Assembly: GCA_016214745.1 (NCBI GenBank)
Contig: JACRNW010000001.1
Location: 1,038-65,037, forward strand
Reading direction: 5' to 3'
Origin: Candidatus Falkowbacteria bacterium
Lineage (GTDB): Bacteria; Patescibacteriota; Patescibacteriia; XYB2-FULL-38-15
DNA length: 64,000 nt
Below are positions 1 through 64,000 of this stretch, piece after piece. A program made the translations under genes and the position numbers. Positions within the stretch are counted from its first letter, which is position 1, and each line of letters opens with the position of its first letter. The notes below the pieces were generated by a model. The model was not told the DNA's origin. It ran no database searches and saw only the letters and a list, made by a program, of their open reading frames with translations.

Positions 1-1043
1 CCGCGGATTTTTAAATCTTCGCGCAAATGATCGTCGGTCAAAACGCGATTAATTCCTTCGGCCATGTTTTCCGGCGAATATGGATCAACCAAATACGCCG
101 CCTCGCCCGCAACTTCGCGAAGCGCCGGAATTCCGGAAGCAACGACCGGCGTACCGCAAGCCATGGCTTCCAAAACCGGGATGCCAAAACCTTCGTAAAG
201 AGATGGAAAAACAAAAGCCGCCGCGCCGTTCATCAAATGCGGCAAATCTTGCTTTCCAACCCAGCCGGGCATTATCACGTCATTTTGTAAATCATTATCC
301 GCAATGGCTTTGGCGACTTTTTGAAACCCGAAACCCCGCTGGCCTACCAAAACTAATTTTAAATTTTCTTGATGATTTTTTTTCAAAATTTTAAACGCCT
401 TAATCAATGCTGCCGTGTTTTTCTTTTCCTCCATCCGTCCGGCGTACAAAATATACGGCTCGGTAATTTTATATTTTTCCAAAACTTTAGCCACCACCTC
501 TTTGTCTTCAATAACTTTATACCGCTCGCTGTCATATCCATTTGGCACAACTACAATCCGCTCCGGAGAAATTTTAAAAAATTCTATGAGCTCATTTTTT
601 GTAAATTCTGAGACGGAAATTATTTTTGCCGCGTGGCGAATGGCAAATTTGATGGCAAATTTATGATATTTCAGAGCCAACCAATCGTAGGCCTCCGGCA
701 ATCGCAGGAATGCCACGTCGTGGCAGGTGGTCACAACTCTGTTTGGATGAATGAACGGAATGGTGTGGGCCGGAATAAAAAGCATTTCCGGCGGCCGCTG
801 CCACATTTCCCAGGATAATCTGATTTGCGTCCAAAGTTTTTTGGGCGGCCAATTCAAAATCCTGCTTTGCCAGTTCGGCGGCAAATCTCCGATTTCATCG
901 CGCAACTTTTCCGGCGAATACAAAACAAACTGATCTTTTGGATCAGCTATTTTTTTCAATTCCTGTATCAAGTGATGTGAATACCACTCGGTTCCCGTCT
1001 TTTCCGATTTATTCGCGCGTGAGGCGTCGATGCCAATCGTCAT
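1..1043 (-). CDS. glycosyltransferase family 4 (GT-B fold), partial; C-terminus lies beyond window start
   Basis: Reverse complement of 1..1043 is one open frame from ATG (1043..1041). It reads MTIGIDASRAN...TTCHDVAFL...ILYAGRMEEKKN...SLYEGFGIPVLEAMACGTPVVAS...LVDP..., the typical GT4 motifs. It is missing from the ORF track because there is no stop codon inside the window. Confidence 0.8.
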   Translation of the reverse strand, partial: MTIGIDASRANKSEKTGTEWYSHHLIQELKKIADPKDQFVLYSPEKLRDEIGDLPPNWQSRILNWPPKKLWTQIRLSWEMWQRPPEMLFIPAHTIPFIHPNRVVTTCHDVAFLRLPEAYDWLALKYHKFAIKFAIRHAAKIISVSEFTKNELIEFFKISPERIVVVPNGYDSERYKVIEDKEVVAKVLEKYKITEPYILYAGRMEEKKNTAALIKAFKILKKNHQENLKLVLVGQRGFGFQKVAKAIADNDLQNDVIMPGWVGKQDLPHLMNGAAAFVFPSLYEGFGIPVLEAMACGTPVVASGIPALREVAGEAAYLVDPYSPENMAEGINRVLTDDHLREDLKIR

Positions 1044-1058
1044 GTGTGATATTTTTAT

Positions 1059-2066
1059 TTACTTCGTCGCTAAAATGCTCTTTTTGTAAGATTCCAAATT
1101 TTCCAAAGCAATGCCTGTACCTTTCGCCACGCAAAGCAATGGCTCGTTCGCCACGTAAGCCGAAATGCCAGTCGCTTGGGAAATTAATTGATCAATATTC
1201 CGGAGAAGCGCCGTCCCGCCGGAAAGAACAACTCCTTTATCAATCACGTCGGCGGAGAGTTCTGGCGGAGTATTATACAAAACTTCCTTGACCGCGGCGA
1301 TGATGCCGTCAAGTTCGTTTGCCACCGCGTCGGTCACGTCGTCTGAGGTGACAATAATCGTTCGCGGCAAACCCGTAATCATGTCGCGGCCGCGCACTTC
1401 CATTCTTAATTTTTCTTCAAGATAAAGCGCTGAACCTATTTCTATTTTAATTTGTTCCGCCGTCCTCTCTCCGATTGCCAAACCATATTTCCGACGGGTA
1501 AATTCCGCGATGGCCGTATCTAATTTATTGCCGCCGATTCTAACCGAGGCGGAAGAAACAATGCCGCCGAGTGAAATCACAGCCATTTCCGCCGTACCGC
1601 CGCCGATATCAATAATCATATGGCCCGAAGCGCTGCCGATCGGAATGTTCGCGCCGATTGCGGCCACTATCGGCTCTTTAATAACATAAGCCGCTTTGGC
1701 GCCGGCCGTAATCGTCGCGTCAATCACCGCTCTTTTTTCCGTTGAAGTAATTCCTGCCGGCACGGCAACCATCACTTCGGGACGAAAAAGCCGCACGCCG
1801 CCCAATGCCTTATTGATAAAATATCTGAGCATTGTTTCGGTTGTTTTGTAATCGGCAATCACGCCGTCTTTAAGCGGCCGTCTCGCGACGATTGTTTCCG
1901 GAGTTCGACCGAGCATTTCCTTGGCTTCATGACCAACGGCTAAAATTTTTCTATCAGAAACAGAAAGCGCAACCACCGACGGCTCGTTGATGATAATTCC
2001 CCTCTTGGGAACATGGACCAAAACATTCGTTGTTCCAAGATCAATTCCGATCTTTTTTCTTAACAT
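1059..2066 (-). CDS. mreB: rod shape-determining protein MreB (actin homolog)
   Basis: 335 aa. Starts IGIDLGTTN, has DIGGGTAE and ends VLSGGTALLRNID..., the full actin/MreB phosphate-binding and adenosine motifs. Confidence 0.9.
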   Translation of the reverse strand: MLRKKIGIDLGTTNVLVHVPKRGIIINEPSVVALSVSDRKILAVGHEAKEMLGRTPETIVARRPLKDGVIADYKTTETMLRYFINKALGGVRLFRPEVMVAVPAGITSTEKRAVIDATITAGAKAAYVIKEPIVAAIGANIPIGSASGHMIIDIGGGTAEMAVISLGGIVSSASVRIGGNKLDTAIAEFTRRKYGLAIGERTAEQIKIEIGSALYLEEKLRMEVRGRDMITGLPRTIIVTSDDVTDAVANELDGIIAAVKEVLYNTPPELSADVIDKGVVLSGGTALLRNIDQLISQATGISAYVANEPLLCVAKGTGIALENLESYKKSILATK

Positions 2067-2088
2067 ATCTTTATAAAACCTACTACTA

Positions 2089-2168
2089 CAATTAGTTACT
2101 TAATTACCTAGTTACCATTAGTTACTTTTTTACATCGGTAACCAAGTAATTGGGTAACTAAGTAATTC
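2089..2168. repeat. AT-rich TAATTAC-unit palindromic intergenic element (family 2, copy A)
   Basis: The left arm (caattagttacttaattacctagttacc...) is an imperfect reverse complement of the right arm (ggtaaccaagtaattgggtaactaagtaattc). The two arms flank a central TTTTTT. A homologous element lies at 40191..40282. Confidence 0.5.
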
Positions 2169-2179
2169 TGTCGTTTTTA

Positions 2180-4177
2180 TTAAAATCGAACTTCTATTTG
2201 CCTATCAACTTTTAAGTCTGTCTGCAATTTATACGCGGTGTCGCCCCAATATCTCTCTTCTTCCGCCGGACTGGCTTGTTTAATATTTTTACCAAAATTC
2301 AAGTTTAAAGTCAAGGGATGGGCAATTGTGCCAGACTGCTTTTGAACAAATAATTTATACGACCCTCCGCTGATTTGATTTTTTATTTTTTCCGGCAAAA
2401 CATATTCAAAACTGAGTGTCCCCTCTTTTCCGGGCTCAATGGAAATAAATGCGCCAAAAAAAGTTTTACTAAATTCTTCTCCGGTATCAATTTTTCCGGG
2501 CCGGCCTGCGGGATTGTAAATCCTGTCGTTTTCCATCATCCCGCTGCCGCCGACAAGCGTACTTCCGGCCGGAACGTAAACACGGGTGTATGTTCGGTAA
2601 CGCGTAGTTTTCCAGGTGAAGGTTCCGTTGTTCTTGTAAGTGATGCTCACTTTGGCGCGAATATCACCTGAGGCATCTTTGGATAAAGAATAATTTATTT
2701 TTCTGTCCATCACTCCGTCGGTTTTCAAACTGGCCAAGTTGGCGTCAATTACCGAAAGATAATCTCCATCTGAATCCAAAATTTTTCCGCTCCATCCTTC
2801 GCGGGCGATAATTGTCTGCAATTCCTCGTCCTTGCTCCAAAAAAGAAGCTGCTTTTCGGTCAGAGCTTTTTCCGTCACGCCAAAAATACTTGACCATTTA
2901 GATGACGGGAGATTGGCCAGACGGTTGAAAATAATTTCTCCCAATTTCCCGACGATGTCTTTACGCTGAACTTCGGGAATCCCCTTTTCATAATATTCTT
3001 TTTCAACTTTGTATTGGAGAACGTCCATCAAATTATCCGGCGTGAATGTTTCTCCGTCCATTTCAATGTTGCCGATCTGGCGCAGAATATCTGAAATTAT
3101 AGTCGGGGTAACGGCAATGACGGCGTCAATTTTTTTCTCCGCGCCACCTTCAGCGTGATAAAACCAATCGGCCTTGGCCGCGGCGGTCGGAAAATCCGGC
3201 GACCAGTTGGAATCGCGCATAAACCAAGCGCCGACTCTTAAATATTTCGCGAGCGGCGCAGGCGGCGGAACGCGAAGATACTTTTCGGCTGCGCCGTCCA
3301 GGGCGTAAATATTATCTGTATCAAAAGTTTCCACCTCGCCGTCTTTCACTTTCACGATTCCGTACGTACCGATAAAGCCGCCTGTCGGACGAAGTTCATC
3401 GCTGTTTTGTAAAAGAAAAAGATAAGTCTTTTCACTGGGATAGCCGGCAATCTGCGGTAAAATCTCAGCCGCCGGAATGGCTTTGACAAGAATATTTCTG
3501 ATTTTAATTAATGTTTCTCTTACCGGACCCAGCACTTTCAAAAGTTGGCCCGCGACTTTATCTTCCTGAATCTGATCCAGAGCCAAGAGCGCTAAATCTA
3601 TTTTTGCTTTGGCTCCCTGAAGTCGCGGCGGGGAAACAAAAAGTTTCTGTAAAAGTTCCCGTTTTTTTTCGGGACTAATCTCCGCGAAACTTGTCCCGGC
3701 GCCAACTTCCGGAATGCCTCCGACTACCGATTGGGCGTCAGTGGCGACGTTCATAATTTCGCGAGCCACGTCGGCCAAATCTCCCAGTGCCGATGAAGTT
3801 TCAATTCCCGACCGGAGAAGACCGGCAACCGCGTCGTATTGATTGCCAATCCAGGGAAATTTACTTAAAAATTTTAATTTATTAAAACTCTCTTCGGCTT
3901 CCTTAAAATTATTTTCCGCTTCCGATAAATAAAAACCCGCCTTCTCTAAATTCAGGGCGGAAATTTCGGCTGAAGCCAATTCTAAATTTTGTTTGCCTGT
4001 TTCTGATAAATTATAAACTTTTCGGGCGGTCCCAAAATAAATGCCGACAATAATTAAACTGATCGCGACTGCCGCGGCGACAGTGTAAAGTAAAATTTTA
4101 ACGAACAAAACCGTCCTCCGCTTTTCCGCTCTTGCGGGATGGATAATATCCAAAAAATTTGTCCCCCTAAATTTCAT
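2180..4177 (-). CDS. large membrane-anchored hypothetical protein (DUF4012-like; family assignment from memory only)
   Basis: 665 aa with an N-terminal TM helix, then a long extracytoplasmic region including DELRPTGGFIGTYGIV. Proteins of this kind sit next to GT clusters in CPR genomes. Confidence 0.45.
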   Translation of the reverse strand: MKFRGTNFLDIIHPARAEKRRTVLFVKILLYTVAAAVAISLIIVGIYFGTARKVYNLSETGKQNLELASAEISALNLEKAGFYLSEAENNFKEAEESFNKLKFLSKFPWIGNQYDAVAGLLRSGIETSSALGDLADVAREIMNVATDAQSVVGGIPEVGAGTSFAEISPEKKRELLQKLFVSPPRLQGAKAKIDLALLALDQIQEDKVAGQLLKVLGPVRETLIKIRNILVKAIPAAEILPQIAGYPSEKTYLFLLQNSDELRPTGGFIGTYGIVKVKDGEVETFDTDNIYALDGAAEKYLRVPPPAPLAKYLRVGAWFMRDSNWSPDFPTAAAKADWFYHAEGGAEKKIDAVIAVTPTIISDILRQIGNIEMDGETFTPDNLMDVLQYKVEKEYYEKGIPEVQRKDIVGKLGEIIFNRLANLPSSKWSSIFGVTEKALTEKQLLFWSKDEELQTIIAREGWSGKILDSDGDYLSVIDANLASLKTDGVMDRKINYSLSKDASGDIRAKVSITYKNNGTFTWKTTRYRTYTRVYVPAGSTLVGGSGMMENDRIYNPAGRPGKIDTGEEFSKTFFGAFISIEPGKEGTLSFEYVLPEKIKNQISGGSYKLFVQKQSGTIAHPLTLNLNFGKNIKQASPAEEERYWGDTAYKLQTDLKVDRQIEVRF

Positions 4178-4196
4178 AAATTTTTTTAATTATTTT

Positions 4197-5003
4197 TTAC
4201 CTTCCGGCTGCTATTGTTTCCCGCCCCCATTTTTTAAAATATTTTAGCCAACTTGCCAGATGAATTCTCGTAACTTTTTTAAAAATTCCACTCCACCAAT
4301 GACCTTCGGCCGACTCGCGGCGGTGAAAATGAATTACGGAAATTTCCGGATGATAAACCACTTTCCATTTTTTCTCCCACATGCTCCGGCATAAATCAAC
4401 GTCGTCAAAATAGGCAAAATATCTTTCGTCCAAAAGCCCGACGTCGTCCAAAGATTTTCTTCTGATTAATAAACATCCGCCCAAAAGCCAATCAACTTCC
4501 CGCGTGGAATTATGATCAAAATCTTTCATAAAATAATGATCCAATTTCTTTTTAGCAAAACCAAGGCGGCCGAGCGGCGTCCGGCGGTAAACCGGTTCCC
4601 AAAAATCCGGAAAACGATAACATGAATATTGCAAAGATTTATCGGGATTTAAAAGTTTTGGTCCGACAATTCCCGCATCTTGCCTCGCATCTAAAAATTG
4701 AACTAACTTTTCAAGTACTCCGGAAAAAACAATAATATCAGGATTCATAATCATCACGTAACGGCCGCGCGCTTTTTTTATTCCCAAATTATTGCCCTTG
4801 GCGTAGCCTAAATTTTTATCTGAAGCGACAAAAGTAATTTCCGGAAAATTTTCGCGCATCATTTGCGCGGTTCCGTCGCCCGAAGCATTATCAACCACGA
4901 TAATTTCATAATCCAGTTTCGGCTGGACCATTTTAATGCCTTTCAAACATTCCTTTAGGAGTCCGCGCGCCCGGTAGTTTAAAATGATAATTGATAAATC
5001 CAT
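4197..5003 (-). CDS. glycosyltransferase family 2
   Basis: MDLSIIILNYRARG...VVDNASGDGT...MNPDII, the GT2 N-terminal DxD-type fold motifs. Confidence 0.8.
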   Translation of the reverse strand: MDLSIIILNYRARGLLKECLKGIKMVQPKLDYEIIVVDNASGDGTAQMMRENFPEITFVASDKNLGYAKGNNLGIKKARGRYVMIMNPDIIVFSGVLEKLVQFLDARQDAGIVGPKLLNPDKSLQYSCYRFPDFWEPVYRRTPLGRLGFAKKKLDHYFMKDFDHNSTREVDWLLGGCLLIRRKSLDDVGLLDERYFAYFDDVDLCRSMWEKKWKVVYHPEISVIHFHRRESAEGHWWSGIFKKVTRIHLASWLKYFKKWGRETIAAGR

Positions 5004-5006
5004 ATT

Positions 5007-6005
5007 TTAAGAAAACCACTTTTTTATTTCCGCCATATCAACTTTTCTGTGCGCCACAATCCATCTTCTTTTTCTCCACATCTTCGGAAGTTTTTTAAAA
5101 AATTCTCCTAAACCTTTTAGCGTCCTCGGCTCCAAAAATAAAAGATAAATAAATTTTTTAAATTCGTACCATTTTATCCGATAGCCCCAGCGCCACCACA
5201 GTTCCGCCGGAACATCTTTAAAGAGAAAAAATAAATGATTTTTGTAAGAATGATAATTAACAAAAGCCGATTTCTTTTTTCTCTGGCGCGCCGCCGCGAG
5301 ATCTCCCGCGCCGATACTTCTTGCCGAGCGATCATGATAAGCGCGGGCCGACGACAAAAACCATGCTTTAAAACCCGCGAGACGCAGACGATACACCAGA
5401 TCCACGTCTTCTTTATAACTGAAAAAATCTTCGTCAAAAAATTCTCCGTTAATCGCTATTTCGTTTAATGCTCTACGCCGATAAACCGGCGCGGCGCCGG
5501 AAACGCCAAAAACCTCTTTCGCTTCGTTCCACTTTTGGTCGTCCATCTCCCCCGCCCCCAATTCCACTCCCCGATGATTTTTAAAAATTTTTATGCCGAC
5601 GGAATCAATCAAATCTGTTTTTTGATTATTCGGAAAATCCCAGTGAAGCAATTTTCCCGTCACGGCCGCCACTTCGCTGTGGCTGTCTAAAAATTTAATT
5701 ATTTCTTCTAAAAAATTCTGTTCTAAAATTATATCCTGATTTAACATTAAAACATAATCACTCTCCGTTGCGCGGAGCGCCTGATTATGGCCGGCGGCAA
5801 AACCGACATTTTCCTCATTAAATTCCAGCCGGCAATTCCCGACCGGCAACAGGGAATTTTTTAAATATTCCACCGTTCCGTCAGTTGAACCATTATCCAA
5901 AATGAATAGCGAAAAATCGCGGAAAGTTTGTTTGGCAATTGAATCCAAACAATGTGGCAAATATTTTTTTCCGTTCCAAGTTACTAAATTTATGGAAACC
6001 TTCAT
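5007..6005 (-). CDS. glycosyltransferase family 2
   Basis: VSINLVTWNGKKYLPHCLDSI...ILDNGSTDGT...LNQDII. Confidence 0.8.
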   Translation of the reverse strand: MKVSINLVTWNGKKYLPHCLDSIAKQTFRDFSLFILDNGSTDGTVEYLKNSLLPVGNCRLEFNEENVGFAAGHNQALRATESDYVLMLNQDIILEQNFLEEIIKFLDSHSEVAAVTGKLLHWDFPNNQKTDLIDSVGIKIFKNHRGVELGAGEMDDQKWNEAKEVFGVSGAAPVYRRRALNEIAINGEFFDEDFFSYKEDVDLVYRLRLAGFKAWFLSSARAYHDRSARSIGAGDLAAARQRKKKSAFVNYHSYKNHLFFLFKDVPAELWWRWGYRIKWYEFKKFIYLLFLEPRTLKGLGEFFKKLPKMWRKRRWIVAHRKVDMAEIKKWFS

Positions 6006-6008
6006 AAT

Positions 6009-7523
6009 TTACTTCCTCGCTTTTTCCGTTACCCAAAAACCGAGATATTTTCCGAGCATTAATCTTGTCTGCGCTTCCACGGCCGGAATTGAACCGAACA
6101 AAATTAAAGACACCGGAAGCAGCACCCATTGCGCAAGCATAATGACAAATTTAAACGGACTCTGATTTTTCGGCCGAGGCGGAAGCAAAAACAAAAATAA
6201 AATCGCCGAAACAACCATGCCGAGCATGGCGGCGGTAAGGAGCCACTGCAAAACAAGCGGCGCGGTCTGAAAAAACGCTGTGGCGCCGATTTTTTCTTTG
6301 CCAAACCAAAGCGGCAGTTTACTTAAAACAAACATCAAAATCGGCGCGGTCGCCCAGGAGTACATTCCTTCACCCAAATTCCAAAGATATTTAAATCTTT
6401 TCCAAAACGGGATTCTCGGCACCGCGATTTCTCCCCTGTCGGTTTTTAAAGTTCCGCGGGAAAAATGCCAAACCATATACGGAAAATGCTCAACGCCCCA
6501 AGCCCAACGCCGCTGTTGCTTATAAAGATTGACTAGACTGCGCCATGGCGTTTCGGCCATAACCGTATCCATGGAAACCGGAATATACATCGGCACAACT
6601 TCAAAATCTCCGCCGTAACGGATAAAGCATTGCAAAAAAATTCTTGAATCGTCGGTGACAATATCTTTTTGCCAAAAATCAACATCAACCAAAGCTTTGA
6701 AAGCGATGCTATGCGAAGAAAAAGTAAAAAGCCGGTCGGGTTTCGCAAGTTCGGTCAGGAGCCAAAAGGTCGTGCCGCAAGCCGCGACGCGCATAAGAGA
6801 CATTGAATCCCAAATATTGTTATTGTAAAGCGCCACCGGCTGGAAAGCTGCCCGTTCGCGTTTTGGATGAGTAATATATTTATAAGCGAGACAAGCAAAA
6901 TATTCCGGATGGACGCAAGTATCGCTGTCAAAATATGAAACAACGATTTTTTCGTAAGGAATTTTTAATTCGTCAACCAATTCTTTCGCCTTAAATCCCG
7001 CCCAATGAGCGTTCGCGCCTTTTCCCTTGATCTCGCCGGCCAAATTATCCGGATGAGTGATAATCAAAAGTTTTAAAAATTTTTCGCCAAATTCTTTTTC
7101 TATAATTTCAGCGTTCCTGTCAAAATTTTCTTTATTTCTCTCTTCGCCCGACAAGACGACAATCATTTTATCAAGCGGGTAATGCGAAGCAGCCAAATTA
7201 GAAAATGTGGAGCGCAGCACTTCAATCGGCTCTTTTGAAGTTGGCATGACCACCATGTGATAATAATTCTCCCAGCCGGGCAAAGCGCGAACTTTTTCCA
7301 ACCAATCAGTATGGATGTCTCTCTGATAACGCCGCCAAGAAACTGCCATGTAAAAAACAAAATAAAGAACGCGGAAAAGCCAATACACGGAAAAAATGAT
7401 GACAAAATAAATTACCCAAAGCGGCTTCACAAAAGAAAGCACGACAGCCAAAATAAAAGTCAACCAGACAAGTGTGCCTGGGATCATTTCTAACAATCTA
7501 TATTTTTTTCTATCGGAAAGCAT
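6009..7523 (-). CDS. membrane-embedded processive GT2 glycosyltransferase (cellulose/chitin-synthase-like, QxxRW motif)
   Basis: 504 aa with N-terminal and C-terminal TM segments. It has DSDTCVHPEYF (DxD) and QQRRWAWG (Q[QR]xRW). Confidence 0.7.
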   Translation of the reverse strand: MLSDRKKYRLLEMIPGTLVWLTFILAVVLSFVKPLWVIYFVIIFSVYWLFRVLYFVFYMAVSWRRYQRDIHTDWLEKVRALPGWENYYHMVVMPTSKEPIEVLRSTFSNLAASHYPLDKMIVVLSGEERNKENFDRNAEIIEKEFGEKFLKLLIITHPDNLAGEIKGKGANAHWAGFKAKELVDELKIPYEKIVVSYFDSDTCVHPEYFACLAYKYITHPKRERAAFQPVALYNNNIWDSMSLMRVAACGTTFWLLTELAKPDRLFTFSSHSIAFKALVDVDFWQKDIVTDDSRIFLQCFIRYGGDFEVVPMYIPVSMDTVMAETPWRSLVNLYKQQRRWAWGVEHFPYMVWHFSRGTLKTDRGEIAVPRIPFWKRFKYLWNLGEGMYSWATAPILMFVLSKLPLWFGKEKIGATAFFQTAPLVLQWLLTAAMLGMVVSAILFLFLLPPRPKNQSPFKFVIMLAQWVLLPVSLILFGSIPAVEAQTRLMLGKYLGFWVTEKARK

Positions 7524-7663
7524 TAAAGTTTGGTTACTAACTTTAGTTAACTTCGACGCGGGAACCGGCCTCCCGGACCTTTCTAAAAACCTTAAAACAA
7601 AGCCTAACTTTTCCCATAATTAAGCTAAAATCTGTCTAAATCATAATTCTTTTTGCTGATTTT

Positions 7664-7775
7664 GTCAACCCCATCCGAGATAAAGGTGAATTTATATAAT
7701 CAGTAAGCAAATAACCAGAAAAAATTGTTGCTCCGCCGGAAACATCAATTAACCTAAATCTCGGACGGGGTCAAC
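7664..7775. repeat. pair of 18-bp imperfect inverted repeats (7664..7681 / 7758..7775) enclosing ~75 bp
   Basis: gtcaaccccatccgagat and atctcggacggggtcaac match in 15 of 18 positions as reverse complements. They sit at the junction between the AT-rich backbone and the GC-rich gene at 7851. Confidence 0.4.
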
Positions 7776-7850
7776 CTCCCCCGAATAAAGCCTTATTTTA
7801 AAATAAAAAAACCGGCCGGGCCTAAAAGACCAAGCCGGACGGACAACGAA

Positions 7851-8456
7851 CTACGATTGACCGTTTTCCCTCCGCTCGCCGCGCAGACGCCGGAGAAGCC
7901 GCCAGGCAACCCAGTGGTAGATCGTGACCAAAGAGTCGAATGTCACACCGAGCGTGTCTACTCCTTCACGGGTCACTGTGTGAGGTTCCTTGCCCTCGCG
8001 GCAAGTCACCTTGAAGGTGACTTGGACATGGTGGCTGTGTTCGTAGTCAACCGCAAAAACCGAATAGCCGACAATCCGTACGCACCCGAGATGCTGTTCG
8101 ATCTCCGGCCAACGCTTGATGAGCGCTTTGCGTAAAGCGCGCTCCATAAGGTCAACCGATCCGAGGCGACCCTCAAAAGCGGCGCCATTCTTTACGCGTT
8201 GGCTCACCGCCTGCTCGTCGGCAATCTCAACCACCTGGCCGTCCAGGAGCGTGCTGATTTCAATGCGGAAACAGCTAGCCACCTTCCCGTCATCCACTCG
8301 GCGTTGTTTGTGAAAACCAAAACTGAGTACCTCAAATTGGGGCGCCTTGCCGGCGGCGATTGCTCCCGCAAGCTCTCTTTCGAGAGAATTTTTCCCCTTC
8401 CCTTTTACGGCCGGACCCGTATTCACTGCCACATCTATTCCCTCCTCCCTCCCCAT
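7851..8456 (-). CDS. hypothetical protein, GC-rich (~60% GC) gene of likely foreign origin
   Basis: 201-aa ORF with high GC3, set in 38% GC surroundings. A strong SD (GGGAGGGAGGG) precedes an in-frame GTG about 8 codons into the ORF, so the true start may be near 8432. No family was recognised. Confidence 0.5.
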   Translation of the reverse strand: MGREEGIDVAVNTGPAVKGKGKNSLERELAGAIAAGKAPQFEVLSFGFHKQRRVDDGKVASCFRIEISTLLDGQVVEIADEQAVSQRVKNGAAFEGRLGSVDLMERALRKALIKRWPEIEQHLGCVRIVGYSVFAVDYEHSHHVQVTFKVTCREGKEPHTVTREGVDTLGVTFDSLVTIYHWVAWRLLRRLRGERRENGQS

Positions 8457-8509
8457 TTAGAAAAACGGATCCGTCAATCCGTTTTTAATAATTTATCATA
8501 ACAAATAAA

Positions 8510-8548
8510 AAAAGCAAGTCCAAAATCAACCGGACCTGCTTTTTAAAA
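8510..8548 (-). terminator. rho-independent terminator downstream of 8551..8862 gene
   Basis: On the minus strand the sequence is GCAGGTCCggttgattttGGACTTGC followed by TTTTTTT. Confidence 0.5.
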
Positions 8549-8550
8549 AT

Positions 8551-8862
8551 TTATTTCATGTGCTTTTGAATGTCGCTCCATTTACTTTTTAATTCCGCCA
8601 TTACTTCCTGAATTTGCTTTTCCGCCATTTTTTTTCTTTTTCCGTATTCCACGACTGCTTTCTCCACTACCTCTTCATATTTTTCCTTACTCATCACTTT
8701 CATTTTTTCCACTTCCTTCAAAATCTTAGCGAAAAGATCAGACGACATTTTCTTTAATTCCGCGCGACGTTCCTCACCGGTTTTTTTGGTGGTGAGGAGA
8801 GCGGCGGCCGTGCCGATCAGGGCGCCGAGAAGTGCTCCCTTGAAAAATTCTTTTTTCCCCAT
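8551..8862 (-). CDS. YtxH-like small protein (N-terminal Gly-zipper TM + coiled coil)
   Basis: MGKKEFFKGALLGALIGTAAALL, then a K/E-rich helix. Composition is native AT-rich. Confidence 0.5.
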   Translation of the reverse strand: MGKKEFFKGALLGALIGTAAALLTTKKTGEERRAELKKMSSDLFAKILKEVEKMKVMSKEKYEEVVEKAVVEYGKRKKMAEKQIQEVMAELKSKWSDIQKHMK

Positions 8863-8991
8863 AAAATTTTAATTAATTATTATAAAATTTATTTAGAAAT
8901 CTCTTTTTATTATTTTACCACAAATTAATAAATAAAAAAATCCCGTACCCTGTCCGAGGACAAAATACGGGACGAACCGCCAAGATTCTCC

Positions 8992-9579
8992 TTATCCGAC
9001 GGCTGGCTGACTTCGCGCGAAGAGAATGCGCGCGTGGAAAACGACGCTCAAAACGGCAAAGACGAGTGCCACCCACAAGGCGATGTTCGCAACGTCGAGC
9101 GTCCAGCCGGCGCCAACGACAAGACCGATCACGGCCGTGCTCTGCAACCACATCTTGATCTTGCCGAAAGCATTGGCCTTGCCCGATTTGCCGAGCAGAG
9201 ATGCGAGCAACCGGCCAAGGGCAAGAATCACTTCAATGGAAGCCGTTACGATGATGAGCTCAAATGGGAAATGCCCCCGGCCGTTGGTCAGAAGAATCCC
9301 AACGACCATCACTTTGTCGGCACAGGGGTCAAGCCATTCGCCGAGCTTAGTCTGCTCACCCCGCCACCTGGCCAGAGCTCCGTCCAGCGCGTCCAAGAAC
9401 ACGGCAAAAGCGATAAACAGAATGCCCAGGAAATGGCTGCCGACCCTGAGCAAAACCGCCACGAACAGAGCAACGAGCATGCGAGCAAAAGAAAGGTGAT
9501 TGGGCTTGATCCAGAGCGGGGTTCGCTTCACGATCGGATTCAGCAACCAATCTCCCCAGCTGAGTTTTTTCTCCTCCAT
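8992..9579 (-). CDS. CDP-alcohol phosphatidyltransferase (PgsA-like), GC-rich
   Basis: FLDALDGALARWRGEQTKLGEWLDPCADK matches the D-G-x2-A-R...G-x3-D-x3-D signature, and the protein has multiple TM helices. The likely start is MEEKKLSWGDW at 9579, preceded by a strong SD (AAGGAGGGAG); the ORF track extends to 9681. The gene is about 60% GC. Confidence 0.75.
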   Translation of the reverse strand: MEEKKLSWGDWLLNPIVKRTPLWIKPNHLSFARMLVALFVAVLLRVGSHFLGILFIAFAVFLDALDGALARWRGEQTKLGEWLDPCADKVMVVGILLTNGRGHFPFELIIVTASIEVILALGRLLASLLGKSGKANAFGKIKMWLQSTAVIGLVVGAGWTLDVANIALWVALVFAVLSVVFHARILFARSQPAVG

Positions 9580-9707
9580 CACTCCCTCCTTGGCTCCGGA
9601 CACTGCGAAATTGTCCAGGCCTTCATTTGTCCTATCATAAATAAAAAAATTCTGCAAACAAAAACAGAGTGATTTTTCCACTCTGTTTTTAAAAATCTTC
9701 TAAGATT

Positions 9708-10802
9708 TTATTGTCGCGGCGTAAAAGAAACTCGAGTTGAGCCAGTGCCGCCGCCAAATGACGCCGAGATATCAACCAAAACTTTGTAACCGACTTCAGC
9801 ACTCGTTCCAATTTTGAAAGAAACCGCATAAACACCGCCGCCAGAATGAACAAGAGTGTAGGTGATGTTGCCCGAATTGTAATGGGCCACGGCTTTGACC
9901 GTCGCATTAGTTATCGGATTGCCCGCGCCGTCTTTTACTGTCGCGGTGATTGTCTCATTGCCCCTGACGTTTGGCGTCGGATTGCTGATTTGTCCCACGA
10001 CGCCAATAATTATTGCTGGCGGTGGCGGCGCGGTGTTGGTATTGGTATTTGTGTTTGTAGCCGTATTCGTGTTAGTTTCGGTATTTGTGTTCGCGTTAGT
10101 GTTCGCGCCTGCTTCCGCATTAGTGTTGACCGCCGCATTCACGTTCTCGTTAGCATTAGTTTCAATAATCGGCACATAAGTCACAGTTTCAGTAGTGCTG
10201 GCAAGATTGCCGGCCGGATCAGTCGCCGTCACGGTTAAATTATTTTCTCCGGACGTTAGCGGAATGTTCGCGCTCCAGGTACCGTCGGCGCCCACAGTGG
10301 CGGCAACGCCGTTCACGGTGACTATTGAACCTGGCGCCGCTTTGCCGCTCGCAATATAATTTTTATCATTTACAACTAAACCCGCGGCAGACTGCACTTC
10401 AAGCGTCGGCGCAGCTGTATCAAATTTTATGACAATTTCGCCTGAAGTGCGGCTCGATCTTCTAACCGCGTTAAGCGCCCGAGCCGTAAATTTATTTTCT
10501 CCGGCGACAAGCGAAACATTTTCAAAAATAAAATTTCCTTCCGCGTCCGCGCTTGCCATAGCCACCGCTTTTTTATCCTTATCAAAAATTACAACTACTG
10601 CGTCCGCCCTGGCTGTTCCCCTGAGCGTCACTTTTTCTTGATTAGTGACGGTAGGAAATCCGGTAAACTTTGGCGCCGGCAAATAAATCACTGCCAGCCA
10701 AATAATAAGGCCGACTGCTAACAAAAACAACGCTGCCGAAATGGCGCACCAAATCAGCCTCTCGCGCGTTAATTTTGTCTTTAAAACAAAAGGTAAATCC
10801 AT
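9708..10802 (-). CDS. membrane-anchored surface protein with bacterial Ig-like domains and a (TN)n low-complexity linker
   Basis: N-terminal TM helix. The body is T/A/G/V-rich beta-strand-like sequence. It contains NTNTETNTNTATNTNTNTNTAPPPP. Confidence 0.55.
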   Translation of the reverse strand: MDLPFVLKTKLTRERLIWCAISAALFLLAVGLIIWLAVIYLPAPKFTGFPTVTNQEKVTLRGTARADAVVVIFDKDKKAVAMASADAEGNFIFENVSLVAGENKFTARALNAVRRSSRTSGEIVIKFDTAAPTLEVQSAAGLVVNDKNYIASGKAAPGSIVTVNGVAATVGADGTWSANIPLTSGENNLTVTATDPAGNLASTTETVTYVPIIETNANENVNAAVNTNAEAGANTNANTNTETNTNTATNTNTNTNTAPPPPAIIIGVVGQISNPTPNVRGNETITATVKDGAGNPITNATVKAVAHYNSGNITYTLVHSGGGVYAVSFKIGTSAEVGYKVLVDISASFGGGTGSTRVSFTPRQ

Positions 10803-10871
10803 AAATTTGGAATTAATAATAAATTACCTCTTGTCTTATAACGAAGAAGTATCAATTTTCTTACACCTAAA

Positions 10872-11234
10872 TTACGCCTGCGTTTGAGGCATTACCGACG
10901 CTTTTTTAACCCGCAAAAGCGGCGCTAAAACTCCAAGGCCGTAACCGAGCCAAAGTGTCCAATCCCCGAAGATCGCTGGATTAAACCGCATCGTCACAAT
11001 GACGTCTAAAATCACGCCAACCACGAGCCAAGAAAAACCATAGCCCAAGGCCAAACCATAATTTTTTGGCTTAACGTAACCAGCAAAAATGAAAGAAAGG
11101 ACGCCGGCAATAATGGCGAAGCCAATACTTAACCAAAGAGATTCTTGGACTTTAAAACCAATAAAAGCAGAAACAATCACAAACATCAACGCCCAAATAA
11201 TAGCGCCAAAACCGATAGCTTTTTTCCAATTCAT
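10872..11234 (-). CDS. small integral membrane protein (3-4 TM), hypothetical
   Basis: 120 aa, hydrophobic throughout. Confidence 0.5.
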   Translation of the reverse strand: MNWKKAIGFGAIIWALMFVIVSAFIGFKVQESLWLSIGFAIIAGVLSFIFAGYVKPKNYGLALGYGFSWLVVGVILDVIVTMRFNPAIFGDWTLWLGYGLGVLAPLLRVKKASVMPQTQA

Positions 11235-11295
11235 AAATTCACCCCCTTTTCAAAAAATTTATACTAAAACCCCGGAATTAATCCGGGGTAAATTT

Positions 11296-12021
11296 TTATT
11301 GTGCCAAAGGAAGCGCGGTCAGGTTGGTATTGTTAATACCCAAACCGAGTTCTCTCATAATCCTGAAGGCGTCGTCAGGCCGGCCGAGATAATATTTTTT
11401 TCTGTCTTTCGGATAAATGTAGTAGGCCTCGCCGTGCGACTGGACATCGAGCAAAATTCTTCCGACAACATTCGTCGGAAAATAAGTCGTGTTGGTTATG
11501 AAGTCGTGCGTGGCGCCGAGCCCGAGCGTTCGCATCACATTAAATGCGTCAGTCGGACGGCCGAGATAATAACCTTTCTTGTCCACCGGATAATAGTAAT
11601 AGGCCTCGCCGTTTTTTTCTACGGCCAAAAAAATGTAGCCGAGATATTTAGTCAAACTTGTCGCGGAAGTTCCGGTCCCGCTCGAAGTGCCGGAAGTATT
11701 TGTTAAAGCTTTGTCGGTAAGTTGCATCAAAACCGCGCCGACCCAGCCGACCGTACCGTCAGCCAGCTGCACTTTGTACCAGCCGTCAGTTTCACCGATT
11801 ACCTTAATTACCGAACCCTTAACCACGGTTTTTAAAATTGTTGAGTTAACTGTGCAAGGCTCGTTTCGGACGTAAGCGCTAATAATCACTTCGCCGCGCA
11901 AATCGCGATCGTAAATCGGATCGCAACCGCAACACTCTGTGGCGGCCGAGACATGATTTACTGGCCAGAAACCGAAGGCTAAAATAGCCAAAACTACAAT
12001 GGAAAATGCCTGTTTTTTCAT
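11296..12021 (-). CDS. secreted protein with SH3b-like domain and two GEAYYxYP-x-DxKxYYLGRPxDAFxxMRxLGLG repeats
   Basis: Signal peptide MKKQAFSIVVLAILAFGFWPVNHVSA. GWYKVQLADGTVGWV is SH3b-like. There is an internal duplicated ~45-aa motif. Confidence 0.6.
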   Translation of the reverse strand: MKKQAFSIVVLAILAFGFWPVNHVSAATECCGCDPIYDRDLRGEVIISAYVRNEPCTVNSTILKTVVKGSVIKVIGETDGWYKVQLADGTVGWVGAVLMQLTDKALTNTSGTSSGTGTSATSLTKYLGYIFLAVEKNGEAYYYYPVDKKGYYLGRPTDAFNVMRTLGLGATHDFITNTTYFPTNVVGRILLDVQSHGEAYYIYPKDRKKYYLGRPDDAFRIMRELGLGINNTNLTALPLAQ

Positions 12022-12100
12022 AATCTTAAAATTATGACTTAGGCGGACACTGATTTTATTTTATCATTTTTAAAAATCAGCGTCCATTTTCATTGTAACG

Positions 12101-12481
12101 TTAATACACCCTTTTAAATTTCACGACAAAAACCGGTTCATATTTATTTTCGTACTCATCAGTCACCTGAACCGTCTCGCCTTTCACAAAAGTATTTAAA
12201 GCAAGGTCGGAAAGCATTTCCGCGTCGGTTTCCGTGTCCGCTTTTAAAGTTTCAAGCTCATTAAACTCGGAAGAAAAATCTCCCCGCACGTCCATTTCAA
12301 TTTTTTTCTTTTTCTCGCGAAGAGTTTTTAAATCCTCCACAATTTTTCCATAATCAGCGCTTTGGGTAAGCGCGTCTTTGTACGCGGATCTAATTTCTTT
12401 CTGTTTCTTTTTTGTTTTTTGCATGCGGAGCCAAACTTCTTGAAGATTTGCCATACTTCGTAATGTTAAAAATTTAATCAA
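12101..12481 (-). CDS. hypothetical coiled-coil protein
   Basis: 126 aa, K/E-rich. Confidence 0.4.
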   Translation of the reverse strand: MIKFLTLRSMANLQEVWLRMQKTKKKQKEIRSAYKDALTQSADYGKIVEDLKTLREKKKKIEMDVRGDFSSEFNELETLKADTETDAEMLSDLALNTFVKGETVQVTDEYENKYEPVFVVKFKRVY

Positions 12482-12523
12482 AAAACCAGTTACTTTCTTC
12501 TCCGAATAACCGGTAAATAAATT

Positions 12524-12715
12524 TTAACCAAAAAGTTTAATTATTTTATCAACAATAATTTGATGTTCTCTTTCGTCATTTCTAATGTGTTCAATGTCGC
12601 CGCGCCAGCCGTTGGCCAAAAGTTCTTTTAAAATCAAATCACAGTTATCCTCAGCTATTTTTTCCATCTTTTTCGCTTCGGCAAGTATTGATTCAACTTC
12701 CGGTCTGCTCGGCAT
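12524..12715 (-). CDS. small hypothetical protein with ExxH motif (possible C-terminal half of a split ferritin-like gene)
   Basis: Contains DEREHQ. Its start lies 1 nt beyond the stop of the upstream ORF, in a different frame. Confidence 0.35.
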   Translation of the reverse strand: MPSRPEVESILAEAKKMEKIAEDNCDLILKELLANGWRGDIEHIRNDEREHQIIVDKIIKLFG

Positions 12716-12716
12716 A

Positions 12717-12941
12717 TTATTTTAAATTATTAATAATATTTTCCAAAACTTTTTTATGTCCAGAACTTTGCGCGATTAAAATTTCCAAATATTTTTTAAC
12801 TTCTTTGCGGTCGGTTTCGGAAAAAATTTCCATAAAACCCTCGTCTCTAATCAATTCCATATAAAGAGTAATAAAATCGTCTTCGTAAATAATCCCCTGT
12901 TTAATCAAGTTTTCCACTCCTGTAATTTTTTGATCATCCAT
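12717..12941 (-). CDS. small hypothetical protein (possible N-terminal half of split gene)
   Basis: The likely start is MDDQKITG at 12941, which avoids overlap with rluA-like. The ORF track starts at 12995. Confidence 0.35.
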   Translation of the reverse strand: MDDQKITGVENLIKQGIIYEDDFITLYMELIRDEGFMEIFSETDRKEVKKYLEILIAQSSGHKKVLENIINNLK

Positions 12942-12954
12942 AAATTTTAAGTGC

Positions 12955-13623
12955 TTACAAATATTTTTTCCACTCCTTCGGCCAAGGTAGTTCAACCGTT
13001 TTTATTTCATCGCTCGTGGCCAAGTGAAACGAAAGCGACGCGGCAAAAAGAGCAATAGATTTATCGGGCAGAGGTTCGCTTGCGCCGTATTTAAGATCGC
13101 CCAAAATCGGGTGGCCGATTGAGGTAAGCTGGGCGCGAATCTGGTGCGCCCGGCCTGTTCCTAATTTTATTTTTAATAAAGAATTTTTAGCGCCAACTTT
13201 TTCCACTTCCCAAAAAAGTTCAGCACGTGCCGTTCCTGGCATTTCATGATCAAAAACTTCCACCACATTTTTCTTTTCATCTTTTTTCAAAAAACTTACA
13301 ATTTCGCCGCTCGATTTTTCCATTTTTCCAACTACAACCGCATAATAATATTTTTCAACCGCGTGCTCGCGAAATTGCGCCGAGATCCTTGACGCGCCTT
13401 TGCTTGTTTTCGCGAAAAGCACAACGCCGCCGACCGGCCGATCCAGCCGATGGACAAGCCCCAAAAAAACATTGCCAGGTTTTTTATATTTTTCTTTTAA
13501 ATATTTTTTCACTTCGTCCATTAAACACGGATCACCCGTTTTATCCGCCTGCACAAGCATTCCGGCTGGTTTTTCCACGACGATCAAATGATTATCTTCA
13601 TATAAAACATTGAGTTTCATCAT
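12955..13623 (-). CDS. RluA-family pseudouridine synthase
   Basis: LVHRLDRPVGGVVLFAKT (HRLD catalytic-Asp motif) and ...GRAHQIRAQL. Confidence 0.85.
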   Translation of the reverse strand: MMKLNVLYEDNHLIVVEKPAGMLVQADKTGDPCLMDEVKKYLKEKYKKPGNVFLGLVHRLDRPVGGVVLFAKTSKGASRISAQFREHAVEKYYYAVVVGKMEKSSGEIVSFLKKDEKKNVVEVFDHEMPGTARAELFWEVEKVGAKNSLLKIKLGTGRAHQIRAQLTSIGHPILGDLKYGASEPLPDKSIALFAASLSFHLATSDEIKTVELPWPKEWKKYL

Positions 13624-13781
13624 AGACCTTTTGCGGGATAATTTTTCGTCGCGAAATTCATAAATTTTGAGCGAAAAATATGAAAGACGAGGAGGTTTAT
13701 TAATAATAAGCCGACGAGTTTTGAATATTTTGCAGCCAAAATTTATAATTGCAGCAGAAAGGATTATCCCGTAAAAGGTCT
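13624..13781. repeat. 19-bp inverted repeat pair bracketing the whole intergenic region (13624..13642 / 13763..13781)
   Basis: agaccttttgcgggataat and attatcccgtaaaaggtct match in 18 of 19 positions as reverse complements. Confidence 0.4.
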
Positions 13782-14646
13782 AACTCCAGCGAGCAAAAAT
13801 ACCGCAAGGCAGTAGCCGACCGCTTCCTTTTTCTTCAATCGTCAATTCCCCTGCCTCAAGCGTTCCGCCATGCTTTTCCAAAAGCGGCAATAAATTATTT
13901 TTGTAAGCGGTCGCGGAATACCCGGAAGCATAACCATTAATTAGAAAAAATAACGGTTTATCCGTAAGTAATTCAAAACACAGCTTCATTAATTCCAAAA
14001 AATTATCTTCAATTTTCCAAAGTTCGCCGCCCGGCCCGTGGCCAAACGCCGGCGGATCCATCACGATGCCATCGTAGCGCCGGCCGCGTTTGATTTCCCG
14101 TTTCACAAACTTCACGGCATCCTCCAAAATCCAGCGAATCGGTTTTTCCTCCAAGCCGGAAAGAGCCGCGTTGTCGCGCGCCCAGGTAATGGCGACTTTT
14201 GAACCGTCCAAGTGGCATACTTCAGCGCCGGAGGCCGCAGCGGCAAGCGTCGCTCCGCCCGTGTAGCCAAAAAGATTAATCACGGAAATTTGTCTTTTCG
14301 CTCCGCCAACTAATTTTTTAATCCACTCCCAATTTCCGACTTGTTCCGGAAAAATTCCCAAATGTTTAAAAGTTGTGGGCTTTATCCAAAAATCCAAACC
14401 CGCCAGATTTATCTGCCAACGGCCAGGAACTTCTCTTTTTATTTTCCATTCTGCCGATTCAGCGCTTCGTTTAAATTCGCCGTCAACTTTTTTCCACGCG
14501 GCTAAATTTAATTTCGGCCAAAGCGCCTGCGGATCAGGACGCGAAAAAACAAACCGCCCGTAGCGTTCCAATTTCTCTCCCTCGCCGGAATCCAGCAACT
14601 CGTAATCCGCTGAGGATTTTGTTTTTAAAATTAAATAGTCAATCAT
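13780..14646 (-). CDS. class I SAM-dependent methyltransferase (RlmI/RlmK-like catalytic domain)
   Basis: VINLFGYTGGATLAAAASGA...VMDPPAFGHGP. Confidence 0.7.
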   Translation of the reverse strand: MIDYLILKTKSSADYELLDSGEGEKLERYGRFVFSRPDPQALWPKLNLAAWKKVDGEFKRSAESAEWKIKREVPGRWQINLAGLDFWIKPTTFKHLGIFPEQVGNWEWIKKLVGGAKRQISVINLFGYTGGATLAAAASGAEVCHLDGSKVAITWARDNAALSGLEEKPIRWILEDAVKFVKREIKRGRRYDGIVMDPPAFGHGPGGELWKIEDNFLELMKLCFELLTDKPLFFLINGYASGYSATAYKNNLLPLLEKHGGTLEAGELTIEEKGSGRLLPCGIFARWS

Positions 14647-14662
14647 TTCAAGTTAATTCAAC

Positions 14663-16657
14663 TTACTGTCTGGTGCCAGAACCAGTTAGGGTGCAACTCA
14701 TGTAGTTAACTGTTCCATCAGTCGCGTAACCGACTGCATCCATAGACCCGCTACCGGAAAAAGCCGCGCCGCCGTCCTGCTCACTGAAAGCAAAGTAAAA
14801 TATTGCCGAAGCATAAGCAGTGCCACCCTCTACGGGCATTGACATCTGAAAGGATTCAATGGCCGCACCCGAATCGTCAATCGCGACATAAGTATTTACT
14901 GTGCTGTCAAACGTAACATTATTTATCACCGTAAAATCAAGCCCAAACGTATCTGAATAGGTTGGCCTACCCGGAACAGTGGTCACACAGTTGCCGGTCA
15001 ATGTTCCTGTATAATGCCCGTCCCACTGACCACCGGCCTCTCCTTCCGCCTGTAACTCGGCGGTGCTGGGCAAAAGATTTTTTTCCGTACAACCAGACTC
15101 ACCTCCCATATATCTGCCGCCAGAGTATGTCAAGAAATCCCAACACTGGGTATTGTTATTACCAATTTTGTAGTCGCAAGTATAACCAAATTCGGCGGTG
15201 GGAAGGCGGCTCTTGGCAAGCCCGGCCCCGCCTACGGTTCCGCCCTTGGCCACGCAGTCGTCGTAAAATTTTTGCACGGTCGGACTGTGGCCAGAGGATG
15301 AAGGTTCGCCGATATAGATAACGCCCATTCCTTCCAAATTATGCCAACCATTTTCCCAATCTTTTCCCGAATTCTTTTCCCCTTTAGCAAAACCTATCGC
15401 CGAAGCATCAATGCCATTTGTTGATTGCATTATCTCTTCAACACAATAAACGTTGGTCGGCCCGCCCGAACCGGTACTAATCCCGCCGCGACCAATGCAG
15501 ATTTTTCTGGCTGGCGGCTGATTACTGGTGCCACCGGTTGTACCACCAGTTGTGCCGCCGCCCGAGACGTTTCCTCCAGTATTTTGTTTCTGCTGATTAG
15601 TTTGATTTTGTTGTTGATTATTAGTTTGTGTTTGTTGTCCTGACGGTTTACACCTCGTGTCGCAATTGTACATCCGTCTTTGGTAGTCAGTCATCTTAAC
15701 GGTCGGATCACTGCAAACCTGACAAGTAACATCCATCCCCGGCCCGATGTCCGGAACTGGCGGCAAGGCAGCAAAAGCCGAAGGAATAAAATCAAACGAG
15801 AAGAAACCCGCTTTCTCGGAATGCGTAATGCCATTCAACCAATGACGCTCTACTCTTAATTTGGCGCCGACGTAAAGCATTGACACCTGATTTTTCATTT
15901 GGATGGCGCCGTCACCAAATTCTTTAAGCTCGGAAATTTTTTGGACGCTATGCTCAAATAATTGCTTGGCTTTTCTGTCGCTCAATTTTAATTTAAAATC
16001 GCCCGGGTCGTCCCTCACATCTCCCCAAACTTTTGGATCTAAAGATGCGATTCCAACTTCGTTGACCCAGTCTACGGCCGCCTCTTTATAACTCTCCAAT
16101 TCTTTGGGCACACTAAGATCTTTCAATCTTCCCGACACCATCTGAGTTTCAATGCCGACTCTCTGCCAGGAAGCGGTAACGAGTGGTTTTTTTTCTACCA
16201 ATGAATCGCCCATTATTTTTGCCACAGTCGCTTCAGCCAAATTATCCTGAATTAAAAAAAGTGAATCGGAAAATTTTTTATCGTTCAAGTCGGTTAAATA
16301 GACATAAACCCCGAAACCGGCCAAAAGCAAAATCACACCGATGATGATTGAACCGATAATCGGTTGTCGGATGATGAGACGGATTAAGGAATAAAATATA
16401 AAATAAATAAGATAAAGAATGCAAATTGCAAAAAAGGCGAGAAACGCGGATATTCCCAAAATTTCTAAACGGCTGTACTCTGCAAAGCTAGACACTCCAC
16501 TTTCCATAAAATAAAACACTGGAATTAAAACCACAAAACCCACGAACCAAATAGTGAAAAAATCAGGCTCATTGTCTTTTGTTTGGCGGTAACTGGCGTG
16601 CCGCATTTGGGGCAAAATTTCAAAAAGGCCCCCAAATTCCGGCCGCATTTTGCGCAA
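14663..16657 (-). CDS. large hypothetical membrane protein with Q/N/G/T-rich low-complexity linker and Cys-containing C-terminal region
   Basis: 664 aa with N-terminal TM helices and QQQNQTNQQKQNTGGNVSGGGTTGGTTGG. Confidence 0.55.
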   Translation of the reverse strand: MRKMRPEFGGLFEILPQMRHASYRQTKDNEPDFFTIWFVGFVVLIPVFYFMESGVSSFAEYSRLEILGISAFLAFFAICILYLIYFIFYSLIRLIIRQPIIGSIIIGVILLLAGFGVYVYLTDLNDKKFSDSLFLIQDNLAEATVAKIMGDSLVEKKPLVTASWQRVGIETQMVSGRLKDLSVPKELESYKEAAVDWVNEVGIASLDPKVWGDVRDDPGDFKLKLSDRKAKQLFEHSVQKISELKEFGDGAIQMKNQVSMLYVGAKLRVERHWLNGITHSEKAGFFSFDFIPSAFAALPPVPDIGPGMDVTCQVCSDPTVKMTDYQRRMYNCDTRCKPSGQQTQTNNQQQNQTNQQKQNTGGNVSGGGTTGGTTGGTSNQPPARKICIGRGGISTGSGGPTNVYCVEEIMQSTNGIDASAIGFAKGEKNSGKDWENGWHNLEGMGVIYIGEPSSSGHSPTVQKFYDDCVAKGGTVGGAGLAKSRLPTAEFGYTCDYKIGNNNTQCWDFLTYSGGRYMGGESGCTEKNLLPSTAELQAEGEAGGQWDGHYTGTLTGNCVTTVPGRPTYSDTFGLDFTVINNVTFDSTVNTYVAIDDSGAAIESFQMSMPVEGGTAYASAIFYFAFSEQDGGAAFSGSGSMDAVGYATDGTVNYMSCTLTGSGTRQ

Positions 16658-16736
16658 CGCATAGTGTTTTAATTAATGTTAAAACTATTATTAGTTTACC
16701 ACATTTTGACTCGGTGGAATAGCATTTAATCCACAA

Positions 16737-16765
16737 CAAAAACCGCCGAAAGCGGTTTTAATAAT
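16737..16765. terminator. bidirectional hairpin terminator
   Basis: AAAACCGCcgaaaGCGGTTTT, a perfect 8-bp stem flanked by A and T runs. Confidence 0.5.
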
Positions 16766-16779
16766 TTTTGAGACCAAAC

Positions 16780-16851
16780 TCCGAGACTTGGATTCGTCCG
16801 GTCATTCGACCGGACGCCCCGTCGGATGACGGGGCGAACTCCCGCCCTAAT
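16780..16851 (-). repeat. tRNA-linked GC-rich hairpin element, ending in a degenerate copy of the tRNA-Gln 3' end
   Basis: Read in tRNA orientation: after tRNA-Gln comes GGGCGGGAGTTCGCCCCG, then hairpins CCCCGTCatccGACGGGG and GTCCGGTCgaatGACCGGAC, then CGAATCCAAGTCTCGGAG. That last stretch copies the tRNA 3' end CGAATCCAGGTCCCCGAG. Confidence 0.55.
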
Positions 16852-16922
16852 CTCGGGGACCTGGATTCGAACCAGGATAGCCACCTTCAAAGGGTGGTGT
16901 CCTACCGTTAGACGATCCCCGA
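16852..16922 (-). tRNA. tRNA-Gln (anticodon UUG)
   Basis: Manual fold: acceptor UCGGGGA/UCCCCGA with the U1:A72 typical of bacterial tRNA-Gln, D-arm GTCT/GGAC, anticodon stem CCACC/GGTGG with loop CTTTGAA, T-arm CCTGG-TTCGAAT-CCAGG, discriminator G. No CCA is encoded. Confidence 0.8.
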
Positions 16923-16947
16923 GAGCAGAGCGAGAAATTTAAATAAA

Positions 16948-16978
16948 AAAATACAGACTTTTGACTTGTCTGTATTTT
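16948..16978. terminator. hairpin terminator downstream of ftsX
   Basis: ATACAGACttttgacttGTCTGTAT with flanking T/A runs. Confidence 0.5.
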
Positions 16979-16990
16979 AACTTTTTTCTT

Positions 16991-17905
16991 TTAAACTTTC
17001 AAGTACCGGCCCACCGCCAAACTACTTGTCACAATATTTAAGAGCACAACGCCCACGAATTGCCAGCCAAAAATCTGAAGAAAATTTTGGGAAAAATAGC
17101 CGAGTAAATTAAATTCCGCGCCGCCGAAAAATCCGGCCAGATACGGTTCGGCAAAACCGATCGCCGGAAAGGTAAGAAGTATCGTAAAGAAAACGGCAAA
17201 AATTCCGTAGAAAACTCCGCTCGCGAGGAATGGCGCCCGGACAAACCAGTTGGCCGCGCCGACCAATTTCATTACTCCTATTTCTTCGCGGTGAGTGTAA
17301 ATCGTCATCCTGACCGTGTTAAATCCGATTAAAACCGCGACAACGGCAAAAAGTCCGGCTATGCCAAACCCCGTACTCTTGGCTTTTTCTGAAATGGAAT
17401 CAATTTTTTTAATTATTGCCTCGTGATCTTCAAAACTTTTCTCTTGAATAATATTTGCGTATTGCGCGTCGTCAAAAACTTCTAAAATTTCCGGGTAATC
17501 GGCGGGGTCATGCGCTTTAACAATAAGGGTCGCGCCGAGCGGATTTTCCCCGACTTCCTCAAGAGATTCTTTTATCACCGCGTCGTTTTCATGTTTTTTT
17601 GTAAAATCCCTGAGCGCCTCTTCCGGCGAAACATAAATTACATCTTTTACTCCAGACAAACTCAAAAGATATGATTTTATATTTCCAATCTCGCTTTCAG
17701 CCACTCCTGGTTTGAAATAAACACTGACGTCAATTTTATCTTCCACTTGGGCGACCGCTGTTTTGGTCAAAAAATTCAAAGTAATCAAAAAATTTATTGA
17801 AACTAAAGTCAAAACTAAAACCACGACCGTGGCCGTAGTAAGCCAAAAATTTCGCCAAAAATCTTGCGAAGAAAATTTAATAATGCGGAATAGCGCTGCA
17901 AACAT
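16991..17905 (-). CDS. ftsX: cell division permease-like protein FtsX
   Basis: N-terminal TM helix, large periplasmic domain and C-terminal 3-TM FtsX domain (GVMKLVGA...). It lies adjacent to ftsE. Confidence 0.85.
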   Translation of the reverse strand: MFAALFRIIKFSSQDFWRNFWLTTATVVVLVLTLVSINFLITLNFLTKTAVAQVEDKIDVSVYFKPGVAESEIGNIKSYLLSLSGVKDVIYVSPEEALRDFTKKHENDAVIKESLEEVGENPLGATLIVKAHDPADYPEILEVFDDAQYANIIQEKSFEDHEAIIKKIDSISEKAKSTGFGIAGLFAVVAVLIGFNTVRMTIYTHREEIGVMKLVGAANWFVRAPFLASGVFYGIFAVFFTILLTFPAIGFAEPYLAGFFGGAEFNLLGYFSQNFLQIFGWQFVGVVLLNIVTSSLAVGRYLKV

Positions 17906-17929
17906 ATGCTAGAATTTAGAAAATAGAAG

Positions 17930-18280
17930 CTAGAATTTAGAATTAACAAAGTTATTTAATATTTTCATCACCTCTACTAAGGTAATCTCTACTCCTTTAA
18001 AACTTAATTTCGGAAATAAAACTTTAGCAATTTCGATCTGGCTTTCCAATTCTGACCCAGAACCAAACGCAACGCACAATAATTGTTTCTTTTCTTTGGC
18101 GTGAAAACGATGATAGCTCTCAGCAATATTGGAAGAAATAGAAATTACAGCTCTTCTCATCTGATTCGTTAAACCATACACTTCAGAATGAGGAAATTCA
18201 TCTGTCAACCGATAAATCTCTACAGCCAAATCACGCGCTTTCTGCCAAACCACCAATTCCTTAAAAGATTTTGTGGCCAT
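17930..18280 (-). CDS. four-helix-bundle protein (23S rRNA intervening-sequence protein family, TIGR02436-like)
   Basis: 116 aa. VVWQKARDLAVEIYRLT...ISSNIAESY is characteristic of this family. It is inserted between ftsE and ftsX. Confidence 0.7.
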   Translation of the reverse strand: MATKSFKELVVWQKARDLAVEIYRLTDEFPHSEVYGLTNQMRRAVISISSNIAESYHRFHAKEKKQLLCVAFGSGSELESQIEIAKVLFPKLSFKGVEITLVEVMKILNNFVNSKF

Positions 18281-18313
18281 AAATTCTATTTTCTATTTTC
18301 TACTTTCTAGATT

Positions 18314-18994
18314 CTACAATACGTATTTTCCAACCTCTTGATCGCTGATAACCGTCCCCTGCTCAAGCGTTACGACTCGCCGGCGCAAAGAATTAACCAA
18401 CTCGCGATTATGAGAAACCAAAAGAACGGTCGTGCCAAACTCATTGATTTTCAAAAGTAAATCAGCGATTTCTCTCGTATTGATTGAATCAAGATTTCCG
18501 GTTGGCTCGTCGGCCACTAAAATCTTCGGCCGATGAATCAGGGCACGGGCGATAGCGACTCTCTGCTGCTCGCCGCCCGAAACTTGTTTTGGATAACGGT
18601 CAGCTTTTTCATCCAAACCGACAATTCTCAAAACTTGCGGAACAATTGTTTTGATTCTTCCAACTGAGGCACCGCAAACTTCAAGAGCAAAGGCGACATT
18701 TTCAAAAATAGTTTTCTTGGGCAAAAGTTTAAAATCCTGAAAAATAACTCCGATCTGCCGCCGCAAAGTCGGAATTTCCGAGCGTCTGATTTTTGTAATA
18801 TCCCAATCGCCGATCGTGATCTTACCGCGCGTCGGACGCTCTTCCGCAGTCAGCAATTTGATAAGCGTCGTTTTGCCGGTCCCCGACTGGCCGACAATAG
18901 AAACAAATTCTCCGGCGTTAATTTTTAAATTTACGCCCTGCAGGGCGACTGTGTTCGGCGGATAAATTTTTTCTATACCTCGAAACTCAATCAT
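18314..18994 (-). CDS. ftsE: cell division ATP-binding protein FtsE
   Basis: Walker A GQSGTGKTT, ABC signature VSGGEQQRVAIARAL and Walker B ILVADEPTGNLD. Confidence 0.9.
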   Translation of the reverse strand: MIEFRGIEKIYPPNTVALQGVNLKINAGEFVSIVGQSGTGKTTLIKLLTAEERPTRGKITIGDWDITKIRRSEIPTLRRQIGVIFQDFKLLPKKTIFENVAFALEVCGASVGRIKTIVPQVLRIVGLDEKADRYPKQVSGGEQQRVAIARALIHRPKILVADEPTGNLDSINTREIADLLLKINEFGTTVLLVSHNRELVNSLRRRVVTLEQGTVISDQEVGKYVL

Positions 18995-19089
18995 ATTAAT
19001 ACATTATATGCGATTATCAAAAAAATGCCAACCCCAAAATCTAAGAAAAGGTCTTGACTTGATTTTTCTCTTAAAACGTCCTAAACTAA

Positions 19090-19265
19090 GATTAATATTT
19101 ACAAAAAGGCGCGGGATTAGTATAGTGGCAGTATGCGACCTTCCCAGGCCCCCACACCAAATTCGCGAGAGTAGTTCAATGGTAGAATGCGTGCTTCCCA
19201 AGCACGAGACGGGGGTTCGATTCCCCTTTCTCGCTGATTTGGTGTAGGGGCAAGTTGAGGCGCCG
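19090..19265 (+). other. outer tRNA-Gly(CCC)-like sequence interrupted by ~105 nt that contain a complete tRNA-Gly(CCC) (probable disrupted or pseudo tRNA)
   Basis: The 5' part GCGGGAT-TA-GTAT-AGTGGCA-GTAT-G-CGACC-TTCCCA(G) is a tRNA 5' half with a CCC anticodon loop. The 3' part (A)AGTTG-AGGC-GCCGG-TTCGATT-CCGGT-ATCCCGC-T supplies a T-arm and a complementary acceptor strand. The two parts are separated by 19127..19230. Confidence 0.4.
19144..19214 (+). tRNA. tRNA-Gly (anticodon CCC)
   Basis: GCGAGAG-TA-GTTC-AATGGTA-GAAT-G-CGTGC-TTCCCAA-GCACG-AGAC-GGGGG-TTCGATT-CCCCT-TTCTCGC-T, a clean cloverleaf. It is bracketed by a 14/15-bp helix (19127..19141 pairing with 19216..19230). Confidence 0.85.
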
Positions 19266-19282
19266 GTTCGATTCCGGTATCC

Positions 19283-19424
19283 CGCTTTGAAAATACAAAT
19301 AAATTTTGGCGGAATCGAACGGGAAGGGTTTGGGAAACGGGAGTTTCCCACCTTTTCGGCGGAAAACAGTTGGGGAAAACCGCCGGTTTGCCCCAAGCGC
19401 AGTCCCGCCATGGCGGGACGAGTA
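19283..19424 (+). ncRNA. tRNA-linked structured element (copy 1) ending in a duplicate of the preceding tRNA 3' end
   Basis: TTTTGGCGGAATCGAACGGGAAGGG, hairpin GGGAAACgggaGTTTCCC, hairpin CGGCGG...CCGCCG, hairpin GCGCAGTCCCGCCATGGCGGGACGAGTAGTGAG, then ATTCCGGTATCCCGCT, which copies 19250..19265. A homologous copy lies at 28989..29120. Confidence 0.55.
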
Positions 19425-19447
19425 GTGAGATTCCGGTATCCCGCTTT

Positions 19448-19523
19448 TAAAAACTTGGCGCAATCTTTGCCGACGTAGCTCAGCCAGCAGAGCAATGCTT
19501 TCGTAAAGCAGAGGTCGTGGGTG
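19448..19523 (+). tRNA. tRNA-Thr (anticodon CGU), CCA encoded
   Basis: GCCGACG-TA-GCTC-AGCCAGCA-GAGC-A-ATGCT-TTCGTAA-AGCAG-AGGTC-GTGGG-TGCAAAT-CCCAC-CGTCGGC-T-CCA. Confidence 0.8.
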
Positions 19524-19524
19524 C

Positions 19525-19558
19525 AAATCCCACCGTCGGCTCCAGAAAACAGCAATTC
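19525..19558 (+). terminator. rho-independent terminator after tRNA-Thr
   Basis: AAAACAGCaattcatttttgaagGCTGTTTTTT. Confidence 0.55.
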
Positions 19559-19562
19559 ATTT

Positions 19563-19583
19563 TTGAAGGCTGTTTTTTGATTT
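19563..19583 (+). repeat. degenerate duplicate of tRNA-Thr 3' end
   Basis: AACTCCCACCGTCGGCTTAGG versus the tRNA 3' end AAATCCCACCGTCGGCTCCA. Confidence 0.5.
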
Positions 19584-19642
19584 AACTCCCACCGTCGGCT
19601 TAGGAAAAACGGACTTTTAGAGAAAGGCCGTTTTTCTTTTTC

Positions 19643-20653
19643 CTAAATTTTTATAAACCGCCAAATTCTTGCCTTTGCTGATTCTTCAGTCAGATAATCG
19701 TCCAAACTCTTTGTCTTTATTAAAATATGCTCCGCCCGTACTTGGATGACTTCGCCATTTTCATCTTTAACTTGCTCCGTAACTTTTATAATATGGTAAC
19801 CATAACTCGTTAAAACCAAATCGCTTGTCTCTCCGACTCCGAGAGCAAACGCCGCCGCTTCAAATTCCGGGACCATGGTTCCTCGGCCAAAATAACTCAG
19901 GTCGCCGCCATCCTCCGCAGTCGTGTCTTCACTGTATTCTTTTGCCAAATCCTCAAAACTTTTTTCTCCCCTTTTCACTTCAGCCAAAACATTTTCAGCT
20001 TTTTGTTTCGCCTCTTGGTTTAATGTCTCGTCTTTGGAAATGGCTTCCTGCAATTTTTGCTGGATTAAAAACGGCTTTAAAACTTTTTCCTTAAACTCTT
20101 CAATGCCCCAGCCGTATTGTTCTTGCAAAGTTTTTTCAACATTTTCCCTTGATTCGTCTTGAGAGACAATCTTTTCCACTTCCGCTTCCAGCTCGCTGTC
20201 TGAAACGCTCACATTATATTTTTTTGCCAATTGATAAGAAAGTTCATTTTTCAAAAGCCGATCCAAAACCTGGCTTTTAAGTTCTTGCTCGCTCGGTATC
20301 TCCGCTCCCAATTCCGCGCCCTGGCTCGCAAAAAAAGTCTTTAAAGTTTCCAGGTCATCCGCGTAATCGGAAAATCTGACCGGATGCCAATTAACAAGAG
20401 CGGCGGGATATGGCGCAACTTTGGTAATTTTTGCGACGACTTCTCCGCTCCAGCCAAAACGATAAATTCCGATGCCGAAAATTACCGCGGCTAAAACTAA
20501 AATTGAAAGCGCTCCCAAGCCAAGTCCCAAAAAGAATTTTTTCAGGCCGCCTTTTTTAGAATCAGACATTGTCTCGCCCGCGCCGGCTGTTTCGGGAATA
20601 GATTCAGAAACTTCCATCTCTTTTTCCTCGTTCTCTTTTAATGGTAAATCCAT
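19643..20653 (-). CDS. membrane-anchored parvulin-type peptidyl-prolyl isomerase (PrsA/SurA-like)
   Basis: N-terminal TM helix and a SurA_N-like helical region. The C-terminal PpiC domain reads GGDLSYFGRGTMVPEFEAAAFALGVGETSDLVLTSYGYHIIKV. Confidence 0.7.
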   Translation of the reverse strand: MDLPLKENEEKEMEVSESIPETAGAGETMSDSKKGGLKKFFLGLGLGALSILVLAAVIFGIGIYRFGWSGEVVAKITKVAPYPAALVNWHPVRFSDYADDLETLKTFFASQGAELGAEIPSEQELKSQVLDRLLKNELSYQLAKKYNVSVSDSELEAEVEKIVSQDESRENVEKTLQEQYGWGIEEFKEKVLKPFLIQQKLQEAISKDETLNQEAKQKAENVLAEVKRGEKSFEDLAKEYSEDTTAEDGGDLSYFGRGTMVPEFEAAAFALGVGETSDLVLTSYGYHIIKVTEQVKDENGEVIQVRAEHILIKTKSLDDYLTEESAKARIWRFIKI

Positions 20654-20666
20654 AAATTTTGGCTAT

Positions 20667-20778
20667 CTACAAATTACGAATTTTGATACAAATATACAAA
20701 TTCCTTCTGACGCGTTAATTCACCAAAAAATGTTCTTGGCCGTTATTTGTATATTTGTAAATGATTTGTAATTTGTAG
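20667..20778. repeat. MITE-like palindromic intergenic element, family 1 copy R1 (~112 bp: ~35-bp inverted arms + conserved ~45-bp core)
   Basis: Left arm CTACAAATTACGAATTTTGATACAAATATACAAAT. Right arm ATTTGTATATTTGTAAATGATTTGTAATTTGTAG. Core ...GACGCGTTAAT...AAATGTTCTT...GTT. About 80% identical to 55051..55160. Confidence 0.6.
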
Positions 20779-20788
20779 TAATATTTAT

Positions 20789-21178
20789 TTAACTTTTAAA
20801 AAAATAATTCCACCACTTTTCCGGATTGCCGGAGGCCGTCTCTTCTCCCGCGTCTCCCGCGCCGCCATTCGCCTCTTTTTCATCTCTTGCCGGAATAATC
20901 ACGACTGATTCGCCGGGTTTTTGCAAATTAAATTTCAGCCGGGCCTCCTGCTCTAAAAAATCATCCGTCCCCAAAAAATTCAAAAAACTTCCGAGTTCTT
21001 CATTCTTTGTTTCAAGCCGCGCGATTTCATCCTGCGCCGACTTTATTTCTTCATCAATTTCCCGGCTCTCTAAAAACTTTTTTCCAAAAGAAAAAATCAA
21101 AAAGCCCAAAACGATGAGGCCCAAAAATAAAAAAAGTTTTGAAGCAAGAAATCGCTTGGCCGAAAATGGCTTCTTCAT
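20789..21178 (-). CDS. septum formation initiator family protein (FtsB/DivIC-like)
   Basis: N-terminal TM helix, then the coiled coil EIDEEIKSAQDEIARLETKNEEL. Confidence 0.55.
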   Translation of the reverse strand: MKKPFSAKRFLASKLFLFLGLIVLGFLIFSFGKKFLESREIDEEIKSAQDEIARLETKNEELGSFLNFLGTDDFLEQEARLKFNLQKPGESVVIIPARDEKEANGGAGDAGEETASGNPEKWWNYFFKS

Positions 21179-21202
21179 AAAACCTCTTACGAAGTAATTA
21201 TA

Positions 21203-21919
21203 TCAATTTTTTCCGCCTGCGTCGACCCCACGAAAATTATCTCGGTTAAAATTCTTCAGCTGTTCTAATTTTTTTAATTTTATCTGCCGCAATTTATTTC
21301 TCACCAAACCGTCCAGTTCCTCAAGCTGTTTTTCGTCAAGATCTTCAATGCTTTTTTTAATAATATTAAATTGTTCGGCGTTTGGCGGCGGAACTCGTAA
21401 ATCCAGCATGCCGTCCGGCCTGCGCTTTTCTAGATGCGAAAGGTCGGCGATTAACTGCTGGACGCTTTCCGGAGAACGGACATTTTTTATTTCAAGTCCG
21501 ATGTCTGTTCCCGCGGCCGCTATTCTCACGTCGCCGTAGCGAAAGATTGTCTGCCAAATTCCTTTTCGACGATATGAAACATCTTGAATTTTTTCGTAAA
21601 CCGCTTCGGAAACAATCCGTTCAAAAAATCCGCGCTGGTCAATATCAACAACCCGACAATTTGTGATGATGAAGGCGTTGTAATACCAACTGACAAAAGT
21701 TTGGACGGCATAAATTATGCCAAGTATGATGGGAAAAAGAAAAAGAACCACGCCCCAATAACCCCACTTGAAAAGCGGAAAAATAAAAAAGAAAGGTAAA
21801 ATCAAAAGCAAAAACACGGCCAAAATTTTCGGCCAAAAAGTCAAGCCAAAGTGGCGGACAACGACGACCACTTCTTCTCCGGCTTTCGGATTTATTTTTT
21901 TGATGATAAGATCTTCCAT
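21203..21919 (-). CDS. membrane protein with bacterial PH (bPH_2/YdbT-like) domain
   Basis: Two TM helices flank the region RVVDIDQRGFFERIVSEAVYEKIQDVSYRRKGIWQTIFRYGDVRI. Confidence 0.5.
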   Translation of the reverse strand: MEDLIIKKINPKAGEEVVVVVRHFGLTFWPKILAVFLLLILPFFFIFPLFKWGYWGVVLFLFPIILGIIYAVQTFVSWYYNAFIITNCRVVDIDQRGFFERIVSEAVYEKIQDVSYRRKGIWQTIFRYGDVRIAAAGTDIGLEIKNVRSPESVQQLIADLSHLEKRRPDGMLDLRVPPPNAEQFNIIKKSIEDLDEKQLEELDGLVRNKLRQIKLKKLEQLKNFNRDNFRGVDAGGKN

Positions 21920-21930
21920 CTCAAATAAAA

Positions 21931-22281
21931 TTAAAAACTCATTCTGTCTTTATAGTCTCTAAAAATTTTATTTAACTTTTCAACTTCTTCCGCGCTAAAG
22001 TCTGCATCGTAGGAAATGCCATGCTTTTCACAAAAAGCGACTAAACTTTCAATTTCCCGATAATCACCATGGCGGCGAACTTTATCTTTTAATACTTCAC
22101 GAATAACCTGGCCAACTTCCGCAGAAACCCCCTCCTTCTTTAAATCATTAATTATCGTTTCTATTTCCTCTACGGTCAACGGATACTCCGCAAATTTATA
22201 TCTTAGAGTTTCTTCCAATATTGTTTCCCCAGTCACGGTTCTTTCTTTTCCGTCAAATCCACGGCGCGTATATTCTGCCAT
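21931..22281 (-). CDS. hypothetical protein
   Basis: 116-aa ORF with compact spacing within the operon. Confidence 0.4.
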   Translation of the reverse strand: MAEYTRRGFDGKERTVTGETILEETLRYKFAEYPLTVEEIETIINDLKKEGVSAEVGQVIREVLKDKVRRHGDYREIESLVAFCEKHGISYDADFSAEEVEKLNKIFRDYKDRMSF

Positions 22282-22285
22282 AAAA

Positions 22286-23599
22286 TTAAAATTTATTTTT
22301 TAAAATTTCCCTGACTTTTTCCCGGTCATCCCAGGGAATTTTTTTATTGTCGACCACGCAGATCGCTTGTTCCGATCCTTTACCGGTAATTATTACCAAA
22401 TCATTTTCGCGAGCAAGGCCGAGCGCTTTGGCGATTGCTTCGCCGCGGTCCAAAATTTTAAATAAATTCACTCCATCTTGTTTGCCAGCAGCTCCAGCCG
22501 CCACTTGATTTATAATTTCCATCGGATTTTCATCATACGGATCTTCGTTCGTAATTATAACATAATCAGCATTTTCCGCGGAGATTCCACCAAGAATCGT
22601 CCGACGAGATTTATCGCGGCCGCCGCCGGCTGAACCAAGAACATGAATTATTTTTGCTCCACTAACTATGAACTGTAAACTATGAACCGTCTTGTACAAT
22701 TGCCTCATTGATTCCGGCTCTGGCGCGTAATCAACTAAAACTTTAAAATTCTGTCCTTCGTCAATAAATTCCATTCTGCCCGGGACTCCGCGAACTTTTT
22801 CTAACACTGACGAGATCGTGTCTAATGTCAAACCTTGCGACAATCCGACCGCCACTGCGGCTAAAACATTATAAACATTAAACTCGCCTAACAAATTTAA
22901 ATGAAACAGCACGCCGCGAACCGTGAAGTCCACGCCATTACTTCCGAGCGCTACATTTTCCGCCCGAACATCCGATTGATTTTTTATTCCATATTTAATT
23001 TTTTCATCTGCTGAAAATTCCGCGAAATATTTTGCGTGTTCATCGTCAAGATTTACCACGCTAACTTTATTTATTTTTTTTCCGTCAATCATTTTTCGCG
23101 GCTTAGCCGTCAAATGCTGGAAAAATTTTCCTTTTGCCTTTTTATAATTTTCAAAACCGCCATGCGCTTCAATGTGTTCCGGCGTTAAATTGGTAAAAAC
23201 CGCCACGTCGTAATTTACGCCAAGATGACGAAATTGTTCCACGCCTTGCGATGAAGTTTCAATTATTGCATACCGGCAGCCAGCCGCGACCATCTGCCGC
23301 AATAATTTTTGCAGAGCAAACCGGCCGAGCATAGTCATCTTTTTTTTATTCAAACATTCTTCGCCCGCCACTTTAAAACCAACCGTGGAAGTCGCGCCGA
23401 CTTTAAAACCAGCACCTTCAAACATTTTAGCGATTAGATGAACCGTGGTTGATTTTCCGTTCGTGCCCGTCACACCGATCACAATTAACTTATTTGACGG
23501 AAAACCATAAAAAATATTCGCCGCCAAAGCTAAAAGTTTGTGGTACCACCCGAGCAAAAACCCCGGAATAAATTTTTTGATTATTTCTTTTATGCTCAT
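22286..23599 (-). CDS. Mur ligase family protein, MurE-like (UDP-MurNAc-tripeptide synthetase-like) lacking the usual N-terminal domain
   Basis: VIGVTGTNGKSTT P-loop and the C-terminal YVIITNEDPYDENP (DNPR-type motif). It overlaps the murD stop by 4 nt. Confidence 0.65.
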   Translation of the reverse strand: MSIKEIIKKFIPGFLLGWYHKLLALAANIFYGFPSNKLIVIGVTGTNGKSTTVHLIAKMFEGAGFKVGATSTVGFKVAGEECLNKKKMTMLGRFALQKLLRQMVAAGCRYAIIETSSQGVEQFRHLGVNYDVAVFTNLTPEHIEAHGGFENYKKAKGKFFQHLTAKPRKMIDGKKINKVSVVNLDDEHAKYFAEFSADEKIKYGIKNQSDVRAENVALGSNGVDFTVRGVLFHLNLLGEFNVYNVLAAVAVGLSQGLTLDTISSVLEKVRGVPGRMEFIDEGQNFKVLVDYAPEPESMRQLYKTVHSLQFIVSGAKIIHVLGSAGGGRDKSRRTILGGISAENADYVIITNEDPYDENPMEIINQVAAGAAGKQDGVNLFKILDRGEAIAKALGLARENDLVIITGKGSEQAICVVDNKKIPWDDREKVREILKNKF

Positions 23600-24936
23600 T
23601 TTATTTTTTTAACTTCTTTCAAAAATTTGTCTCCGCGCTCAAATTCATTTTTAAACATCCCAAAACTAGCAGCCGATGGTGATAGAAGCACCACATCGCC
23701 GCGCGCGGCAAATTTCCGCGCAGTTTTTACGGCTTCTGACATACTGCGAACGACAGTAATTGGTAATTGGTAATTAGTGATTAGTAATTGTTTTTGGAGT
23801 TTTGGCGTGGCCGTACCACTTAGAAGCACGACTGCTTTGGCGTATTTTTTAATCACCGGCGCCAAATTTTTAAAATTCAAATTTTTATCCGCCCCGCCGC
23901 AAATTAAAATATTTTTTTTACCACCTATAGCACGCAACGCTGCAATCGTCGCTTCGGGCATGGTTGAAGTCGTGTCGTTATAATATTTCACGCCGCCGAT
24001 TTCGCGCACAAATTCCAATCGTCCAGGCACGGCTCCAAGATTCTCCACTATTTTTTTTATTTTCACGGCTGGGATGTCTAAAATTTTTCCTACCGCCATG
24101 GCCGCGGCAATATTTTCCAAATTATGTTCTCCTAAAATTTTCAGATTCCATTCGCGCGGTACGTCGCCCGCAGAAAACCAAATTACTTTTCCTTTTGCTT
24201 TCTTCGCAAATTTCCGGCACCACGCACAATTTTTATTTAAAACTAAAAAATCATTTTTTGTTTGATTTGTAAAAATCGCTTCTTTATCATGGACATATTT
24301 TGCCATGCTGTTTTTATAATAATTCTGGTGGTCGGGATAAATATTAGTCACGACGGAAATACGCGGACTAATTCCAAGGTCACGCCAACCCTGAAGTTGC
24401 CAACTGGAAAGTTCCAAAACAACGAAATCATTTTTTTTAACTTTTTCCAAAAGCGGAAGCGTCGCCATTCCGCGGACATTTCCGCCGAAATATGTTTTTT
24501 TACCGGTTGTTTTTGTAATTTCATAAATTAAATTTGAGGTCGTTGTTTTCCCGCGCGTTCCGGTAATGCCGATAATTTTACACTCCGCCTCGCGAGCAAA
24601 TAACGCATCATCCATAAAAATCGGCACGCCGTTTTTCTTTGCCTCGGCGATAAACGGCGAATCAAGCGGCACACCCGCAGCTTTAAAAACCATGTCCACA
24701 TTTTTAAAATCTTCCGGCCGATGTTTGCCTAAAATAAATTTTATTGGATGCGCCCATTTTTTATTTTTTAAAAAATTCTTTATTTCCCGGATCGATGATG
24801 CTAAGTCTTTTGCACTTTTTAAATCTGTCACTGTTAACCGCGCGCCCTTTCCCGCCAAATATTTAACAATTCCAATCCCCCGGCCCAGAAGGCCGAGTCC
24901 CATCACCGTTATTTTTTTGTCACGAAAATTGATCAT
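23596..24936 (-). CDS. murD: UDP-N-acetylmuramoylalanine--D-glutamate ligase
   Basis: N-terminal Rossmann motif ITVMGLGLLGRG, IIGITGTRGKTTT and C-terminal GDVVLLSPSAASFGMFKNEFERG. Confidence 0.85.
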   Translation of the reverse strand: MINFRDKKITVMGLGLLGRGIGIVKYLAGKGARLTVTDLKSAKDLASSIREIKNFLKNKKWAHPIKFILGKHRPEDFKNVDMVFKAAGVPLDSPFIAEAKKNGVPIFMDDALFAREAECKIIGITGTRGKTTTSNLIYEITKTTGKKTYFGGNVRGMATLPLLEKVKKNDFVVLELSSWQLQGWRDLGISPRISVVTNIYPDHQNYYKNSMAKYVHDKEAIFTNQTKNDFLVLNKNCAWCRKFAKKAKGKVIWFSAGDVPREWNLKILGEHNLENIAAAMAVGKILDIPAVKIKKIVENLGAVPGRLEFVREIGGVKYYNDTTSTMPEATIAALRAIGGKKNILICGGADKNLNFKNLAPVIKKYAKAVVLLSGTATPKLQKQLLITNYQLPITVVRSMSEAVKTARKFAARGDVVLLSPSAASFGMFKNEFERGDKFLKEVKKIK

Positions 24937-24937
24937 T

Positions 24938-25438
24938 TTACTTAAACAAATAAAGCCCGCCGCCCGTTATTAACCCAACAATAATTCCCGCTATTATAAC
25001 GCCAATCGCGATTAGAATCAAGGCGCGCCGCGGCGGAATGCCAAAAAGAAAAGCGGCCACGGCTCCGGACCAGGCGCCAGTCAAGGGCAAGGGAATCGCC
25101 ACAAAAATTACGAGCGCCAAATTTATGCCGTATTTTAAAATTCCGTCTTCAAATTTGCGGCGCACGCGATTAAACCACCAGTTAAAAAATCGCCGGGCCA
25201 AGCCCCAATGTTTCATCAAAAAATCCACTACCGGTTTTATAAGATAAACAATGAAAAAAATCGGCACCATGTTGCCGAGCACCGACCAAAGAAACGCCGA
25301 CCAAAAAGACATTCCGTAAACTAAAAGCGCGACCGGCAACGCCACGCGCAATTCAGCGATGGGAATCATGGCGACGAGAGCCGTCGCCGCCTCGGGCGGA
25401 AAATTTTTAAATATTTCTGCGTAATTTATTCCGAACAT
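24938..25438 (-). CDS. putative small multidrug-export-like membrane protein (PF06695-like; low-confidence family call)
   Basis: 166 aa, 4 TM helices, IPIAELRVALPVAL motif. Confidence 0.4.
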   Translation of the reverse strand: MFGINYAEIFKNFPPEAATALVAMIPIAELRVALPVALLVYGMSFWSAFLWSVLGNMVPIFFIVYLIKPVVDFLMKHWGLARRFFNWWFNRVRRKFEDGILKYGINLALVIFVAIPLPLTGAWSGAVAAFLFGIPPRRALILIAIGVIIAGIIVGLITGGGLYLFK

Positions 25439-25441
25439 ATT

Positions 25442-25855
25442 TTACAATTTTAACAAAAACTCATTTGCTTTTTCCAAAACCTTTTTCCCATTTTGAAAAG
25501 TAATTTGTTCCATAGCCTCCGCGTAAGGCAACCACTTAAAATCAATATGCTCATCGGAAAGTTTTACCCCTTCTGTTTTTGTTTCCGCTAAATAAAAAAT
25601 TGCTTCTTTATAAATTGTTTTTCCTTCTTTTTTATAAAACCAAAAAATTTTCTCCCTAAAACTGGGGAGAAAAATCAAATCAGTAATTCCCGTTTCTTCA
25701 TTTGCTTCTCTCCGCACCGTCTCTTCTTCTTTTTCTCCAAGTTCAATCGCTCCCCGCGGAAAATCCCAGTGGCCTGATTCGTAACGTAAAAGCAAATATT
25801 TAATTTCGCCGTCTCGTCTAAAGATTACGGCGCCGGCGGAAATTTCTTTTGGCAT
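25442..25855 (-). CDS. NUDIX hydrolase
   Basis: The Nudix box RGAIELGEKEEETVRREANEETGI fits Gx5Ex7REUxEExGU. Confidence 0.75.
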   Translation of the reverse strand: MPKEISAGAVIFRRDGEIKYLLLRYESGHWDFPRGAIELGEKEEETVRREANEETGITDLIFLPSFREKIFWFYKKEGKTIYKEAIFYLAETKTEGVKLSDEHIDFKWLPYAEAMEQITFQNGKKVLEKANEFLLKL

Positions 25856-25880
25856 ATTTTTCTTTATTTATATTTTCCCC

Positions 25881-26453
25881 CTACTCTCTCATTTTCACGT
25901 CGTAAAGTATTTCTTCAGCGCGCCGCAGATTTTGTTTGGCCTGATCATATTTTGTCCGCAAATATCCGGTCAAATTCATTTTAATCAATTCACCGATAAC
26001 GTCGCGAACACCGGCTACAAACTCCTCAACTTTTTTAAATTTTTTCTCCGTGGCCGCAAGAACCGTCTTCCGAACAAGTTCACCAGTAAAATCACAAAGT
26101 CCACCCAAATAACTGTCGGCGTCAATTTCCATTCCCTTGATAAAATCTATTTTCCCGTCTTCTAAAAACCGGCCAAAAAATTTTGCCTCCACGTATTCTT
26201 CAAGCGCCGCCCGATATGCCCCCTCATAGCGCAACTCCGGTTCTTGTTTAGATTTCTTTTCCAAATCTTGAAAAATCACCTCCACTTCGGCGAGTAATGC
26301 ATTACCACCTTTTAAATCGTCCCGATGAAAAGCAAAAATCGCCTGCTTGGCCCTCATCAATGCTTCATTGGAAACACCGATTAATTTTCTTCTTTCCTCT
26401 CCGTAAAATTCAAAATCTTTTTTTAACTGCTGAAATAATTTTTGGTTAATCAT
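25881..26453 (-). CDS. translin-family protein (bacterial/archaeal translin-like)
   Basis: DSYLGGLCDFTGELVR and the C-terminal YDQAKQNLRRAEEILYDV resemble the translin motifs EDYLGGVLDLTGEL and RYDGLKYDVKKVEEVVYD. The match is recalled from memory. Confidence 0.5.
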   Translation of the reverse strand: MINQKLFQQLKKDFEFYGEERRKLIGVSNEALMRAKQAIFAFHRDDLKGGNALLAEVEVIFQDLEKKSKQEPELRYEGAYRAALEEYVEAKFFGRFLEDGKIDFIKGMEIDADSYLGGLCDFTGELVRKTVLAATEKKFKKVEEFVAGVRDVIGELIKMNLTGYLRTKYDQAKQNLRRAEEILYDVKMRE

Positions 26454-26459
26454 ATATCT

Positions 26460-26525
26460 CTACGAATTACAAATTATTTACAAATGTACAAATTTGTATA
26501 TTTGTATTTGATTCGTAATTTGTAG
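26460..26525. repeat. palindromic element, family 1 short copy R3 (arms only, no core)
   Basis: CTACGAATTACAAATTATTTACAAATGTACAAAT directly abuts its inverted partner ATTTGTATATTTGTATTTGATTCGTAATTTGTAG. Confidence 0.55.
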
Positions 26526-26528
26526 TAA

Positions 26529-27638
26529 TTAAATACAATTATCGCATTTAACGGCTAAAAGTAAAATAATGGAATTTCTTGTTACAAGCCCCACCACTTT
26601 TTCATTTTCCACGACCGGCAAACGGCCGAATTCATTTGACGCCATCTTCAAAAAAGCGTCGTAAGCCGTATCAGCCGATCGGATTGTTAAAAGTTTATCC
26701 GCGCTGGTCATCACTTCTCCGACGGCCGTCTTCGCCCATTTCGTCCGCGGAACTTGGCGTAAATCTTCTATCGTGATAATTCCCAGAAGTTTATCATTTT
26801 CTTCAACCGGAAATCCTCCTTGTTTATAATCCAAAAACGCTTTGCCCAAATCTTTTAAAGTCATATTCCTCGGCACGCTCTTAAAATCTTTTTCCATAAT
26901 CTGATCAATCTTAAAACGCGAAAGAACTTCTTCCATTCTCTGTTGTTTCAAACTTGATCCGGCGGCCTGAAGGAGGAACCAACTGATTAAAATTATCCAA
27001 AGTCCGCCCAAAAAATCATTATCAAGAAGCATTTTTAAACCCCAAAGAGTAAAAAGAAAAGCGATAAAACGGCTCACGCCGACAGCCCGACGAGTGGCCC
27101 GCTCAATATCTTTATATTTTGCCCAAAGCGCGGAACGGAAAATTCTCCCTCCGTCCAGAGGAAAAGCCGGAACCATATTAAAAACCGCCAAAATTCCGTT
27201 GATTAAAAAAAGATAATTTGTGATGGCCGCGCCGGCGACCCCGATCTCAAAACCAGAAATAAACCAAAAAATACCGGCCAAAATTATGCTGAGGATCGGA
27301 CCGGCGATGGCCATATCAAATTCATCCGACGGTTTTTTTGGCTCGGTAACCATCTCCGCCACGCCGCCAAAAACAAATAACGTGATGCTTTTTACAATAA
27401 TATTCTTCCGTTTTCCAACCAACGAATGGGAAAGCTCATGGAGCAACACCGAAATAAAAAGCAACGCTGCGGCGATTCCTCCGGAAATCCAATAAGCCGA
27501 ACTGCTCCACCCCGGATAATTTGCCGGAAAATAAAAATCAGCCAGTGACCAAACTACGAGAAATAAAATCAAAAACCAGGAATAGTGAATTTTAATTTCT
27601 ATATTTCTGATTCTTCCGAACGAAAAAGAATTGTGCAT
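26529..27638 (-). CDS. site-2 protease family (M50) zinc metalloprotease with C-terminal CBS pair
   Basis: HELSHSLVGK (HExxH) in TM helices, LDGGR motif and C-terminal CBS-like repeats. Confidence 0.8.
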   Translation of the reverse strand: MHNSFSFGRIRNIEIKIHYSWFLILFLVVWSLADFYFPANYPGWSSSAYWISGGIAAALLFISVLLHELSHSLVGKRKNIIVKSITLFVFGGVAEMVTEPKKPSDEFDMAIAGPILSIILAGIFWFISGFEIGVAGAAITNYLFLINGILAVFNMVPAFPLDGGRIFRSALWAKYKDIERATRRAVGVSRFIAFLFTLWGLKMLLDNDFLGGLWIILISWFLLQAAGSSLKQQRMEEVLSRFKIDQIMEKDFKSVPRNMTLKDLGKAFLDYKQGGFPVEENDKLLGIITIEDLRQVPRTKWAKTAVGEVMTSADKLLTIRSADTAYDAFLKMASNEFGRLPVVENEKVVGLVTRNSIILLLAVKCDNCI

Positions 27639-27656
27639 AATTACGTTAAAATTATT

Positions 27657-28799
27657 TTAAATATTTTTATAAACTTTTTCCGTTTCGAAAACTATCATCT
27701 CCCAATTAAAATTTTCTTTGATAAATTTTTTACCTCGCTCTCCCCGCCCCGCCACAATCTCGGGAACAGCCATCAGATAAACTAATTTATCATAGAGATC
27801 ATTAATATTTTTTGTTTCAAAAGAAAATCCGGAATGGTCAATTGTTTCCATATTCTCCGGAATATTACTGATTAAGACGCATGTTCCATAAGACATCGCT
27901 TCTAAAATTGTAATGGAAAGCCCTTCGGCCTCGGAAGGGTGGACATAAAGATAAGCGTTCGCAAAAAGTTGTTTCAGCGGCTCGCCCACCTGAAATCCGG
28001 TAAAAATAATGTTTGGACTTTGTTCGGCGAGTTTATTCAAATAAGCATAGTAATCATCGGTAAAACTTGGCGCGCCGACAATTACTAATTTTTTAATCTT
28101 GCCGCCCGGCCAATTTTTCGGATCTTCACCAAAAGTATTTTCCATTTTCCGATAGGCCTGGATTAAATAGTGGATTCCTTTGTGTTTTATCAACCTTGCT
28201 ACCGTCAAAATATATGAATCTTTTTTCAGACCTAATTTTTCTATTTGGTCCGTCCCGCCGACTTTTTCCACGGCAACTCCGTTTGGAATATAGACAACTT
28301 CTTTTTTAAATTTTTCTCTACAATATTTTTGGATGGATTGGGAAACGGCAATGGTCTTATGCGCGAAATGAACCGCGGTCCATTCGCCCCAGCCAAGATA
28401 AATTCTCGCGAAGCGTCCCCATTTTTTATGAAATCGATCAATGCTATGAAAAGTAACAACAACTTTTGCTCTGGGTTTAAAAATTCTCGGAATCCAGGCC
28501 AGAGTAGACGGACCAATACCGTGGTAATGGATAACATCAACTTTTTTGAAAAGAACATTAATCGTTGCTAAAAAAGTATGAGTAATCGTGTCCAGATTTT
28601 TTGTGGCAATTGAGGGCAGGGAAATCAACCGAACGCCTTTATAATTTTTTTGACCGTTTATAATAAAACGGGGCCGGACGTAAGCTGAAACTTCGTGGCC
28701 GTTCGCGGCAAGCCGAACCGACAATTCCTCTACGTGCCGTTCTACTCCCCCGTCCCGAATAAACGGAATGCCCTTTTGGCCGAGCATGGCTATTCTCAT
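27657..28799 (-). CDS. glycosyltransferase family 4
   Basis: MRIAMLGQKGIP...HYHG...PSEAEGLSITILEAMSYGTCVLISNI... carries the E-x7-E region of GT4. Confidence 0.8.
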   Translation of the reverse strand: MRIAMLGQKGIPFIRDGGVERHVEELSVRLAANGHEVSAYVRPRFIINGQKNYKGVRLISLPSIATKNLDTITHTFLATINVLFKKVDVIHYHGIGPSTLAWIPRIFKPRAKVVVTFHSIDRFHKKWGRFARIYLGWGEWTAVHFAHKTIAVSQSIQKYCREKFKKEVVYIPNGVAVEKVGGTDQIEKLGLKKDSYILTVARLIKHKGIHYLIQAYRKMENTFGEDPKNWPGGKIKKLVIVGAPSFTDDYYAYLNKLAEQSPNIIFTGFQVGEPLKQLFANAYLYVHPSEAEGLSITILEAMSYGTCVLISNIPENMETIDHSGFSFETKNINDLYDKLVYLMAVPEIVAGRGERGKKFIKENFNWEMIVFETEKVYKNI

Positions 28800-28900
28800 A
28801 AAACTCTTGCCAAAAATAAAATGCCTTGGTATTATTATATCAAATTAAGACTAAAACGGCTATCAACGACTTCCTCGTTCTTTTTTTAAAATTTCATTAT

Positions 28901-28973
28901 GACCCGGTAGCTCAGCTGGTAGAGCATCTGCCTTTTAAGCAGAGTGTCCTGGGTTCGAGCCCCAGCCGGGTCA
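28901..28973 (+). tRNA. tRNA-Lys (anticodon UUU)
   Basis: GACCCGG-TA-GCTC-AGCTGGTA-GAGC-A-TCTGC-CTTTTAA-GCAGA-GTGTC-CTGGG-TTCGAGC-CCCAG-CCGGGTC-A. Confidence 0.9.
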
Positions 28974-28988
28974 TTTTTTATTTGCTAA

Positions 28989-29120
28989 TTTTTGGCTGGG
29001 CTCGAACGGGAAGGGGTCGGGAAACGGGAGTTTCCCGATTTGCGGAAATATTAAAACCGCAGGGTTTTAAAGCGCAGTCCCGCCATGGCGGGACGAGCAG
29101 TGAGCGCCCCAGCCGGGTCA
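28989..29120 (+). ncRNA. tRNA-linked structured element (copy 2) ending in duplicate of tRNA-Lys 3' end
   Basis: TTTTTGGCTGGGCTCGAACGGGAAGGGG, hairpin CGGGAAACgggaGTTTCCCG, hairpin TGCGG...CCGCA (compensatory relative to copy 1), GCGCAGTCCCGCCATGGCGGGACGAGCAGTGAGC, then GCCCCAGCCGGGTCA plus TTTTTTATTT, which duplicates 28958..28983. Confidence 0.55.
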
Positions 29121-29141
29121 TTTTTTATTTCCCCATAATTT

Positions 29142-29169
29142 AAAAAACCTTCAAAGCAAAGGTTTTTTC
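29142..29169 (+). terminator. hairpin terminator
   Basis: AAAAAACCTTcaaagcaAAGGTTTTTT. Confidence 0.5.
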
Positions 29170-29176
29170 TTTTATC

Positions 29177-29205
29177 TTGACAAAATCGATGATTTAACCT
29201 AAGAT
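29177..29205 (+). promoter_or_regulatory. sigma70-type promoter for the GGDEF gene
   Basis: TTGACA (29177..29182), a 17-nt spacer, TAAGAT (29200..29205). The SD AAGGAGG lies 7 nt before ATG 29258. Confidence 0.5.
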
Positions 29206-29257
29206 TTGAGGTCGCATGGATAGTACTTTCCCAAGACCACAAGAAGGAGGTGGGGCT

Positions 29258-29938
29258 ATGGGTTGTGAAAATGATTTTGACCAGCTACGTGATCTTACCG
29301 CGCGGCAACTGTGGATGGCACTCGCGGCGGCCTACCAGGCGCTCGCGGCGGACGAAGCCCAGATCAGGGGGTTCGGTGCCGTAGTCGTAGAGGCCGATGC
29401 TCGAATCGAGGAACTCGAGAGCGAGGTCAAGCGTCTGCGACGGCTCTTGGGCATTGACTTCTTGACCGGAGTCCCAAATCACTACCACATCATGGGGCTT
29501 CTGGAAAGAGAAATCGATCGCTCTAGGCGTTCCGGCTCCACTTTCAGCCTACTCTTCCTGGACATCGACCGCTTCAAGAACGTGAACAGCAACTACGGAC
29601 ACGAGGTCGGCAGTGCTGTCCTCCACGAACTGGCCAAACGGCTCGAGGCAGCTCTGCGACTCTCCGACGCCTTGGGACGATACGGCGGAGAGGAATTCAT
29701 CTTCATCCTTCCCAATGCGCCGCGAAAGGGAGCGGAAATCGCCGCCGAACGACTTCGGAAACTCGTCGCCGCCGAACCCTTCAAGATCGGCGACAAGTCC
29801 GTGGCCGTGACAGTGAGTATCGGCGTTGCCGAGTTCCGACGGACGGATACGGCGTCAAGCCTGATCGAAGCGGCGGATATGGCCATGCTCCAAGCCAAGG
29901 ACTTGGGCCGTAACCGCGTCGTCTCGGCTGAGCGATAG
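29258..29938 (+). CDS. GGDEF-domain diguanylate cyclase with N-terminal coiled coil, GC-rich (~62% GC)
   Basis: RYGGEEF is the GG[DE]EF active site, with upstream DxLTG-like DFLTGVPNH and ...FLDIDRFKNVN. The likely start is ATG 29258 after a strong SD; the ORF track starts at 29216. Confidence 0.85.
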   Translation: MGCENDFDQLRDLTARQLWMALAAAYQALAADEAQIRGFGAVVVEADARIEELESEVKRLRRLLGIDFLTGVPNHYHIMGLLEREIDRSRRSGSTFSLLFLDIDRFKNVNSNYGHEVGSAVLHELAKRLEAALRLSDALGRYGGEEFIFILPNAPRKGAEIAAERLRKLVAAEPFKIGDKSVAVTVSIGVAEFRRTDTASSLIEAADMAMLQAKDLGRNRVVSAER

Positions 29939-29945
29939 AGAAGGA

Positions 29946-30000
29946 TCTCAAGGACAGAAAATCCCGCAACAAGGAGGTGCGGGACCGATTCTGTCCTTTT
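29946..30000. terminator. bidirectional hairpin terminator between convergent GGDEF and murG
   Basis: GGACAGAAAATCCCGCA...TGCGGGACCGATTCTGTCC followed by TTTTCTTTTTTT. Confidence 0.5.
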
Positions 30001-30014
30001 CTTTTTTTAATTTT

Positions 30015-31097
30015 CTATCTTTTTATCACTTTTAAAATCTCTTCTGTTATCTTTTCCGCCGCGCCGGAGGGCATAACTTCTTTAATATTTCTGCTCAAAC
30101 TTTCCAATTCTACTTCATTATTTAATAACTCTCCGACCGCTCCGACAAAATTTTCCGGCGTCAAATTATTTTCATCCCAAAAAACGACGGCGTTTTGTTT
30201 TTTAAAATAATAAACGTTTTCTTCTTGGTGACTCCCGGAAATCGGGATCACGGCCGTCGGTTTTCCGAGCATGGCAAGTTCAGTCAAGGTCGCCATGCCG
30301 GCGCGGGAAATCACAAGATCAGCCGCGGCAAAAACATCCGGCAAATCTTTCGTTAAAAAATCAACCGTGTGATAGCGCGCGGTTTCTCTTTTTATATTTT
30401 CAATTTTCATCCGCAACGACTCATCAATTCTTCCTCCGGTCATATGAATAACCTGACAAAATTTTACGAGTTCAAGCGCCGATGCGACAACAATCTTATT
30501 CAACTCCAGCGCTCCCGTCCCGCCGCCCAAAATGAAAAGTATCGGCAGATCTTTTTCCAGATTAAAAATTTCCGCGATTCTCTCTTTGCTTCCGGAAAAT
30601 ATTTCTTGCCGCACGGGATTTCCCGTCACGACGGCGCGAGAAAAATATTTTAGAGAATCGGAAAATGTCACTGTGATAATTTTTGCAAAACGCGCGGTTA
30701 ATTTATTCGCCAATCCCGGCCGGATATCTTGCTGATGAATTAAACTCGGCACGCGCAAAAACCATCCCGCCCAGACGACCGGCACGGCGACAAATCCGCC
30801 GGCCGACAAAATCATCTGCGGTTTAAATTTAAAAATCAGCCAAAGAGATTTAAAAAATCCCGCGAGAAGTAAAAAGGGCATCAAAAAATTCCATCCGGAA
30901 AAATACCGGCGCAATTTTCCCGCTGGCACAGCCGCGAATTTAATATTGCGCGATTCAATTATTTTTTTCTCCGGCCCGTTTTTTGTTCCGAACCAAAAAA
31001 ATTCCGCGTCGGGTACGCGCTTTTTTAATTCTTCCGCCACGGCCAGTAGCGGCGTCACCGATCCCATTGTTCCCCCGCCGGTCAAGATTATTTTCAT
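30015..31097 (-). CDS. murG: undecaprenyldiphospho-muramoylpentapeptide beta-N-acetylglucosaminyltransferase
   Basis: MKIILTGGGTMGSVTPLLAVAEEL...GGGTGALELN...ISRAGMATLTELA. Confidence 0.85.
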   Translation of the reverse strand: MKIILTGGGTMGSVTPLLAVAEELKKRVPDAEFFWFGTKNGPEKKIIESRNIKFAAVPAGKLRRYFSGWNFLMPFLLLAGFFKSLWLIFKFKPQMILSAGGFVAVPVVWAGWFLRVPSLIHQQDIRPGLANKLTARFAKIITVTFSDSLKYFSRAVVTGNPVRQEIFSGSKERIAEIFNLEKDLPILFILGGGTGALELNKIVVASALELVKFCQVIHMTGGRIDESLRMKIENIKRETARYHTVDFLTKDLPDVFAAADLVISRAGMATLTELAMLGKPTAVIPISGSHQEENVYYFKKQNAVVFWDENNLTPENFVGAVGELLNNEVELESLSRNIKEVMPSGAAEKITEEILKVIKR

Positions 31098-31122
31098 ATC
31101 AATAAATAAACTATAAGTAAAA

Positions 31123-31714
31123 GGAGTTCACCCTTTAGGGTGTAAGTTCTAATCGCCCTCAACTGTAAAATCCACAATCGGATGTAACTCAAAAACCGAT
31201 TCTATCCACCCCAATCCTCTTTTTCCAATCCACTGCCCAGCGCTTGAAAATGGGTATTGAAAAGCCTCTGTTTGAGTTTTGCACAAACCGTGCTTTACTG
31301 GTTGATGATGAATATAATTAAAGTGCTTCCAAAAATCAACTTCATCGCGAATGCAATGATCCCAATAATTAAACCAAATTTTTCGTTTTTGTACGCGATC
31401 AATTTTATTTAATTGGAAAGCGCTTTTACCATTAATTGTTTGAATAAAGTCGGGTAAATCTTTTCCTCTGGCCATTTTAAAAAGCAGATGATAATGATTG
31501 GAAAGAATGCTCCAAGTATAAAAATTACTCTGAAATTTTCTCCCCGCCTCCCCAATTGTTTTATACAAAATTAATTTTTTATTTTGGCTGGAAAAAAATA
31601 GTTCCTGATTTACCGTTCTCGCCGTAATAAAATAAATTTGCTGGTCAACATACAAATGGGGCGGATAATGTGGTTTGAACATTAAAATATTCTACAGGCT
31701 AAAGCCTGAACTCC
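31123..31714 (-). mobile_element. REP-associated tyrosine transposase (RAYT/IS200-like Y1 transposase) unit flanked by inverted REP-like hairpins
   Basis: The Y1/HuH transposase gene (31149..31682) sits between GGAGTTCACCCTTTAGGGTGTAAGTTC (31123..31149) and its imperfect reverse complement TTCTACAGGCTAAAGCCTGAACTCC (31690..31714). The stems show compensatory changes (CACCC/GGGTG versus CAGGC/GCCTG). Confidence 0.65.
31149..31682 (-). CDS. Y1 (HuH) tyrosine transposase, IS200/RAYT family
   Basis: 177 aa. HYHLLF is the HuH motif, with a conserved Tyr in ...FNYIHHQPVKHGL. The size and motifs fit PF01797. Confidence 0.7.
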   Translation of the reverse strand: MFKPHYPPHLYVDQQIYFITARTVNQELFFSSQNKKLILYKTIGEAGRKFQSNFYTWSILSNHYHLLFKMARGKDLPDFIQTINGKSAFQLNKIDRVQKRKIWFNYWDHCIRDEVDFWKHFNYIHHQPVKHGLCKTQTEAFQYPFSSAGQWIGKRGLGWIESVFELHPIVDFTVEGD

Positions 31715-31729
31715 AAAAAAAATATAAAG

Positions 31730-32833
31730 CTACTCCTTGGAATATTTTGAAATATTTGCCATGATTCCCGCGGCGGCAAGACAAACGGTCAGTGCCGTTC
31801 CGCCGTAACTTACAAAAGGCAAAGGAATTCCGGTCAACGGCAAAATACCCGCCATGGCTCCAATATTTATAAATGATTGCAAAACAAACCAACTCGTAAT
31901 CCCAATCGCGAGCAGCCGACCAAAACCGTCCGGAGCATTTTTGGCGATTTTAAATCCGCGGATAGCCAGAAAAACTAATGCCGCGACAAACAAAATCATA
32001 AAAAGAAAACCCAATTCCTCGGCCATGACGGCAAAAATTGAATCGCCGGCGACTTCGGGCAGATATTGAAATTTTTGCCGTGAAAGACCCAGACCCAATC
32101 CAAAAAATCCACCCGAGCCGATAGCGAGCAGTGCCTGATTGATATGATAACCAACTCCTTGCGGATCAAGTTCCGGATGCAAAAAGGTCATCAATCGCGC
32201 TGTCCGGTAAGGAGCAAATCTAACCAAAAGAAAAAATAACAGTGCTCCCGCTCCGGAAATCCAGGCAAGATGCGAGAGCGGCGCGCCGGCCGCAAAATAA
32301 ACAATCAAAGAAATCATCGCGATTACGGAAAGAGTGCCGATGTCCGGCTGCAAAACCATCAAAACGACAATAATCCCGAAAACCGCCGCAAAAGGAATAA
32401 AACTCGTCCCGGCCTCCTGCATATCTCGCCCGCCGCGTTTTGGCCCAAGCCACGCGGCAAGATAAATTAAAAAAGTCAGTTTAACGATTTCCGCCGGTTG
32501 AAGCGACATGCCAAAAATATTTATCCAACTTTTAGAAGTTCCGTAATCGGCGGCCAAGCCGGGAATAAAAACTAAAAGTAAAAGCCCGATTGAAACAACT
32601 AAAAAAGGCAAGGCGTATCTTTTCCATTTTCGGTAATCAAGCCGTAGCATCAAAAGAAAGGCGATAACTCCGGGCGCCAGGCCAAACATAAGCTGGTGTT
32701 TCAAATACCAATAATTATCGCCAAATCTTTCGTAAGCCGCCGCCGAGCTCGCCGAAGAGAGCATTACTAAACCAAAAACGGCAAGTGCCGCCACAAGACC
32801 AATGAAAACGTAATCCGGTTTTTTCATGGACAC
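31730..32833 (-). CDS. ftsW: SEDS-family peptidoglycan polymerase FtsW/RodA
   Basis: 367 aa, 10 TM helices, dcw-cluster context next to mraY. Confidence 0.8.
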   Translation of the reverse strand: MSMKKPDYVFIGLVAALAVFGLVMLSSASSAAAYERFGDNYWYLKHQLMFGLAPGVIAFLLMLRLDYRKWKRYALPFLVVSIGLLLLVFIPGLAADYGTSKSWINIFGMSLQPAEIVKLTFLIYLAAWLGPKRGGRDMQEAGTSFIPFAAVFGIIVVLMVLQPDIGTLSVIAMISLIVYFAAGAPLSHLAWISGAGALLFFLLVRFAPYRTARLMTFLHPELDPQGVGYHINQALLAIGSGGFFGLGLGLSRQKFQYLPEVAGDSIFAVMAEELGFLFMILFVAALVFLAIRGFKIAKNAPDGFGRLLAIGITSWFVLQSFINIGAMAGILPLTGIPLPFVSYGGTALTVCLAAAGIMANISKYSKE

Positions 32834-32842
32834 TTTTTAAAT

Positions 32843-33898
32843 TTAAAATCCTTTATCTATAAGCGAGATTACAAAACCCACTACCGCCGCCACTCCGGCG
32901 ATTACCCAAAAACGCATCACGATCTTTGGTTCAGGCCAACCCTTTGCTTCAAGATGATGATGAATCGGCGTTGAAAGAAAAACTTTTTTCCCGCGAATTT
33001 TTTTGGAGATAATTTGGATAATCACGGAAATTGATTCCACCGCGAACAAAAATCCGATGATTGGCAAAAGCAAAACGGAATTGGTAAGCATGGCCACAAT
33101 GCCGAGCGTTACGCCAAGCGACATTGCTCCCGTGTCGCCCATAAAAAATCTTGCCGGATTAATGTTAAACCAAAGAAAAGCTAAAAGAGCCCCGTCAATC
33201 GCGCCGCAAAAAGCGGCCAAATCAAATTTGCCTTGCGAAAAAGCAATCGCGCCATATGCGGCAAAAGCGGCCAAGAGCAATCCGCCGGCCAAACCATCCA
33301 GCCCGTCGCTTTCATTCACGGAAAAAGACGTCGCCACAATTATAAAAATAAAGAGCGGGAAGTACCACCAGCCGATGGAAAAATTTCCGAGAAACGGCAC
33401 ATGGATGAAGTTCCAATCAAGTTTAAAATAAAACCACCAGGCGCCGACAATAGCTATAAACGTATAAATCAAAAGTCTGTGGCGCATTCTAAATCCCCCG
33501 CCGTTCGGCCCGATTTTCCGCGCGTTCAGATAATCGTCAACCAAACCGACAATTGCCGAAGCAACTAAGGCGCCAAGCGGCAGAAGCGTCTGCGAACGCG
33601 TTAAAAAATTTAGATTTTTTAAAATTTCCCAATTGGTCCACTGGCCTAAATAAAAAAATAATAAAGCCAAAAATAAAACTGTAACCCAAATTAAAACTCC
33701 GCCCATAGTCGGCGTGCCGGATTTTGCCTTGTGGAGCGCCGACATTATCGGCGCAGATTTTTCATCCCTGATTTGTTTGCCCAACTTATACTTAAACAAA
33801 AAGTGTGTCAGGGCCGGAGTCCAGGCCATGGCAATAATAAATGAAAGGGTTGTCAGAATAAAAATTTTAATGATTGCAAAACTATCCATGAGATTCAT
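32843..33898 (-). CDS. mraY: phospho-N-acetylmuramoyl-pentapeptide transferase
   Basis: Has the typical MraY motifs ...VDDYLNARK...NESDGLDGLAGG... Confidence 0.9.
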   Translation of the reverse strand: MNLMDSFAIIKIFILTTLSFIIAMAWTPALTHFLFKYKLGKQIRDEKSAPIMSALHKAKSGTPTMGGVLIWVTVLFLALLFFYLGQWTNWEILKNLNFLTRSQTLLPLGALVASAIVGLVDDYLNARKIGPNGGGFRMRHRLLIYTFIAIVGAWWFYFKLDWNFIHVPFLGNFSIGWWYFPLFIFIIVATSFSVNESDGLDGLAGGLLLAAFAAYGAIAFSQGKFDLAAFCGAIDGALLAFLWFNINPARFFMGDTGAMSLGVTLGIVAMLTNSVLLLPIIGFLFAVESISVIIQIISKKIRGKKVFLSTPIHHHLEAKGWPEPKIVMRFWVIAGVAAVVGFVISLIDKGF

Positions 33899-34287
33899 TG
33901 GTTAATCATAATAACCGCGTAAGCGGCAAGAGATAATAAAACCTGAATAAAGGCGGAGACGCCGGCCAAAAAATAACTTGTCACTTTGTCGCGCAGATAA
34001 ATTATGTCCGCCAAAATAAGATTGATGATAATAAAAAAAATTCCCACTAAAGGCATAATAAATATTTCATACCATCTGCCGATAAAATCAACTCCAAAAT
34101 AAATATTGTAATGCAGGGGCAAAACTTCTCCAATCGACCGGAACTCAGAAAATTTAAGATAAAGAATAGCCCAAAGAAATAAATTTAACGCCAAAGAAGT
34201 AATTAACAAAATTCTGAAAAAACCGTCCTTAAAAACTAAGACGGTGAAAATTTTAAAAAATTTTTTAATGGCGGAGAAAAAAAACAT
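33895..34287 (-). CDS. small integral membrane protein, hypothetical
   Basis: 130 aa, 4 TM helices, 4-nt overlap with the mraY start. Confidence 0.45.
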   Translation of the reverse strand: MFFFSAIKKFFKIFTVLVFKDGFFRILLITSLALNLFLWAILYLKFSEFRSIGEVLPLHYNIYFGVDFIGRWYEIFIMPLVGIFFIIINLILADIIYLRDKVTSYFLAGVSAFIQVLLSLAAYAVIMINQ

Positions 34288-34289
34288 AA

Positions 34290-35489
34290 TTACTTTTTGA
34301 TGGGCGACATCTTTCTGAGCCGCGCCACAATTCCGGGTAAAACTTTTAAAAGACGCTCCACGTCTTCTCGGGAATTATCTTTACCAAAAGTGACGCGCAC
34401 GCTGCCATGAGTCACTTCTGGGGAAACGCCCATGGCCGTTAAAACATGGGACGGCTCCAGCGATCCGGAAGAACAAGCCGAGCCGGTGGAAACCGCGATG
34501 CCTTCCATATCAAGCATTAATAAAATACTTTCACCTTCAACATTTTTAAAACAAAAATTAGCGTTTCCGGGTACGCGCTGTTTTAAATCGCCATTTAAAA
34601 TAGCGCTTGGAATTTTTTTAAGAATTTCCCCGACCAACTTGTCGCGTAATTTTTTAATATTCGCGTTTATTTTTTTTATTTCATTTTTATCAGTCAACAT
34701 TTCCACCGCCCTGCCCATTCCAACTATACCGGCAACGTTTTCCGTTCCCGAACGGATTCCCCGCTCTTGATGTCCGCCAAAAATAATTGGTAAAAGCGGC
34801 GTACCAGATTTTATAAAAAGAACTCCTGTTCCTTTTGGTCCGTAAATTTTATGAGCCGAAAGAGAAAGCATATCAACTCCGAGCCAATCTACCCGGCAGT
34901 CGCAAAAATTCGCCGCCTGAACCGCGTCGGTATGGAAATAAATTTTGTCTTCCTTACCGCGACCGGCATTTACTTCTTTGATAATCTGGCTAATCTCTTG
35001 TATCGGCTGAATAGTACCGACCTCATTGTTAACATACATTATGGAAATCAAAATTGTTTCCGGCCGAATTGCTTTTTTCACGTCCTCTAATCTGACAAGT
35101 CCGGCACGGCTTACCGGCAAATAAGTAACTTCAACTTCTTCTTTTTTTAATTCCCGGCAAACTTCAAGAACTGCCGGGTGTTCAATCGCCGAAGTAATAA
35201 CGTGAACTTTTCTTTTTAGATCAAGCGCTCTCGCCCGGCGAACTAAACCAAAAAGAGCCAAGTTGTTGCTTTCTGTCGCGCCGGAAGTAAAAATGACTTC
35301 TTTTGATTCGCATTCTAAAAATTTTGCCACTTGCTCCCGCGCTTTTTCAACCCCAGCCCGCGCTTTCTGTCCAAAACTGTGGAGCGATGAGGCATTACCA
35401 AAATCAGCCGTAAAGTACGGCTTCATCGCCCGCAAAACTTTGGGATCAACCGGGGTAGTAGCTGAATGATCTAAATAAATGCGCTTCAT
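34290..35489 (-). CDS. iscS: cysteine desulfurase (IscS/NifS, class V aminotransferase)
   Basis: YLDHSATTP...SLSAHKIYGPKGTGVL...SSGSACSS. Confidence 0.9.
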   Translation of the reverse strand: MKRIYLDHSATTPVDPKVLRAMKPYFTADFGNASSLHSFGQKARAGVEKAREQVAKFLECESKEVIFTSGATESNNLALFGLVRRARALDLKRKVHVITSAIEHPAVLEVCRELKKEEVEVTYLPVSRAGLVRLEDVKKAIRPETILISIMYVNNEVGTIQPIQEISQIIKEVNAGRGKEDKIYFHTDAVQAANFCDCRVDWLGVDMLSLSAHKIYGPKGTGVLFIKSGTPLLPIIFGGHQERGIRSGTENVAGIVGMGRAVEMLTDKNEIKKINANIKKLRDKLVGEILKKIPSAILNGDLKQRVPGNANFCFKNVEGESILLMLDMEGIAVSTGSACSSGSLEPSHVLTAMGVSPEVTHGSVRVTFGKDNSREDVERLLKVLPGIVARLRKMSPIKK

Positions 35490-35557
35490 GATTATTTTGT
35501 ATTTTATATCTAGTATTTAAATTTCAAAATACTTTATACTTGATACTTTATACTTTT

Positions 35558-35782
35558 TTACACCGCCTGCACTTCTTTCACGCCTTTAACTTTTGCTTTC
35601 AGAGCTCTCTCAATTCCCTGCTCCAGGGTCATCGCGGCCATGGGGCAATGATGGCAGGCGCCGACGAGTTTAACTTTTACCACGCCGGTTTTTTCATCAA
35701 CATCAACCAATTCCACATCGCCGCCGTCAGCCTGAAGCGCTGGACGTAATTCGTCTAAGATTTTTTTAACACTATCTTCCAT
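35558..35782 (-). CDS. NifU-like (Nfu) Fe-S cluster carrier domain protein
   Basis: VKVKLVGACHHCPMAAMTLEQGIE has the CxxC motif of the Nfu domain. Confidence 0.8.
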   Translation of the reverse strand: MEDSVKKILDELRPALQADGGDVELVDVDEKTGVVKVKLVGACHHCPMAAMTLEQGIERALKAKVKGVKEVQAV

Positions 35783-35793
35783 AAAATTATAAT

Positions 35794-36189
35794 TTACTTT
35801 TTTAATTTTTTAATCGCGTCATGCAATGCCTCAACCGCGAGCACCGAACAGTGAAGTTTAATCGGCGGCAGACCGCCGAGCGATTCGGCGATATTGGCTT
35901 TTGTAACTTTCGCCGCGACTTCCAGAGGCTGGCCTTTTACCAAATCCGTAATCATAGAAGAAGTAGCAATGGCCGCGGCGCAACCCAAAGTTTCAAATTT
36001 TATATCTTTAATATAATCAACCTCTTTTCCGCCGACTTTTTTCTTATCAATCTTTAAATATAATTTCATCATGTCGCCGCAAAGAGGATTTCCCGATTCG
36101 CCAACCACAGTCGGATTTTTAATCACGCCTTGATTGTGCGGACTCTTAAAATGTTTGATGACTTCCTTTGAATATATAACTTGAGACAT
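35794..36189 (-). CDS. iscU: Fe-S cluster assembly scaffold IscU
   Basis: GNPLCGD...GCAAAIATSSM...LPPIKLHCSVLA (LPPVK-type motif). Confidence 0.85.
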   Translation of the reverse strand: MSQVIYSKEVIKHFKSPHNQGVIKNPTVVGESGNPLCGDMMKLYLKIDKKKVGGKEVDYIKDIKFETLGCAAAIATSSMITDLVKGQPLEVAAKVTKANIAESLGGLPPIKLHCSVLAVEALHDAIKKLKK

Positions 36190-36199
36190 AAAAAATAAA

Positions 36200-36577
36200 T
36201 TAAGCTGCTATTCTCTTTTTTTGATTTAAAAAATCGTCTAAACGCCGATAGTAATCTTTTATTTCTTCCTTCCCGCTCCCGTCTTCTCTTTCCAAAATTT
36301 TTCTATTTTGCTCCAACGCTTCCTTAATATCACCAACAATCTCCATATCATTGGGAGCGAGTGCTTTGTCCAATTTCTCAAACAATTTATCAATCTTCAC
36401 AACCGCCACCATTCTTCTTTTTCCCTCAACAACCATTTCTTTTGACATTTCTTCTTCACCATCTTTTAAAGACTCATTGTATGCCCTTTTTTCTTCTAAT
36501 ATTTTTTCTAACGTTTCTTCTGGTAGTTCTTCCTCCTCGTCTATCTCCGGGAAAGAAGAAATTTCTGATTTTTTCAT
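36200..36577 (-). CDS. acidic hypothetical protein
   Basis: 125 aa, E/D/K-rich. Confidence 0.4.
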   Translation of the reverse strand: MKKSEISSFPEIDEEEELPEETLEKILEEKRAYNESLKDGEEEMSKEMVVEGKRRMVAVVKIDKLFEKLDKALAPNDMEIVGDIKEALEQNRKILEREDGSGKEEIKDYYRRLDDFLNQKKRIAA

Positions 36578-36586
36578 AAATAAATT

Positions 36587-36841
36587 TTAAGCCGCTTTTT
36601 TAATGGCGCTCTCAAGTCTTTTATAATAAGTGTCTATCGTCTCTTGCGCTTCCTTGCCAAAAAGTTTATGGTATCTTTTTAACGCCTCCCTTGCTTCGCT
36701 GGCTATTTCTCCTTGCTGTTCCTCGGGCAAATTGCCTTTCTCCAGTTCTCCCAACAATCGGTCAAGTGTTGCCATTATTTCCACCTCAGCCGTAGCTTCC
36801 GGAGACATCGGCTCCCTATCGTCATATTGTGGTTTTCCCAT
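36587..36841 (-). CDS. hypothetical protein
   Basis: 84-aa ORF. Confidence 0.4.
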   Translation of the reverse strand: MGKPQYDDREPMSPEATAEVEIMATLDRLLGELEKGNLPEEQQGEIASEAREALKRYHKLFGKEAQETIDTYYKRLESAIKKAA

Positions 36842-36916
36842 ATAAAATAAACTAAAGATTTAATCCTCCATTTTTCAATTATATCTTATTCTCACTTAAA
36901 ATTCAAGGGGTGTCAT

Positions 36917-36945
36917 TTGACATTTTAGGAACAATCATCTAAAAT
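36917..36945 (+). promoter_or_regulatory. sigma70-type promoter upstream of 36980 gene
   Basis: TTGACA (36917..36922), a 17-nt spacer, TAAAAT (36940..36945). Confidence 0.5.
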
Positions 36946-36979
36946 GGGAATATAAAAAAATAATCTTAAATTAAACAAT

Positions 36980-37297
36980 ATGGGACCAGAAAGAAGAGAG
37001 GCGCCACCACAAGAATACGGCGTGGAACAATTTAAGGGTGACTTGCAAAGAGAACTTGAGCAAGAATTACGAGATTGGGAACTCGATCTCCAATCGCGAG
37101 ATCAAGGAGATACCGATGCCTTAGAAATAGCGCTAAAGCACGTACGATTTAAAAGGGGCAAAAAGGATGAAGAAGGGGTAAGTGAAGAAATCGAAAATAG
37201 CGCCCAGGGATTTATAACAAGAGAATTGGAAAGAGAAGATATCCGCAGAAGGATGGAAGCGATTAGACGCGTCCTTGCCAAACTTTCCGGAAAATAA
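36980..37297 (+). CDS. hypothetical protein
   Basis: 105-aa ORF located directly after the promoter. Confidence 0.45.
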   Translation: MGPERREAPPQEYGVEQFKGDLQRELEQELRDWELDLQSRDQGDTDALEIALKHVRFKRGKKDEEGVSEEIENSAQGFITRELEREDIRRRMEAIRRVLAKLSGK

Positions 37298-37352
37298 ATT
37301 ATATCCAGTAACTTTCAACTTTACAAACTTTATAACTTTATAAACTAAAAAT

Positions 37353-37637
37353 ATGGCTCATAAAAAAGCAGGCGGTTCTACTAGTTTAGGCCGCGATTCA
37401 CAAGCTCAACGCTTAGGCGTAAAAATGACCGAAGGCCAAATGGCTTTTCCTGGCCGGATTTTGGTTCGCCAACGCGGAACAAAAATCCATCCCGGTAAAA
37501 ACGTCCGCCGAGGAAGCGATGATACTTTATACGCCGTCGCCGAAGGAATGGTAAAGTTCACCACGAGAAAAAAGACTAAATTTGACGGACATTTACGCAT
37601 GACAAAAATTGTAAACGTCATGCCTAAAGAAGCATAA
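37353..37637 (+). CDS. rpmA: 50S ribosomal protein L27
   Basis: [24 protein letters not shown]...[10 protein letters not shown]. Confidence 0.9.
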
Positions 37638-37704
37638 ACCAAGACAAAATATTTAACTAAAAGGACAGTCCTCGTACACAAGGACTGTCCTTTTAGAAAC
37701 TATA

Positions 37705-38499
37705 TTATTTTTCCACGACCACCATTACCCGCGCGCCAGTTCTCATATCTGGTTCTGGCCGAGGATCCTGGTAGGCCCGCACCCCGCCCACCCAATCATG
37801 TACTGCCCAAAGCAAATCACCGTACAAATAACGATACGCTTCGCCGCGGCGCGTCCCCGGGTCATTTGTAATGAACTCGGTCTGATTATAACCGCGAATC
37901 ACGAGCATATGATAAAGCGGCCCCGGTTGTTTATAATATGGATTGCCGACGTCCCGGCCAGCCAACGGCACAATAATTAAATCTCCGGCGACTAATTTTT
38001 TCTTAATTTCCGTTTCCGTCACCATTTTATCAAGAGACGACTTGAGACCAAAATATTTGTCTAAAACTTCCACCACTTGCGCCGCGGTCAAATCAAGCGG
38101 ATAACCGTTGTCATCCTCCCATTTTACCAACTTCAAAATTTCCTCTGCCATTATGTTATTGTCCAATTTTTCATTTTTAAAATATTTCGCGACCATAATC
38201 ATTGATGCTTCCTCGCAGGCCTCCTGATATGGCATACTCCAATCTCCAAGCGGCGCCTGAGAAGCAAAAGCAACTGGCGCGAGAAAATCAGCGGGCAGGG
38301 CGGACGACGTCTGAATTGCGTTAACATTTGCCGGCGGAACTTGCGACGCGCTATTAGTGTTCGCGCTTGTATTTGTGTTTACATTATAGTTAGTCGGCTG
38401 GCTATTCTGATTATTTTGATTATTAACAATTGACGACTGTGTTCCGCAGCCGGCGCCGACGAGAAATAAAATTGCGACGATGAAAAATAAACGTTTCAT
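37705..38499 (-). CDS. lipoprotein with peptidase-C39-like domain
   Basis: Lipobox LVGAGC, an N/Q-rich linker, then a C39-like fold region containing ...EACEEASMIMVAKYF... Confidence 0.5.
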   Translation of the reverse strand: MKRLFFIVAILFLVGAGCGTQSSIVNNQNNQNSQPTNYNVNTNTSANTNSASQVPPANVNAIQTSSALPADFLAPVAFASQAPLGDWSMPYQEACEEASMIMVAKYFKNEKLDNNIMAEEILKLVKWEDDNGYPLDLTAAQVVEVLDKYFGLKSSLDKMVTETEIKKKLVAGDLIIVPLAGRDVGNPYYKQPGPLYHMLVIRGYNQTEFITNDPGTRRGEAYRYLYGDLLWAVHDWVGGVRAYQDPRPEPDMRTGARVMVVVEK

Positions 38500-38550
38500 G
38501 GACTTTAATGATCTTACGTTTTAACAAATTAACCCGACCCCTCTTCCAAT

Positions 38551-40176
38551 TTACTTGCGTGATTTTAAACACGCTGAAATAAATTCTTTAAAAAGCGGGT
38601 GTGGATTTAATGGACGCGACTTGAATTCTGGATGAAATTGCACTCCGACAAAAAACGGATGATCTTTGATTTCAATAATTTCTACTAAAGAATTATTCGG
38701 CGAAGTGCCGGCAATCACAAGCCCCGCTTTTTCAAACTGCTCCCGGTAAGCGTTATTAAATTCATAGCGATGGCGATGACGCTCGGAAATATTTCTTTGG
38801 CCGTAAGCTTTATAACTCAGAGATTTCTTATTTAAAATGCAGGGATACGCGCCAAGCCGCATTGTCCCGCCATATTTTTTATTTTTGATTAGATTACCCT
38901 GCTCCTCCATAATATGGACGATTGGATTTGTTGTTTTGGGATTGATTTCCGCGGTGTTAGCGTCCGCGAGTCCGCAAATATTTCTTGCGAACTCCACCAC
39001 CGCCATCTGCATTCCGTAGCATAATCCAAAATAAGGAATTTTATTTTCCCGGCAATATTGAATTGCCTTAATTTTACCCTCAACGCCGCGTGATCCAAAA
39101 CCGCCCGGCACAATTACTCCGTCAAGTTGTTTTAAATCTTTAAGTTTAGACGGGTCTTTTTCAAACTCTTCCGAATTCAACCAAGTCAAAACTGGTTTAC
39201 AATTATGCGCCCAAGCCGCATGTTTGATTGCTTCAATCACGGAAATATAGGCGTCGGACAAAACAAAATTTCCGGTGGTAAAATATTTTCCGACAATGCC
39301 GACGCGCACTTCGCCCTTGGCTGTTTTTATTGTCTTAATGAGCTTCTTCCAATCAGCCAAATCTTTCTGCCGCGCGCGCATATAAAATTTAGAAAGAATT
39401 CTCTGACCTAGCTGCTCTTTTTCAAAGTTGAGCGGCACTTCATAAATTGTATCAATATCCGGCGCGGAAATAACATCGCGTTTGTCCACGTTACAAAAAA
39501 TTGAAATTTTTCTTTTTCTCGGTTCGTCAAGCGGCTGTTCGGCGCGGCACAAAATAAAATCCGGCTGAATTCCCGCGGCGTTTAAAAGCTGAGCTGCCTG
39601 CTGAGTCGGTTTGGTTTTCATTTCTCCGATTTTTGACGGAATCGGCAAATAACTAACTAAAACAAAAAGGACGTCGTCCGGACGCCGCTGATGAAGCATT
39701 CTCGCCGCTTCCAAAAATAAAACATTTTGATATTCGCCGACCGTGCCGCCGACTTCCACGATGACAAAATCCGCCTTGGCAATTTTTCCCGCCCGCCGGA
39801 TTCTTCTGATGACTTCTTCCGGAACGTGCGGCACAACTTCCACGCATCGGCCGCCGTACTCCAAGTTTCTTTCTTTTTGAATAACCGTCTGGTAAACCCG
39901 GCCAGTTGTCATGTAGTTGTCGGAATAAATATTTTCGTTCAAAAAACGTTCATAATTTCCAATGTCCTGATCTGTCTCATCGCCGTCTTCGGTGACAAAA
40001 ACTTCACCGTGCTCAACCGGGTTCATTGTCCCGGCGTCAATATTAATGTAAGGATCAATTTTTACCGCCGTCACGCGGAAGCCCTTACCTTGTAAAATTT
40101 TCCCGATGGAGGCCGAAGCTGTCCCCTTGCCGACTCCGGACATCACGCCGCCAACCACAAAAATAAATTTAGGCAT
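38551..40176 (-). CDS. pyrG: CTP synthase
   Basis: MPKFIFVVGGVMSGVGKG... and the C-terminal GATase domain GLCYGMQ...HRHRYE. The start is set at ATG 40176; the ORF track uses an upstream TTG at 40185. Confidence 0.95.
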   Translation of the reverse strand: MPKFIFVVGGVMSGVGKGTASASIGKILQGKGFRVTAVKIDPYINIDAGTMNPVEHGEVFVTEDGDETDQDIGNYERFLNENIYSDNYMTTGRVYQTVIQKERNLEYGGRCVEVVPHVPEEVIRRIRRAGKIAKADFVIVEVGGTVGEYQNVLFLEAARMLHQRRPDDVLFVLVSYLPIPSKIGEMKTKPTQQAAQLLNAAGIQPDFILCRAEQPLDEPRKRKISIFCNVDKRDVISAPDIDTIYEVPLNFEKEQLGQRILSKFYMRARQKDLADWKKLIKTIKTAKGEVRVGIVGKYFTTGNFVLSDAYISVIEAIKHAAWAHNCKPVLTWLNSEEFEKDPSKLKDLKQLDGVIVPGGFGSRGVEGKIKAIQYCRENKIPYFGLCYGMQMAVVEFARNICGLADANTAEINPKTTNPIVHIMEEQGNLIKNKKYGGTMRLGAYPCILNKKSLSYKAYGQRNISERHRHRYEFNNAYREQFEKAGLVIAGTSPNNSLVEIIEIKDHPFFVGVQFHPEFKSRPLNPHPLFKEFISACLKSRK

Positions 40177-40190
40177 AAATATCAAAACAA

Positions 40191-40282
40191 TTAATTACCT
40201 AATTACAATAAATTACTTAATTACACTTTTTTCTAAAAAGCAACGAGGTAACTGGGCAACTAGGTAATTAAGTAACTCAAAA
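40191..40282. repeat. AT-rich TAATTAC-unit palindromic intergenic element (family 2, copy B)
   Basis: TTAATTACCTAATTACAATAAATTACTTAATTACAC-TTTTTT-...GGTAACTGGGCAACTAGGTAATTAAGTAACTC is homologous to 2089..2168. Confidence 0.5.
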
Positions 40283-40729
40283 TTATTTCTCTTCTACTAC
40301 CCTCACCAAAATCTTCACATCCAGTCCCTGACCTAATTTTACCATAACTTCGTGTCCACCAACATCCTTAATCGATTTTTCTAATTTTATCTGGTCCTTA
40401 TCTATTTCAAAACCTTTTTTCGCGAGTTCAATCGCTATTTCCGAAACACCGATGGATCCGTAAAGTTTTCCGCCTTCACCAACCTTGGCCGCGATTTTAA
40501 TTTCCACGCCGGAAAGTTCTTTAGCTAATTTTTTTAATCGTTTCTCCTCGTGTGCCGCTTTTTCCGCCGCCGCCTTCTTCTCCATCTCAACTTTTGTCAC
40601 CGCTCCGGCCGTGGCGAGCCGCGCTAAACCCTTCGGAATTAAAAAATTCCGGGCGTAACCCTCGGCCACCTCTTTTGTCTCCCCCGCCCGTCCGACTTTA
40701 TCCACATTTTTAAGAAGAATAACTTTCAT
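40283..40729 (-). CDS. rplI: 50S ribosomal protein L9
   Basis: [36 protein letters not shown]. Confidence 0.9.
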
Positions 40730-40750
40730 ATCAGTTTATTATAGCACAAA

Positions 40751-41713
40751 TTATAAAGTAGTAATTGGCCTGGACTGGACGATGTAAAATTTCCTTTTTT
40801 CCAGTGCCCATTCAATATCGCAAGGAAATTTATAATGCTTTTCAATCGCCGCGCAGATTTTTGCGAGATCAACAATTTGCCGGCCGTCCAGTTTCTGGCG
40901 GTTCCGCAACTTTCCCGGCACTGGTTTCCTAAAAACCCCGGCAGGGCCTTTCCTTGTCCGCATCATTTCCTGCTCGCTTACATTTATGTCTAAAATTTCC
41001 CAATGCCTTTTGTCTAAAACATATGCATCCGGCGTTACTTCCCCGCCGACAAGCGACTCCCCAAGCCCAAAACAGGCTTCAATTATCATCTGATTTTTAT
41101 CACGCGTCACGGGATGGACCGTAAAACAAACGCCAGCCACTTCCGATTGCACCATTTTTTGCACCACGACCGCCACAGAAACGTGCGACCGGCGCAAACC
41201 TTTTTCATTACGGTAAAAAATCGCCCGCTCCGTAAAAAGCGACGACCAACATTTTTTTACCATGCCTAATAAATTTTGCCGCGTCACATTTAAATATGAT
41301 TCCAACTCTCCGGCCCAGGAAGCCTGCGAAGAATCCTCGGCCGTTGCCGAAGAACGAACCGCCACAAGCAAATATTTTGACGCCGCAGTTTTGGCCAAAA
41401 CGTCGTAGGCAGACAAAATTTCTTTTTGCAAATCAATTGGCATTCGCGCGTCATGGATCAAATCACGAATTTTTAGCGAGGCCTGATCAACCGAATTTAC
41501 ATCTTTATAATTTATTTTATCCAAAGCCGCTTCAATTTCCACTCCCAAATCCGTTTCTTTCAAAAATCTTTCAAACGATTGGGCTGTTACCACAAATCCG
41601 GGCGGCACATTAATTTTTGCGCTGGTCATTTCTCCGAGCGACGCTCCTTTTCCCCCGGCTAATTTCACGTCTTTTTTAGAAATTTTTGAGAATGGCAAAA
41701 TAAATTCTTTCAT
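40751..41713 (-). CDS. stand-alone PPDK_N ATP-grasp domain protein (PEP synthase / pyruvate phosphate dikinase N-terminal nucleotide-binding domain)
   Basis: VKLAGGKGASLGEMTSAKINVPPGFVVT...AVRSSATAEDS...IVQSRPITTL. It has the PPDK_N domain and no His or TIM domain. Confidence 0.8.
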   Translation of the reverse strand: MKEFILPFSKISKKDVKLAGGKGASLGEMTSAKINVPPGFVVTAQSFERFLKETDLGVEIEAALDKINYKDVNSVDQASLKIRDLIHDARMPIDLQKEILSAYDVLAKTAASKYLLVAVRSSATAEDSSQASWAGELESYLNVTRQNLLGMVKKCWSSLFTERAIFYRNEKGLRRSHVSVAVVVQKMVQSEVAGVCFTVHPVTRDKNQMIIEACFGLGESLVGGEVTPDAYVLDKRHWEILDINVSEQEMMRTRKGPAGVFRKPVPGKLRNRQKLDGRQIVDLAKICAAIEKHYKFPCDIEWALEKRKFYIVQSRPITTL

Positions 41714-41723
41714 ATAATTTAAA

Positions 41724-43340
41724 TTATTTAATAATTTTTACCACGCCGTGATTGGCGTCCACCTCTACTATATCGCCATCTTTTAAAACCTTTGTCGCGA
41801 TTTTGGTGCCGATGACACAGGGAATACGAAGTTCGCGAGCCACAATTGCCGCATGAGAAGTTACCCCACCCTGCTCCGTAACAATAGCTGCGGCTTTTTT
41901 CATGGCTGATACTAAATCTGGATTAGTGGCGATAGAAACTAAAATATCGCCCTTCCGCATCTTTTCCATGTCTTCGGGATTGATAACAATTCTCACCGCA
42001 CCCTTCGCTTTTCCTACACAACCACACTGACCTTTTATTTCGCTGACTTCTTCTGCCCCTTTTTCCCGAACTGATTCCGCTAACCTTTTTGCCTTCTCGC
42101 CCGTAAAGACCACGTCTCTCTCCTTTTCGGCGTAATAAACGCAAAGTTTTGTCCGCTTCTTAATTTCTTTTTTATCAAGTCTACTTTTCAAAAGAGCTGC
42201 CCCAACTTCCTGCGGCAGCATAAATTTTACTTGCATCAAACTCAAACCCAGTCTTCTTCCGATCTCCCGTAAAATCGCTTCCATTTGATAAATAGCAAAT
42301 ATCTGCGCATAACGGCGGTATATTTTTGTAATCATAAAATTGCCAAAAGCATCAAAAATTTTTCTCCAGCCGCCTTTGATTTTCAATTTTTTAATCAATG
42401 CATTTCTTTTTCGAACGCCCACTTTAAACTCCTGCTGCATTTCTTGATATTTCTTTTCCAAATCACCTGATACCACAAGCCTCACCAATTCTTTCAGATA
42501 ATGATCAAAACTGTAAATCCCCTGCTTTTCAGTAAAAAGATATCTCATGTAAAAATACTTAAGATAATGTTTTTCTAAAAGTTTATAAATTTCCGGACCA
42601 ATTCTTTCTTTGATTTTTCCCGCTTCTTGCTCAAACAGTTCTTCATATTTTTTTGAATGGGTTTTAAAACCGTACTTTGTTACCTCCCCCTCTTTAAACT
42701 TTTTAAATAATTCCAGAAATAATTTGAGCTGATTTTTGTCTTGTTGAACTTTTTGACCAATTTTCAAAAGTTCCTCTTGTTCAACTTGAATAAGAGATTT
42801 TTGGATTGGCTGAGTAAGAATGACTAGATGTTCATTTATTTTTTCTTCGGAAATTCCAGCGTCTCGCAGATGCTCTTTTAATCGATTAGTCAGATTATTG
42901 TGAAACATGTCAGCAGCAACCGGAATCCATCCCCAACAATAATAGTCAGTGTGAATTTGGTCATGCTTATTGTAAAATTTCCACAACTCTCGTTTAGACA
43001 ATTGCGATAAATTATCTTGTGGCAAAGTATTGGCGTAATTTCTTAACTTATCTGACCAGATTATAATCTCTTTGTTGACCCGCTCGGCGAACTTTGGATT
43101 TTTAATAAATTTTTGGACTATATTCTCACCAACCTCAAAGGAATCATTTTCCCCGTAATAAAACCAAAGATGATAACCGCGATAAATACAAATAATTTTT
43201 TTATAAGCACGACCAGTGAATCTCTTAAATTCATTAACAAAATTTGAAAGCCAGATCTGAGAAAATAAAAAATCGCAATTTGGAATCTCTTCCCCCAACA
43301 TCCACAAGTCTTTGTCATTTAAATATTTCAGCTTTTTCAT
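41724..43340 (-). CDS. PEP-utilising-enzyme mobile (phosphohistidine swivel) domain protein with ~380-aa helical N-terminal domain, paralog 1
   Basis: C-terminus [30 protein letters not shown]. Confidence 0.75.
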
Positions 43341-44839
43341 ATTTTTAATTGTTTCACAACTTTTATTACTCCTTTTGTAGCGTCGACTTCCACTAAATCT
43401 CCATCTTTTAAAACTTTAGTTGCGATTTTGGTGCCAATGACGCAAGGAATTCCCAACTCGCGGGAAATAATGGCGGCATGGGAAGTTATACCGCCCTCGT
43501 CCGTAACAATAGCCGCGGCTTTTTTCATCAAAGGCACATATTCCGGCCTCGTCATGCCGGCTACTAAAATTTCTCCTTTTTCAAGCTTAGCGCCTTTTGG
43601 ATTTAATACTACACGCACCCGCCCCCGAACTTTTCCTCCGGAAGCCGCTGAACCCTTCAATATATTATCTTTGATTTGAATATTTTGAGCAATGATCTTT
43701 TCGGCAAACTTTAAATATTTTTTTCCAGACAAAATTATTCTTTCTCCGTCGTCTTTGTTAATTGATATAAATAACTTTTGGCGCCGTTTTATTTCTTCTT
43801 TGTCATATTGACCATTGGATTTTAAAAATTCAATAAACTCCGGCGCAATCATAAAATGTAAATCAACAAAGGGGACGTTAAACTTTTTGGCTGCTAATTC
43901 CATAATTGTACCGACGGCGTAATTCATATATAAGCCGGTTTTCTTTCTAGCATCTTGCCAAAAACTGGCCACGGCAAACATTTCTAAAAATTGTGCGTCT
44001 TTTTTTAATATTAAATATTTTTTAATCAATTCCCGTTTTTTAGATTTAATATTTTGTTCGTAGTTTTCCAATTTTTCTATTTCTCCCTTGATCTCCCGCC
44101 GAGATTTACCCCTAGTAAGTTCTTGGGCACTTCGCCAAAATTCCCTTTCGCTCACATTTTTATGTTCATAATAACCATTCTCTATCCAAAAATATTTCTT
44201 TTGATGAGATTGAATTAATTGTTTTATTTCTCGAGAAGCCGATCCGTAAGATTTGATTAATTGATCTTTGGCTTTCAGCGCAATGCGCATCAAACCAAGA
44301 TTATTTTCCGCCGAGAAACTCAAACGAGGCTCTTTTAATAATTTAAACAAATCATCGCCGGAAATTTTATATTTATTCTTTATTCCATTTATGTCCTCTT
44401 CGCCAATCATTGATGGCGCTTCAGGTATTGTGGCTCGCCCAAATTCGTAATGAAATTTTTCGGTAATCAATCTATATGATTCCAACAATGGCAGAAAATT
44501 GTTTCTTGCTCTTTGCTGGACAAGGTCAATAAATTCTTTCGCTTCTTTCTGCCAAATGTCAAAATGGTCTTGCACTTTTTTAATATTTTTCTTAAACCAT
44601 TTATAATTCTTAGCCAATTCCGCCTTGTCAAGCACCCAATGAGCTTTCCTGCCGCCATCAAAAATCACACTAAATAAAAATGTATTCATTGAAAACCCAA
44701 GCGTGTCTTTGCTACCGGCACACCAGGCCTCCTCCGCGAGATCATCAAAATGCGGACGCAAAACCGGACCATAAATAGATTTATCCTTTATTGCCTTCAA
44801 TTTTTCTTCCAATATTTGTAATTTTTCCCGGTCATCCAT
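43337..44839 (-). CDS. phosphohistidine swivel domain protein, paralog 2
   Basis: [30 protein letters not shown], plus the shared N-domain motifs ([12 protein letters not shown]; ...[10 protein letters not shown]). Confidence 0.75.
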
Positions 44840-45118
44840 ATATTTATTTTTTGTTCATGTTTCTTTTTCAGTCTCCTTGTCCAATCTAATCGCGTCGCAA
44901 TAATGCGCAGACACCGCACCCATTTGACAAAATTTTCAAAATAGATTATACTATATTGTTTGGTAAAGGTGAAAAATTGTCTGATTCTAGACAATTTTTC
45001 CCATACTAAATTGCACTTTGATAGTGGGCAAAAATTGTTTGGAGACGCTCTATTTATCTCGGTTGAGGTAACGAGAGCGTCTTCAAACAACCGCCCCGAG
45101 GGGGCAAGGAGGAGATCA

Positions 45119-45727
45119 ATGCCCGCAACGATCGTCGTGGTTCGCCATCCCGAGAAGGACGGAGACAAGATCACCCCGCACGGCGCAGAGCAGGCCTTTG
45201 CGGCGGCGCTGGCGCTCGGCGAACGGTTCAAGAACTTCGAAGGGTTCGACCGGCTCATCCACTCCGGCGCGCACCGCGCCTGGCAAGCGCTCCGCGTCAT
45301 GGCCGCGGCCCTGGGTCTGAAACTCCCGGACGAAGAGCGCTCCTTCTTGAACTTCACGGCCACACTCACGCAGACGCTCGGCAGCTCCGACGCGTTCTAC
45401 GCCGAAGTGGCCAAGATGAAGGCGGCGGAAGGAACGGACCGGCTGACGCTCGCCATGGCGCTCCGCCACAGCGAGTTCGCTCGCCAAGGCCGCCAGATCA
45501 TGATCAATGGTCTCCTCGGTCTTGCCTGTGACATGGCGATGAGGGGCCAGGCGACGGCACTCACCGTTTCCCATTCGCCCTGGCTCGAACTGGCGTCCTT
45601 CGACACCGAGAACACGCCCTACGGCATCGGCGAAAGCGATGCCGTGATCTACGTCGTGGCGGGCGACGAAATCCTCGTCGGGAGCGAACTCGTCCGAGCC
45701 CCGCTCCCCGGCAAGCCGCTTTTCTAG
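45119..45727 (+). CDS. histidine phosphatase superfamily protein (SixA/PGAM-like), GC-rich (~64%)
   Basis: MPATIVVVRHPEKDGDKITPHG (RH-type catalytic motif) and a later TVSHSPW. A strong SD CAAGGAGGAG precedes ATG 45119. The ORF track's longer frame from 44960 is AT-rich leader. Confidence 0.55.
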   Translation: MPATIVVVRHPEKDGDKITPHGAEQAFAAALALGERFKNFEGFDRLIHSGAHRAWQALRVMAAALGLKLPDEERSFLNFTATLTQTLGSSDAFYAEVAKMKAAEGTDRLTLAMALRHSEFARQGRQIMINGLLGLACDMAMRGQATALTVSHSPWLELASFDTENTPYGIGESDAVIYVVAGDEILVGSELVRAPLPGKPLF

Positions 45728-45757
45728 CCTACCTCACCTTTCCCACCGAAGTGCATC

Positions 45758-45796
45758 TCCCACGCCCGGTCTCCTGACTGGGCGTTCTTTTTTTAT
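45758..45796 (+). terminator. rho-independent terminator
   Basis: CACGCCCGGtctcctgaCTGGGCGTTCTTTTTTTATTT. Confidence 0.5.
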
Positions 45797-46051
45797 TTAC
45801 CCTGTTAAATAAGATTTGAGCCGATTCCTTAAAAATAACTTGCCGAGATAGGTCTTTAAATACTTTTCTCTATGGGTGGCATCTTGTTGATTCAAACAAG
45901 CCTCATAATATATTAAAACTAATGGCCCTCTGTCTTTAGTAGATTCAACTTTCCTTTTTTGATGAAGCTCAAATCTTGATTTTAAATCTTTGGTATAACC
46001 TGTGTAGAATTTTTTATCCTTTAAGGACATCAAAACATATACGTAATGCAT
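45797..46051 (-). CDS. GIY-YIG nuclease superfamily small protein
   Basis: 84 aa. HYVYVLMSLKDKKFYTGYTKDLKSRFELHQ is the GIY-(10-11)-YIG module. Confidence 0.7.
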   Translation of the reverse strand: MHYVYVLMSLKDKKFYTGYTKDLKSRFELHQKRKVESTKDRGPLVLIYYEACLNQQDATHREKYLKTYLGKLFLRNRLKSYLTG

Positions 46052-46061
46052 AGATTTAAAA

Positions 46062-47576
46062 TCATTTAACGGGGTGAATTTTTTTAACTACTCCTTTTGT
46101 CGCGTATACTTCAACTAAATCTCCATCCTTCAAAACCTTCGTCGCGATTTTTGTTCCGATGACGCAAGGTTTTTTCATTTCTCGGGCGACAATGGCCGCG
46201 TGGCACATAATGCCGCCTTCGTCAGTGACAATAGCCGCAGCTTTGCGAATGGCGGGCATTAAGTTTGGGCTAGTGGCGGCGGAAACCAAAATATCTTTTT
46301 CATTCATTTTTTTTATTTCTTCGGGAGTATTTATCAACTTCACCTTTCCCCTTGCCTTACCCTTAAAGGCGACTGCCCCAGTAATTTCCTTCACCGCTTT
46401 TATCTCTTTCTCTTTCCCGGCATTCTCGTGAAAAAAATCTTGCGCCTGTTTACCGGTCAGACAAAGTTTTCTTCCGCCCTTTCTCCCGTAAACAACTAAT
46501 TTAATTCGTTCGTTAATAACGCCAGAATTAATTTTCCCCCTAAGCAATGCCTCTTCCATTTCTTCCGGCAACATCATCCTGACTTGTTTCAAACTTAGAC
46601 GTAAACGTTTTGCAATTTCTTTTAGTAAAAATTCTGCGTGATAGTATGACCAGGTTTGTAATTCGCGGCGATAAGGTTTGAAAAAGACCAAATCCCTGGC
46701 TAACTCAATGATATTCCGCTCGTAATCGTTGGCTTTAATTTGTTTTAATATTTTCTTTTGCTGTGATCTAATATCTGATTTACTCTTTTTGTGTTCTGCT
46801 ATTTCCTTGGAGGGATTTATTTCCCGACGAATAAAATCTTTGATTATATCAAGAAAATAAATATGATCTGCCGCCGGTCCCTCGTAAACGTAATGCACCC
46901 AAGCGTATCTTTGGGTATGATTATCCACCAACCGCCAAACTTTTTTATTATTCTCCCTAATATATTTTACTAATTCTTGTGAATCTAAAACTTTAAATTT
47001 CTTTTCCAAATTTTTATATTTTTTAATTTGAATCAAAACTTTCAAGAGATCCAACTCCTGCTGTTTATTAAAGGTTTCACGCAAGGGCGTAGTCAGTTCT
47101 CCAAAATATTTTTCCGCTTTTTTATTTTTAAGAATTCTATTTAATTCATCCGATAAAAAAGTCGTGTTTTGATAATCCAAGAGGGGAGAAATTAAACCAT
47201 ACGCATACACTTCTTGATTTGATAACACATAATGCTGATAATAATTGTTCAAAACTCTATTACTCTTTCCTTTTAAATTACTTTTAAAAATTTTCGTAAA
47301 AGATGCCTGTTCCAAACCAAGTTTTTCCATTTGCGAAAAAATATTTCTCAAAAAATTTTGATTTTTCTTAATTAGTTTTACAATTGCAAAATGTGCCGCG
47401 CCCCAATTACTCGGCAGATGATAATACTCAATCGCGTTATTCTCAATTTTGAAAAAAAGGTCCCCCGACTTCCCTATTATCTTTTTTATATTTTTGCTGA
47501 ACGCTTCTACCATCGTGAATATGGGAAATAGAGAAACAACATATTCATTGGCTATCTTTTGCCATTTTTCTTTCAT
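46062..47576 (-). CDS. phosphohistidine swivel domain protein, paralog 3
   Basis: [30 protein letters not shown], plus the shared N-domain motif QRYAWVHYVYEGP. Confidence 0.75.
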   Translation of the reverse strand: MKEKWQKIANEYVVSLFPIFTMVEAFSKNIKKIIGKSGDLFFKIENNAIEYYHLPSNWGAAHFAIVKLIKKNQNFLRNIFSQMEKLGLEQASFTKIFKSNLKGKSNRVLNNYYQHYVLSNQEVYAYGLISPLLDYQNTTFLSDELNRILKNKKAEKYFGELTTPLRETFNKQQELDLLKVLIQIKKYKNLEKKFKVLDSQELVKYIRENNKKVWRLVDNHTQRYAWVHYVYEGPAADHIYFLDIIKDFIRREINPSKEIAEHKKSKSDIRSQQKKILKQIKANDYERNIIELARDLVFFKPYRRELQTWSYYHAEFLLKEIAKRLRLSLKQVRMMLPEEMEEALLRGKINSGVINERIKLVVYGRKGGRKLCLTGKQAQDFFHENAGKEKEIKAVKEITGAVAFKGKARGKVKLINTPEEIKKMNEKDILVSAATSPNLMPAIRKAAAIVTDEGGIMCHAAIVAREMKKPCVIGTKIATKVLKDGDLVEVYATKGVVKKIHPVK

Positions 47577-47591
47577 ATTTTTACTATTAAT

Positions 47592-49127
47592 TTACTTAAT
47601 TACTTTTACCACTCCCTTTGTCGCGTCTACTTCCACCAAATCTCCGTCTTTTAAAATTTTACTAGCATTTTTTGTACCAATAATACATGGCTTATTCATC
47701 TCGCGCGCGACGATTGCCGCATGAGAAGTAATGCCGCCGATATCTGTCACGAAAGCCGCGGCTAATTTCATGGCTGGCAAAAGCTGAGGAATGGTTTGAA
47801 CTGCCACTAGAATATCATCTTTTTTTATTTTCTTCATCTCGTACGGCTCGTTGATAATTTTCACCACTCCCCTAACCTTGCCGGCGCAGGCAATATTACC
47901 TTTAATAACACCTGTTTTGACTACCCGCTCGATCTGGAATTTTTCTCTGATAATTTTTTCGGCTTTTTCCCCGGTAAAAATTCTTAAATCGTTAAGATCC
48001 TTAACGTAATTTACGCAAAAATTATATCTTTGTCTCAACATGCTAACCCTGGGAATTTTTCCGCCCCTTAGCATTCTAATGAACTCGAATCTGGTTAAAT
48101 TTTGTAAATCCTTGTAATCTTTTCCTGAACTCCGGGCAAATCTTTTTAAGGATAAGGTCAAAAGGTAAAAAGTGAAAAATAGTAATTCTGAACGAATCAT
48201 CTTTGCTCCGGCAAATTCTCGGGCAGTCTCAAAATAATGCCTTTCACCCTCATCCAAATTAAGCTCTTTGAAATACTGCTCTTGCAATTTAATCAAAGGT
48301 CGCAAGTCAACTGATTCTTTTAAATTTCCTAATTCTTTTTTATCTTCTAAAATCACCTCTATTTTTTCTATTAATTTTTTCAGATCCATTTCTGGGCCAA
48401 TGTGACCGTAGTCTATCCATCTAAACTGATAAACCAAATCATTCAATCCCGAGAACAAGGCGGGGTAATTCCTTTTCAATAATGAAAATAACCTTGGGGT
48501 CGGGCTTTCCAAAAAAATATTTTTTATTTTTAATCTTTCTATTTCCTGACAAATATCAAATAATTTCTTTTTAAAAATAAAACTTTTTGTTTTTAACGAT
48601 GTCTTACCTAAAACGCCCACATAACTCCCAAGGGATCTTTTCAATTTATATTGCTCAATCTTTTTATTAACAATTTTTTCCAAAGCGTTGGAAAGCCCGT
48701 AGTGACTTAAATCGGCCATCACTGCTCCAAACCCCACGCTGCAAATTTTAAAAAATGTTTCAATTGCCTCTTCCCATTTATCGGCTATCTTTTTGAAATT
48801 GGGATTTTCATTTTCCAACAAATCAAAGATTTCATAATATTTTTTATAAAGATCAACCGCAATCTCTTCGGTTTTGATCAATATCTTTTTCCCATAATTT
48901 TTTTCACTATGAATCTTCTTGGCAATTTTTTCTCCCAAAACCCGCAAAATATCTGGATTGCAAAACCATTCTTCCGTGCCTCCTTTAAAGAGGACATAAT
49001 TATCTCTCATCCGGGGCAATCCCAAATATTCCTCTATTAATTTATGAGAAAATGCTTCTTGGTTAATGGTAATATTAAGAAAAACGGTATTATTTTCTTT
49101 GTGGGTTGAAACGTATTTCTTTTCCAT
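47592..49127 (-). CDS. phosphohistidine swivel domain protein, paralog 4
   Basis: [30 protein letters not shown], plus the N-domain motif QFRWIDYGHIGP. Confidence 0.75.
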   Translation of the reverse strand: MEKKYVSTHKENNTVFLNITINQEAFSHKLIEEYLGLPRMRDNYVLFKGGTEEWFCNPDILRVLGEKIAKKIHSEKNYGKKILIKTEEIAVDLYKKYYEIFDLLENENPNFKKIADKWEEAIETFFKICSVGFGAVMADLSHYGLSNALEKIVNKKIEQYKLKRSLGSYVGVLGKTSLKTKSFIFKKKLFDICQEIERLKIKNIFLESPTPRLFSLLKRNYPALFSGLNDLVYQFRWIDYGHIGPEMDLKKLIEKIEVILEDKKELGNLKESVDLRPLIKLQEQYFKELNLDEGERHYFETAREFAGAKMIRSELLFFTFYLLTLSLKRFARSSGKDYKDLQNLTRFEFIRMLRGGKIPRVSMLRQRYNFCVNYVKDLNDLRIFTGEKAEKIIREKFQIERVVKTGVIKGNIACAGKVRGVVKIINEPYEMKKIKKDDILVAVQTIPQLLPAMKLAAAFVTDIGGITSHAAIVAREMNKPCIIGTKNASKILKDGDLVEVDATKGVVKVIK

Positions 49128-49136
49128 AAAATATTC

Positions 49137-50675
49137 TTAAATTTTTTTCACAATCCCCCTTGTCGCATCAACCTCCACTAAATCTCCATCCCTCAAAACT
49201 TTCGTAGCAATTTTCGTGCCGACGACACAGGGAATTTTTAATTCCCGAGAGACAATCGCCGCATGGCACGTCAAACCGCCAACGTTCGTAACAATAGCCG
49301 AAGCAAGTTTCATGGCCGGAACAAGAGCCGGATAAGTTGTTTCGCTCAACATCACATCTCCCTTTTTCATTTTTTTCAAATCATCTACTGTCTCAATTAT
49401 TGACACTCGCCCCTTCGCCCTTCCTGGCGAAGCGCAAATCCCAAATAATTTTTCTACTTTTTTAACTTTCTGTTCAACAAATGTAGATCTGTCCAGAAAT
49501 TCCTGCGCCGCCTTACCGATATAAACCACCGGCCGATGAACGCTATCGGTATAAATCAGACTAAAATTATATCTCTCATTTAATTTGTTGGCATCATACT
49601 TATCTTTTAATAATGCGTCTTTCACCTCCCAATTACAGAAAAATCTTACCTGCCTTAAACTTAAACCAAGTCTTCGTCCAATTTCTTTGGCTATTTTATC
49701 CAAAACATAGGCGCCATAATACATACAATCTTTGCGCCAACTCTTCAACCAAACAATATCTCTTGCGATATCAAAAAGTTTTTTCTCTTTCTTGCTAAAA
49801 TTTAATTGTTTAAAAATTTTTACCCTTTTTTTCTTTATCTCCGCAAATTTATTCTTACCCTCTTCTATCAATTCCTCAATATTATTTTGTTTCAGAAGTC
49901 CTCGCCAAATTTCCAAAAAATATTCTAATTCAAGAACTGGCCCTTCGTAGTTATAGTGTAACCAAAGATATTTTTGATAATGCTTTTTTATCTTCTGTTG
50001 TAAAGAGGGGCTAATCTTGTTCAGATTTTTTTTGATCTCATCAATATTATTTTTCAAAAATAAATTTTTTGTTTTCTGATCTTTTTTCAACAACTTAACT
50101 AACTCTAATGATTCTTTTGATTCAATCTCAATAAAACTGGATTTTTCGGGGGTGGTAAGAACACTAAATGTCTCTGATAATTTTTGATCAGATTTAACTT
50201 TCTTTTTTAATAAATCTAAAAGATAATTACTAAAAAGTTGGCGATCAGCTTCCAGGAGCCACGTGGTTATTTGTCCAGGAAGATGAGACCAATATTGGCG
50301 GTCAATCAATTGATCAAAAACTCCCGCCAATTGCTTGCCTGATAGTGCCGAAAAATCTTTATTTTCTAAACTTTTTGCAAAAGAAAAATAATTCTTGGTA
50401 TATTTTACCAATTCTGAATTTCTTTTTTCTGTCCATTCGGGATATTTAACAGTTTTATTGAGCAAAAAATTTATACCCTTAGTAAAATCATCTCTTAAAT
50501 AACAAAGTGTAAGCGTGCCTTCATTTACAATAAATAAAACATGCTTGAAGTGTGGGCCGCCGCCTTTTTTCTCTATGTAAGTACCGTACTCTTCAAGAAA
50601 CGGCACAAGCATAAGGTAGTTGCACTTTGGGATTTTTTCAATTTTGAACCATCTAAATTTCTTTATTTCTTCCAT
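49137..50675 (-). CDS. phosphohistidine swivel domain protein, paralog 5
   Basis: ASAIVTNVGGLTCHAAIVSRELKIPCVVGT, plus N-domain motifs QKYLWLHYNYEGP and [13 protein letters not shown]. Confidence 0.75.
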   Translation of the reverse strand: MEEIKKFRWFKIEKIPKCNYLMLVPFLEEYGTYIEKKGGGPHFKHVLFIVNEGTLTLCYLRDDFTKGINFLLNKTVKYPEWTEKRNSELVKYTKNYFSFAKSLENKDFSALSGKQLAGVFDQLIDRQYWSHLPGQITTWLLEADRQLFSNYLLDLLKKKVKSDQKLSETFSVLTTPEKSSFIEIESKESLELVKLLKKDQKTKNLFLKNNIDEIKKNLNKISPSLQQKIKKHYQKYLWLHYNYEGPVLELEYFLEIWRGLLKQNNIEELIEEGKNKFAEIKKKRVKIFKQLNFSKKEKKLFDIARDIVWLKSWRKDCMYYGAYVLDKIAKEIGRRLGLSLRQVRFFCNWEVKDALLKDKYDANKLNERYNFSLIYTDSVHRPVVYIGKAAQEFLDRSTFVEQKVKKVEKLFGICASPGRAKGRVSIIETVDDLKKMKKGDVMLSETTYPALVPAMKLASAIVTNVGGLTCHAAIVSRELKIPCVVGTKIATKVLRDGDLVEVDATRGIVKKI

Positions 50676-50736
50676 ATATTTTGATACTTTATGTATTTTA
50701 TCTAATTTTACTCCTATTCTCCCCCTTTTGCCAAAT

Positions 50737-50893
50737 CCCGTTAGAAGTTCTCGTCATAAAAATTTACCGAAAATTTTTATGAGCAAAAACCGTCGAAGTT
50801 ATTATTTTTTAATATCTTTGCTCAACTATTTTTTAACTTAGATCAAACAAACTTCTAACGGGACAAACCATTCTTCATCTTTTCGTCATAAAA
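50737..50893. promoter_or_regulatory. divergent promoter region with inverted 13-mer (CCCGTTAGAAGTT / AACTTCTAACGGG) and direct 11-mer (TCGTCATAAAA x2) repeats
   Basis: 50737..50749 pairs with 50850..50862 as an inverted pair. 50751..50761 and 50883..50893 are a direct repeat. The region lies between the paralog-5 start and the Zn-ribbon gene. Confidence 0.4.
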
Positions 50894-50910
50894 TAAATAT
50901 ATAATAAAAG

Positions 50911-51204
50911 GTGGTAAAATTTAAGATTAAAAATATGGACCAAGATTTGTGCTATTGCGGCGAAAGAGCTGTCCGCGGCGAAGGACTACTCCGGAATACA
51001 ATGTCCTGCCCGGCTTGCGGCAGTGAGTGGGAAATCACTCATTGTTGGAATTGCGGCGAACAAATTGACGGACGCTTTTCTTCCACCTGCCGCTCATGCA
51101 GCTGGTATCTCTGCGCCAAATGCGGGGCCCACGAACCGGATTGCACGCACACAATCAAGGCAAGTTTGAAAAACGCCGCCCACTACCAGGGCACTTTTAT
51201 CTAA
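50911..51204 (+). CDS. small Cys-rich zinc-ribbon protein (4x CxxC)
   Basis: CYCGE...CPACGSEW...CWNCGE...CRSCSWYLCAKCG. The start could be GTG 50911 or ATG 50935. Confidence 0.5.
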   Translation: MVKFKIKNMDQDLCYCGERAVRGEGLLRNTMSCPACGSEWEITHCWNCGEQIDGRFSSTCRSCSWYLCAKCGAHEPDCTHTIKASLKNAAHYQGTFI

Positions 51205-51257
51205 ACATCTAAAAAAATTAAAAAAAAGGCCGCGTCGCCTCTTTTTTGTTATCTAAA

Positions 51258-52508
51258 TTATTTTGCTGGACTATTTATAATTTCAATCGCTTTGTCCATC
51301 TGCGGATCGCGATTAGCGTTGTAATCTTCCTCGGTCAGTTTAATTTCCACGTCTGGCGCTATTCCCTCTTTATCAATTTGCCTGCCTTTTGGCGTGAGCC
51401 ACTCGGCCACGGTAATTTTCACTGCCGAGCCGTCTGGCAACGGTTCCAAGTTTTGAACTGATCCTTTGCCAAAAGTTTTTTCTCCCACAAGCGTTGCCTT
51501 GCCATAATCTTGCAGAGCACCGCCAACAATTTCCGAAGCCGAGGCAGAACCCTGGTTTACCAAAACCACGGTTTTTAAATTTTCCAATCTGGCAAGCCCG
51601 CTTGAACGTTCTTCATTTTTTTGACCGTCGTCCATTTGTTCCACCACAATAACGTCGTTTGAAACCCACTCACCCGCCACTTCCACCGCCGTGTCCAAAA
51701 ATCCGCCGGGATTATTTCTAAGATCCAAAATTAAACCCTTGGGATTTTTTGCGATAAGTTCCGTGACGGCCTGGTTAAATCTTCTTGTCGTATCTTCATT
51801 AAAATGATTAATTTCTATGTAGGCAATATCACCTTTCATTTCCCATTTAACGCTCGCAACTTCAATCTGATCGCGCGTAATTTTAAAATCCTCTGACTTT
51901 TCCCAACCTTCTCGCCAAATGGTCAAAGTAACATCCGTTCCTTTTTCTCCGCGAATAATGCTCACGGCATAATCAAGCGCCATATCGGTCGTGTCCTTGC
52001 CGTCAATGGCCAAAATCCTGTCGCCCGCTTTGAGTCCGGCTTTCTCGGCCGGCGTATCGGGTAATGGCGCGATAATTGTCAGTTGTTTATTTTTAATTCC
52101 AAGCTCGGCGCCAATTCCGGAAAAAGTTCCTTCCAATTCCTTTTTAAAATCTTCCGCGGTTTGGGGATCAAAAAAAACTGAATACGGATCATCCAGCGAA
52201 GAAATAATTCCCGCGAGCGCTCCATAAAAAAGTTTCGTGTCCTGAACCGGCTGATGAACATAATCATTTTTTGCCAAATCCCAAACTTGCCAGAAAAGAT
52301 TAAAATCAATATCTTTAGACAAATATTCCGGAATCTGATTTCTATTCTGGACTTGCCCGCCGTAAAATTCTTTTTCTGCTTCAATTTTTCCTTGCCTCGC
52401 TCCCAACGCCATGCCGCCCAAAAACCCGCCCAAAACTAAAATCGCGAGAACATAAACAGCGGCGTATTTAAAAATAAATTTGTGTTTTTCAATAAATTTA
52501 AATATCAT
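51258..52508 (-). CDS. carboxyl-terminal processing protease (S41, CtpA-like) with PDZ domain
   Basis: N-terminal TM helix, PDZ (GLKAGDRILAIDG) and catalytic LVNQGSASASEIVGGALQD with the following Lys. Confidence 0.85.
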   Translation of the reverse strand: MIFKFIEKHKFIFKYAAVYVLAILVLGGFLGGMALGARQGKIEAEKEFYGGQVQNRNQIPEYLSKDIDFNLFWQVWDLAKNDYVHQPVQDTKLFYGALAGIISSLDDPYSVFFDPQTAEDFKKELEGTFSGIGAELGIKNKQLTIIAPLPDTPAEKAGLKAGDRILAIDGKDTTDMALDYAVSIIRGEKGTDVTLTIWREGWEKSEDFKITRDQIEVASVKWEMKGDIAYIEINHFNEDTTRRFNQAVTELIAKNPKGLILDLRNNPGGFLDTAVEVAGEWVSNDVIVVEQMDDGQKNEERSSGLARLENLKTVVLVNQGSASASEIVGGALQDYGKATLVGEKTFGKGSVQNLEPLPDGSAVKITVAEWLTPKGRQIDKEGIAPDVEIKLTEEDYNANRDPQMDKAIEIINSPAK

Positions 52509-52542
52509 AAATTATTTTAAAACTTATTATTTATTAATTATT

Positions 52543-53799
52543 TTATTCAACTCTTTTTATTTTTGCTCCCAATCCATTGAGCCGCTCTTCAATTTTTTCA
52601 TATCCTCTATCCACAACCTGCGCTTCGTTAATAATTGTTTCGCCGGAAGCAATGAGGCCGGCAATAATTAAAGTGGCTCCGGCCCGTAAATCAAAACTTT
52701 TTATTTCCTGGCCTTGGAGTGGCGTCGGACCGGTAATAACCACCCTGTGCGGATCGGCCACGATGGCGTTCGCGCCCATTTTCACGAGTTCTCCGACATA
52801 ACCCATTCTTCCCTCAAAAAGCGGATCCTGGATTAGGGTCGTTCCCTGGCACTGAGTCGCCAAAACGCCGAACGGCGCCTGGAGATCGGTCGGAAAACCC
52901 GGGTACGGCAATGTTTGCAATCGGAAAGCCCGCAAAAATTTTCTCGGTTTAATTTTTAAATAATCTTTGCCAACTTCTAAATTCACGCCTGCTTCTTGCA
53001 ATTTAAGCAAAATAATTTCAAGATGGGCCGGAATAATATTTTCAATCGTAACCTCGCCGCCCGATACCGCCGCGGCCACGGCCAAAGTTCCGATTTCAAT
53101 CTGGTCAGGAATCAAAGTATGGCGCGGGCCGGAAAGTTTCTCCACACCATCTATAATCAACGTGTGAGTTCCTCCCCCGCTGATTTTCGCGCCCATACTG
53201 TTTAAAAATTTAATCAAATCCTGAACGTGCGGCTCGGCGGCGGCCAAATGAACCTCGGTTCTGCCTTTGGCCAAACTCGCGGCCATCAAGAGGTTCTCTG
53301 TTGCCGTAACGGAAAATTCTGGTAGAATTATAAGTGAACCAGTAAGACCTTCTGCTTCCAGAGTAAAACTGCCGTCCTTGCGCGTAATTTTCGCGCCAAG
53401 TTTTCCCAGGGCGTAAAAATGCGTGTCCGGCGGCCGGTTGCCGATAATGCAACCCCCCGGCTCGGGAATCGCCACTTTTTTAAAACGAGCCAAAAGCGGG
53501 CCTAAAAATAAAATTGATGAACGCATACTTTTGACAGCCTTTTCATCAAGCAATTTTATGTCGGCATCTTTAGCGCAAATTGTAACCTCATGATCTCCGG
53601 TCCATTCTACGCTTGCTCCCAAACTTTTTAAAATATCAAGCATTCGTATCACGTCGGAAATTTTCGGAACATTTGAAATTACGCATTCTTCGGAAGTTAA
53701 AAGAGTCGCCGCGATAATCGGCGTCGCCGCGTTCTTCATGCCGCTGGCTCTGATTTTTCCGCGCAAAGGCGCGCCCCCTTGAATAACAAATTTAGACAT
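52543..53799 (-). CDS. murA: UDP-N-acetylglucosamine 1-carboxyvinyltransferase
   Basis: MSKFVIQGGAPLRGKIRASGMKNAATPIIAATLL... shows the EPSP-synthase fold, with the active-site Cys in ...PGGCIIGNRP. Confidence 0.9.
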   Translation of the reverse strand: MSKFVIQGGAPLRGKIRASGMKNAATPIIAATLLTSEECVISNVPKISDVIRMLDILKSLGASVEWTGDHEVTICAKDADIKLLDEKAVKSMRSSILFLGPLLARFKKVAIPEPGGCIIGNRPPDTHFYALGKLGAKITRKDGSFTLEAEGLTGSLIILPEFSVTATENLLMAASLAKGRTEVHLAAAEPHVQDLIKFLNSMGAKISGGGTHTLIIDGVEKLSGPRHTLIPDQIEIGTLAVAAAVSGGEVTIENIIPAHLEIILLKLQEAGVNLEVGKDYLKIKPRKFLRAFRLQTLPYPGFPTDLQAPFGVLATQCQGTTLIQDPLFEGRMGYVGELVKMGANAIVADPHRVVITGPTPLQGQEIKSFDLRAGATLIIAGLIASGETIINEAQVVDRGYEKIEERLNGLGAKIKRVE

Positions 53800-53894
53800 A
53801 TTATAACAGTTTAACTTTTTATAACAAAAAAATCAAGAGTCTATTTTCCGGTAAAATATTTAAACAAACTTAAAATAAAATTAAAAAATATTTT

Positions 53895-55049
53895 ATGAAT
53901 ATTCGCTACCGACGCATCGTTTATCTCTCTTTCATTTTTATATTCCTTATCATCACTCCCGTCGTCATTCTCTATACGGCCGGGTATCGTTATAATTTTC
54001 AAAAAAATAAAATTCAGAAAACCGGCATTTTGATTCTAAAATCAAATCCGTCGGGAGCATCAATTTATTTGAACGACGAATTAAGAACGGAAAAAACTCA
54101 GGCAAGAATCGCAAACCTCATGCCCGACGATTACAACATAAAAATTGAAAAAGAAAATTTTTATCCGTGGCAAAAAACTCTTCCCGTCCAAAGCCGCCTG
54201 ACCACTTTCGCGGAAAACATCACTCTTTTTGAAAAAAATTTACCGGTGGAAGTTGTTGAAACTAATTCCGAACTTTTTAGTCTTTCGCCCGATAAAGTAA
54301 AAATTGTTTATCTGGATAAAAAAGAAACTGGGGACGAAGTTTGGCTTTTAAATTTTAAAAATAATAAAAAAGATTTAATCTACAGAGTTTCTCGGGATTC
54401 GGGCGAAATCGCCAATTTGGAATGGAGCAATGACAACCAAAAAATACTGATTACCCTAAACGCTATCAACGGAACTGGACAAAATAAATATGTAATGTTA
54501 AATACGCAAACCGACGAAGTATTAATCTATCAAAAACTATCTGATTTTTACTTCACTTTCAAGGGCGTACCCATGAGTATCGCCGACGCTTCCCGCCTCC
54601 CTGACCTTGCTCTCTCGTCGGGGTATTCCGGCGTGGTCGCCGTGCTGGATAAAAAAACGAAAAATCTTCAAGTTCTTGAACCGACTACGGAAAACGTTAT
54701 TTTTGAAACAACGGCCGACAAGGCAATCTGGTCGGCCGACGCCAGAAAAATTTTATACACTACTGATTTCGAAATTTGGATTTACGATTTTAATACTTCG
54801 GGAAAAAAGCTCGTCAGCCGCTATAGCCAAGAAATAAAACAACTTGATTGGGTCAATGAAAATTATATTGCCGTCCTTTTAGACAACACCATAAAAATAA
54901 TTGAACTTGACGAACGGGACCAGAGAAACGTTGTTGACATTATTGCCCTAGATGAGATTAAAGATTTCTCTGTTGATCCGACTGAACAAAAAATCTACTT
55001 TTCCGGAATTGTCGGAAACAAAAAAGGAGTTTTCGCACTCCCATATTAA
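53895..55049 (+). CDS. membrane-anchored PEGA-domain protein with C-terminal beta-propeller-like region
   Basis: N-terminal TM helix. The PEGA domain reads ILKSNPSGASIYLNDELRTEKTQARIANLMPDDYNIKIEKENFYPWQKTL. Confidence 0.55.
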   Translation: MNIRYRRIVYLSFIFIFLIITPVVILYTAGYRYNFQKNKIQKTGILILKSNPSGASIYLNDELRTEKTQARIANLMPDDYNIKIEKENFYPWQKTLPVQSRLTTFAENITLFEKNLPVEVVETNSELFSLSPDKVKIVYLDKKETGDEVWLLNFKNNKKDLIYRVSRDSGEIANLEWSNDNQKILITLNAINGTGQNKYVMLNTQTDEVLIYQKLSDFYFTFKGVPMSIADASRLPDLALSSGYSGVVAVLDKKTKNLQVLEPTTENVIFETTADKAIWSADARKILYTTDFEIWIYDFNTSGKKLVSRYSQEIKQLDWVNENYIAVLLDNTIKIIELDERDQRNVVDIIALDEIKDFSVDPTEQKIYFSGIVGNKKGVFALPY

Positions 55050-55050
55050 T

Positions 55051-55160
55051 CTACAAATTACAAATTTAGTACAAATATACAAATCCTTGCCAACACGTTA
55101 ATCTAATAGAAATGTTCTTCACTGTTATTTGTATATTTGTAAATGATTTGTAATTTGTAG
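55051..55160. repeat. MITE-like palindromic intergenic element, family 1 copy R2
   Basis: CTACAAATTACAAATTTAGTACAAATATACAAAT...CACGTTAATCTAATAGAAATGTTCTTCACTGTT...ATTTGTATATTTGTAAATGATTTGTAATTTGTAG. It fills the whole intergenic gap. Confidence 0.6.
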
Positions 55161-55163
55161 TAT

Positions 55164-56234
55164 CTACAATTCCACCACCGAGTTGTCGCCAATAATCATT
55201 TTATGACCGAGCGGCAAACTGTCAGCGGACGAGGCAATCACCGCGTTATGACCGATTAAACTGTCAACAATCCTCTTGCCGCATTTTATTTCCGCGTTAT
55301 CAAAAATGATTGAGTGTTCAATTTCTGTATTTGTGATTTTGGTGTTATCGCCGATTGAAGTGTAGGGACCGATGTAACTGTCGTTAATCATACAATTCTT
55401 GCCGATTACAACCGGACCGCGAATCAATGATCTACCGCCGACATAAGTTCCTTTTTCAATTTTTACTTTTCCTTGGATAATTACTCCCGGGGCCACGTTG
55501 GCCTCATTTTTTATATCAGATAAATCATGCAAAATTAACTGATTGCCTTCAAGTAAATCTTCCGGTTTTCCCGTATCTTTCCACCAACCGGTAATTTCTT
55601 CATAACCGACATTAAATCCTTTTTCTATCAAATAAGTGTTGGCATCGGAAATTTCATATTCGCCGCGAGGTGATGGCGGAATATTTTCCACCGCGTCAAA
55701 AATACGATGGTCATAAATATAAATTCCCGTCTGAGCAAAATTGCTTTTGGGCTGATTTGGTTTTTCCTCAACGCGAAGAACTTTTCCGTTAGAAATCACC
55801 GGCACGCCGAATCTTTCAGGATCGGGTACGCGGGCAAAAGCTAAAAGAACATTAAGATTTTCGTTGACAAATTTATCAACAAATCTTTTAATGCTTCCTA
55901 AAATAATATTATCGCCAAGATAAAAAATAAAAGGTTCATCTCCGAGAAAATCTTTGGCATTTCGGACAATATGCGCCAGACCTTTAGGACCGCCCGTCTG
56001 TTCAATGTAGGAAATCTTGAGACCCCAACGGCTGCCGTCGCCAACTGCTGGCTGAATTTCTTTTTCGCCGGGATTGATATTAATGCCAACCTCTTTTATA
56101 CCAGTCTCAGCTATTTTTTCCAACGCGTAAAAAAGCATCGGCTTATTGGCGATGGGAATCAAATGTTTATTGGTTGTATAGGTAATCGGTCGGAGTCTTG
56201 TGGCGCGTCCTCCGGCCGTGATCAATGCTTTCAT
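55164..56234 (-). CDS. sugar-phosphate nucleotidyltransferase (RmlA/glucose-1-phosphate thymidylyltransferase-like) with C-terminal left-handed beta-helix
   Basis: MKALITAGGRATRLRPITYTTNKHLIPIANKPML, then C-terminal hexapeptide repeats. The start is taken at M16 of the track ORF (56234) to avoid overlap with rfbD. Confidence 0.7.
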   Translation of the reverse strand: MKALITAGGRATRLRPITYTTNKHLIPIANKPMLFYALEKIAETGIKEVGININPGEKEIQPAVGDGSRWGLKISYIEQTGGPKGLAHIVRNAKDFLGDEPFIFYLGDNIILGSIKRFVDKFVNENLNVLLAFARVPDPERFGVPVISNGKVLRVEEKPNQPKSNFAQTGIYIYDHRIFDAVENIPPSPRGEYEISDANTYLIEKGFNVGYEEITGWWKDTGKPEDLLEGNQLILHDLSDIKNEANVAPGVIIQGKVKIEKGTYVGGRSLIRGPVVIGKNCMINDSYIGPYTSIGDNTKITNTEIEHSIIFDNAEIKCGKRIVDSLIGHNAVIASSADSLPLGHKMIIGDNSVVEL

Positions 56235-56239
56235 AAATC

Positions 56240-57082
56240 TTATTTTGTTTTTAAGTACTCGGCCAACGCCTCTTCCCATTTTCGGATTGGCGGAAGTTTA
56301 GTATTCAGCAATAATGAATATTTCGGCCTTTTGGCGGGCCTTGGAAATCTATCCGCGCCCACCGGTATTAATTTAACATTTTTACCGGATAATTCAAATA
56401 TTTTCTTTGCCCAGCCGTACCAGGTGCAGCCGCCTGCGTTTGTTACATGATAAATGCCAAACGGTTTTTTCCATTCAATAATTTCTCTCGTTCGCTTCGC
56501 TAAATCAGAAACGTAAGTCGGCGAACTAAATTCTTCATCAACCAATTCCAGACAATCTTTTTCTTCGGCGCATTTTATCATCACGTCAACAAAACTTTTT
56601 TTTGCTCCCTCGGTCTCTGCCTGTTTGCCAAACAACCGCGAAGTCCTGATTAAATAAAATTTTTTATTTTTCAGTTGCCGCTCACCAATCAATTTTGATT
56701 CTGCGTACACGCTCTCGGGATTCGGCTCATCATTTTCTTTATAGCCATCAATCTCTTTTCCGTCAAAAACATAATCTGTGCTGTAGTGGATTAAAGTTGC
56801 GTCTACCACGCCGGCTGCTTCCGATACATTCCCCACCGCGTAACCGTTCACTGCCAGAGCCAAATCTTTTTCTCCTTCTTCAATTTTGTCCACCGCGTTA
56901 TAAGCCGCGGCGTTAATAATAATTTCCGGTTTCAAATCGGAGATTTTTTTTCTGACATCTTCTTTCTTAGTTATATCAATTTCTTCTTTATCCCAAGAGA
57001 TAACCTCATAGCCGTTTCCGCCGAATTCTTGGACCAACTCTTGCCCCAACATTCCTTTTGCCCCGATGATTAAAACCTTCAT
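56240..57082 (-). CDS. rfbD: dTDP-4-dehydrorhamnose reductase
   Basis: MKVLIIGAKGMLGQEL...YSTDYVFDG...YAESK (YxxxK) matches the RmlD length and motifs. Confidence 0.8.
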   Translation of the reverse strand: MKVLIIGAKGMLGQELVQEFGGNGYEVISWDKEEIDITKKEDVRKKISDLKPEIIINAAAYNAVDKIEEGEKDLALAVNGYAVGNVSEAAGVVDATLIHYSTDYVFDGKEIDGYKENDEPNPESVYAESKLIGERQLKNKKFYLIRTSRLFGKQAETEGAKKSFVDVMIKCAEEKDCLELVDEEFSSPTYVSDLAKRTREIIEWKKPFGIYHVTNAGGCTWYGWAKKIFELSGKNVKLIPVGADRFPRPAKRPKYSLLLNTKLPPIRKWEEALAEYLKTK

Positions 57083-57211
57083 ATATTAAAAATTAATCTC
57101 TTTTGCTCCTTAATCCTAATAAAATACGTGTTTTTTGTCAATTTAAAAAAACACCGCTTCGGCAATGTTTGGTTGCCAAAACGGTGTGTCACCTCCTTCT
57201 CCTTGTCGCGA

Positions 57212-57430
57212 TCAGGCCGCGGCGGGCTTGCGCGCCTTCGCCGCCTTGACCATGGCGCGAAGCTCCTCGCTGCAGAGATCGTGCCAACGCGCGATGAAAT
57301 TGTCCACCTTCTCCTGCGGACAACAGCCGCCCGCTTCAGCAAGATGGATGAGCCGGACAACCTGAACCTTCTCGTGCCGAATCCTGGCCAGCTCACTGCG
57401 CCTCTTTCTGGGCTTGTGCCTTCTCGCCAT
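57212..57430 (-). CDS. small basic hypothetical protein, GC-rich
   Basis: 72 aa, MARRHKPRKRRSELARIRHEK..., high GC3. Confidence 0.35.
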   Translation of the reverse strand: MARRHKPRKRRSELARIRHEKVQVVRLIHLAEAGGCCPQEKVDNFIARWHDLCSEELRAMVKAAKARKPAAA

Positions 57431-57451
57431 AACGCGCCTCCTGCAGCCGAA

Positions 57452-58040
57452 CTACAGCCCGGCCTTGGCCAGAGCCGCGAGCGACCGACCGTCGGTGGAC
57501 TGCCTCCGGAACTCGTCCGGGGTCATGCCCTCCGCATCCGGGAAGTCGGCGTTCACGAAGGTAGACGGCGATCACGCCCGCAATGCGCTGAGGATTCGAC
57601 TCGAAGAAGTTCGAATCGTAGAAGTTGCCGACGAGCTTGCCCTTGTCGGCCAATTCGCCCTTGGAGATACTGGACGGCCTGAGCTCCAAAACCTCGCCGT
57701 TCAGGCCCTTGGTCCTTCGCACCCGCACCCGCGGCGCGCCGTATCTGTTCATCTCGATCACGACGTGGCCCACGACGCGCGGACTGCCGTCCTCGGGCGG
57801 CGGGACATTCGGCTCTTCGTAGAGCGCGATCTGTCCCCAACCGCCGCGATCCACGTAGCGGGCGTCGTGGAACTTGCCGTCACCTCGACCACTTCGACCC
57901 GTCGCCGGGTCGAAGCACCAAAGCTCGGCGGCCTTGCCTCCGCCGATCTTGGCGCCGCGCACGTCATCGGGTTCGAGACAGACGACGACATTCTCGCCCA
58001 GACGCCTTTGCGCCTCTTCCAACGTGATGATCTCCGGCAT
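57452..58040 (-). pseudogene. GC-rich hypothetical gene with apparent frameshift near 57545..57575
   Basis: A strong SD (AAGGAAGGAGAGGAG) precedes ATG 58040 (MPEIITLEEAQRRL...). A high-GC3 frame runs to ~57560, where GC3 signal switches to another frame that ends ...TFVNADFPDAEGMTPDEFRRQSTDGRSLAALAKAGL* at 57452. The tail of the track ORF (57393..) is an Arg/Gly-rich off-frame readthrough. Confidence 0.45.
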
Positions 58041-58165
58041 CTCTCCTCTCCTTCCTTGAAGCCCCCTTGGCTTCTTGTTGATATTGATAAGATTAAAGTA
58101 AAAAATTAAAAATGTCAAGAATCAAAAAGCGGCCTTGCGGCCGCTTGCTTTTTATTTAATATTTT

Positions 58166-58354
58166 TTATTTTTCTTTCTCTTTTGGATGCAAAAGATTAT
58201 GTAATTTTCTTAATGCTTGCGTTCTCTGTTCTGGTGTACCGCGTTCTGCCAACTTTTGTAATTCGGCAATCCGCCGTTGTTTCTCCGCCAATTCTGCCTC
58301 AGTCCGCTTTTTTTCTTCAAGCGCCGCCGCAAATTGTGATTCTTGTTCTCCCAT
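58166..58354 (-). CDS. small coiled-coil hypothetical protein, GC-rich
   Basis: 62 aa, E/K/R/Q-rich. Confidence 0.35.
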   Translation of the reverse strand: MGEQESQFAAALEEKKRTEAELAEKQRRIAELQKLAERGTPEQRTQALRKLHNLLHPKEKEK

Positions 58355-58392
58355 ATTTTTATAATTATCTTGAGTTACGAACGATTCACTTT

Positions 58393-58520
58393 CCCCTCCC
58401 TCGACGGGAGGGGATTAAGGGGAGGGTGGCAAAGCTAATATTTTCACCCTCACCCCTGCCCGCAACGCCAGCGCTAGCGTGGCAGGCGGGCCAACCCTCT
58501 TCCGTCAAGGGAGAGGGGGC
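58393..58520. other. block of four consecutive GC-rich hairpins including a G-quadruplex-type motif
   Basis: CCCCTCCCtcgacGGGAGGGG, then GGGGAGGGTG...CACCCTCACCCC, then GCCCGC...GCGGGC (with inner AGCGCTAGCGT), then CCCTCTtccgtcaaGGGAGAGGG. The plus strand carries GGGAGGGGATTAAGGGGAGGGTGG (G3-4 x4). Confidence 0.45.
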
Positions 58521-58933
58521 ATCTTTTGATAATAAGGGCTCGCTTTCTTAAATTCTTCGTAGTCCTCAATATAATCGCTCCGATCTGGGTTATAGTTAGT
58601 AGATGATAATGCTAAGAGCACCGCGTCAGGAGAAAAATCTTTAAAATGGTGCCAAACAAAATTCGGAACGTAGATCGCGCCGGTCGGTCCGACGAGCGGA
58701 ATTTCTTCAAGACCTTGGCCTTTATCAATCACTGCTAAGCAACTTCCCTGAATCAAAACAAAAAATTCTTCTTCAACTTTATGACAATGCGCGCCGGTCG
58801 GAGCCGCGGGTTTCGTAATAAAATAAACTCGCTTCACTTCAAAATCAATATAATCTTTCAGTTCCACCGGACTCATCACGAATTTTGGCGTGTCAACTTT
58901 TTTTAGTTCAAAAACTTTAAATTCTTTTGCCAT
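58505..58933 (-). CDS. cupin-fold sugar 3,4-ketoisomerase-like protein (FdtA/WxcM C-terminal domain family)
   Basis: 142 aa. KRVYFITKPAAPTGAHCHKVEEEFFVLIQGSC resembles the FdtA RG.HAHK region. It is not RmlC (no RGLHFQ-type motif). Confidence 0.55.
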   Translation of the reverse strand: MAKEFKVFELKKVDTPKFVMSPVELKDYIDFEVKRVYFITKPAAPTGAHCHKVEEEFFVLIQGSCLAVIDKGQGLEEIPLVGPTGAIYVPNFVWHHFKDFSPDAVLLALSSTNYNPDRSDYIEDYEEFKKASPYYQKMPPLP

Positions 58934-58937
58934 AATT

Positions 58938-59951
58938 TTATTTGATATGCGGATTCAATTCTTCTTTTCGCTTTTGCAATTTTTCTACCCATTCTTTATT
59001 CGCCAAATACCATTCCACTGTTTCCTTTAAACCCTGTTCAAATTTATCGCGGCTATATTTTGGTTGCCAGCCTAACGCTAAAATTTTTGAGGCATCAATA
59101 GCATAACGACGATCATGGCCCGGCCGGTCAGTCACATGTTCAATCATCTCTTCTCCCTTGCCCATGATTTTCAACATCATTTTTGTAACTTCCATATTGC
59201 TGCGTTCGTTGTCCACGCCAATGTTATAAACTTCACCCGCGACGCCTTTATGGAGTAATAAATCCAGAGCGGCGGCGTGGTCAGTCACGTGAATCCAGTC
59301 ACGGACATAAAGTCCGTCGCCGTAAACTGGAACTTTTTGGTTATTTATCAAACGAAAAATAAAAAATGGAATTATTTTTTCGGGAAATTGGTATGGCCCG
59401 TAATTATTGGAGCAATGAGTTACGACGACCGGAACTTTATGCGTCACAAAATATGCATTGCACATTAAATCTCCACCAGCCTTGGCCGCGGCATAAGGCA
59501 TATTTGGCCAGATCGGGGTCGCCTCCGTGAATTTTCTATCTTCATCAAGTCCGAGCGCACCGTAAACTTCATCAGTTGAAACATTAACAAACTTTTCTAT
59601 ATTATTGGCTCGCACCGCATCCAAAATCATCTGCACGCCCAAAGTATTAGTCATAACAAAATCTTTGCAGCCGCCGTGGATTGAGCGGTCAACATGAGTT
59701 TCTGCGGCAAAATTTATGACATGTGTAATTTGATGTTCTTTAATAACCTGGTTTAATTTTTCTAAATCGCAAATATCACCCTGAACAAAAATATAGTTCT
59801 GATTTTTTTCTACATCACGTAAATTATCTAAATTTCCAGCGTAAGTCAGCTTATCATAATTTACGATTTTATAATCCGGATATTTTTGGAGCATTTGCCG
59901 GACAAAGTTTGAACCAATAAACCCCGCCCCGCCACAAACCAATAAATTCAT
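58938..59951 (-). CDS. rfbB: dTDP-glucose 4,6-dehydratase
   Basis: MNLLVCGGAGFIGSNFV...YAAAKAGGD (YxxxK)...HVTDRPGHDRRYAID. Confidence 0.9.
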   Translation of the reverse strand: MNLLVCGGAGFIGSNFVRQMLQKYPDYKIVNYDKLTYAGNLDNLRDVEKNQNYIFVQGDICDLEKLNQVIKEHQITHVINFAAETHVDRSIHGGCKDFVMTNTLGVQMILDAVRANNIEKFVNVSTDEVYGALGLDEDRKFTEATPIWPNMPYAAAKAGGDLMCNAYFVTHKVPVVVTHCSNNYGPYQFPEKIIPFFIFRLINNQKVPVYGDGLYVRDWIHVTDHAAALDLLLHKGVAGEVYNIGVDNERSNMEVTKMMLKIMGKGEEMIEHVTDRPGHDRRYAIDASKILALGWQPKYSRDKFEQGLKETVEWYLANKEWVEKLQKRKEELNPHIK

Positions 59952-59961
59952 ATTTATTCCA

Positions 59962-60495
59962 TTATTTTATAAAATATTTTCTCGCCATTGCCCAGGCGGC
60001 CAGAACTTGCCCATCCCAAATTTCATTTGTTTCTATCATTTTATCAATCTCTTCCGGTGTCTTGAACAAAATTTCAATCTCCTCTGTCTCGTCAGGATGA
60101 CTCTCTGTTTTTTCTAACTTCTTGGCTAAAAATACTTTTATCATCTCGTCAACCAATCCCTTACAAGAAGCCATTTCGCCAACAAAACTCAATTCACCTA
60201 TTTTGTAGCCAGCCTCCTCTTCAAGTTCGATTCGAGCGGCCTCTTCATAAGATTGATTTTCTTTCAGTCCACCGATAGGGAACTCTATGTTTTCTCGTTT
60301 AAAAAGATAACGCCACTGTTTAGTCATAATAATACGCCCGTCATCTAAAACAGGAATCACCGAAGCGCCACCATTCGTGTGCATATAATAGTAATCCCCT
60401 TCTTTACCCTTCGGCAAGACGTACTTTTCGTGTCTGTATGTCCACCACGGATTTTTGTGCAAAATTTCTTCACTTAATTTTTCCCACTTTTTCAT
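59962..60495 (-). CDS. NUDIX hydrolase (ADP-ribose pyrophosphatase-like)
   Basis: Nudix box GGLKENQSYEEAARIELEEEAGY. Confidence 0.75.
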   Translation of the reverse strand: MKKWEKLSEEILHKNPWWTYRHEKYVLPKGKEGDYYYMHTNGGASVIPVLDDGRIIMTKQWRYLFKRENIEFPIGGLKENQSYEEAARIELEEEAGYKIGELSFVGEMASCKGLVDEMIKVFLAKKLEKTESHPDETEEIEILFKTPEEIDKMIETNEIWDGQVLAAWAMARKYFIK

Positions 60496-60899
60496 ACAAT
60501 TTCTTTTCTAATTTTTTCTCCGATCTCCGCCATCTCGCCTTGTTTGTATTCTTTTCTCGACCAAGGCTCGAGCCCGTCGTCCGGAAAACGCGGAATAATG
60601 TGCCAATGCAAATGCGGAACAATCTGGCCGGCCACCGCGCCGTTATTCTGCCCGACGTTAAAACCCTTGAGATCAAATGCGCGGGTTATGCCCCATGCCA
60701 CTTTTTTAATCGTAAGCATTATTTCTTTCAAAATTTCCTCGCCGCCATCAAGCAAATTTTCAAAATGCTCTTTGGGCACGACCAACGTATGGCCGTGATT
60801 TACCGGATTAATATCCAAAAAAGCCACCACTTTATGGTTTTCATAAACTTTAACCGAGGGAATTTCGCCTCTGATAATTTTACAAAAAATACAATCCAT
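60492..60899 (-). CDS. HIT-family (histidine triad) nucleotide hydrolase
   Basis: MDCIFCKIIRGEIP...VNHGHTLVVP...VPHLHWHIIPR (HxHxHxx). Confidence 0.85.
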   Translation of the reverse strand: MDCIFCKIIRGEIPSVKVYENHKVVAFLDINPVNHGHTLVVPKEHFENLLDGGEEILKEIMLTIKKVAWGITRAFDLKGFNVGQNNGAVAGQIVPHLHWHIIPRFPDDGLEPWSRKEYKQGEMAEIGEKIRKEIV

Positions 60900-60902
60900 A
60901 AT

Positions 60903-60956
60903 CCTAAGGATCGTAAGGATCCTAAAGATCTTAAGGATCCTTGGGATCGCGACGAT
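60903..60956. repeat. tandem 9-bp repeat (6 units, consensus CCTAAGGAT) immediately upstream of HIT start
   Basis: cctaaggat cgtaaggat cctaaagat cttaaggat ccttgggat cgcgacgat. It contains GGATCC/GATC palindromes. Confidence 0.6.
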
Positions 60957-60965
60957 CTATATTTA

Positions 60966-61157
60966 TTATTTTATTTTCCCAAATAGTACTGTCAGAATAC
61001 CAGAAACTAACGGAATTATCAAGAGTAAACTGAAGCTGATGTAAAAACTGACAAAACCTGGCTCAAACCATTCAAAAATGCCAAAAACAATCAGCGTGAT
61101 AAAAGAAATCACAAATGCGTCTCTAAAAATTTTATAAAAAAATTCTTTTATCGTCAT
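60966..61157 (-). CDS. small membrane protein, hypothetical
   Basis: 63 aa, 2 TM helices. Confidence 0.4.
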   Translation of the reverse strand: MTIKEFFYKIFRDAFVISFITLIVFGIFEWFEPGFVSFYISFSLLLIIPLVSGILTVLFGKIK

Positions 61158-61747
61158 AAAATTTCATTTAACCGCCGAACTATTTCGTCCAAAATTTTAT
61201 TGGCTATTTCTTTTTCAGTCATTGGTTTGCAAATAAAAAGCGCTCTGATTTTATAAATCAGAATATCGCCGGTTTGTAGCCCCGGCGCGGAAAAACCAAA
61301 CCTGAACTTTTTTCCTTCCGGAGAAAGCTTTCCCAATTCAAAAATTTCAGTTTTTGTTTGCAGGGCGCCCGCGGTCGGCGGCAATTCGCGAAAATCAAAA
61401 GTCCAGGCGTCTTTATTTGCGAGGCCGCCGAATTTTATCGGCACATCGGCTGAATTTTTATATTTTATCGTGACGGCCACTTTTTCAAAATTACTGTTTG
61501 GGCTCAAATCAAAATAAACTGGTTCAGAAAGCAGCGTCCGATAACTTTCGCCATCAATATCTTCCTCTGCCCCGGAAACTCTATCTTTCGGATAAAGTTT
61601 AGAAATAAATGGCGACTCACGCCGCATATCATAAACTGCTTCCATTTTTCCGCTCGGCGAAATCGCTTTCACGGTGAGCCAGCCCAAAATGATAATGGGA
61701 ATGAAAATCAAAATAACGCGGATAAATTTATGCCAAAAAGAAAGCAT
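61154..61747 (-). CDS. membrane-anchored hypothetical protein
   Basis: 197 aa, N-terminal TM helix, 4-nt overlaps with both neighbours. Confidence 0.45.
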   Translation of the reverse strand: MLSFWHKFIRVILIFIPIIILGWLTVKAISPSGKMEAVYDMRRESPFISKLYPKDRVSGAEEDIDGESYRTLLSEPVYFDLSPNSNFEKVAVTIKYKNSADVPIKFGGLANKDAWTFDFRELPPTAGALQTKTEIFELGKLSPEGKKFRFGFSAPGLQTGDILIYKIRALFICKPMTEKEIANKILDEIVRRLNEIL

Positions 61748-61750
61748 AAT

Positions 61751-63376
61751 CTATTTTAAATATTTCAATTGATAAAGCGATTCCGCTCCAAAATTTTTTA
61801 TTTCAATTATTTTTATTTCTTCTTTATTAATTCTGCCATCATAAAGATAATCCATTTCTTTTTCCGTCAAAGGCAGGCCATAATAATAAAGCGGCAAAAT
61901 TTTCGCGAGTTCGGGAATCAGGGCGTAAGTGCTATCATCGCGGAGCGGCGAGACAACCCTGTGTTCTGGAAAAAATATCTTATCGGCGCGATCAACAATA
62001 ATCACTGCCTCGGAAGGAATAAACAAATCTACCGATTTGGCGATCGCGGCGTAATCGTGCACGTTTTTATAAACATAAGCCAATCCGTCATTTTTATCAA
62101 AAAAAGTTAATTTCACCCCAAAAAGAATAAAAATTAAACAAAGAACTGCGGCAAAAAGTTTTTGTTTTAGGGGACGGATAAAATCAACTAATTTTATAAG
62201 GGTAAACGCGACGAGCGGCAATGATAAAATATAAATTGGCAACCAATACCGAACGTAAGAAGTTCCGATTGACGCTTCCTTGGCCGGGTTATCATAAAAA
62301 AACCAACTGCCGTAATATAAAAATAAAAATAGAGAAACAAATCCGCCGACCAGCAAATAAATTTTTATTTTTTTATCCAATTTCCCGGCAATTAATCTTT
62401 TGATAAAAACCGCCACGCTGAAAGCCGCAGGAATAGCGAACCACCAAAACATCCCGACAAAATAAGTGGAAAAATTTTTCAAAACATTTTTAATTTCAAG
62501 ACCAAAGGGAAAAATGAATTTCGCGGCCGAAACAAGCCATGCCGCCCCGCCGCCCGCCGGACTCCCCTCACCCAAATTATAAGCGGTAGTAAGCGGCTCG
62601 CCGTAAATTGTCCGGTTGTAAATAAAAATAGGAATAAAAGCTATGCCAGCGGAGAGAATAAAAATAATCAATTCGGACCATTTTACATTTTTTCTATAAA
62701 TTAAAAATAATATAAAGAGCGCTGCGCCAACCCAAATTATTTCCGACAACCTGACGGTTAATGCCAAACCAAAAAATAATCCGGCTAAAATATAATCAAG
62801 ATAATTTAATACCAACGTCTTAGACTTTTTATGTCCGACTAGAAAATAAAATCCTGCCAGGATTAGCGAAACAAATAAAATGTTTGGGAAGAGACCGCGG
62901 CTCGCATAATACCAAAAAGCCGGATGGACCAAAAACAAAAATGATGACCAAAGAGCAACCCGCCGGTCAAAGATATTTTTCACAATTCCATAAAAACAAA
63001 AAACCGCCGCACTGGCGAAAAATGGCGTGAGCCACCAAACTACCCCCAAAGTAAAAATTTTCGCGAGCCATCCATAAATCAAAATTAATCCCAAAAAACT
63101 CCCGGGCACAAGATATCCGCCGACTACCGCAATACTTCGCGGATGAATCATTCCGCCAGTTGTAAGATTCAGCGGCTCAAAAACTTTAAGCGTTCCGCTC
63201 ACGACGTAATTTTTTATGAAAAAATAATTAGCCGCCTCATCCGGCGAATTGAATTTTGCCGTCGCAGCCGCGGTCCCCAAATAAAACCAAGAATAAATAA
63301 AGAAAAAAATAACGGCAAAAAAAATCAGCGCCGTTTCCGCCCTATTTCCCTTTATCCATTTTGTGATAGAATACAT
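61751..63376 (-). CDS. polytopic membrane glycosyltransferase, GT39/ArnT (PMT_2)-like
   Basis: 541 aa, about 12 TM helices, N-terminal ...FNSPDEAANYFF..., a typical ArnT/PMT family architecture. Confidence 0.55.
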   Translation of the reverse strand: MYSITKWIKGNRAETALIFFAVIFFFIYSWFYLGTAAATAKFNSPDEAANYFFIKNYVVSGTLKVFEPLNLTTGGMIHPRSIAVVGGYLVPGSFLGLILIYGWLAKIFTLGVVWWLTPFFASAAVFCFYGIVKNIFDRRVALWSSFLFLVHPAFWYYASRGLFPNILFVSLILAGFYFLVGHKKSKTLVLNYLDYILAGLFFGLALTVRLSEIIWVGAALFILFLIYRKNVKWSELIIFILSAGIAFIPIFIYNRTIYGEPLTTAYNLGEGSPAGGGAAWLVSAAKFIFPFGLEIKNVLKNFSTYFVGMFWWFAIPAAFSVAVFIKRLIAGKLDKKIKIYLLVGGFVSLFLFLYYGSWFFYDNPAKEASIGTSYVRYWLPIYILSLPLVAFTLIKLVDFIRPLKQKLFAAVLCLIFILFGVKLTFFDKNDGLAYVYKNVHDYAAIAKSVDLFIPSEAVIIVDRADKIFFPEHRVVSPLRDDSTYALIPELAKILPLYYYGLPLTEKEMDYLYDGRINKEEIKIIEIKNFGAESLYQLKYLK

Positions 63377-63384
63377 AAATAAAT

Positions 63385-64000
63385 ATGACCCTCAGATTAC
63401 CTTATTGTATCATCATTTCTTTGATTTTAATAGTCGGCTTGCTCGGCAATTTTTTCCTTTGGGAAAGCACGTTACTCGGCCTGACTTTCGGCCCGGCCTA
63501 TCTAATTTTTTACGGATTTTTGCTCGGCTTTATCCTCTTTCGCGCCCGGCCTGATCTTTTTAAATTTCTCTACGGACTTTTATTTTTTCTCGCCGGCCTT
63601 TCGCTTTTCGGCGCCCTAATTTACTTTTTTTATAAATTAAACACCCTGGCGCTTGGAACGCTTGTGCTTTTGCCGCCATTCGTGATTCTCCCATTTCTAC
63701 GTTTTGGCAATCATCCCGAATCAGAAAAACATTTTAATCCTCTTCAAATCAATCCTCACATTTTACGAACCACTCTGCTTCTGGCCGTTTTTATTTTTTT
63801 GACGATTTTAAATTTACGCCATCTCTTGGCCGCCGGAACAGTTGAAGCGATCCGCACTCCCTGGAAAATTTTGCCTTTTGATTTTTTTATAAATTACTTT
63901 GTCGCTACTCTTGCCCTCCTATACTTTGTTTTAAAAAGTCAAAAAGAAGGACTAAACTTAATTTTAATCTCCGTTCACACTTTTTTAACGGTCGCCCTCG
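63385..64000 (+). CDS. integral membrane protein, N-terminal 205 codons (runs past window end)
   Basis: ATG 63385 opens a frame that continues without a stop to the end of the window. Hydrophobic helices throughout (MTLRLPYCIIISLILIVGLL...). Confidence 0.5.
   Translation, partial: MTLRLPYCIIISLILIVGLLGNFFLWESTLLGLTFGPAYLIFYGFLLGFILFRARPDLFKFLYGLLFFLAGLSLFGALIYFFYKLNTLALGTLVLLPPFVILPFLRFGNHPESEKHFNPLQINPHILRTTLLLAVFIFLTILNLRHLLAAGTVEAIRTPWKILPFDFFINYFVATLALLYFVLKSQKEGLNLILISVHTFLTVAL

Follow-up and report, generated by a model that had tools for sequence, protein, structure and literature searches.

In the two-component enzymes HpeHI, CreHI and PpsAB, an ATP-grasp subunit works together with a second subunit that unites substrate and swivel domains; the known members, from Actinomycetota and Pseudomonadota, share about 45% pairwise identity and have phenolics as substrates, and HpeH loses its activity when the His is mutated (PMC12167813). 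For rifampin phosphotransferase (RPH), mutagenesis has shown R666 and E667 to be essential for the second phosphotransfer (PMC4844700). Here we describe a locus of Candidatus Falkowbacteria (Patescibacteria), contained in a 64-kb window (the whole stretch of DNA that was analysed), which is probably a hub-and-spoke version of a two-component RPH-like small-molecule dikinase. An initial annotation had already read it as a split RPH-like system, with one ATP-grasp subunit and several carriers that join a substrate domain to a swivel domain, and this reading is supported computationally by the end-to-end alignment of the ATP-grasp, the conserved layout and the existence of grasp-carrier fusions.

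Gene layout and domains of the locus

The minus strand carries all six co-oriented ORFs at the positions claimed initially, one for a stand-alone PPDK_N ATP-grasp and five for proteins of about 500 aa with a swivel domain at each C-terminus (p1 to p5 below):

40751..41713, minus strand: ATP-grasp (PPDK_N) subunit, 320 aa; last of the string; proposed shared ATP-binding hub
41724..43340, minus strand: carrier p1, 538 aa; RPH-like N-domain and C-terminal swivel; His496; PF00391 E 2.2e-26
43337..44839, minus strand: carrier p2, 500 aa; His454; PF00391 E 9e-28; 4-nt overlap with the p1 start
44924..44952, plus strand: candidate sigma-70-like promoter match, TTGACA-17-TATACT, 11/12; consensus match only
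45119..45727, plus strand: hp, predicted histidine-phosphatase-superfamily protein, 202 aa; opposite strand to the array
45762..45785, plus strand: candidate terminator-like hairpin, 10-bp stem with 7 GC pairs, then a T-run; consensus match only
46062..47576, minus strand: carrier p3, 504 aa; His459; GGIMCH; PF00391 E 4.5e-23
47592..49127, minus strand: carrier p4, 511 aa; His469; PF00391 E 3.8e-25; most divergent N-domain
49137..50675, minus strand: carrier p5, 512 aa; His471; first of the string; paralog chosen for modelling

The six genes do not form one unbroken string: at 44840-46061 the array is split by two genes that had been omitted, hp on the opposite strand and an 84-aa GIY-YIG gene. 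The promoter-like sequence upstream of hp is the best sigma-70-like match of the region, and the hairpin behind hp could have a second role in ending the convergent p5-p4-p3-GIY unit. Core genes (S41 protease, rplI, pyrG) flank the locus in the window as well as in the related locus L005.

PF01326 is the sole Pfam domain of the 40751-41713 product and covers it at near full length (E 1.4e-103, profile positions 2-311 of 328), which bears out its description as a stand-alone PPDK_N ATP-grasp. Residues 1-320 align end to end with residues 1-316 of RPH-Lm; among the ATP-binding residues K22 is kept, R120 matches R117, and S139 takes the place of T136 (Thr to Ser). Stand-alone orthologues in 80 species genomes, spread across classes, are 58-69% identical to it. 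The protein scores 244 bits with PpsA, 193 with RPH and 172 with 9goj, a 387-aa stand-alone ATP-grasp chain which we take to be HpeI; with the NCBIfam models for PEP synthase (NF005057) and RPH (NF041857) it reaches 354 and 272, under the respective cut-offs of 598 and 999.

All five carriers terminate in PF00391 (Pfam, E 1e-23 to 1e-28), the PEP-utiliser swivel that had been assigned to them. Among these paralogs identity amounts to 52-65% in the swivel and to 22-29% in the N-domain, in line with the high N-domain divergence noted before, and a Pfam search of the five N-domains matched no family. The catalytic His of the GGxxxH loop is present in each of the five. The stricter loop motif GG[VIL]T[SC]H, said to be common to all of them, does not extend to p3 with its GGIMCH, and only 2-3 of the five carriers show the N-domain motifs [QE][KR]Y.W..Y.YEGP and [12 protein letters not shown] in strict form. 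The initial annotation had made its reading depend on conservation of the swivel His: this residue is found in 215 of 215 surveyed carriers, as is an R-E pair at His +6 and +7, and T-[SC]-H is the motif in 174 of the 215. The carriers score 107-130 with NF005057 (cut-off 598) and 55-97 with NF041857 (cut-off 999); swivel and ATP-grasp both score nearer to PpsA than to RPH and have PEP synthase models as their top NCBIfam matches, an affinity that we count against an RPH-like dikinase. Pfam found no PF02896 (PEP-utilizers_C) in the six proteins, and phmmer as well as tblastn with the PpsA barrel of L083 detected no PEP/pyruvate TIM barrel in the 64-kb window, where the claimed absence of this domain is therefore borne out.

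The AF2 model of p5 (pLDDT 92.5, pTM 0.88) has RPH-Lm as its top whole-protein structure match. NCBIfam models of the RPH/PRK06241 type align with residues 326-496 of p2, RPH-like models with residues 322-511 of p4 and one such model with residues 267-499 of p3, and RPH residues 626-866 can be aligned to the profile of the carrier family (E 4e-26). According to this profile alignment, whose register may slip by a few residues, K311-x-x-R314-K315 of p5 lies on the helix that bears R666/E667/K670 in RPH, K311 being opposite R666 and K315 opposite K670; conservation is highest at R314, present in 161 of about 181 aligned members. In the same alignment, with the same possible slip, Glu667 of RPH falls on a non-conserved carrier residue, and the lack of a conserved counterpart is likewise counted against a dikinase.

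The N-domains of p1, p3 and p5 have nearer relatives in other genomes than in their own array: p1 is 55% identical to an array member of L072 and 53% to one of L045 (best window paralog 26%), p3 finds its best outside match at 38% in L034, and p5 has an orthologue (66% overall, 61% over the N-domain) in the syntenic locus L001/L005, at the same position adjoining the S41 protease gene. The best outside matches of p2, the second most divergent, and of p4 are 31% and only 25%, respectively. At least three of the five window paralogs represent subfamilies conserved across species; third-codon positions gave no sign of gene conversion.

Distribution in Patescibacteria and the phosphatase-like partner

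The species-genome survey comprised 79 loci with a stand-alone ATP-grasp, and carrier ORFs within 10 kb were counted in the 37 of them with full flanks: none in 4 loci, one in 3, two in 3, three in 10, four in 9, five in 5, six in 1 and seven in 2, i.e. 1-7 carrier genes near the ATP-grasp in 33 of 37. Every surveyed carrier ORF (215/215) has the same orientation as the ATP-grasp gene; 178 of the 215 are located upstream of it. Co-occurrence of the split ATP-grasp with carriers in CPR genomes is conserved in dozens of species, the array layout is widespread in Patescibacteria, and at E<=1e-10 the carrier family numbers no fewer than 2,175 representative clusters. The two parts also occur naturally fused: L002 (677 aa) and L048 (711 aa) combine ATP-grasp, N-domain core and swivel, the full RPH layout is found in one chain in P0280 (829 aa), and in P0287 one grasp is fused to two carriers. 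Two carrier classes of about 600-630 aa bear an N-terminal winged HTH (11 of 19 members match ArsR-type HTH_5, best E 1.8e-5), an XRE-type HTH (E 2e-12) is found in one carrier of 563 aa, and the start of p1 corresponds to the end of the wHTH extension in the class of about 629 aa. Such DNA-binding domains in some family members also fit a regulatory role and are counted against the dikinase.

The hp gene, absent from the initial annotation, is a recurrent, conserved third component of the system. Its product is 100% identical to an annotated 202-aa protein of Ca. Falkowbacteria (P0165) and scores 18.1 bits with Pfam His_Phos_1 (PF00300), under the gathering cut-off of 21.7. The 13 homologues all keep R9, H10 and H152, and nearly all keep R53 and E96; the AF2 model (pLDDT 92) gives 204 PDB fold matches at E<=1e-3 with TMq up to 0.67, those listed (RosC, PGAM-family, PGAM5, CobC, TIGAR) all having the histidine-phosphatase fold. 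By profile, motifs and predicted fold, hp is a divergent member of the histidine phosphatase superfamily (branch 1). The gene has a GC content of 0.655 and a GC3 of 0.84, versus 0.35 in neighbouring genes. At least one histidine-phosphatase-like gene is present in 35 of 50 arrays, usually on the opposite strand, an RH near the N-terminus is found in 50 of 51 array-embedded relatives, and the short hp class lies within or beside swivel arrays in 7/7 contexts. A HAD hydrolase occurs in 15-16 loci, and HD hydrolases are present in arrays of other genomes. Phosphatases beside kinases would amount to a futile cycle if both acted on the same molecules, which is a further point counted against a dikinase.

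Proposed mechanism and alternatives

We infer the following catalytic course. The 320-aa ATP-grasp protein would bind ATP, and the C-terminal swivel of each of the five carriers would dock on it in trans, so that the invariant His could attack the beta-phosphate of ATP, giving His~P with release of AMP and Pi. The charged swivel would then return to its own helical N-domain of about 400 aa, the counterpart of the rifampin-binding domain of RPH, where the conserved cationic residues K311, R314, K315 and R335 (p5 numbering) would hold the phosphate in place so that a hydroxyl of the bound substrate could accept it. That one ATP-grasp may serve all five carriers is suggested by gene linkage, by the conserved swivel and by the natural fusions. 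Each carrier probably has a different substrate, because the N-domains are so dissimilar and at least three of them fall into cross-species subfamilies; scavenged metabolites or cofactor precursors seem most plausible, and xenobiotics are possible. The hp protein (HAD/HD hydrolases in other genomes) might dephosphorylate the products or reset the His~P of the carriers.

It is unlikely that the locus constitutes a regulatory phosphorelay like PTS-Ntr, in which the ATP-grasp would act as an ATP-using Enzyme I and the carriers as sensors or phosphocarriers, with His~P controlling a target or expression, a SixA-like phosphatase resetting the relay and no small molecule being phosphorylated. The swivel and the Enzyme I His domain are indeed homologues, winged and XRE-type HTH domains do occur on some carriers, the phosphatase-like gene has promoter-like and terminator-like sites of its own, and one source gives an hp homologue the name SixA, an enzyme that removes phosphate from phosphohistidine on a phosphotransfer domain. 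However, Pfam detects no HTH domain in any of the five window carriers, and HTH-enzyme fusions such as BirA and NadR are enzymes that repress as well. The N-domain is homologous to the substrate domain of an enzyme and keeps its cationic residues on the helix of the RPH phosphotransfer site, a downstream acceptor protein is not evident in the arrays, the HAD and HD hydrolases of the arrays point to small-molecule phosphoesters, and the top fold matches of hp include the small-molecule phosphatases RosC, CobC and phosphoserine phosphatase. Quite improbable, too, is a role of the carriers in defending an episymbiont against host or community chemistry, each of them inactivating its own antibiotic or toxin by phosphorylation in the way that RPH inactivates rifamycins; for the 'inactivation toolkit' of the initial annotation we found no specific support. 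RPH is the closest solved structure, other antibiotic kinases are said to belong to its family (PMC4844700; PMC12167813), a CPR resistome survey scored some rph-like matches (PMC8651080), and array content varies between syntenic genomes. Yet even the best carrier score of 97 is remote from the RPH equivalog cut-off of 999, the accompanying phosphatases would undo any inactivation, the locus has no mobile-element or resistance context, and the PADLOC defence models gave no match to it. Conservation of the subfamilies and of the ATP-grasp extends across classes and, together with the position between core genes in the window and in L005, makes the locus look housekeeping rather than accessory.

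Very little probability attaches to an energy harvest in the reverse direction, whereby the carrier His would be phosphorylated by energy-rich phospho-compounds and the ATP-grasp would form ATP out of AMP and Pi. The dikinase chemistry of PpsA and PPDK is reversible, some anaerobes and archaea run PPDK or PpsA glycolytically, Patescibacteria live by fermentation under energy limitation, and the PpsA-like character of ATP-grasp and swivel, including the prevalent T-[SC]-H, would suit such a role. Formation of ATP from AMP could, however, be driven only by enol, acyl or N-phosphates, whereas the RPH-like fold is known only for hydroxyl O-phosphorylation; a PEP-binding TIM barrel is missing and the accompanying phosphatases would waste the donor. 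The initial annotation had itself raised the possibility that the genes are remnants of one degraded ppsA whose TIM barrel lies elsewhere; such an origin by decay or splitting of ppsA, with N-domains that are non-functional filler, has practically no chance of being correct. Although PEP synthase models are the best NCBIfam matches of ATP-grasp and swivel, L083 encodes an entire PpsA in addition to the split system (the stand-alone grasp of that locus shares only 35% identity with the ATP-grasp domain of this PpsA, but 59% with the grasp of the window), the family is large and its split layout conserved, the confident N-domain model has the RPH substrate-domain fold, and neither the window nor the other loci that were examined yielded a TIM barrel. 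Within the reach of sequence analysis, these results refute the fragment explanation.

Comparison with known phosphotransfer systems

The dikinase proposed here shares features with several systems. PpsA and PPDK have the same dikinase chemistry and the GGxT[SC]HAAI motif, PpsA offering the closest ATP-grasp and swivel sequences; in the locus, by contrast, the genes are split, an RPH-like helical domain precedes the swivel, which is C-terminal, and with neither a TIM barrel nor scores above the NCBIfam cut-off it does not belong to the PEP synthases/PPDKs. RPH (PDB 5HV1, 5FBS/T/U; PMC4844700) is the best whole-protein structural match, with the same order of substrate domain and swivel, an ATP-grasp aligned end to end and cationic carrier residues that the profile alignment places on the R666/K670 helix. 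It is, however, a single 867-aa chain of about 15% identity, reads M-T-H where the carriers read T-[SC]-H as in PpsA, and has in Glu667 a residue lacking a conserved carrier counterpart; the locus, being neither a single chain nor above the equivalog cut-off, is not an RPH. The prodigiosin ligases PigC and RedH (NF052631, NF052632) are superfamily relatives that likewise combine ATP-grasp, central domain and swivel, and up to about 200 C-terminal carrier residues align with them; they are single-chain, and the carriers score 63-90 against cut-offs of 1300-1350. In enzymes of the PigC/RedH type, phosphoryl transfer can serve to activate a substrate for ligation instead of yielding a stable phosphoester. 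With the bacterial PTS there may be a functional analogy only, one general charging component feeding several specific ones via phosphohistidine; the donor here would be ATP instead of PEP, HPr, a membrane component and the EI C-terminal domain are lacking, and we do not claim membership.

The closest likeness is to HpeHI, CreHI and PpsAB (phenylphosphate synthase), with which the locus shares the polypeptide consisting of ATP-grasp only, the adjacent genes, the subunit with an RPH-like substrate domain followed by the C-terminal swivel, its GGxxxH His and, presumably, a ping-pong transfer from ATP via His to the substrate with release of AMP and Pi. By sequence it stands outside the characterised clade, whose PRK08296-type models (NF006149-NF006153) match the swivel of the carriers only, at 59-103 bits versus cut-offs of 578-730; that the N-domains have no detectable sequence kinship to this clade is also counted against a dikinase. 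A linked histidine-phosphatase-like partner further distinguishes the locus. The initial annotation knew of no description of such an arrangement: the split layout had in fact been described for PpsAB, CreHI and HpeHI (PMC12167813, JBC 2025), but these pair one grasp with one carrier, and what appears to be undescribed is one ATP-grasp beside many carriers, five in this locus and one to seven in its relatives.

An array of one ATP-grasp protein and five carriers

The six genes which the initial annotation had read as a split phosphotransferase system are indeed co-oriented and all found in the ORF list on the minus strand, as follows, together with two genes which that annotation had not mentioned.

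40751-41713, minus: stand-alone ATP-grasp protein (320 aa), PPDK_N domain near full-length (Pfam, E 1.4e-103)
41724-43340, minus: carrier p1 (538 aa)
43337-44839, minus: carrier p2 (500 aa)
45119-45727, plus: histidine-phosphatase-superfamily protein (hp), in the array gap; matches P0165, annotated with 202 aa, at 100% identity, which places the window in a Candidatus Falkowbacteria MAG
45797-46051, minus: stand-alone GIY-YIG nuclease inside the array (84 aa; PF01541, E 5e-14)
46062-47576, minus: carrier p3 (504 aa)
47592-49127, minus: carrier p4 (511 aa)
49137-50675, minus: carrier p5 (512 aa)

The string of six therefore stands as far as its members are concerned, but is broken at 44840-46061 by the two additional genes. 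Elsewhere the spacing is 9 nt between p5 and p4, 15 nt between p4 and p3 and 10 nt between p1 and the ATP-grasp gene, and p2 and p1 overlap by 4 nt; the six genes and hp span about 10 kb, which for a Patescibacteria genome near 1 Mb is roughly 1%. LAGLIDADG endonuclease genes adjoin the array of another surveyed locus (L088, 12000-14545), and selfish endonuclease genes may be settling into carrier arrays. Between p5, the first carrier gene, and an S41 protease gene, a Cys-rich ORF of 97 aa (50911-51204, plus) lies on the opposite strand; its several CxxC pairs are zinc-ribbon-like.

All five carriers end in the PEP-utiliser mobile ("swivel") domain, as had been proposed (Pfam, E 1e-23 to 1e-28), and their N-terminal parts of about 400 aa match no family in the Pfam scan. 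The reported absence of the PEP/pyruvate TIM barrel was borne out as well: PEP-utilizers_C is missing from the six proteins, and no barrel, including any hidden stand-alone copy, was found in the window or the examined loci using that of a true PpsA as probe. Two motif claims need correction, since the swivel signature GG.T[SC]H is found in the other carriers but reads GGIMCH in p3, and the supposedly shared N-domain motifs hold in only two to three of the five carriers. Among the paralogs the swivels are 52-65% identical and the N-domains 22-29%. Gene conversion among the carriers was rejected: the swivels are 56-64% identical in DNA, and the third codon positions of conserved residues agree in 41-54%, so that the swivel similarity reflects purifying selection.

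Conservation and relation to PpsA

The survey of CPR genomes for co-occurrence, which the initial annotation had called for, was carried out by scanning GTDB species genomes and annotating the resulting 80 loci with profile HMMs; a stand-alone ATP-grasp gene is present in 79 of them. In the 37 loci whose 9-kb flanks are complete, this gene has 0 (4 loci), 1 (3), 2 (3), 3 (10), 4 (9), 5 (5), 6 (1) or 7 (2) carrier ORFs within 10 kb. All 215 carrier ORFs share its strand and, as in the window, most lie upstream of it (178/215). The swivel histidine, whose variability would have spoken against the initial reading, is kept in 215/215 carriers, as is an R-E pair 6 and 7 residues past it; R314 (p5 numbering) is kept in 161 of about 181 aligned members of the carrier family. 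The family is large: exhaustive profile searching with the N-domains of all five carriers gave at least 2,175 representative clusters (50% identity) at E<=1e-10, and 3,799 when the threshold is relaxed to E<=1e-3, mostly of about 500 aa.

Stand-alone PPDK_N proteins of 311-345 aa, 60-75% identical to that of the window, are plentiful in Patescibacteria. Across classes the ATP-grasp subunit keeps 58-69% identity, so the system probably matters to these symbionts, of which little is understood and most are uncultured. Many contigs bearing arrays and a 60-67% identical stand-alone ATP-grasp protein are titled "uncultured Gammaproteobacteria", "Planctomycetota", "Nanoarchaeia" or "Bathyarchaeia" (among them L010, L012, L016, L050, L069 and L075); these titles are probably placeholder names or denote mis-binned Patescibacteria contigs. 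Matches such as P0039, labelled Micrarchaeota, may reflect true presence in DPANN archaea.

A syntenic locus (L001/L005) has the same flank order as the window (S41 protease, array, ATP-grasp, rplI, pyrG, C39-like gene, L27), but its carriers differ (534, 432, 357, 469, 342 and 361 aa), and p5 is the sole window carrier with a clear orthologue there (66% identity). The best N-domain identities in other species, 55% for p1, 38% for p3 and 61% for p5, each exceed those to paralogs of the same array; with closer relatives elsewhere and third-codon positions that are not homogenised, at least these three represent old, separately conserved subfamilies.

That the genes are simply fragments of a decayed ppsA, as the initial annotation had itself considered, is refuted, at the level of sequence, by the surveyed loci, in which the split is conserved, and by a Kuenenbacteria locus (L083), where a complete three-domain PpsA stands beside a stand-alone ATP-grasp gene and a carrier. 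This ATP-grasp protein is 35% identical to the corresponding domain of the PpsA in its own genome and 59% to its counterpart in the window. Fusions form a minority of the family: P0280 has the layout of rifampin phosphotransferase (RPH), namely ATP-grasp, N-domain and swivel, P0287 joins one ATP-grasp domain and two carriers in one chain, and the others are tandem carriers; those in L002 (677 aa) and L048 (711 aa) were confirmed by ORF calling on the DNA. Several predicted proteins, P0178 (1500 aa), P0179 (2309 aa), P0181 and P0287, contain two to four carrier units, sometimes with PPDK_N; such very long members could be true mega-fusions or gene-calling read-through under a different genetic code.

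Phosphohydrolases and DNA-binding domains in the arrays

The Pfam match of hp to His_Phos_1 is weak (18.1 bits, cut-off 21.7). Its R-H...R...H catalytic core is kept across a 13-member family, and the model (pLDDT 92) has 204 PDB matches at E<=1e-3; those listed are all histidine-phosphatase folds, headed by RosC (a flavin-5'-phosphate phosphatase), a PGAM-family protein and PGAM5. Every examined context of this short class is in or beside a carrier array (the window, L002, L069, L079, L088, L089, L090), opposite in strand to the neighbouring carriers except in L069, a contig without a carrier on that side. An earlier HMM of four sequences matched 11 loci only; clustering of the non-core array ORFs with an iterated profile yielded 51 histidine-phosphatase-like ORFs inside arrays, the RH motif being present in 50 of them. 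Two size classes can be told apart: ORFs of about 200 aa are mostly opposite in strand, and those of about 300 aa lie on the same strand. Of the 50 arrays that have two or more carriers, 35 contain such ORFs, and most of the remainder directly adjoin the ATP-grasp gene. A HAD hydrolase (PF00702, E 2.8e-28, in two stretches) recurs on the same strand inside arrays of 15-16 loci; further array genes encode proteins with an HD domain (3 loci) or resembling M29 peptidases (6 loci), and L089 has one that is weakly LMWPc-like. The linkage of the histidine-phosphatase-like, HAD and HD genes to the arrays suggests a system made up of a kinase hub, several carriers and at least one phosphohydrolase.

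The composition of hp in the window is unusual, with GC 0.655 and GC3 0.84 compared to about 0.35 in the carriers, forming a sharp island within 45001-45750; in L002, L069 and L079, too, genes of the short opposite-strand class are richer in GC than the locus around them. Foreign origin or selection on the mRNA could account for this, and hp has promoter-like and terminator-like sites of its own (by consensus match). A structured RNA in the GC-rich 45.0-45.7 kb was ruled out, as the ORF encodes a protein that is already annotated, has conserved homologues and is modelled with a confident fold; the Rfam gathering scan of the window returned four tRNAs only, all outside this stretch. Two other GC-rich islands (0.58-0.65; window otherwise 42% GC) lie at 29216-29938 (plus) and 57100-57800, one with a 240-aa GGEEF (diguanylate-cyclase-like) ORF and the other with overlapping long ORFs on both strands.

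A winged helix-turn-helix stands at the N-terminus of carrier classes of about 600-630 aa, 11 of 19 members having the ArsR-type (HTH_5); p1 is related to the class of about 629 aa but lacks the HTH. Examples of these and of the HAD hydrolase are:

L014, 6190-8079 and 8172-9986: HTH-fused carriers (similar ones in L017, L025, L035, L038, L040, L049)
L090, 2894-4585: carrier with XRE-type HTH (563 aa, E 2e-12)
L047, 2450-3721: HAD hydrolase (423 aa)

Proposed chemistry, substrates and known two-component systems

The AlphaFold2 model of p5 (39-sequence alignment) is confident (pLDDT 92.5, pTM 0.88). RPH is its best whole-protein structural match; the other hits (PPDK, pyruvate kinase, Enzyme I and others) cover the swivel alone, about 100 residues. 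In sequence, the carrier family profile aligns with RPH-Lm residues 626-866 (E 4e-26), i.e. the swivel plus the final ~130 residues of the rifampin-binding domain, and NCBIfam models of RPH/PRK06241 type extend up to 240 residues from the carrier C-terminus. In the profile alignment, the conserved motif K311-x-x-R314-K315 of the carriers (p5 numbering) falls on the helix equivalent to that of RPH R666-E667-x-x-K670, whose residues are required for the second phosphotransfer (PMC4844700); K311 lies opposite R666 and K315 opposite K670, and no conserved residue corresponds to Glu667. Over residues 1-320 the ATP-grasp protein aligns with RPH 1-316, keeping Lys22 and Arg117, with Thr136 replaced by Ser. 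Both this protein and the swivel score higher against true PEP synthase than against RPH, and the carrier His motif is the PpsA-type T-[SC]-H; in this system, therefore, the domains that handle the phosphoryl group are PpsA-like and the substrate domain is RPH-like.

By likeness to RPH (PMC4844700) and the two-component enzymes (PMC12167813), ATP would presumably be bound by the ATP-grasp subunit, on which the carrier swivel would dock in trans to receive the beta-phosphate on its His, with release of AMP and Pi, before swinging back to its own N-domain and passing the phosphate to the bound substrate. The strongly conserved ATP-grasp protein, the well conserved swivels and the highly divergent N-domains, each subfamily being kept across species, fit one hub recognising many carriers, each with its own substrate. 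As substrates we favour scavenged metabolites, since the locus is core-like and conserved and dikinase chemistry renders capture effectively irreversible. The sub-micromolar KM values of HpeHI, consistent with a scavenging role (PMC12167813), argue in the same direction, as do the phosphohydrolases and, in two lineages, riboflavin genes in the arrays, and the resemblance of HTH-fused carriers to the enzyme-repressors BirA and NadR. The riboflavin genes (L005, 4462-6291; L088, 3029-4080), in or beside the arrays, encode flavokinase, riboflavin synthase (Lum_binding) and lumazine synthase; taken with RosC as the top fold match of hp, they could be a clue to the substrate or a matter of chance.

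A pure antibiotic-inactivation toolkit is possible but unlikely, given the conservation across classes, the core genes in the neighbourhood and the phosphatases next to the carriers; as to anti-phage defence, none of the eight proteins matched a PADLOC model. The HTH-fused carriers and the SixA-like partner support a regulatory relay of PTS-Ntr type through the carrier His~P, against which stand the lack of an HTH in all five window carriers and the conserved enzyme-type active-site helix. Operation in reverse, forming ATP, is unlikely, being thermodynamically unfavourable for phosphoesters. A broader scheme, to which we give little credence, is an ATP-driven PTS-like network, in which a single, highly conserved ATP-grasp "E1" would charge a changing set of 2-7 carriers, some of them enzymes for various scavenged metabolites and some HTH-fused transcription factors, with dedicated SixA/PGAM-like histidine phosphatases draining or resetting them. 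If true, ultra-small symbionts would have a core system, so far unrecognised, by which they capture metabolites and signal, and CPR metabolic reconstructions would contain many wrong "pps/PEP synthase" calls.

In practice, what chiefly follows is that CPR metabolic models should not take these genes for PEP synthase. Publicly, the carriers and the ATP-grasp protein are named "phosphoenolpyruvate synthase/pyruvate phosphate dikinase", "pyruvate, water dikinase" or "PEP/pyruvate-binding domain-containing protein", all without having a PEP/pyruvate-binding domain, and such naming can introduce false gluconeogenesis steps. Experimental handles towards the substrates are offered by the linked histidine phosphatases and the HTH-fused carriers.

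The initial annotation knew of no description of the split, multi-paralog layout. The split as such is known from PpsAB, CreHI and HpeHI, described as two-component homologues of RPH (PMC12167813), and it is the one-to-many organisation, along with its breadth in Patescibacteria and the linked histidine-phosphatase partner, that is undescribed in the literature searched, where the arrangement in CPR/Patescibacteria was represented only by a resistome survey counting rph-like hits. By sequence, the window family does not belong to the PpsAB/CreHI/HpeHI clade, nor to those of RPH or PpsA, all NCBIfam scores of carriers and ATP-grasp protein being far below the cut-offs; in architecture, however, it is the same as these two-component systems, and presumably also in mechanism. 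The two-component dikinase subfamily, recently defined for phenol catabolism in free-living bacteria, is thereby extended to a large family. In it a single hub for ATP binding may act for many specificity subunits, and no such modular logic is reported for dikinases in the literature searched.

Follow-up and report, generated by a model that had tools for sequence, protein, structure and literature searches.

A histidine-phosphatase-superfamily gene is a conserved antisense partner of split dikinase arrays in CPR bacteria

Gene X, which encodes a 202-aa protein of the histidine-phosphatase superfamily within the 64,000-nt stretch of Candidatus Falkowbacteria DNA analyzed here (the window), is a conserved and probably dedicated partner of the split dikinase arrays of CPR bacteria and not a stray insert. 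X lies in or beside an array of swivel-domain genes in 15 of 15 informative lineages and is found on the opposite strand every time, including for members that are 22–24% identical to the X of the window. The stray-insert reading fails because the same arrangement is seen in at least 15 related lineages. In the window, X sits antisense between the second and third of five swivel-domain paralogs, and the locus is made up of the following genes:

40751–41713, minus strand: stand-alone PPDK_N (ATP-grasp) subunit (PF01326, E = 1e-103)
41724–43340 and 43337–44839, minus strand: swivel paralogs 1 and 2, with a variable N-terminal domain and a phospho-His swivel domain (GGITSHAAI)
45119–45727, plus strand: gene X, histidine-phosphatase superfamily, with RHP replacing RHG, R9/H10/R53/H152 and a helical cap
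45797–46051, minus strand: stand-alone GIY-YIG gene, 84 aa, GC 0.31 (PF01541, E = 5.2e-14, profile positions 1–72 of 78)
46062–47576, 47592–49127 and 49137–50675, minus strand: swivel paralogs 3–5, with a PEP-utilizers swivel domain

The array and its conserved linkage to X

The five paralogs are proteins of ~500 aa with a C-terminal PEP-utilizers swivel domain (PF00391, E = 1e-23 to 1e-28). The His of the TSH motif is invariant in all five, and strong conservation among them is confined to the swivel domain. Over residues 618–865 (~240 residues), which comprise the end of the substrate domain and the swivel domain, the profile of the paralogs aligns with rifampin phosphotransferase (5fbs/5hv1). 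An AF2 model of paralog 2, built from the five paralogs, had a pLDDT of 40 and was unusable. Judged from its domain content, the array around X has the architecture of a split dikinase, with a stand-alone ATP-grasp subunit and separate His-swivel subunits. Substrate binding and His swivel are joined in one subunit, as in rifampin phosphotransferase and the two-component dikinases (HpeHI, CreHI, PpsAB, and AcvAB with AcvF), and the latter also have a separately encoded ATP-grasp subunit and a system-linked phosphatase. The CPR arrays differ from the two-component dikinases in having one ATP-grasp gene per 2–8 tandem paralogs, in that X belongs to the histidine-phosphatase superfamily whereas the phosphatase of those systems is a HAD enzyme, and in that X is always antisense, with a promoter, leader and terminator of its own.

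Relatives of X were collected by a locus search with alignment A1, which gave three genome loci and six metagenome loci, and by a profile search with the wide alignment A2 in a database of 5.8 billion proteins, which gave at least four further proteins. The linkage counts start from the X genes found (17 distinct) and not from arrays. Fifteen of these 17 genes are located ≤1.5 kb from PEP-utilizer swivel genes, usually together with a stand-alone PPDK_N gene (PPDK_N homologs near X were seen at loci L004, L006, L011, L017, L020, L024, and L025). Each array has a single X and a single PPDK_N, regardless of whether it contains two or eight paralogs. Extra phosphatases are present in some arrays, namely a HAD protein in L010, a second His_Phos_1 protein in L024 and L028, and an LMWPc-type protein in L006, the gene for which is antisense and GC-rich within its array.

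The X proteins are 20–60% identical across lineages, and the closest relative of the window locus is L001, with an X that is 84% identical. X is not more alike between lineages than PPDK_N, which gives no sign of recent sharing, but PPDK_N is compressed to 56–67% identity and the comparison is uninformative on co-inheritance. A scan of viral contigs found no relatives of X. The preliminary description of this DNA had left it open whether the phosphatase gene was a partner of the array or a hitchhiker carried by the GIY-YIG gene, and had taken absence from all related arrays as the mark of a hitchhiker. That absence is decisively contradicted by the 15 lineages, which favor a partner, while carriage by the GIY-YIG gene fell away.

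The low-GC GIY-YIG gene is indeed present beside X, as had been described. Comparison of the window with L001 showed that a ~280-bp segment (about 45799–46079), which holds exactly this gene, is missing in L001. The gene is single copy in the window, and no GIY-YIG gene was found beside X at any other of the loci of the 17 distinct X genes. From this comparison it appears to be a lineage-specific local insertion, separate from the conserved X module. Its 84-aa product corresponds to a complete catalytic domain of the stand-alone GIY-YIG family, which is very large (>5600 clusters, of which the 120 listed are 72–100% identical). A group I intron homing endonuclease of the I-TevI type was considered and rejected, as the protein consists of the catalytic domain alone, has no DNA-binding domain and reaches 22.7 of the 56 bits that TIGR01453 requires.

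None of the ~72 ORFs of the window is as strong a GC3 outlier as X (GC 65.5%, against ~64% in the preliminary description; GC3 0.84, median of the ORFs 0.42), and the codon adaptation of X is the second lowest. The flanks have ~36% GC and the flanking array genes a GC of 0.34–0.37 with a GC3 of 0.33–0.37. Such atypical composition would suit a horizontally acquired passenger, as would the four more GC-rich single genes in the window, one of which adjoins a tRNA. Yet in 16 of 17 cases X is far richer in GC than its flanks. As this GC-richness is common to X genes whose proteins are merely 20–60% identical, a recent high-GC donor, which had been expected, is not supported. Polarized substitutions between the window and L001 number 20 GC>AT against 5 AT>GC; they were rejected as evidence for amelioration since saturated GC-rich outgroups bias the polarization. 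Shuffling of synonymous codons in the X coding sequence gave a z-score of −0.8 for the window and negative values in eight of nine lineages (range −3.2 to +0.4). The excess of structure in the coding sequence is thus no more than mild, and structure beyond composition is not established.

Fold and family of X

The X protein begins with MPATIVVVRHPEKDG. Its AF2 model (pLDDT 91.4, pTM 0.88) shows a predicted PGAM-like α/β histidine-phosphatase fold, and the best 50 listed Foldseek matches in the PDB are all His_Phos_1 proteins (probability 1.00, E = 3.6e-8 to 3e-6) with query-normalized TM-scores of about 0.47–0.64. The leading matches are small-molecule phosphatases (RosC, PGAM-family proteins, CobC, TIGAR, and GpgP), and the protein phosphatases PGAM5 and Sts-1 are also found among the structural and profile matches. 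Sequence identity to the solved His_Phos_1 structures is 13–16%. A sequence search of the PDB with X alone gave no relevant match, and a profile search gave weak His_Phos_1 matches (E ≥ 0.045). PF00300 scores 18.1 bits on the X of the window (E = 0.0023) against a gathering cut-off of 21.7, and it matches 20 of 39 family members at E ≤ 0.01, the best at 1.3e-10.

An alignment of 13 sequences shows no variation at R9, H10, and H152 and almost none at R53; with 39 sequences H10 remains invariant and R9, R53, and H152 are ≥90% conserved. The third position of the RHG motif is Pro in the close X subfamily and Gly across the wider family, which gives the family signature RH(G/P)EKxGD. Between β-3 and β-4 the model places a helical insert of ~60 residues (about residues 80–141, with predicted helices at 80–86, 90–104, 111–117, and 119–141), and the region of this cap, at about residues 64–135, is the least conserved of the alignment. 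The cap region of PGAM-like enzymes, as Rigden reportedly described in 2008, determines small-molecule specificity. Judging by its residues and the model, X is a member of branch 1 of the histidine-phosphatase superfamily (PF00300) and probably catalytically competent, in agreement with the superfamily assignment made earlier. It shares with RosC, CobC, TIGAR, GpgP, and PGAM5 the fold, the catalytic His within an RH(G/P) motif, two Arg residues, another His, and a helical cap that follows β-3. It differs from them in scoring below the Pfam cut-off, in the RHP of the close subfamily, in its own signature, and in having a fixed genomic partner.

The affinity to SixA that had been proposed for the protein is not borne out. 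SixA is a protein of ~160 aa without a cap subdomain, and with its 202 aa and ~60-residue helical insert X does not have this minimal architecture. An hhalign comparison with an E. coli SixA sequence gave a probability of 11.7% over 61 columns that cover the N-terminal motif only, and the SixA structure 4hbz matched the X profile with an E-value of 0.12. X and SixA (targets ArcB HPt, NPr, and Ndk) have the superfamily and the N-terminal RHG and Arg motifs in common, and a functional analogy is possible if X targets swivel phospho-His; no linkage of SixA to dikinase genes is known. Nor does X match the cofactor-dependent PGAM enzymes. No NCBIfam family, the dPGM equivalog included, matches X at E ≤ 0.01, and PGAM structures are 13–16% identical. 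X is neither specifically SixA-like nor a PGAM; it represents a distinct family of ~200-aa proteins (196 representatives at 50% identity), the genes of which keep the same genomic partner.

Promoter, leader and 3′ UTR of X

The strong SD and the terminator of its own that had been described for the gene on the opposite strand are both present, and they belong to a longer series of candidate control elements:

44924–44952, plus strand: promoter-like site of X, TTGACA-17-TATACT, 11 of 12 positions matching
44973–44945, minus strand: weaker promoter-like site facing paralog 2, overlapping the −10 of the X promoter
44958–45011, plus strand: 5′-terminal nested stem-loop of the X leader (P0, 44958–44965/45004–45011; P1, 44971–45000, ~13 bp)
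45012–45028, plus strand: single-stranded leader motif UGCACUUUG-AUA-GUGGG, conserved and complementary to the 3′ UTR
45035–45090, plus strand: leader hairpin P2, with a 17-bp outer stem (45035–45051/45074–45090) and a 7-bp inner stem
45093–45105, plus strand: small GC hairpin GCCCC-GAG-GGGGC, directly before the SD
45106–45114, plus strand: SD AAGGAGGAG, 4 nt before the ATG (GGAGG core 45108–45112, 6 nt from the ATG)
45742–45755, plus strand: 3′-UTR anti-motif, CCCAC (45742–45746) and CGAAGUGCA (45747–45755), pairing with the leader motif
45762–45795, plus strand: intrinsic terminator of X, 10-bp stem (45762–45785) with 7 GC pairs, then a T7 run

X would be transcribed alone, antisense to the array, from the near-consensus promoter. 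Near-consensus promoters are also found upstream of X in L001, L017, L019, L020, and L029, often with a TGTGC extended −10, and equivalent terminators are found downstream of X at the other loci. The structure model of the leader (R1) matches upstream of X in six lineages, the 5′ stem-loop shows compensatory changes in 9 of 22 pairs, and GCACTTT of the leader motif is invariant in five lineages.

The 10-bp inverted repeat that had been reported at about 45060–45085 as a possible operator is real, but its arms GAGACGCTCT/AGAGCGTCTT are located at 45042–45051/45074–45083 and form the core of the 17-bp stem of P2. The four substitutions that separate the window from L001 in this stem all preserve pairing via G.U or A-U, and they do so on the plus strand only; the repeat is more plausibly an RNA hairpin within a conserved leader than an operator in the DNA. 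L002, L020, L021, and L029 have a long hairpin of unrelated sequence at the position of P2.

The X mRNA is predicted to be GC-rich and highly structured. Both the MFE and the centroid structure of the 840-nt X transcript pair the leader motif with 45742–45755, and the complementarity between leader motif and 3′ UTR is seen in six lineages with covariation, including G.U pairs; in L014 the covariation is lineage-specific. Complementary motifs on both sides of the ORF could also be expected of a passenger gene, but the G.U pairs and the lineage-specific covariation are easier to explain by RNA pairing than by terminal repeats. DNA-level readings of the complementarity (terminal inverted repeats, an invertible segment) were rejected for the same two reasons, and also because X keeps its orientation at all loci and no recombinase gene is conserved nearby. 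Searches of the X leader and 3′ UTR against Rfam 15 gave sub-threshold miRNA or CRISPR-repeat look-alikes that reflect the hairpins. No further copy of the leader motif TGCACTTTGA precedes the other GC-rich genes in the window, and unconstrained RNAduplex runs of whole leaders against 3′ UTRs were uninformative, also for X.

There is a resemblance to the UTR pairing in Bacillus subtilis hbs (PMC5737220) and Staphylococcus aureus icaR (PMC3868564), where a structured 5′ UTR and a strong SD are also seen and a long-range helix between 5′ and 3′ UTR lies just upstream of the terminator, as predicted for the X mRNA. The predicted pairing of X differs in that it closes a GC-rich ORF of anomalous composition and persists, with covariation, in different CPR lineages.

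Possible role of X and its meaning

We tentatively favor the reading that X is the separately regulated phosphatase of a split small-molecule dikinase system. The arrays, with PPDK_N and substrate-binding/His-swivel subunits, would install a phosphate that X would remove, most likely from the phosphorylated small-molecule products, and X might reverse or reset the system under regulation of its own, with a variable cap that would adapt it to lineage-specific substrates. This is consistent with the small-molecule phosphatases that head the list of structural neighbors, with the poor conservation of the cap, said to be the specificity region, with the linkage in all informative lineages, and with the match of the paralogs to rifampin phosphotransferase. 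The other types of phosphatase in L010, L024, L028, and L006 point the same way. Two-component dikinase pathways also have a dedicated phosphatase: AcvF acts on the phosphorylated intermediate (doi 10.1101/2022.04.28.489975), and in the Hpe pathway carboxylation of the phosphorylated compounds precedes removal of the phosphate (PMC12167813). However, the product phosphatases known from dikinase clusters are HAD enzymes. One would also expect a partner in the pathway to share the operon, but X is antisense in every case and under its own control. A kinase and a product phosphatase would also make a futile cycle unless separated in time, protein phosphatases (PGAM5, Sts-1) are found among the structural neighbors, and a single X for 2–8 paralogs is easier to reconcile with a target common to all of them, for instance the swivel phospho-His, than with products that vary.

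It is possible, though on the unlikely side, that X is a phosphohistidine phosphatase that drains phospho-His from the swivel domains and switches off all paralogs, as an antagonist of the single PPDK_N with a SixA-like action. One X and one PPDK_N per array at any paralog number would suit this, as would the swivel domain being the only strongly conserved part that the paralogs share, and a gene that is consistently antisense, with its own promoter and leader, would suit an antagonist. PGAM5 and Sts-1 are again among the structural and profile matches, and a second gene in an array, the LMWPc-type gene of L006, is likewise antisense and GC-rich. The LMWPc family is best known for protein phosphatases. 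There is precedent in SixA, which removes phosphate from NPr (PMC7948535, PMC6282199) and from the phospho-His intermediate in Ndk catalysis, the latter with inhibition of phosphoryl transfer (PMC12934123). Yet specific similarity to SixA was not found in the NCBIfam and hhalign comparisons described above, X has a helical cap that SixA lacks, and X evolves fast while its proposed target is highly conserved. The extra phosphatases of several arrays would also be unneeded for a single conserved target.

A more far-reaching proposal, which we regard as doubtful, is that X founds a CPR-specific histidine-phosphatase clade that erases swivel phosphohistidine as a master off-switch against the ATP-grasp subunit. 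The dosage of X would then be set by a previously undescribed, armored mRNA with a 5′-terminal stem-loop, closure of the 5′ and 3′ UTRs, and a GC-rich coding body selected in AT-rich genomes.

PPDK and PEP synthase are regulated through phosphorylation of the Thr adjoining the catalytic His. X might in the same way remove a regulatory phosphate from Thr or Ser beside the catalytic His of the swivel domains (TSH) and so reactivate the dikinases, which is the phosphatase role of PDRP/PSRP. The T-S-H motif is kept in the swivel domains (GGITSHAAI) and the Ser/Thr phosphatase PGAM5 is among the best matches of X, but a kinase for the TSH site was not identified in the arrays and PDRP/PSRP come from an unrelated family; we consider this role improbable.

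Very improbable and largely refuted is the reading of X as a horizontally acquired, GC-rich passenger that is functionally unlinked to the array, landed there by chance and was possibly moved by the adjoining GIY-YIG gene or bounded by inverted repeats, as the same family is found in the same context and orientation down to 22% identity, the comparison with L001 shows the nuclease gene to have been inserted separately, and copies in viral contigs and a conserved neighboring recombinase gene were not found.

Tandem arrays of swivel-domain, dikinase-like proteins are a conspicuous and uncharacterized feature of these CPR genomes, and X offers a concrete biochemical entry point to them. A conserved and separately controlled phosphatase partner implies a reversible phosphorylation cycle in the arrays. 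If X acts on swivel phospho-His, it would add a new clade to the very small number of known bacterial phosphohistidine phosphatases, and a catalytic phospho-His intermediate would be regulated across many paralogs together. The covarying helix between the 5′ and 3′ UTRs is a candidate for a new post-transcriptional element in bacteria where very few RNAs have been studied experimentally. As X stays 15–30 percentage points above genome GC at 20–60% protein identity, it also provides a clean natural test case that could help to separate mRNA-level selection or biased conversion from horizontal transfer.

Gene X and the dikinase arrays

Gene X lies on a 145-kb contig of Candidatus Falkowbacteria (CPR/Patescibacteria) and encodes a protein of 202 aa (N-terminus MPATIVVVRHPEKDG) identical to NCBI HZB93_00290. 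On both sides it is flanked by an array, all on the - strand, of five ~500-aa proteins with C-terminal PEP-utilizers swivel domains. All elements named in the preliminary description (the GC-rich gene, its SD and terminator, the GIY-YIG gene, the array and an inverted repeat) were found again, with slightly corrected coordinates:

40751..41713, - strand, stand-alone PPDK_N protein
44924-44952, + strand, promoter-like site of X, TTGACA-17-TATACT
45106-45114, + strand, SD of X, AAGGAGGAG
45119..45727, + strand, gene X
45762-45785, + strand, terminator closing the X unit, 10-bp GC-rich stem then T-run
45797..46051, - strand, GIY-YIG ORF, 84 aa (GC 0.31; PF01541, E 5e-14)

The paralogs retain the catalytic-His motif GGITSHAAI. 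Their profile matches the rifampin phosphotransferase structures 5fbs and 5hv1 over residues 618-865, which correspond to the end of the substrate-binding domain and the swivel domain, and the NCBIfam models RPH, PEP-synthase-like and PigC match the same paralog region. As in the two-component small-molecule dikinases HpeHI, CreHI and PpsAB (PMC12167813), the PPDK_N gene is separate from the substrate/swivel proteins, but the CPR arrays have one ATP-grasp gene for 2-8 tandem paralogs. The swivel-coding 3' part of each paralog is markedly GC-richer than the N-terminal part (0.42-0.47 vs. 0.29-0.35; window positions 41800-42100, 43450-43750, 46150-46450, 47650-47950 and 49150-49450), and the swivel peptides are nearly identical among the window paralogs, which is compatible with purifying selection or gene conversion. 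Near the array of L002, a related locus in a Patescibacteria MAG, a 36-aa PEP-utilizers fragment is followed by two LAGLIDADG endonuclease genes (13490-16545); here an intron or intein element may interrupt a swivel gene or an RNA gene close by.

Seventeen distinct X genes were collected from independent assemblies in NCBI MAGs, JGI, ENA and Logan (the window, L001, L002, L004, L006, L010, L011, L014, L017, L019, L020, L021, L024, L025, L027, L028 and L029), and all named sources are Patescibacteria (Falkowbacteria, Magasanikbacteria and 'Patescibacteria group'). A swivel-domain gene is found <1.5 kb from X in 15/17 contigs, usually adjoining X directly or with X between PPDK_N and the array; the remaining two contigs cover too little sequence for a judgement (1.7 and 2.4 kb). 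X is on the strand opposite to the swivel genes in 15/15 informative contigs, and the linkage extends to X-family members (P0110 and P0145) that share just 22-24% identity with the window protein. X thus belongs to the array neighbourhood as a conserved component. Its antisense position beside split dikinase arrays is likewise conserved, and it has its own promoter, structured leader and terminator. The suggestion that X is a chance passenger is essentially excluded by this linkage. In L029, a DUF6922/AbiEii toxin-antitoxin-like pair and TsaD come after X (1061-1941), and the 2.4-kb contig shows no swivel gene; this could be an exception to the linkage or just reflect how short the contig is.

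Nor is X carried by the GIY-YIG gene, one of two alternatives in the preliminary description. This gene is absent from all other X loci compared, and alignment with the closest relative, L001 (X protein 84%, CDS 89%, promoter and leader 90% identical, the latter two at the nucleotide level), reveals ~280 extra bp in the window (about 45799-46079) that hold exactly the GIY-YIG ORF and sit between the X terminator and the stop codon of paralog 3. The GIY-YIG gene is therefore a local insertion unrelated to X. It is single-copy within the window, and its protein falls below the group I intron endonuclease model. The protein family spans >5600 clusters; among 120 clusters listed, identity is 72-100% and relatives come from Patescibacteria and also Candidatus Udaeobacter. 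In so small a protein, such conservation suggests that the gene is widely mobile or under strong constraint.

Composition of gene X

With GC 0.655 and GC3 0.84, compared to 0.34-0.37 and 0.33-0.37 for the flanking genes, X is the most extreme GC3 outlier among ~72 window ORFs (median GC3 0.42). Its codon adaptation to window usage (0.57 vs. a median of 0.74) is the second lowest among 45 genes. X is far GC-richer than its flanks in 16/17 lineages (GC 0.46-0.71 and GC3 0.44-0.98, L024 apart; array genes GC3 0.20-0.53), the sole lineage lacking the excess being L024 (X GC3 0.24 vs. 0.22).

The X proteins differ by 40-80% between lineages and have diverged more than the adjacent PPDK_N, except in the window/L004 pair (0.61 vs. 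0.56), so nothing points to recent sharing, and their synonymous sites must have reached saturation. After a single ancient import, the composition should have ameliorated by now. The analysis turned up neither a GC-rich host context for X nor a phage copy or a conserved mobile-element gene. The GC excess could reflect selection on the mRNA for stability or structure, the use of rare codons to hold back an enzyme at risk of futile cycling with the dikinases, GC-biased gene conversion, or repeated replacement from an unsampled GC-rich pool. The X family is richer in Gly, Ala, Arg and Pro than the array proteins, and the CDS shows only a mild structure excess over synonymous-codon shuffles. Polarising the window/L001 substitutions gave 20 GC>AT against 5 AT>GC changes, a balance skewed by saturated, GC-rich outgroups.

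X is the most extreme case of a mosaic rather than unique, since the window holds four other GC-rich single genes (GC3 0.63-0.71 vs. the median of 0.42):

7851-8456, - strand, GC-rich single gene
8992-9681, - strand, GC-rich single gene
29216-29938, + strand, GC-rich single gene
57393-58118, - strand, GC-rich single gene

Codon adaptation in the window is lowest in these genes. Two lack a Pfam match, and the others encode a CDP-alcohol phosphatidyltransferase and a GGDEF diguanylate cyclase. The latter gene sits a short way downstream of tRNA-Lys (28900-28974), at a classic island site. Two further tRNA genes on the + strand, tRNA-Gly(CCC) (19165-19235) and tRNA-Thr(CGU) (19469-19544), decode GC-rich codons; the - strand ORF mechanically called over them (19004-19555) is probably spurious.

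Leader and 3' UTR of X

The leader of X contains the following stems:

44958-45011, + strand, P0/P1 nested stem-loop, from about the predicted 5' end, upstream of P2
45035-45051 / 45074-45090, + strand, P2 hairpin, 17-bp stem plus inner 7-bp stem

The core of P2 is the inverted repeat of the preliminary description, located at 45042-45051 / 45074-45083. The repeat is real, but its reading as a possible operator is disfavoured: all four window/L001 substitutions in the 17-bp stem keep pairing (G.U or A-U) on the + strand only, which argues for an RNA hairpin. In L002, L020, L021 and L029 the place of P2 is taken by long hairpins whose sequences are unrelated. P0/P1 is followed by a conserved single-stranded motif, ACUAAAUUGCACUUUGAnAnnGGG, and this block aligns across the window, L001, L002, L020 and L021 (X proteins down to 34% identical) with compensatory changes in 9/22 pairs. 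A covariance model of the block found a further instance upstream of X in L014 (E 0.048), and Rfam gave no match for the leader. The -10 of the X promoter (44947-44952) overlaps that of a - strand promoter-like site facing paralog 2 (TTCACC-17-TATAAT, 44973..44945), and X and the downstream array half could perhaps be transcribed mutually exclusively. The -35 of the - strand site (44945-44973 region) also belongs to the P1 stem, so the overlap may be coincidental.

The leader motif is complementary, as two helices, to the 3' UTR just before the terminator.

Helices between leader and 3' UTR of X (leader/3' UTR)
Window: UGCACUUUG/CGAAGUGCA and GUGGG/CCCAC
L002: GCACUUUGA/UCAAAGUGC and GGGAAA/UUUCCC
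L021: UUGCACUUUU/AAAAGUGCAA and UGGGAUU/AAUCCCA
L014: a different helix of 11-12 bp, UUGACAAGAGG/CCUCUUGUCAA

These duplexes are better than shuffles in 484-500 of 500 cases, and for the L014, L020 and L021 leaders the best partner is their own 3' UTR. Compared with dinucleotide shuffles, folding of the 840-nt transcript predicted for the window is 5.35 sd better, and both the MFE and the centroid structure include the closing helix. Taken alone, the window duplex (-20.9 kcal/mol, against -19.7 for the best tile from the window's X CDS) is only marginally better than background, and the main support for the putative 5'/3' closure is its conserved position and the covariation seen between lineages. 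Pairing between the UTRs controls stability or translation for hbs in B. subtilis (PMC5737220) and icaR in S. aureus (PMC3868564).

Fold and possible substrate of X

Sequence methods by themselves are weak for X: the Pfam His_Phos_1 match (E 0.0023) is under the gathering score, no NCBIfam family is matched, and a PDB profile search gave matches, nearly all histidine phosphatases, with E of at least 0.045. Structure is clearer. The AF2 model (13 homologues in the alignment, pLDDT 91.4) has 209 Foldseek matches in the PDB at E <= 0.001, of which the best 50 are all branch-1 histidine phosphatases (12-17% identical to X), including RosC, PGAM-family proteins, PGAM5, CobC, TIGAR, GpgP and phosphoserine phosphatase. 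Conservation of the catalytic residues R9/H10/R53/H152 extends from the close family to a 39-member sample of the wider family (20/39 match PF00300). Fold and residues bear out the initial assignment to the histidine-phosphatase superfamily, and the modelled fold is catalytically intact. An exhaustive HMMER search (1.84 billion representatives) returned 196 cluster representatives at E <= 0.001, almost all of 185-230 aa, which makes the X family a distinct one of ~200 aa. The canonical RHG motif of the wider family is RHP in the close subfamily: at codon 11 of X (45149-45151), Pro takes the place of the near-universal Gly in 13/13 close homologues.

A specific affinity to SixA did not hold up, as hhalign of X against E. 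coli SixA (an approximate sequence) gave a probability of 12%, and X has a helical insert of ~60 residues (H80-141, the cap) between beta-3 and beta-4 of the AF2 model. SixA is not known to have an insert of this type. The insert is the least conserved stretch of the family alignment.

We infer the substrate of X, and hence its biological meaning: X would remove phosphate installed by the dikinase system. Its substrate is tentatively taken to be the phosphorylated small-molecule products, because the cap is variable, small-molecule phosphatases are its closest relatives in structure, dedicated phosphatases are known from dikinase pathways (AcvF, doi 10.1101/2022.04.28.489975; the Hpe pathway, PMC12167813), and some arrays carry extra phosphatases of other families. 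Additional phosphatase genes recur in the arrays:

L006 15645-16052, + strand, LMWPc-type gene, also antisense and GC-rich (0.46 vs. 0.31)
L010 1723-2334, - strand, HAD hydrolase
L019 1953-2567, + strand, tandem second X paralog
L024 5681-6442, - strand, second, longer His_Phos_1 paralog
L028 792-1682, - strand, second, longer His_Phos_1 paralog

The second His_Phos_1 paralogs of L024 and L028 are 253-296 aa long. The main rival, in which X works on the swivel domains as a phosphohistidine phosphatase, seems somewhat less likely to us. It would fit the ratio of a single X and a single PPDK_N to many paralogs and the separate, antagonist-like regulation of X, and SixA itself acts on NPr and on the phosphorylated catalytic His of Ndk (PMC7948535, PMC12934123).

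In the literature searched, where absence is not proof, we found no published description of these CPR arrays, the X family, its GC anomaly or its leader. Three findings are solid and unexpected: the linkage and the GC anomaly, both conserved, and the 5'/3' closure with its covariation. X represents a new subfamily of histidine phosphatases whose genomic partner looks obligate and whose mRNA is of unusual design.
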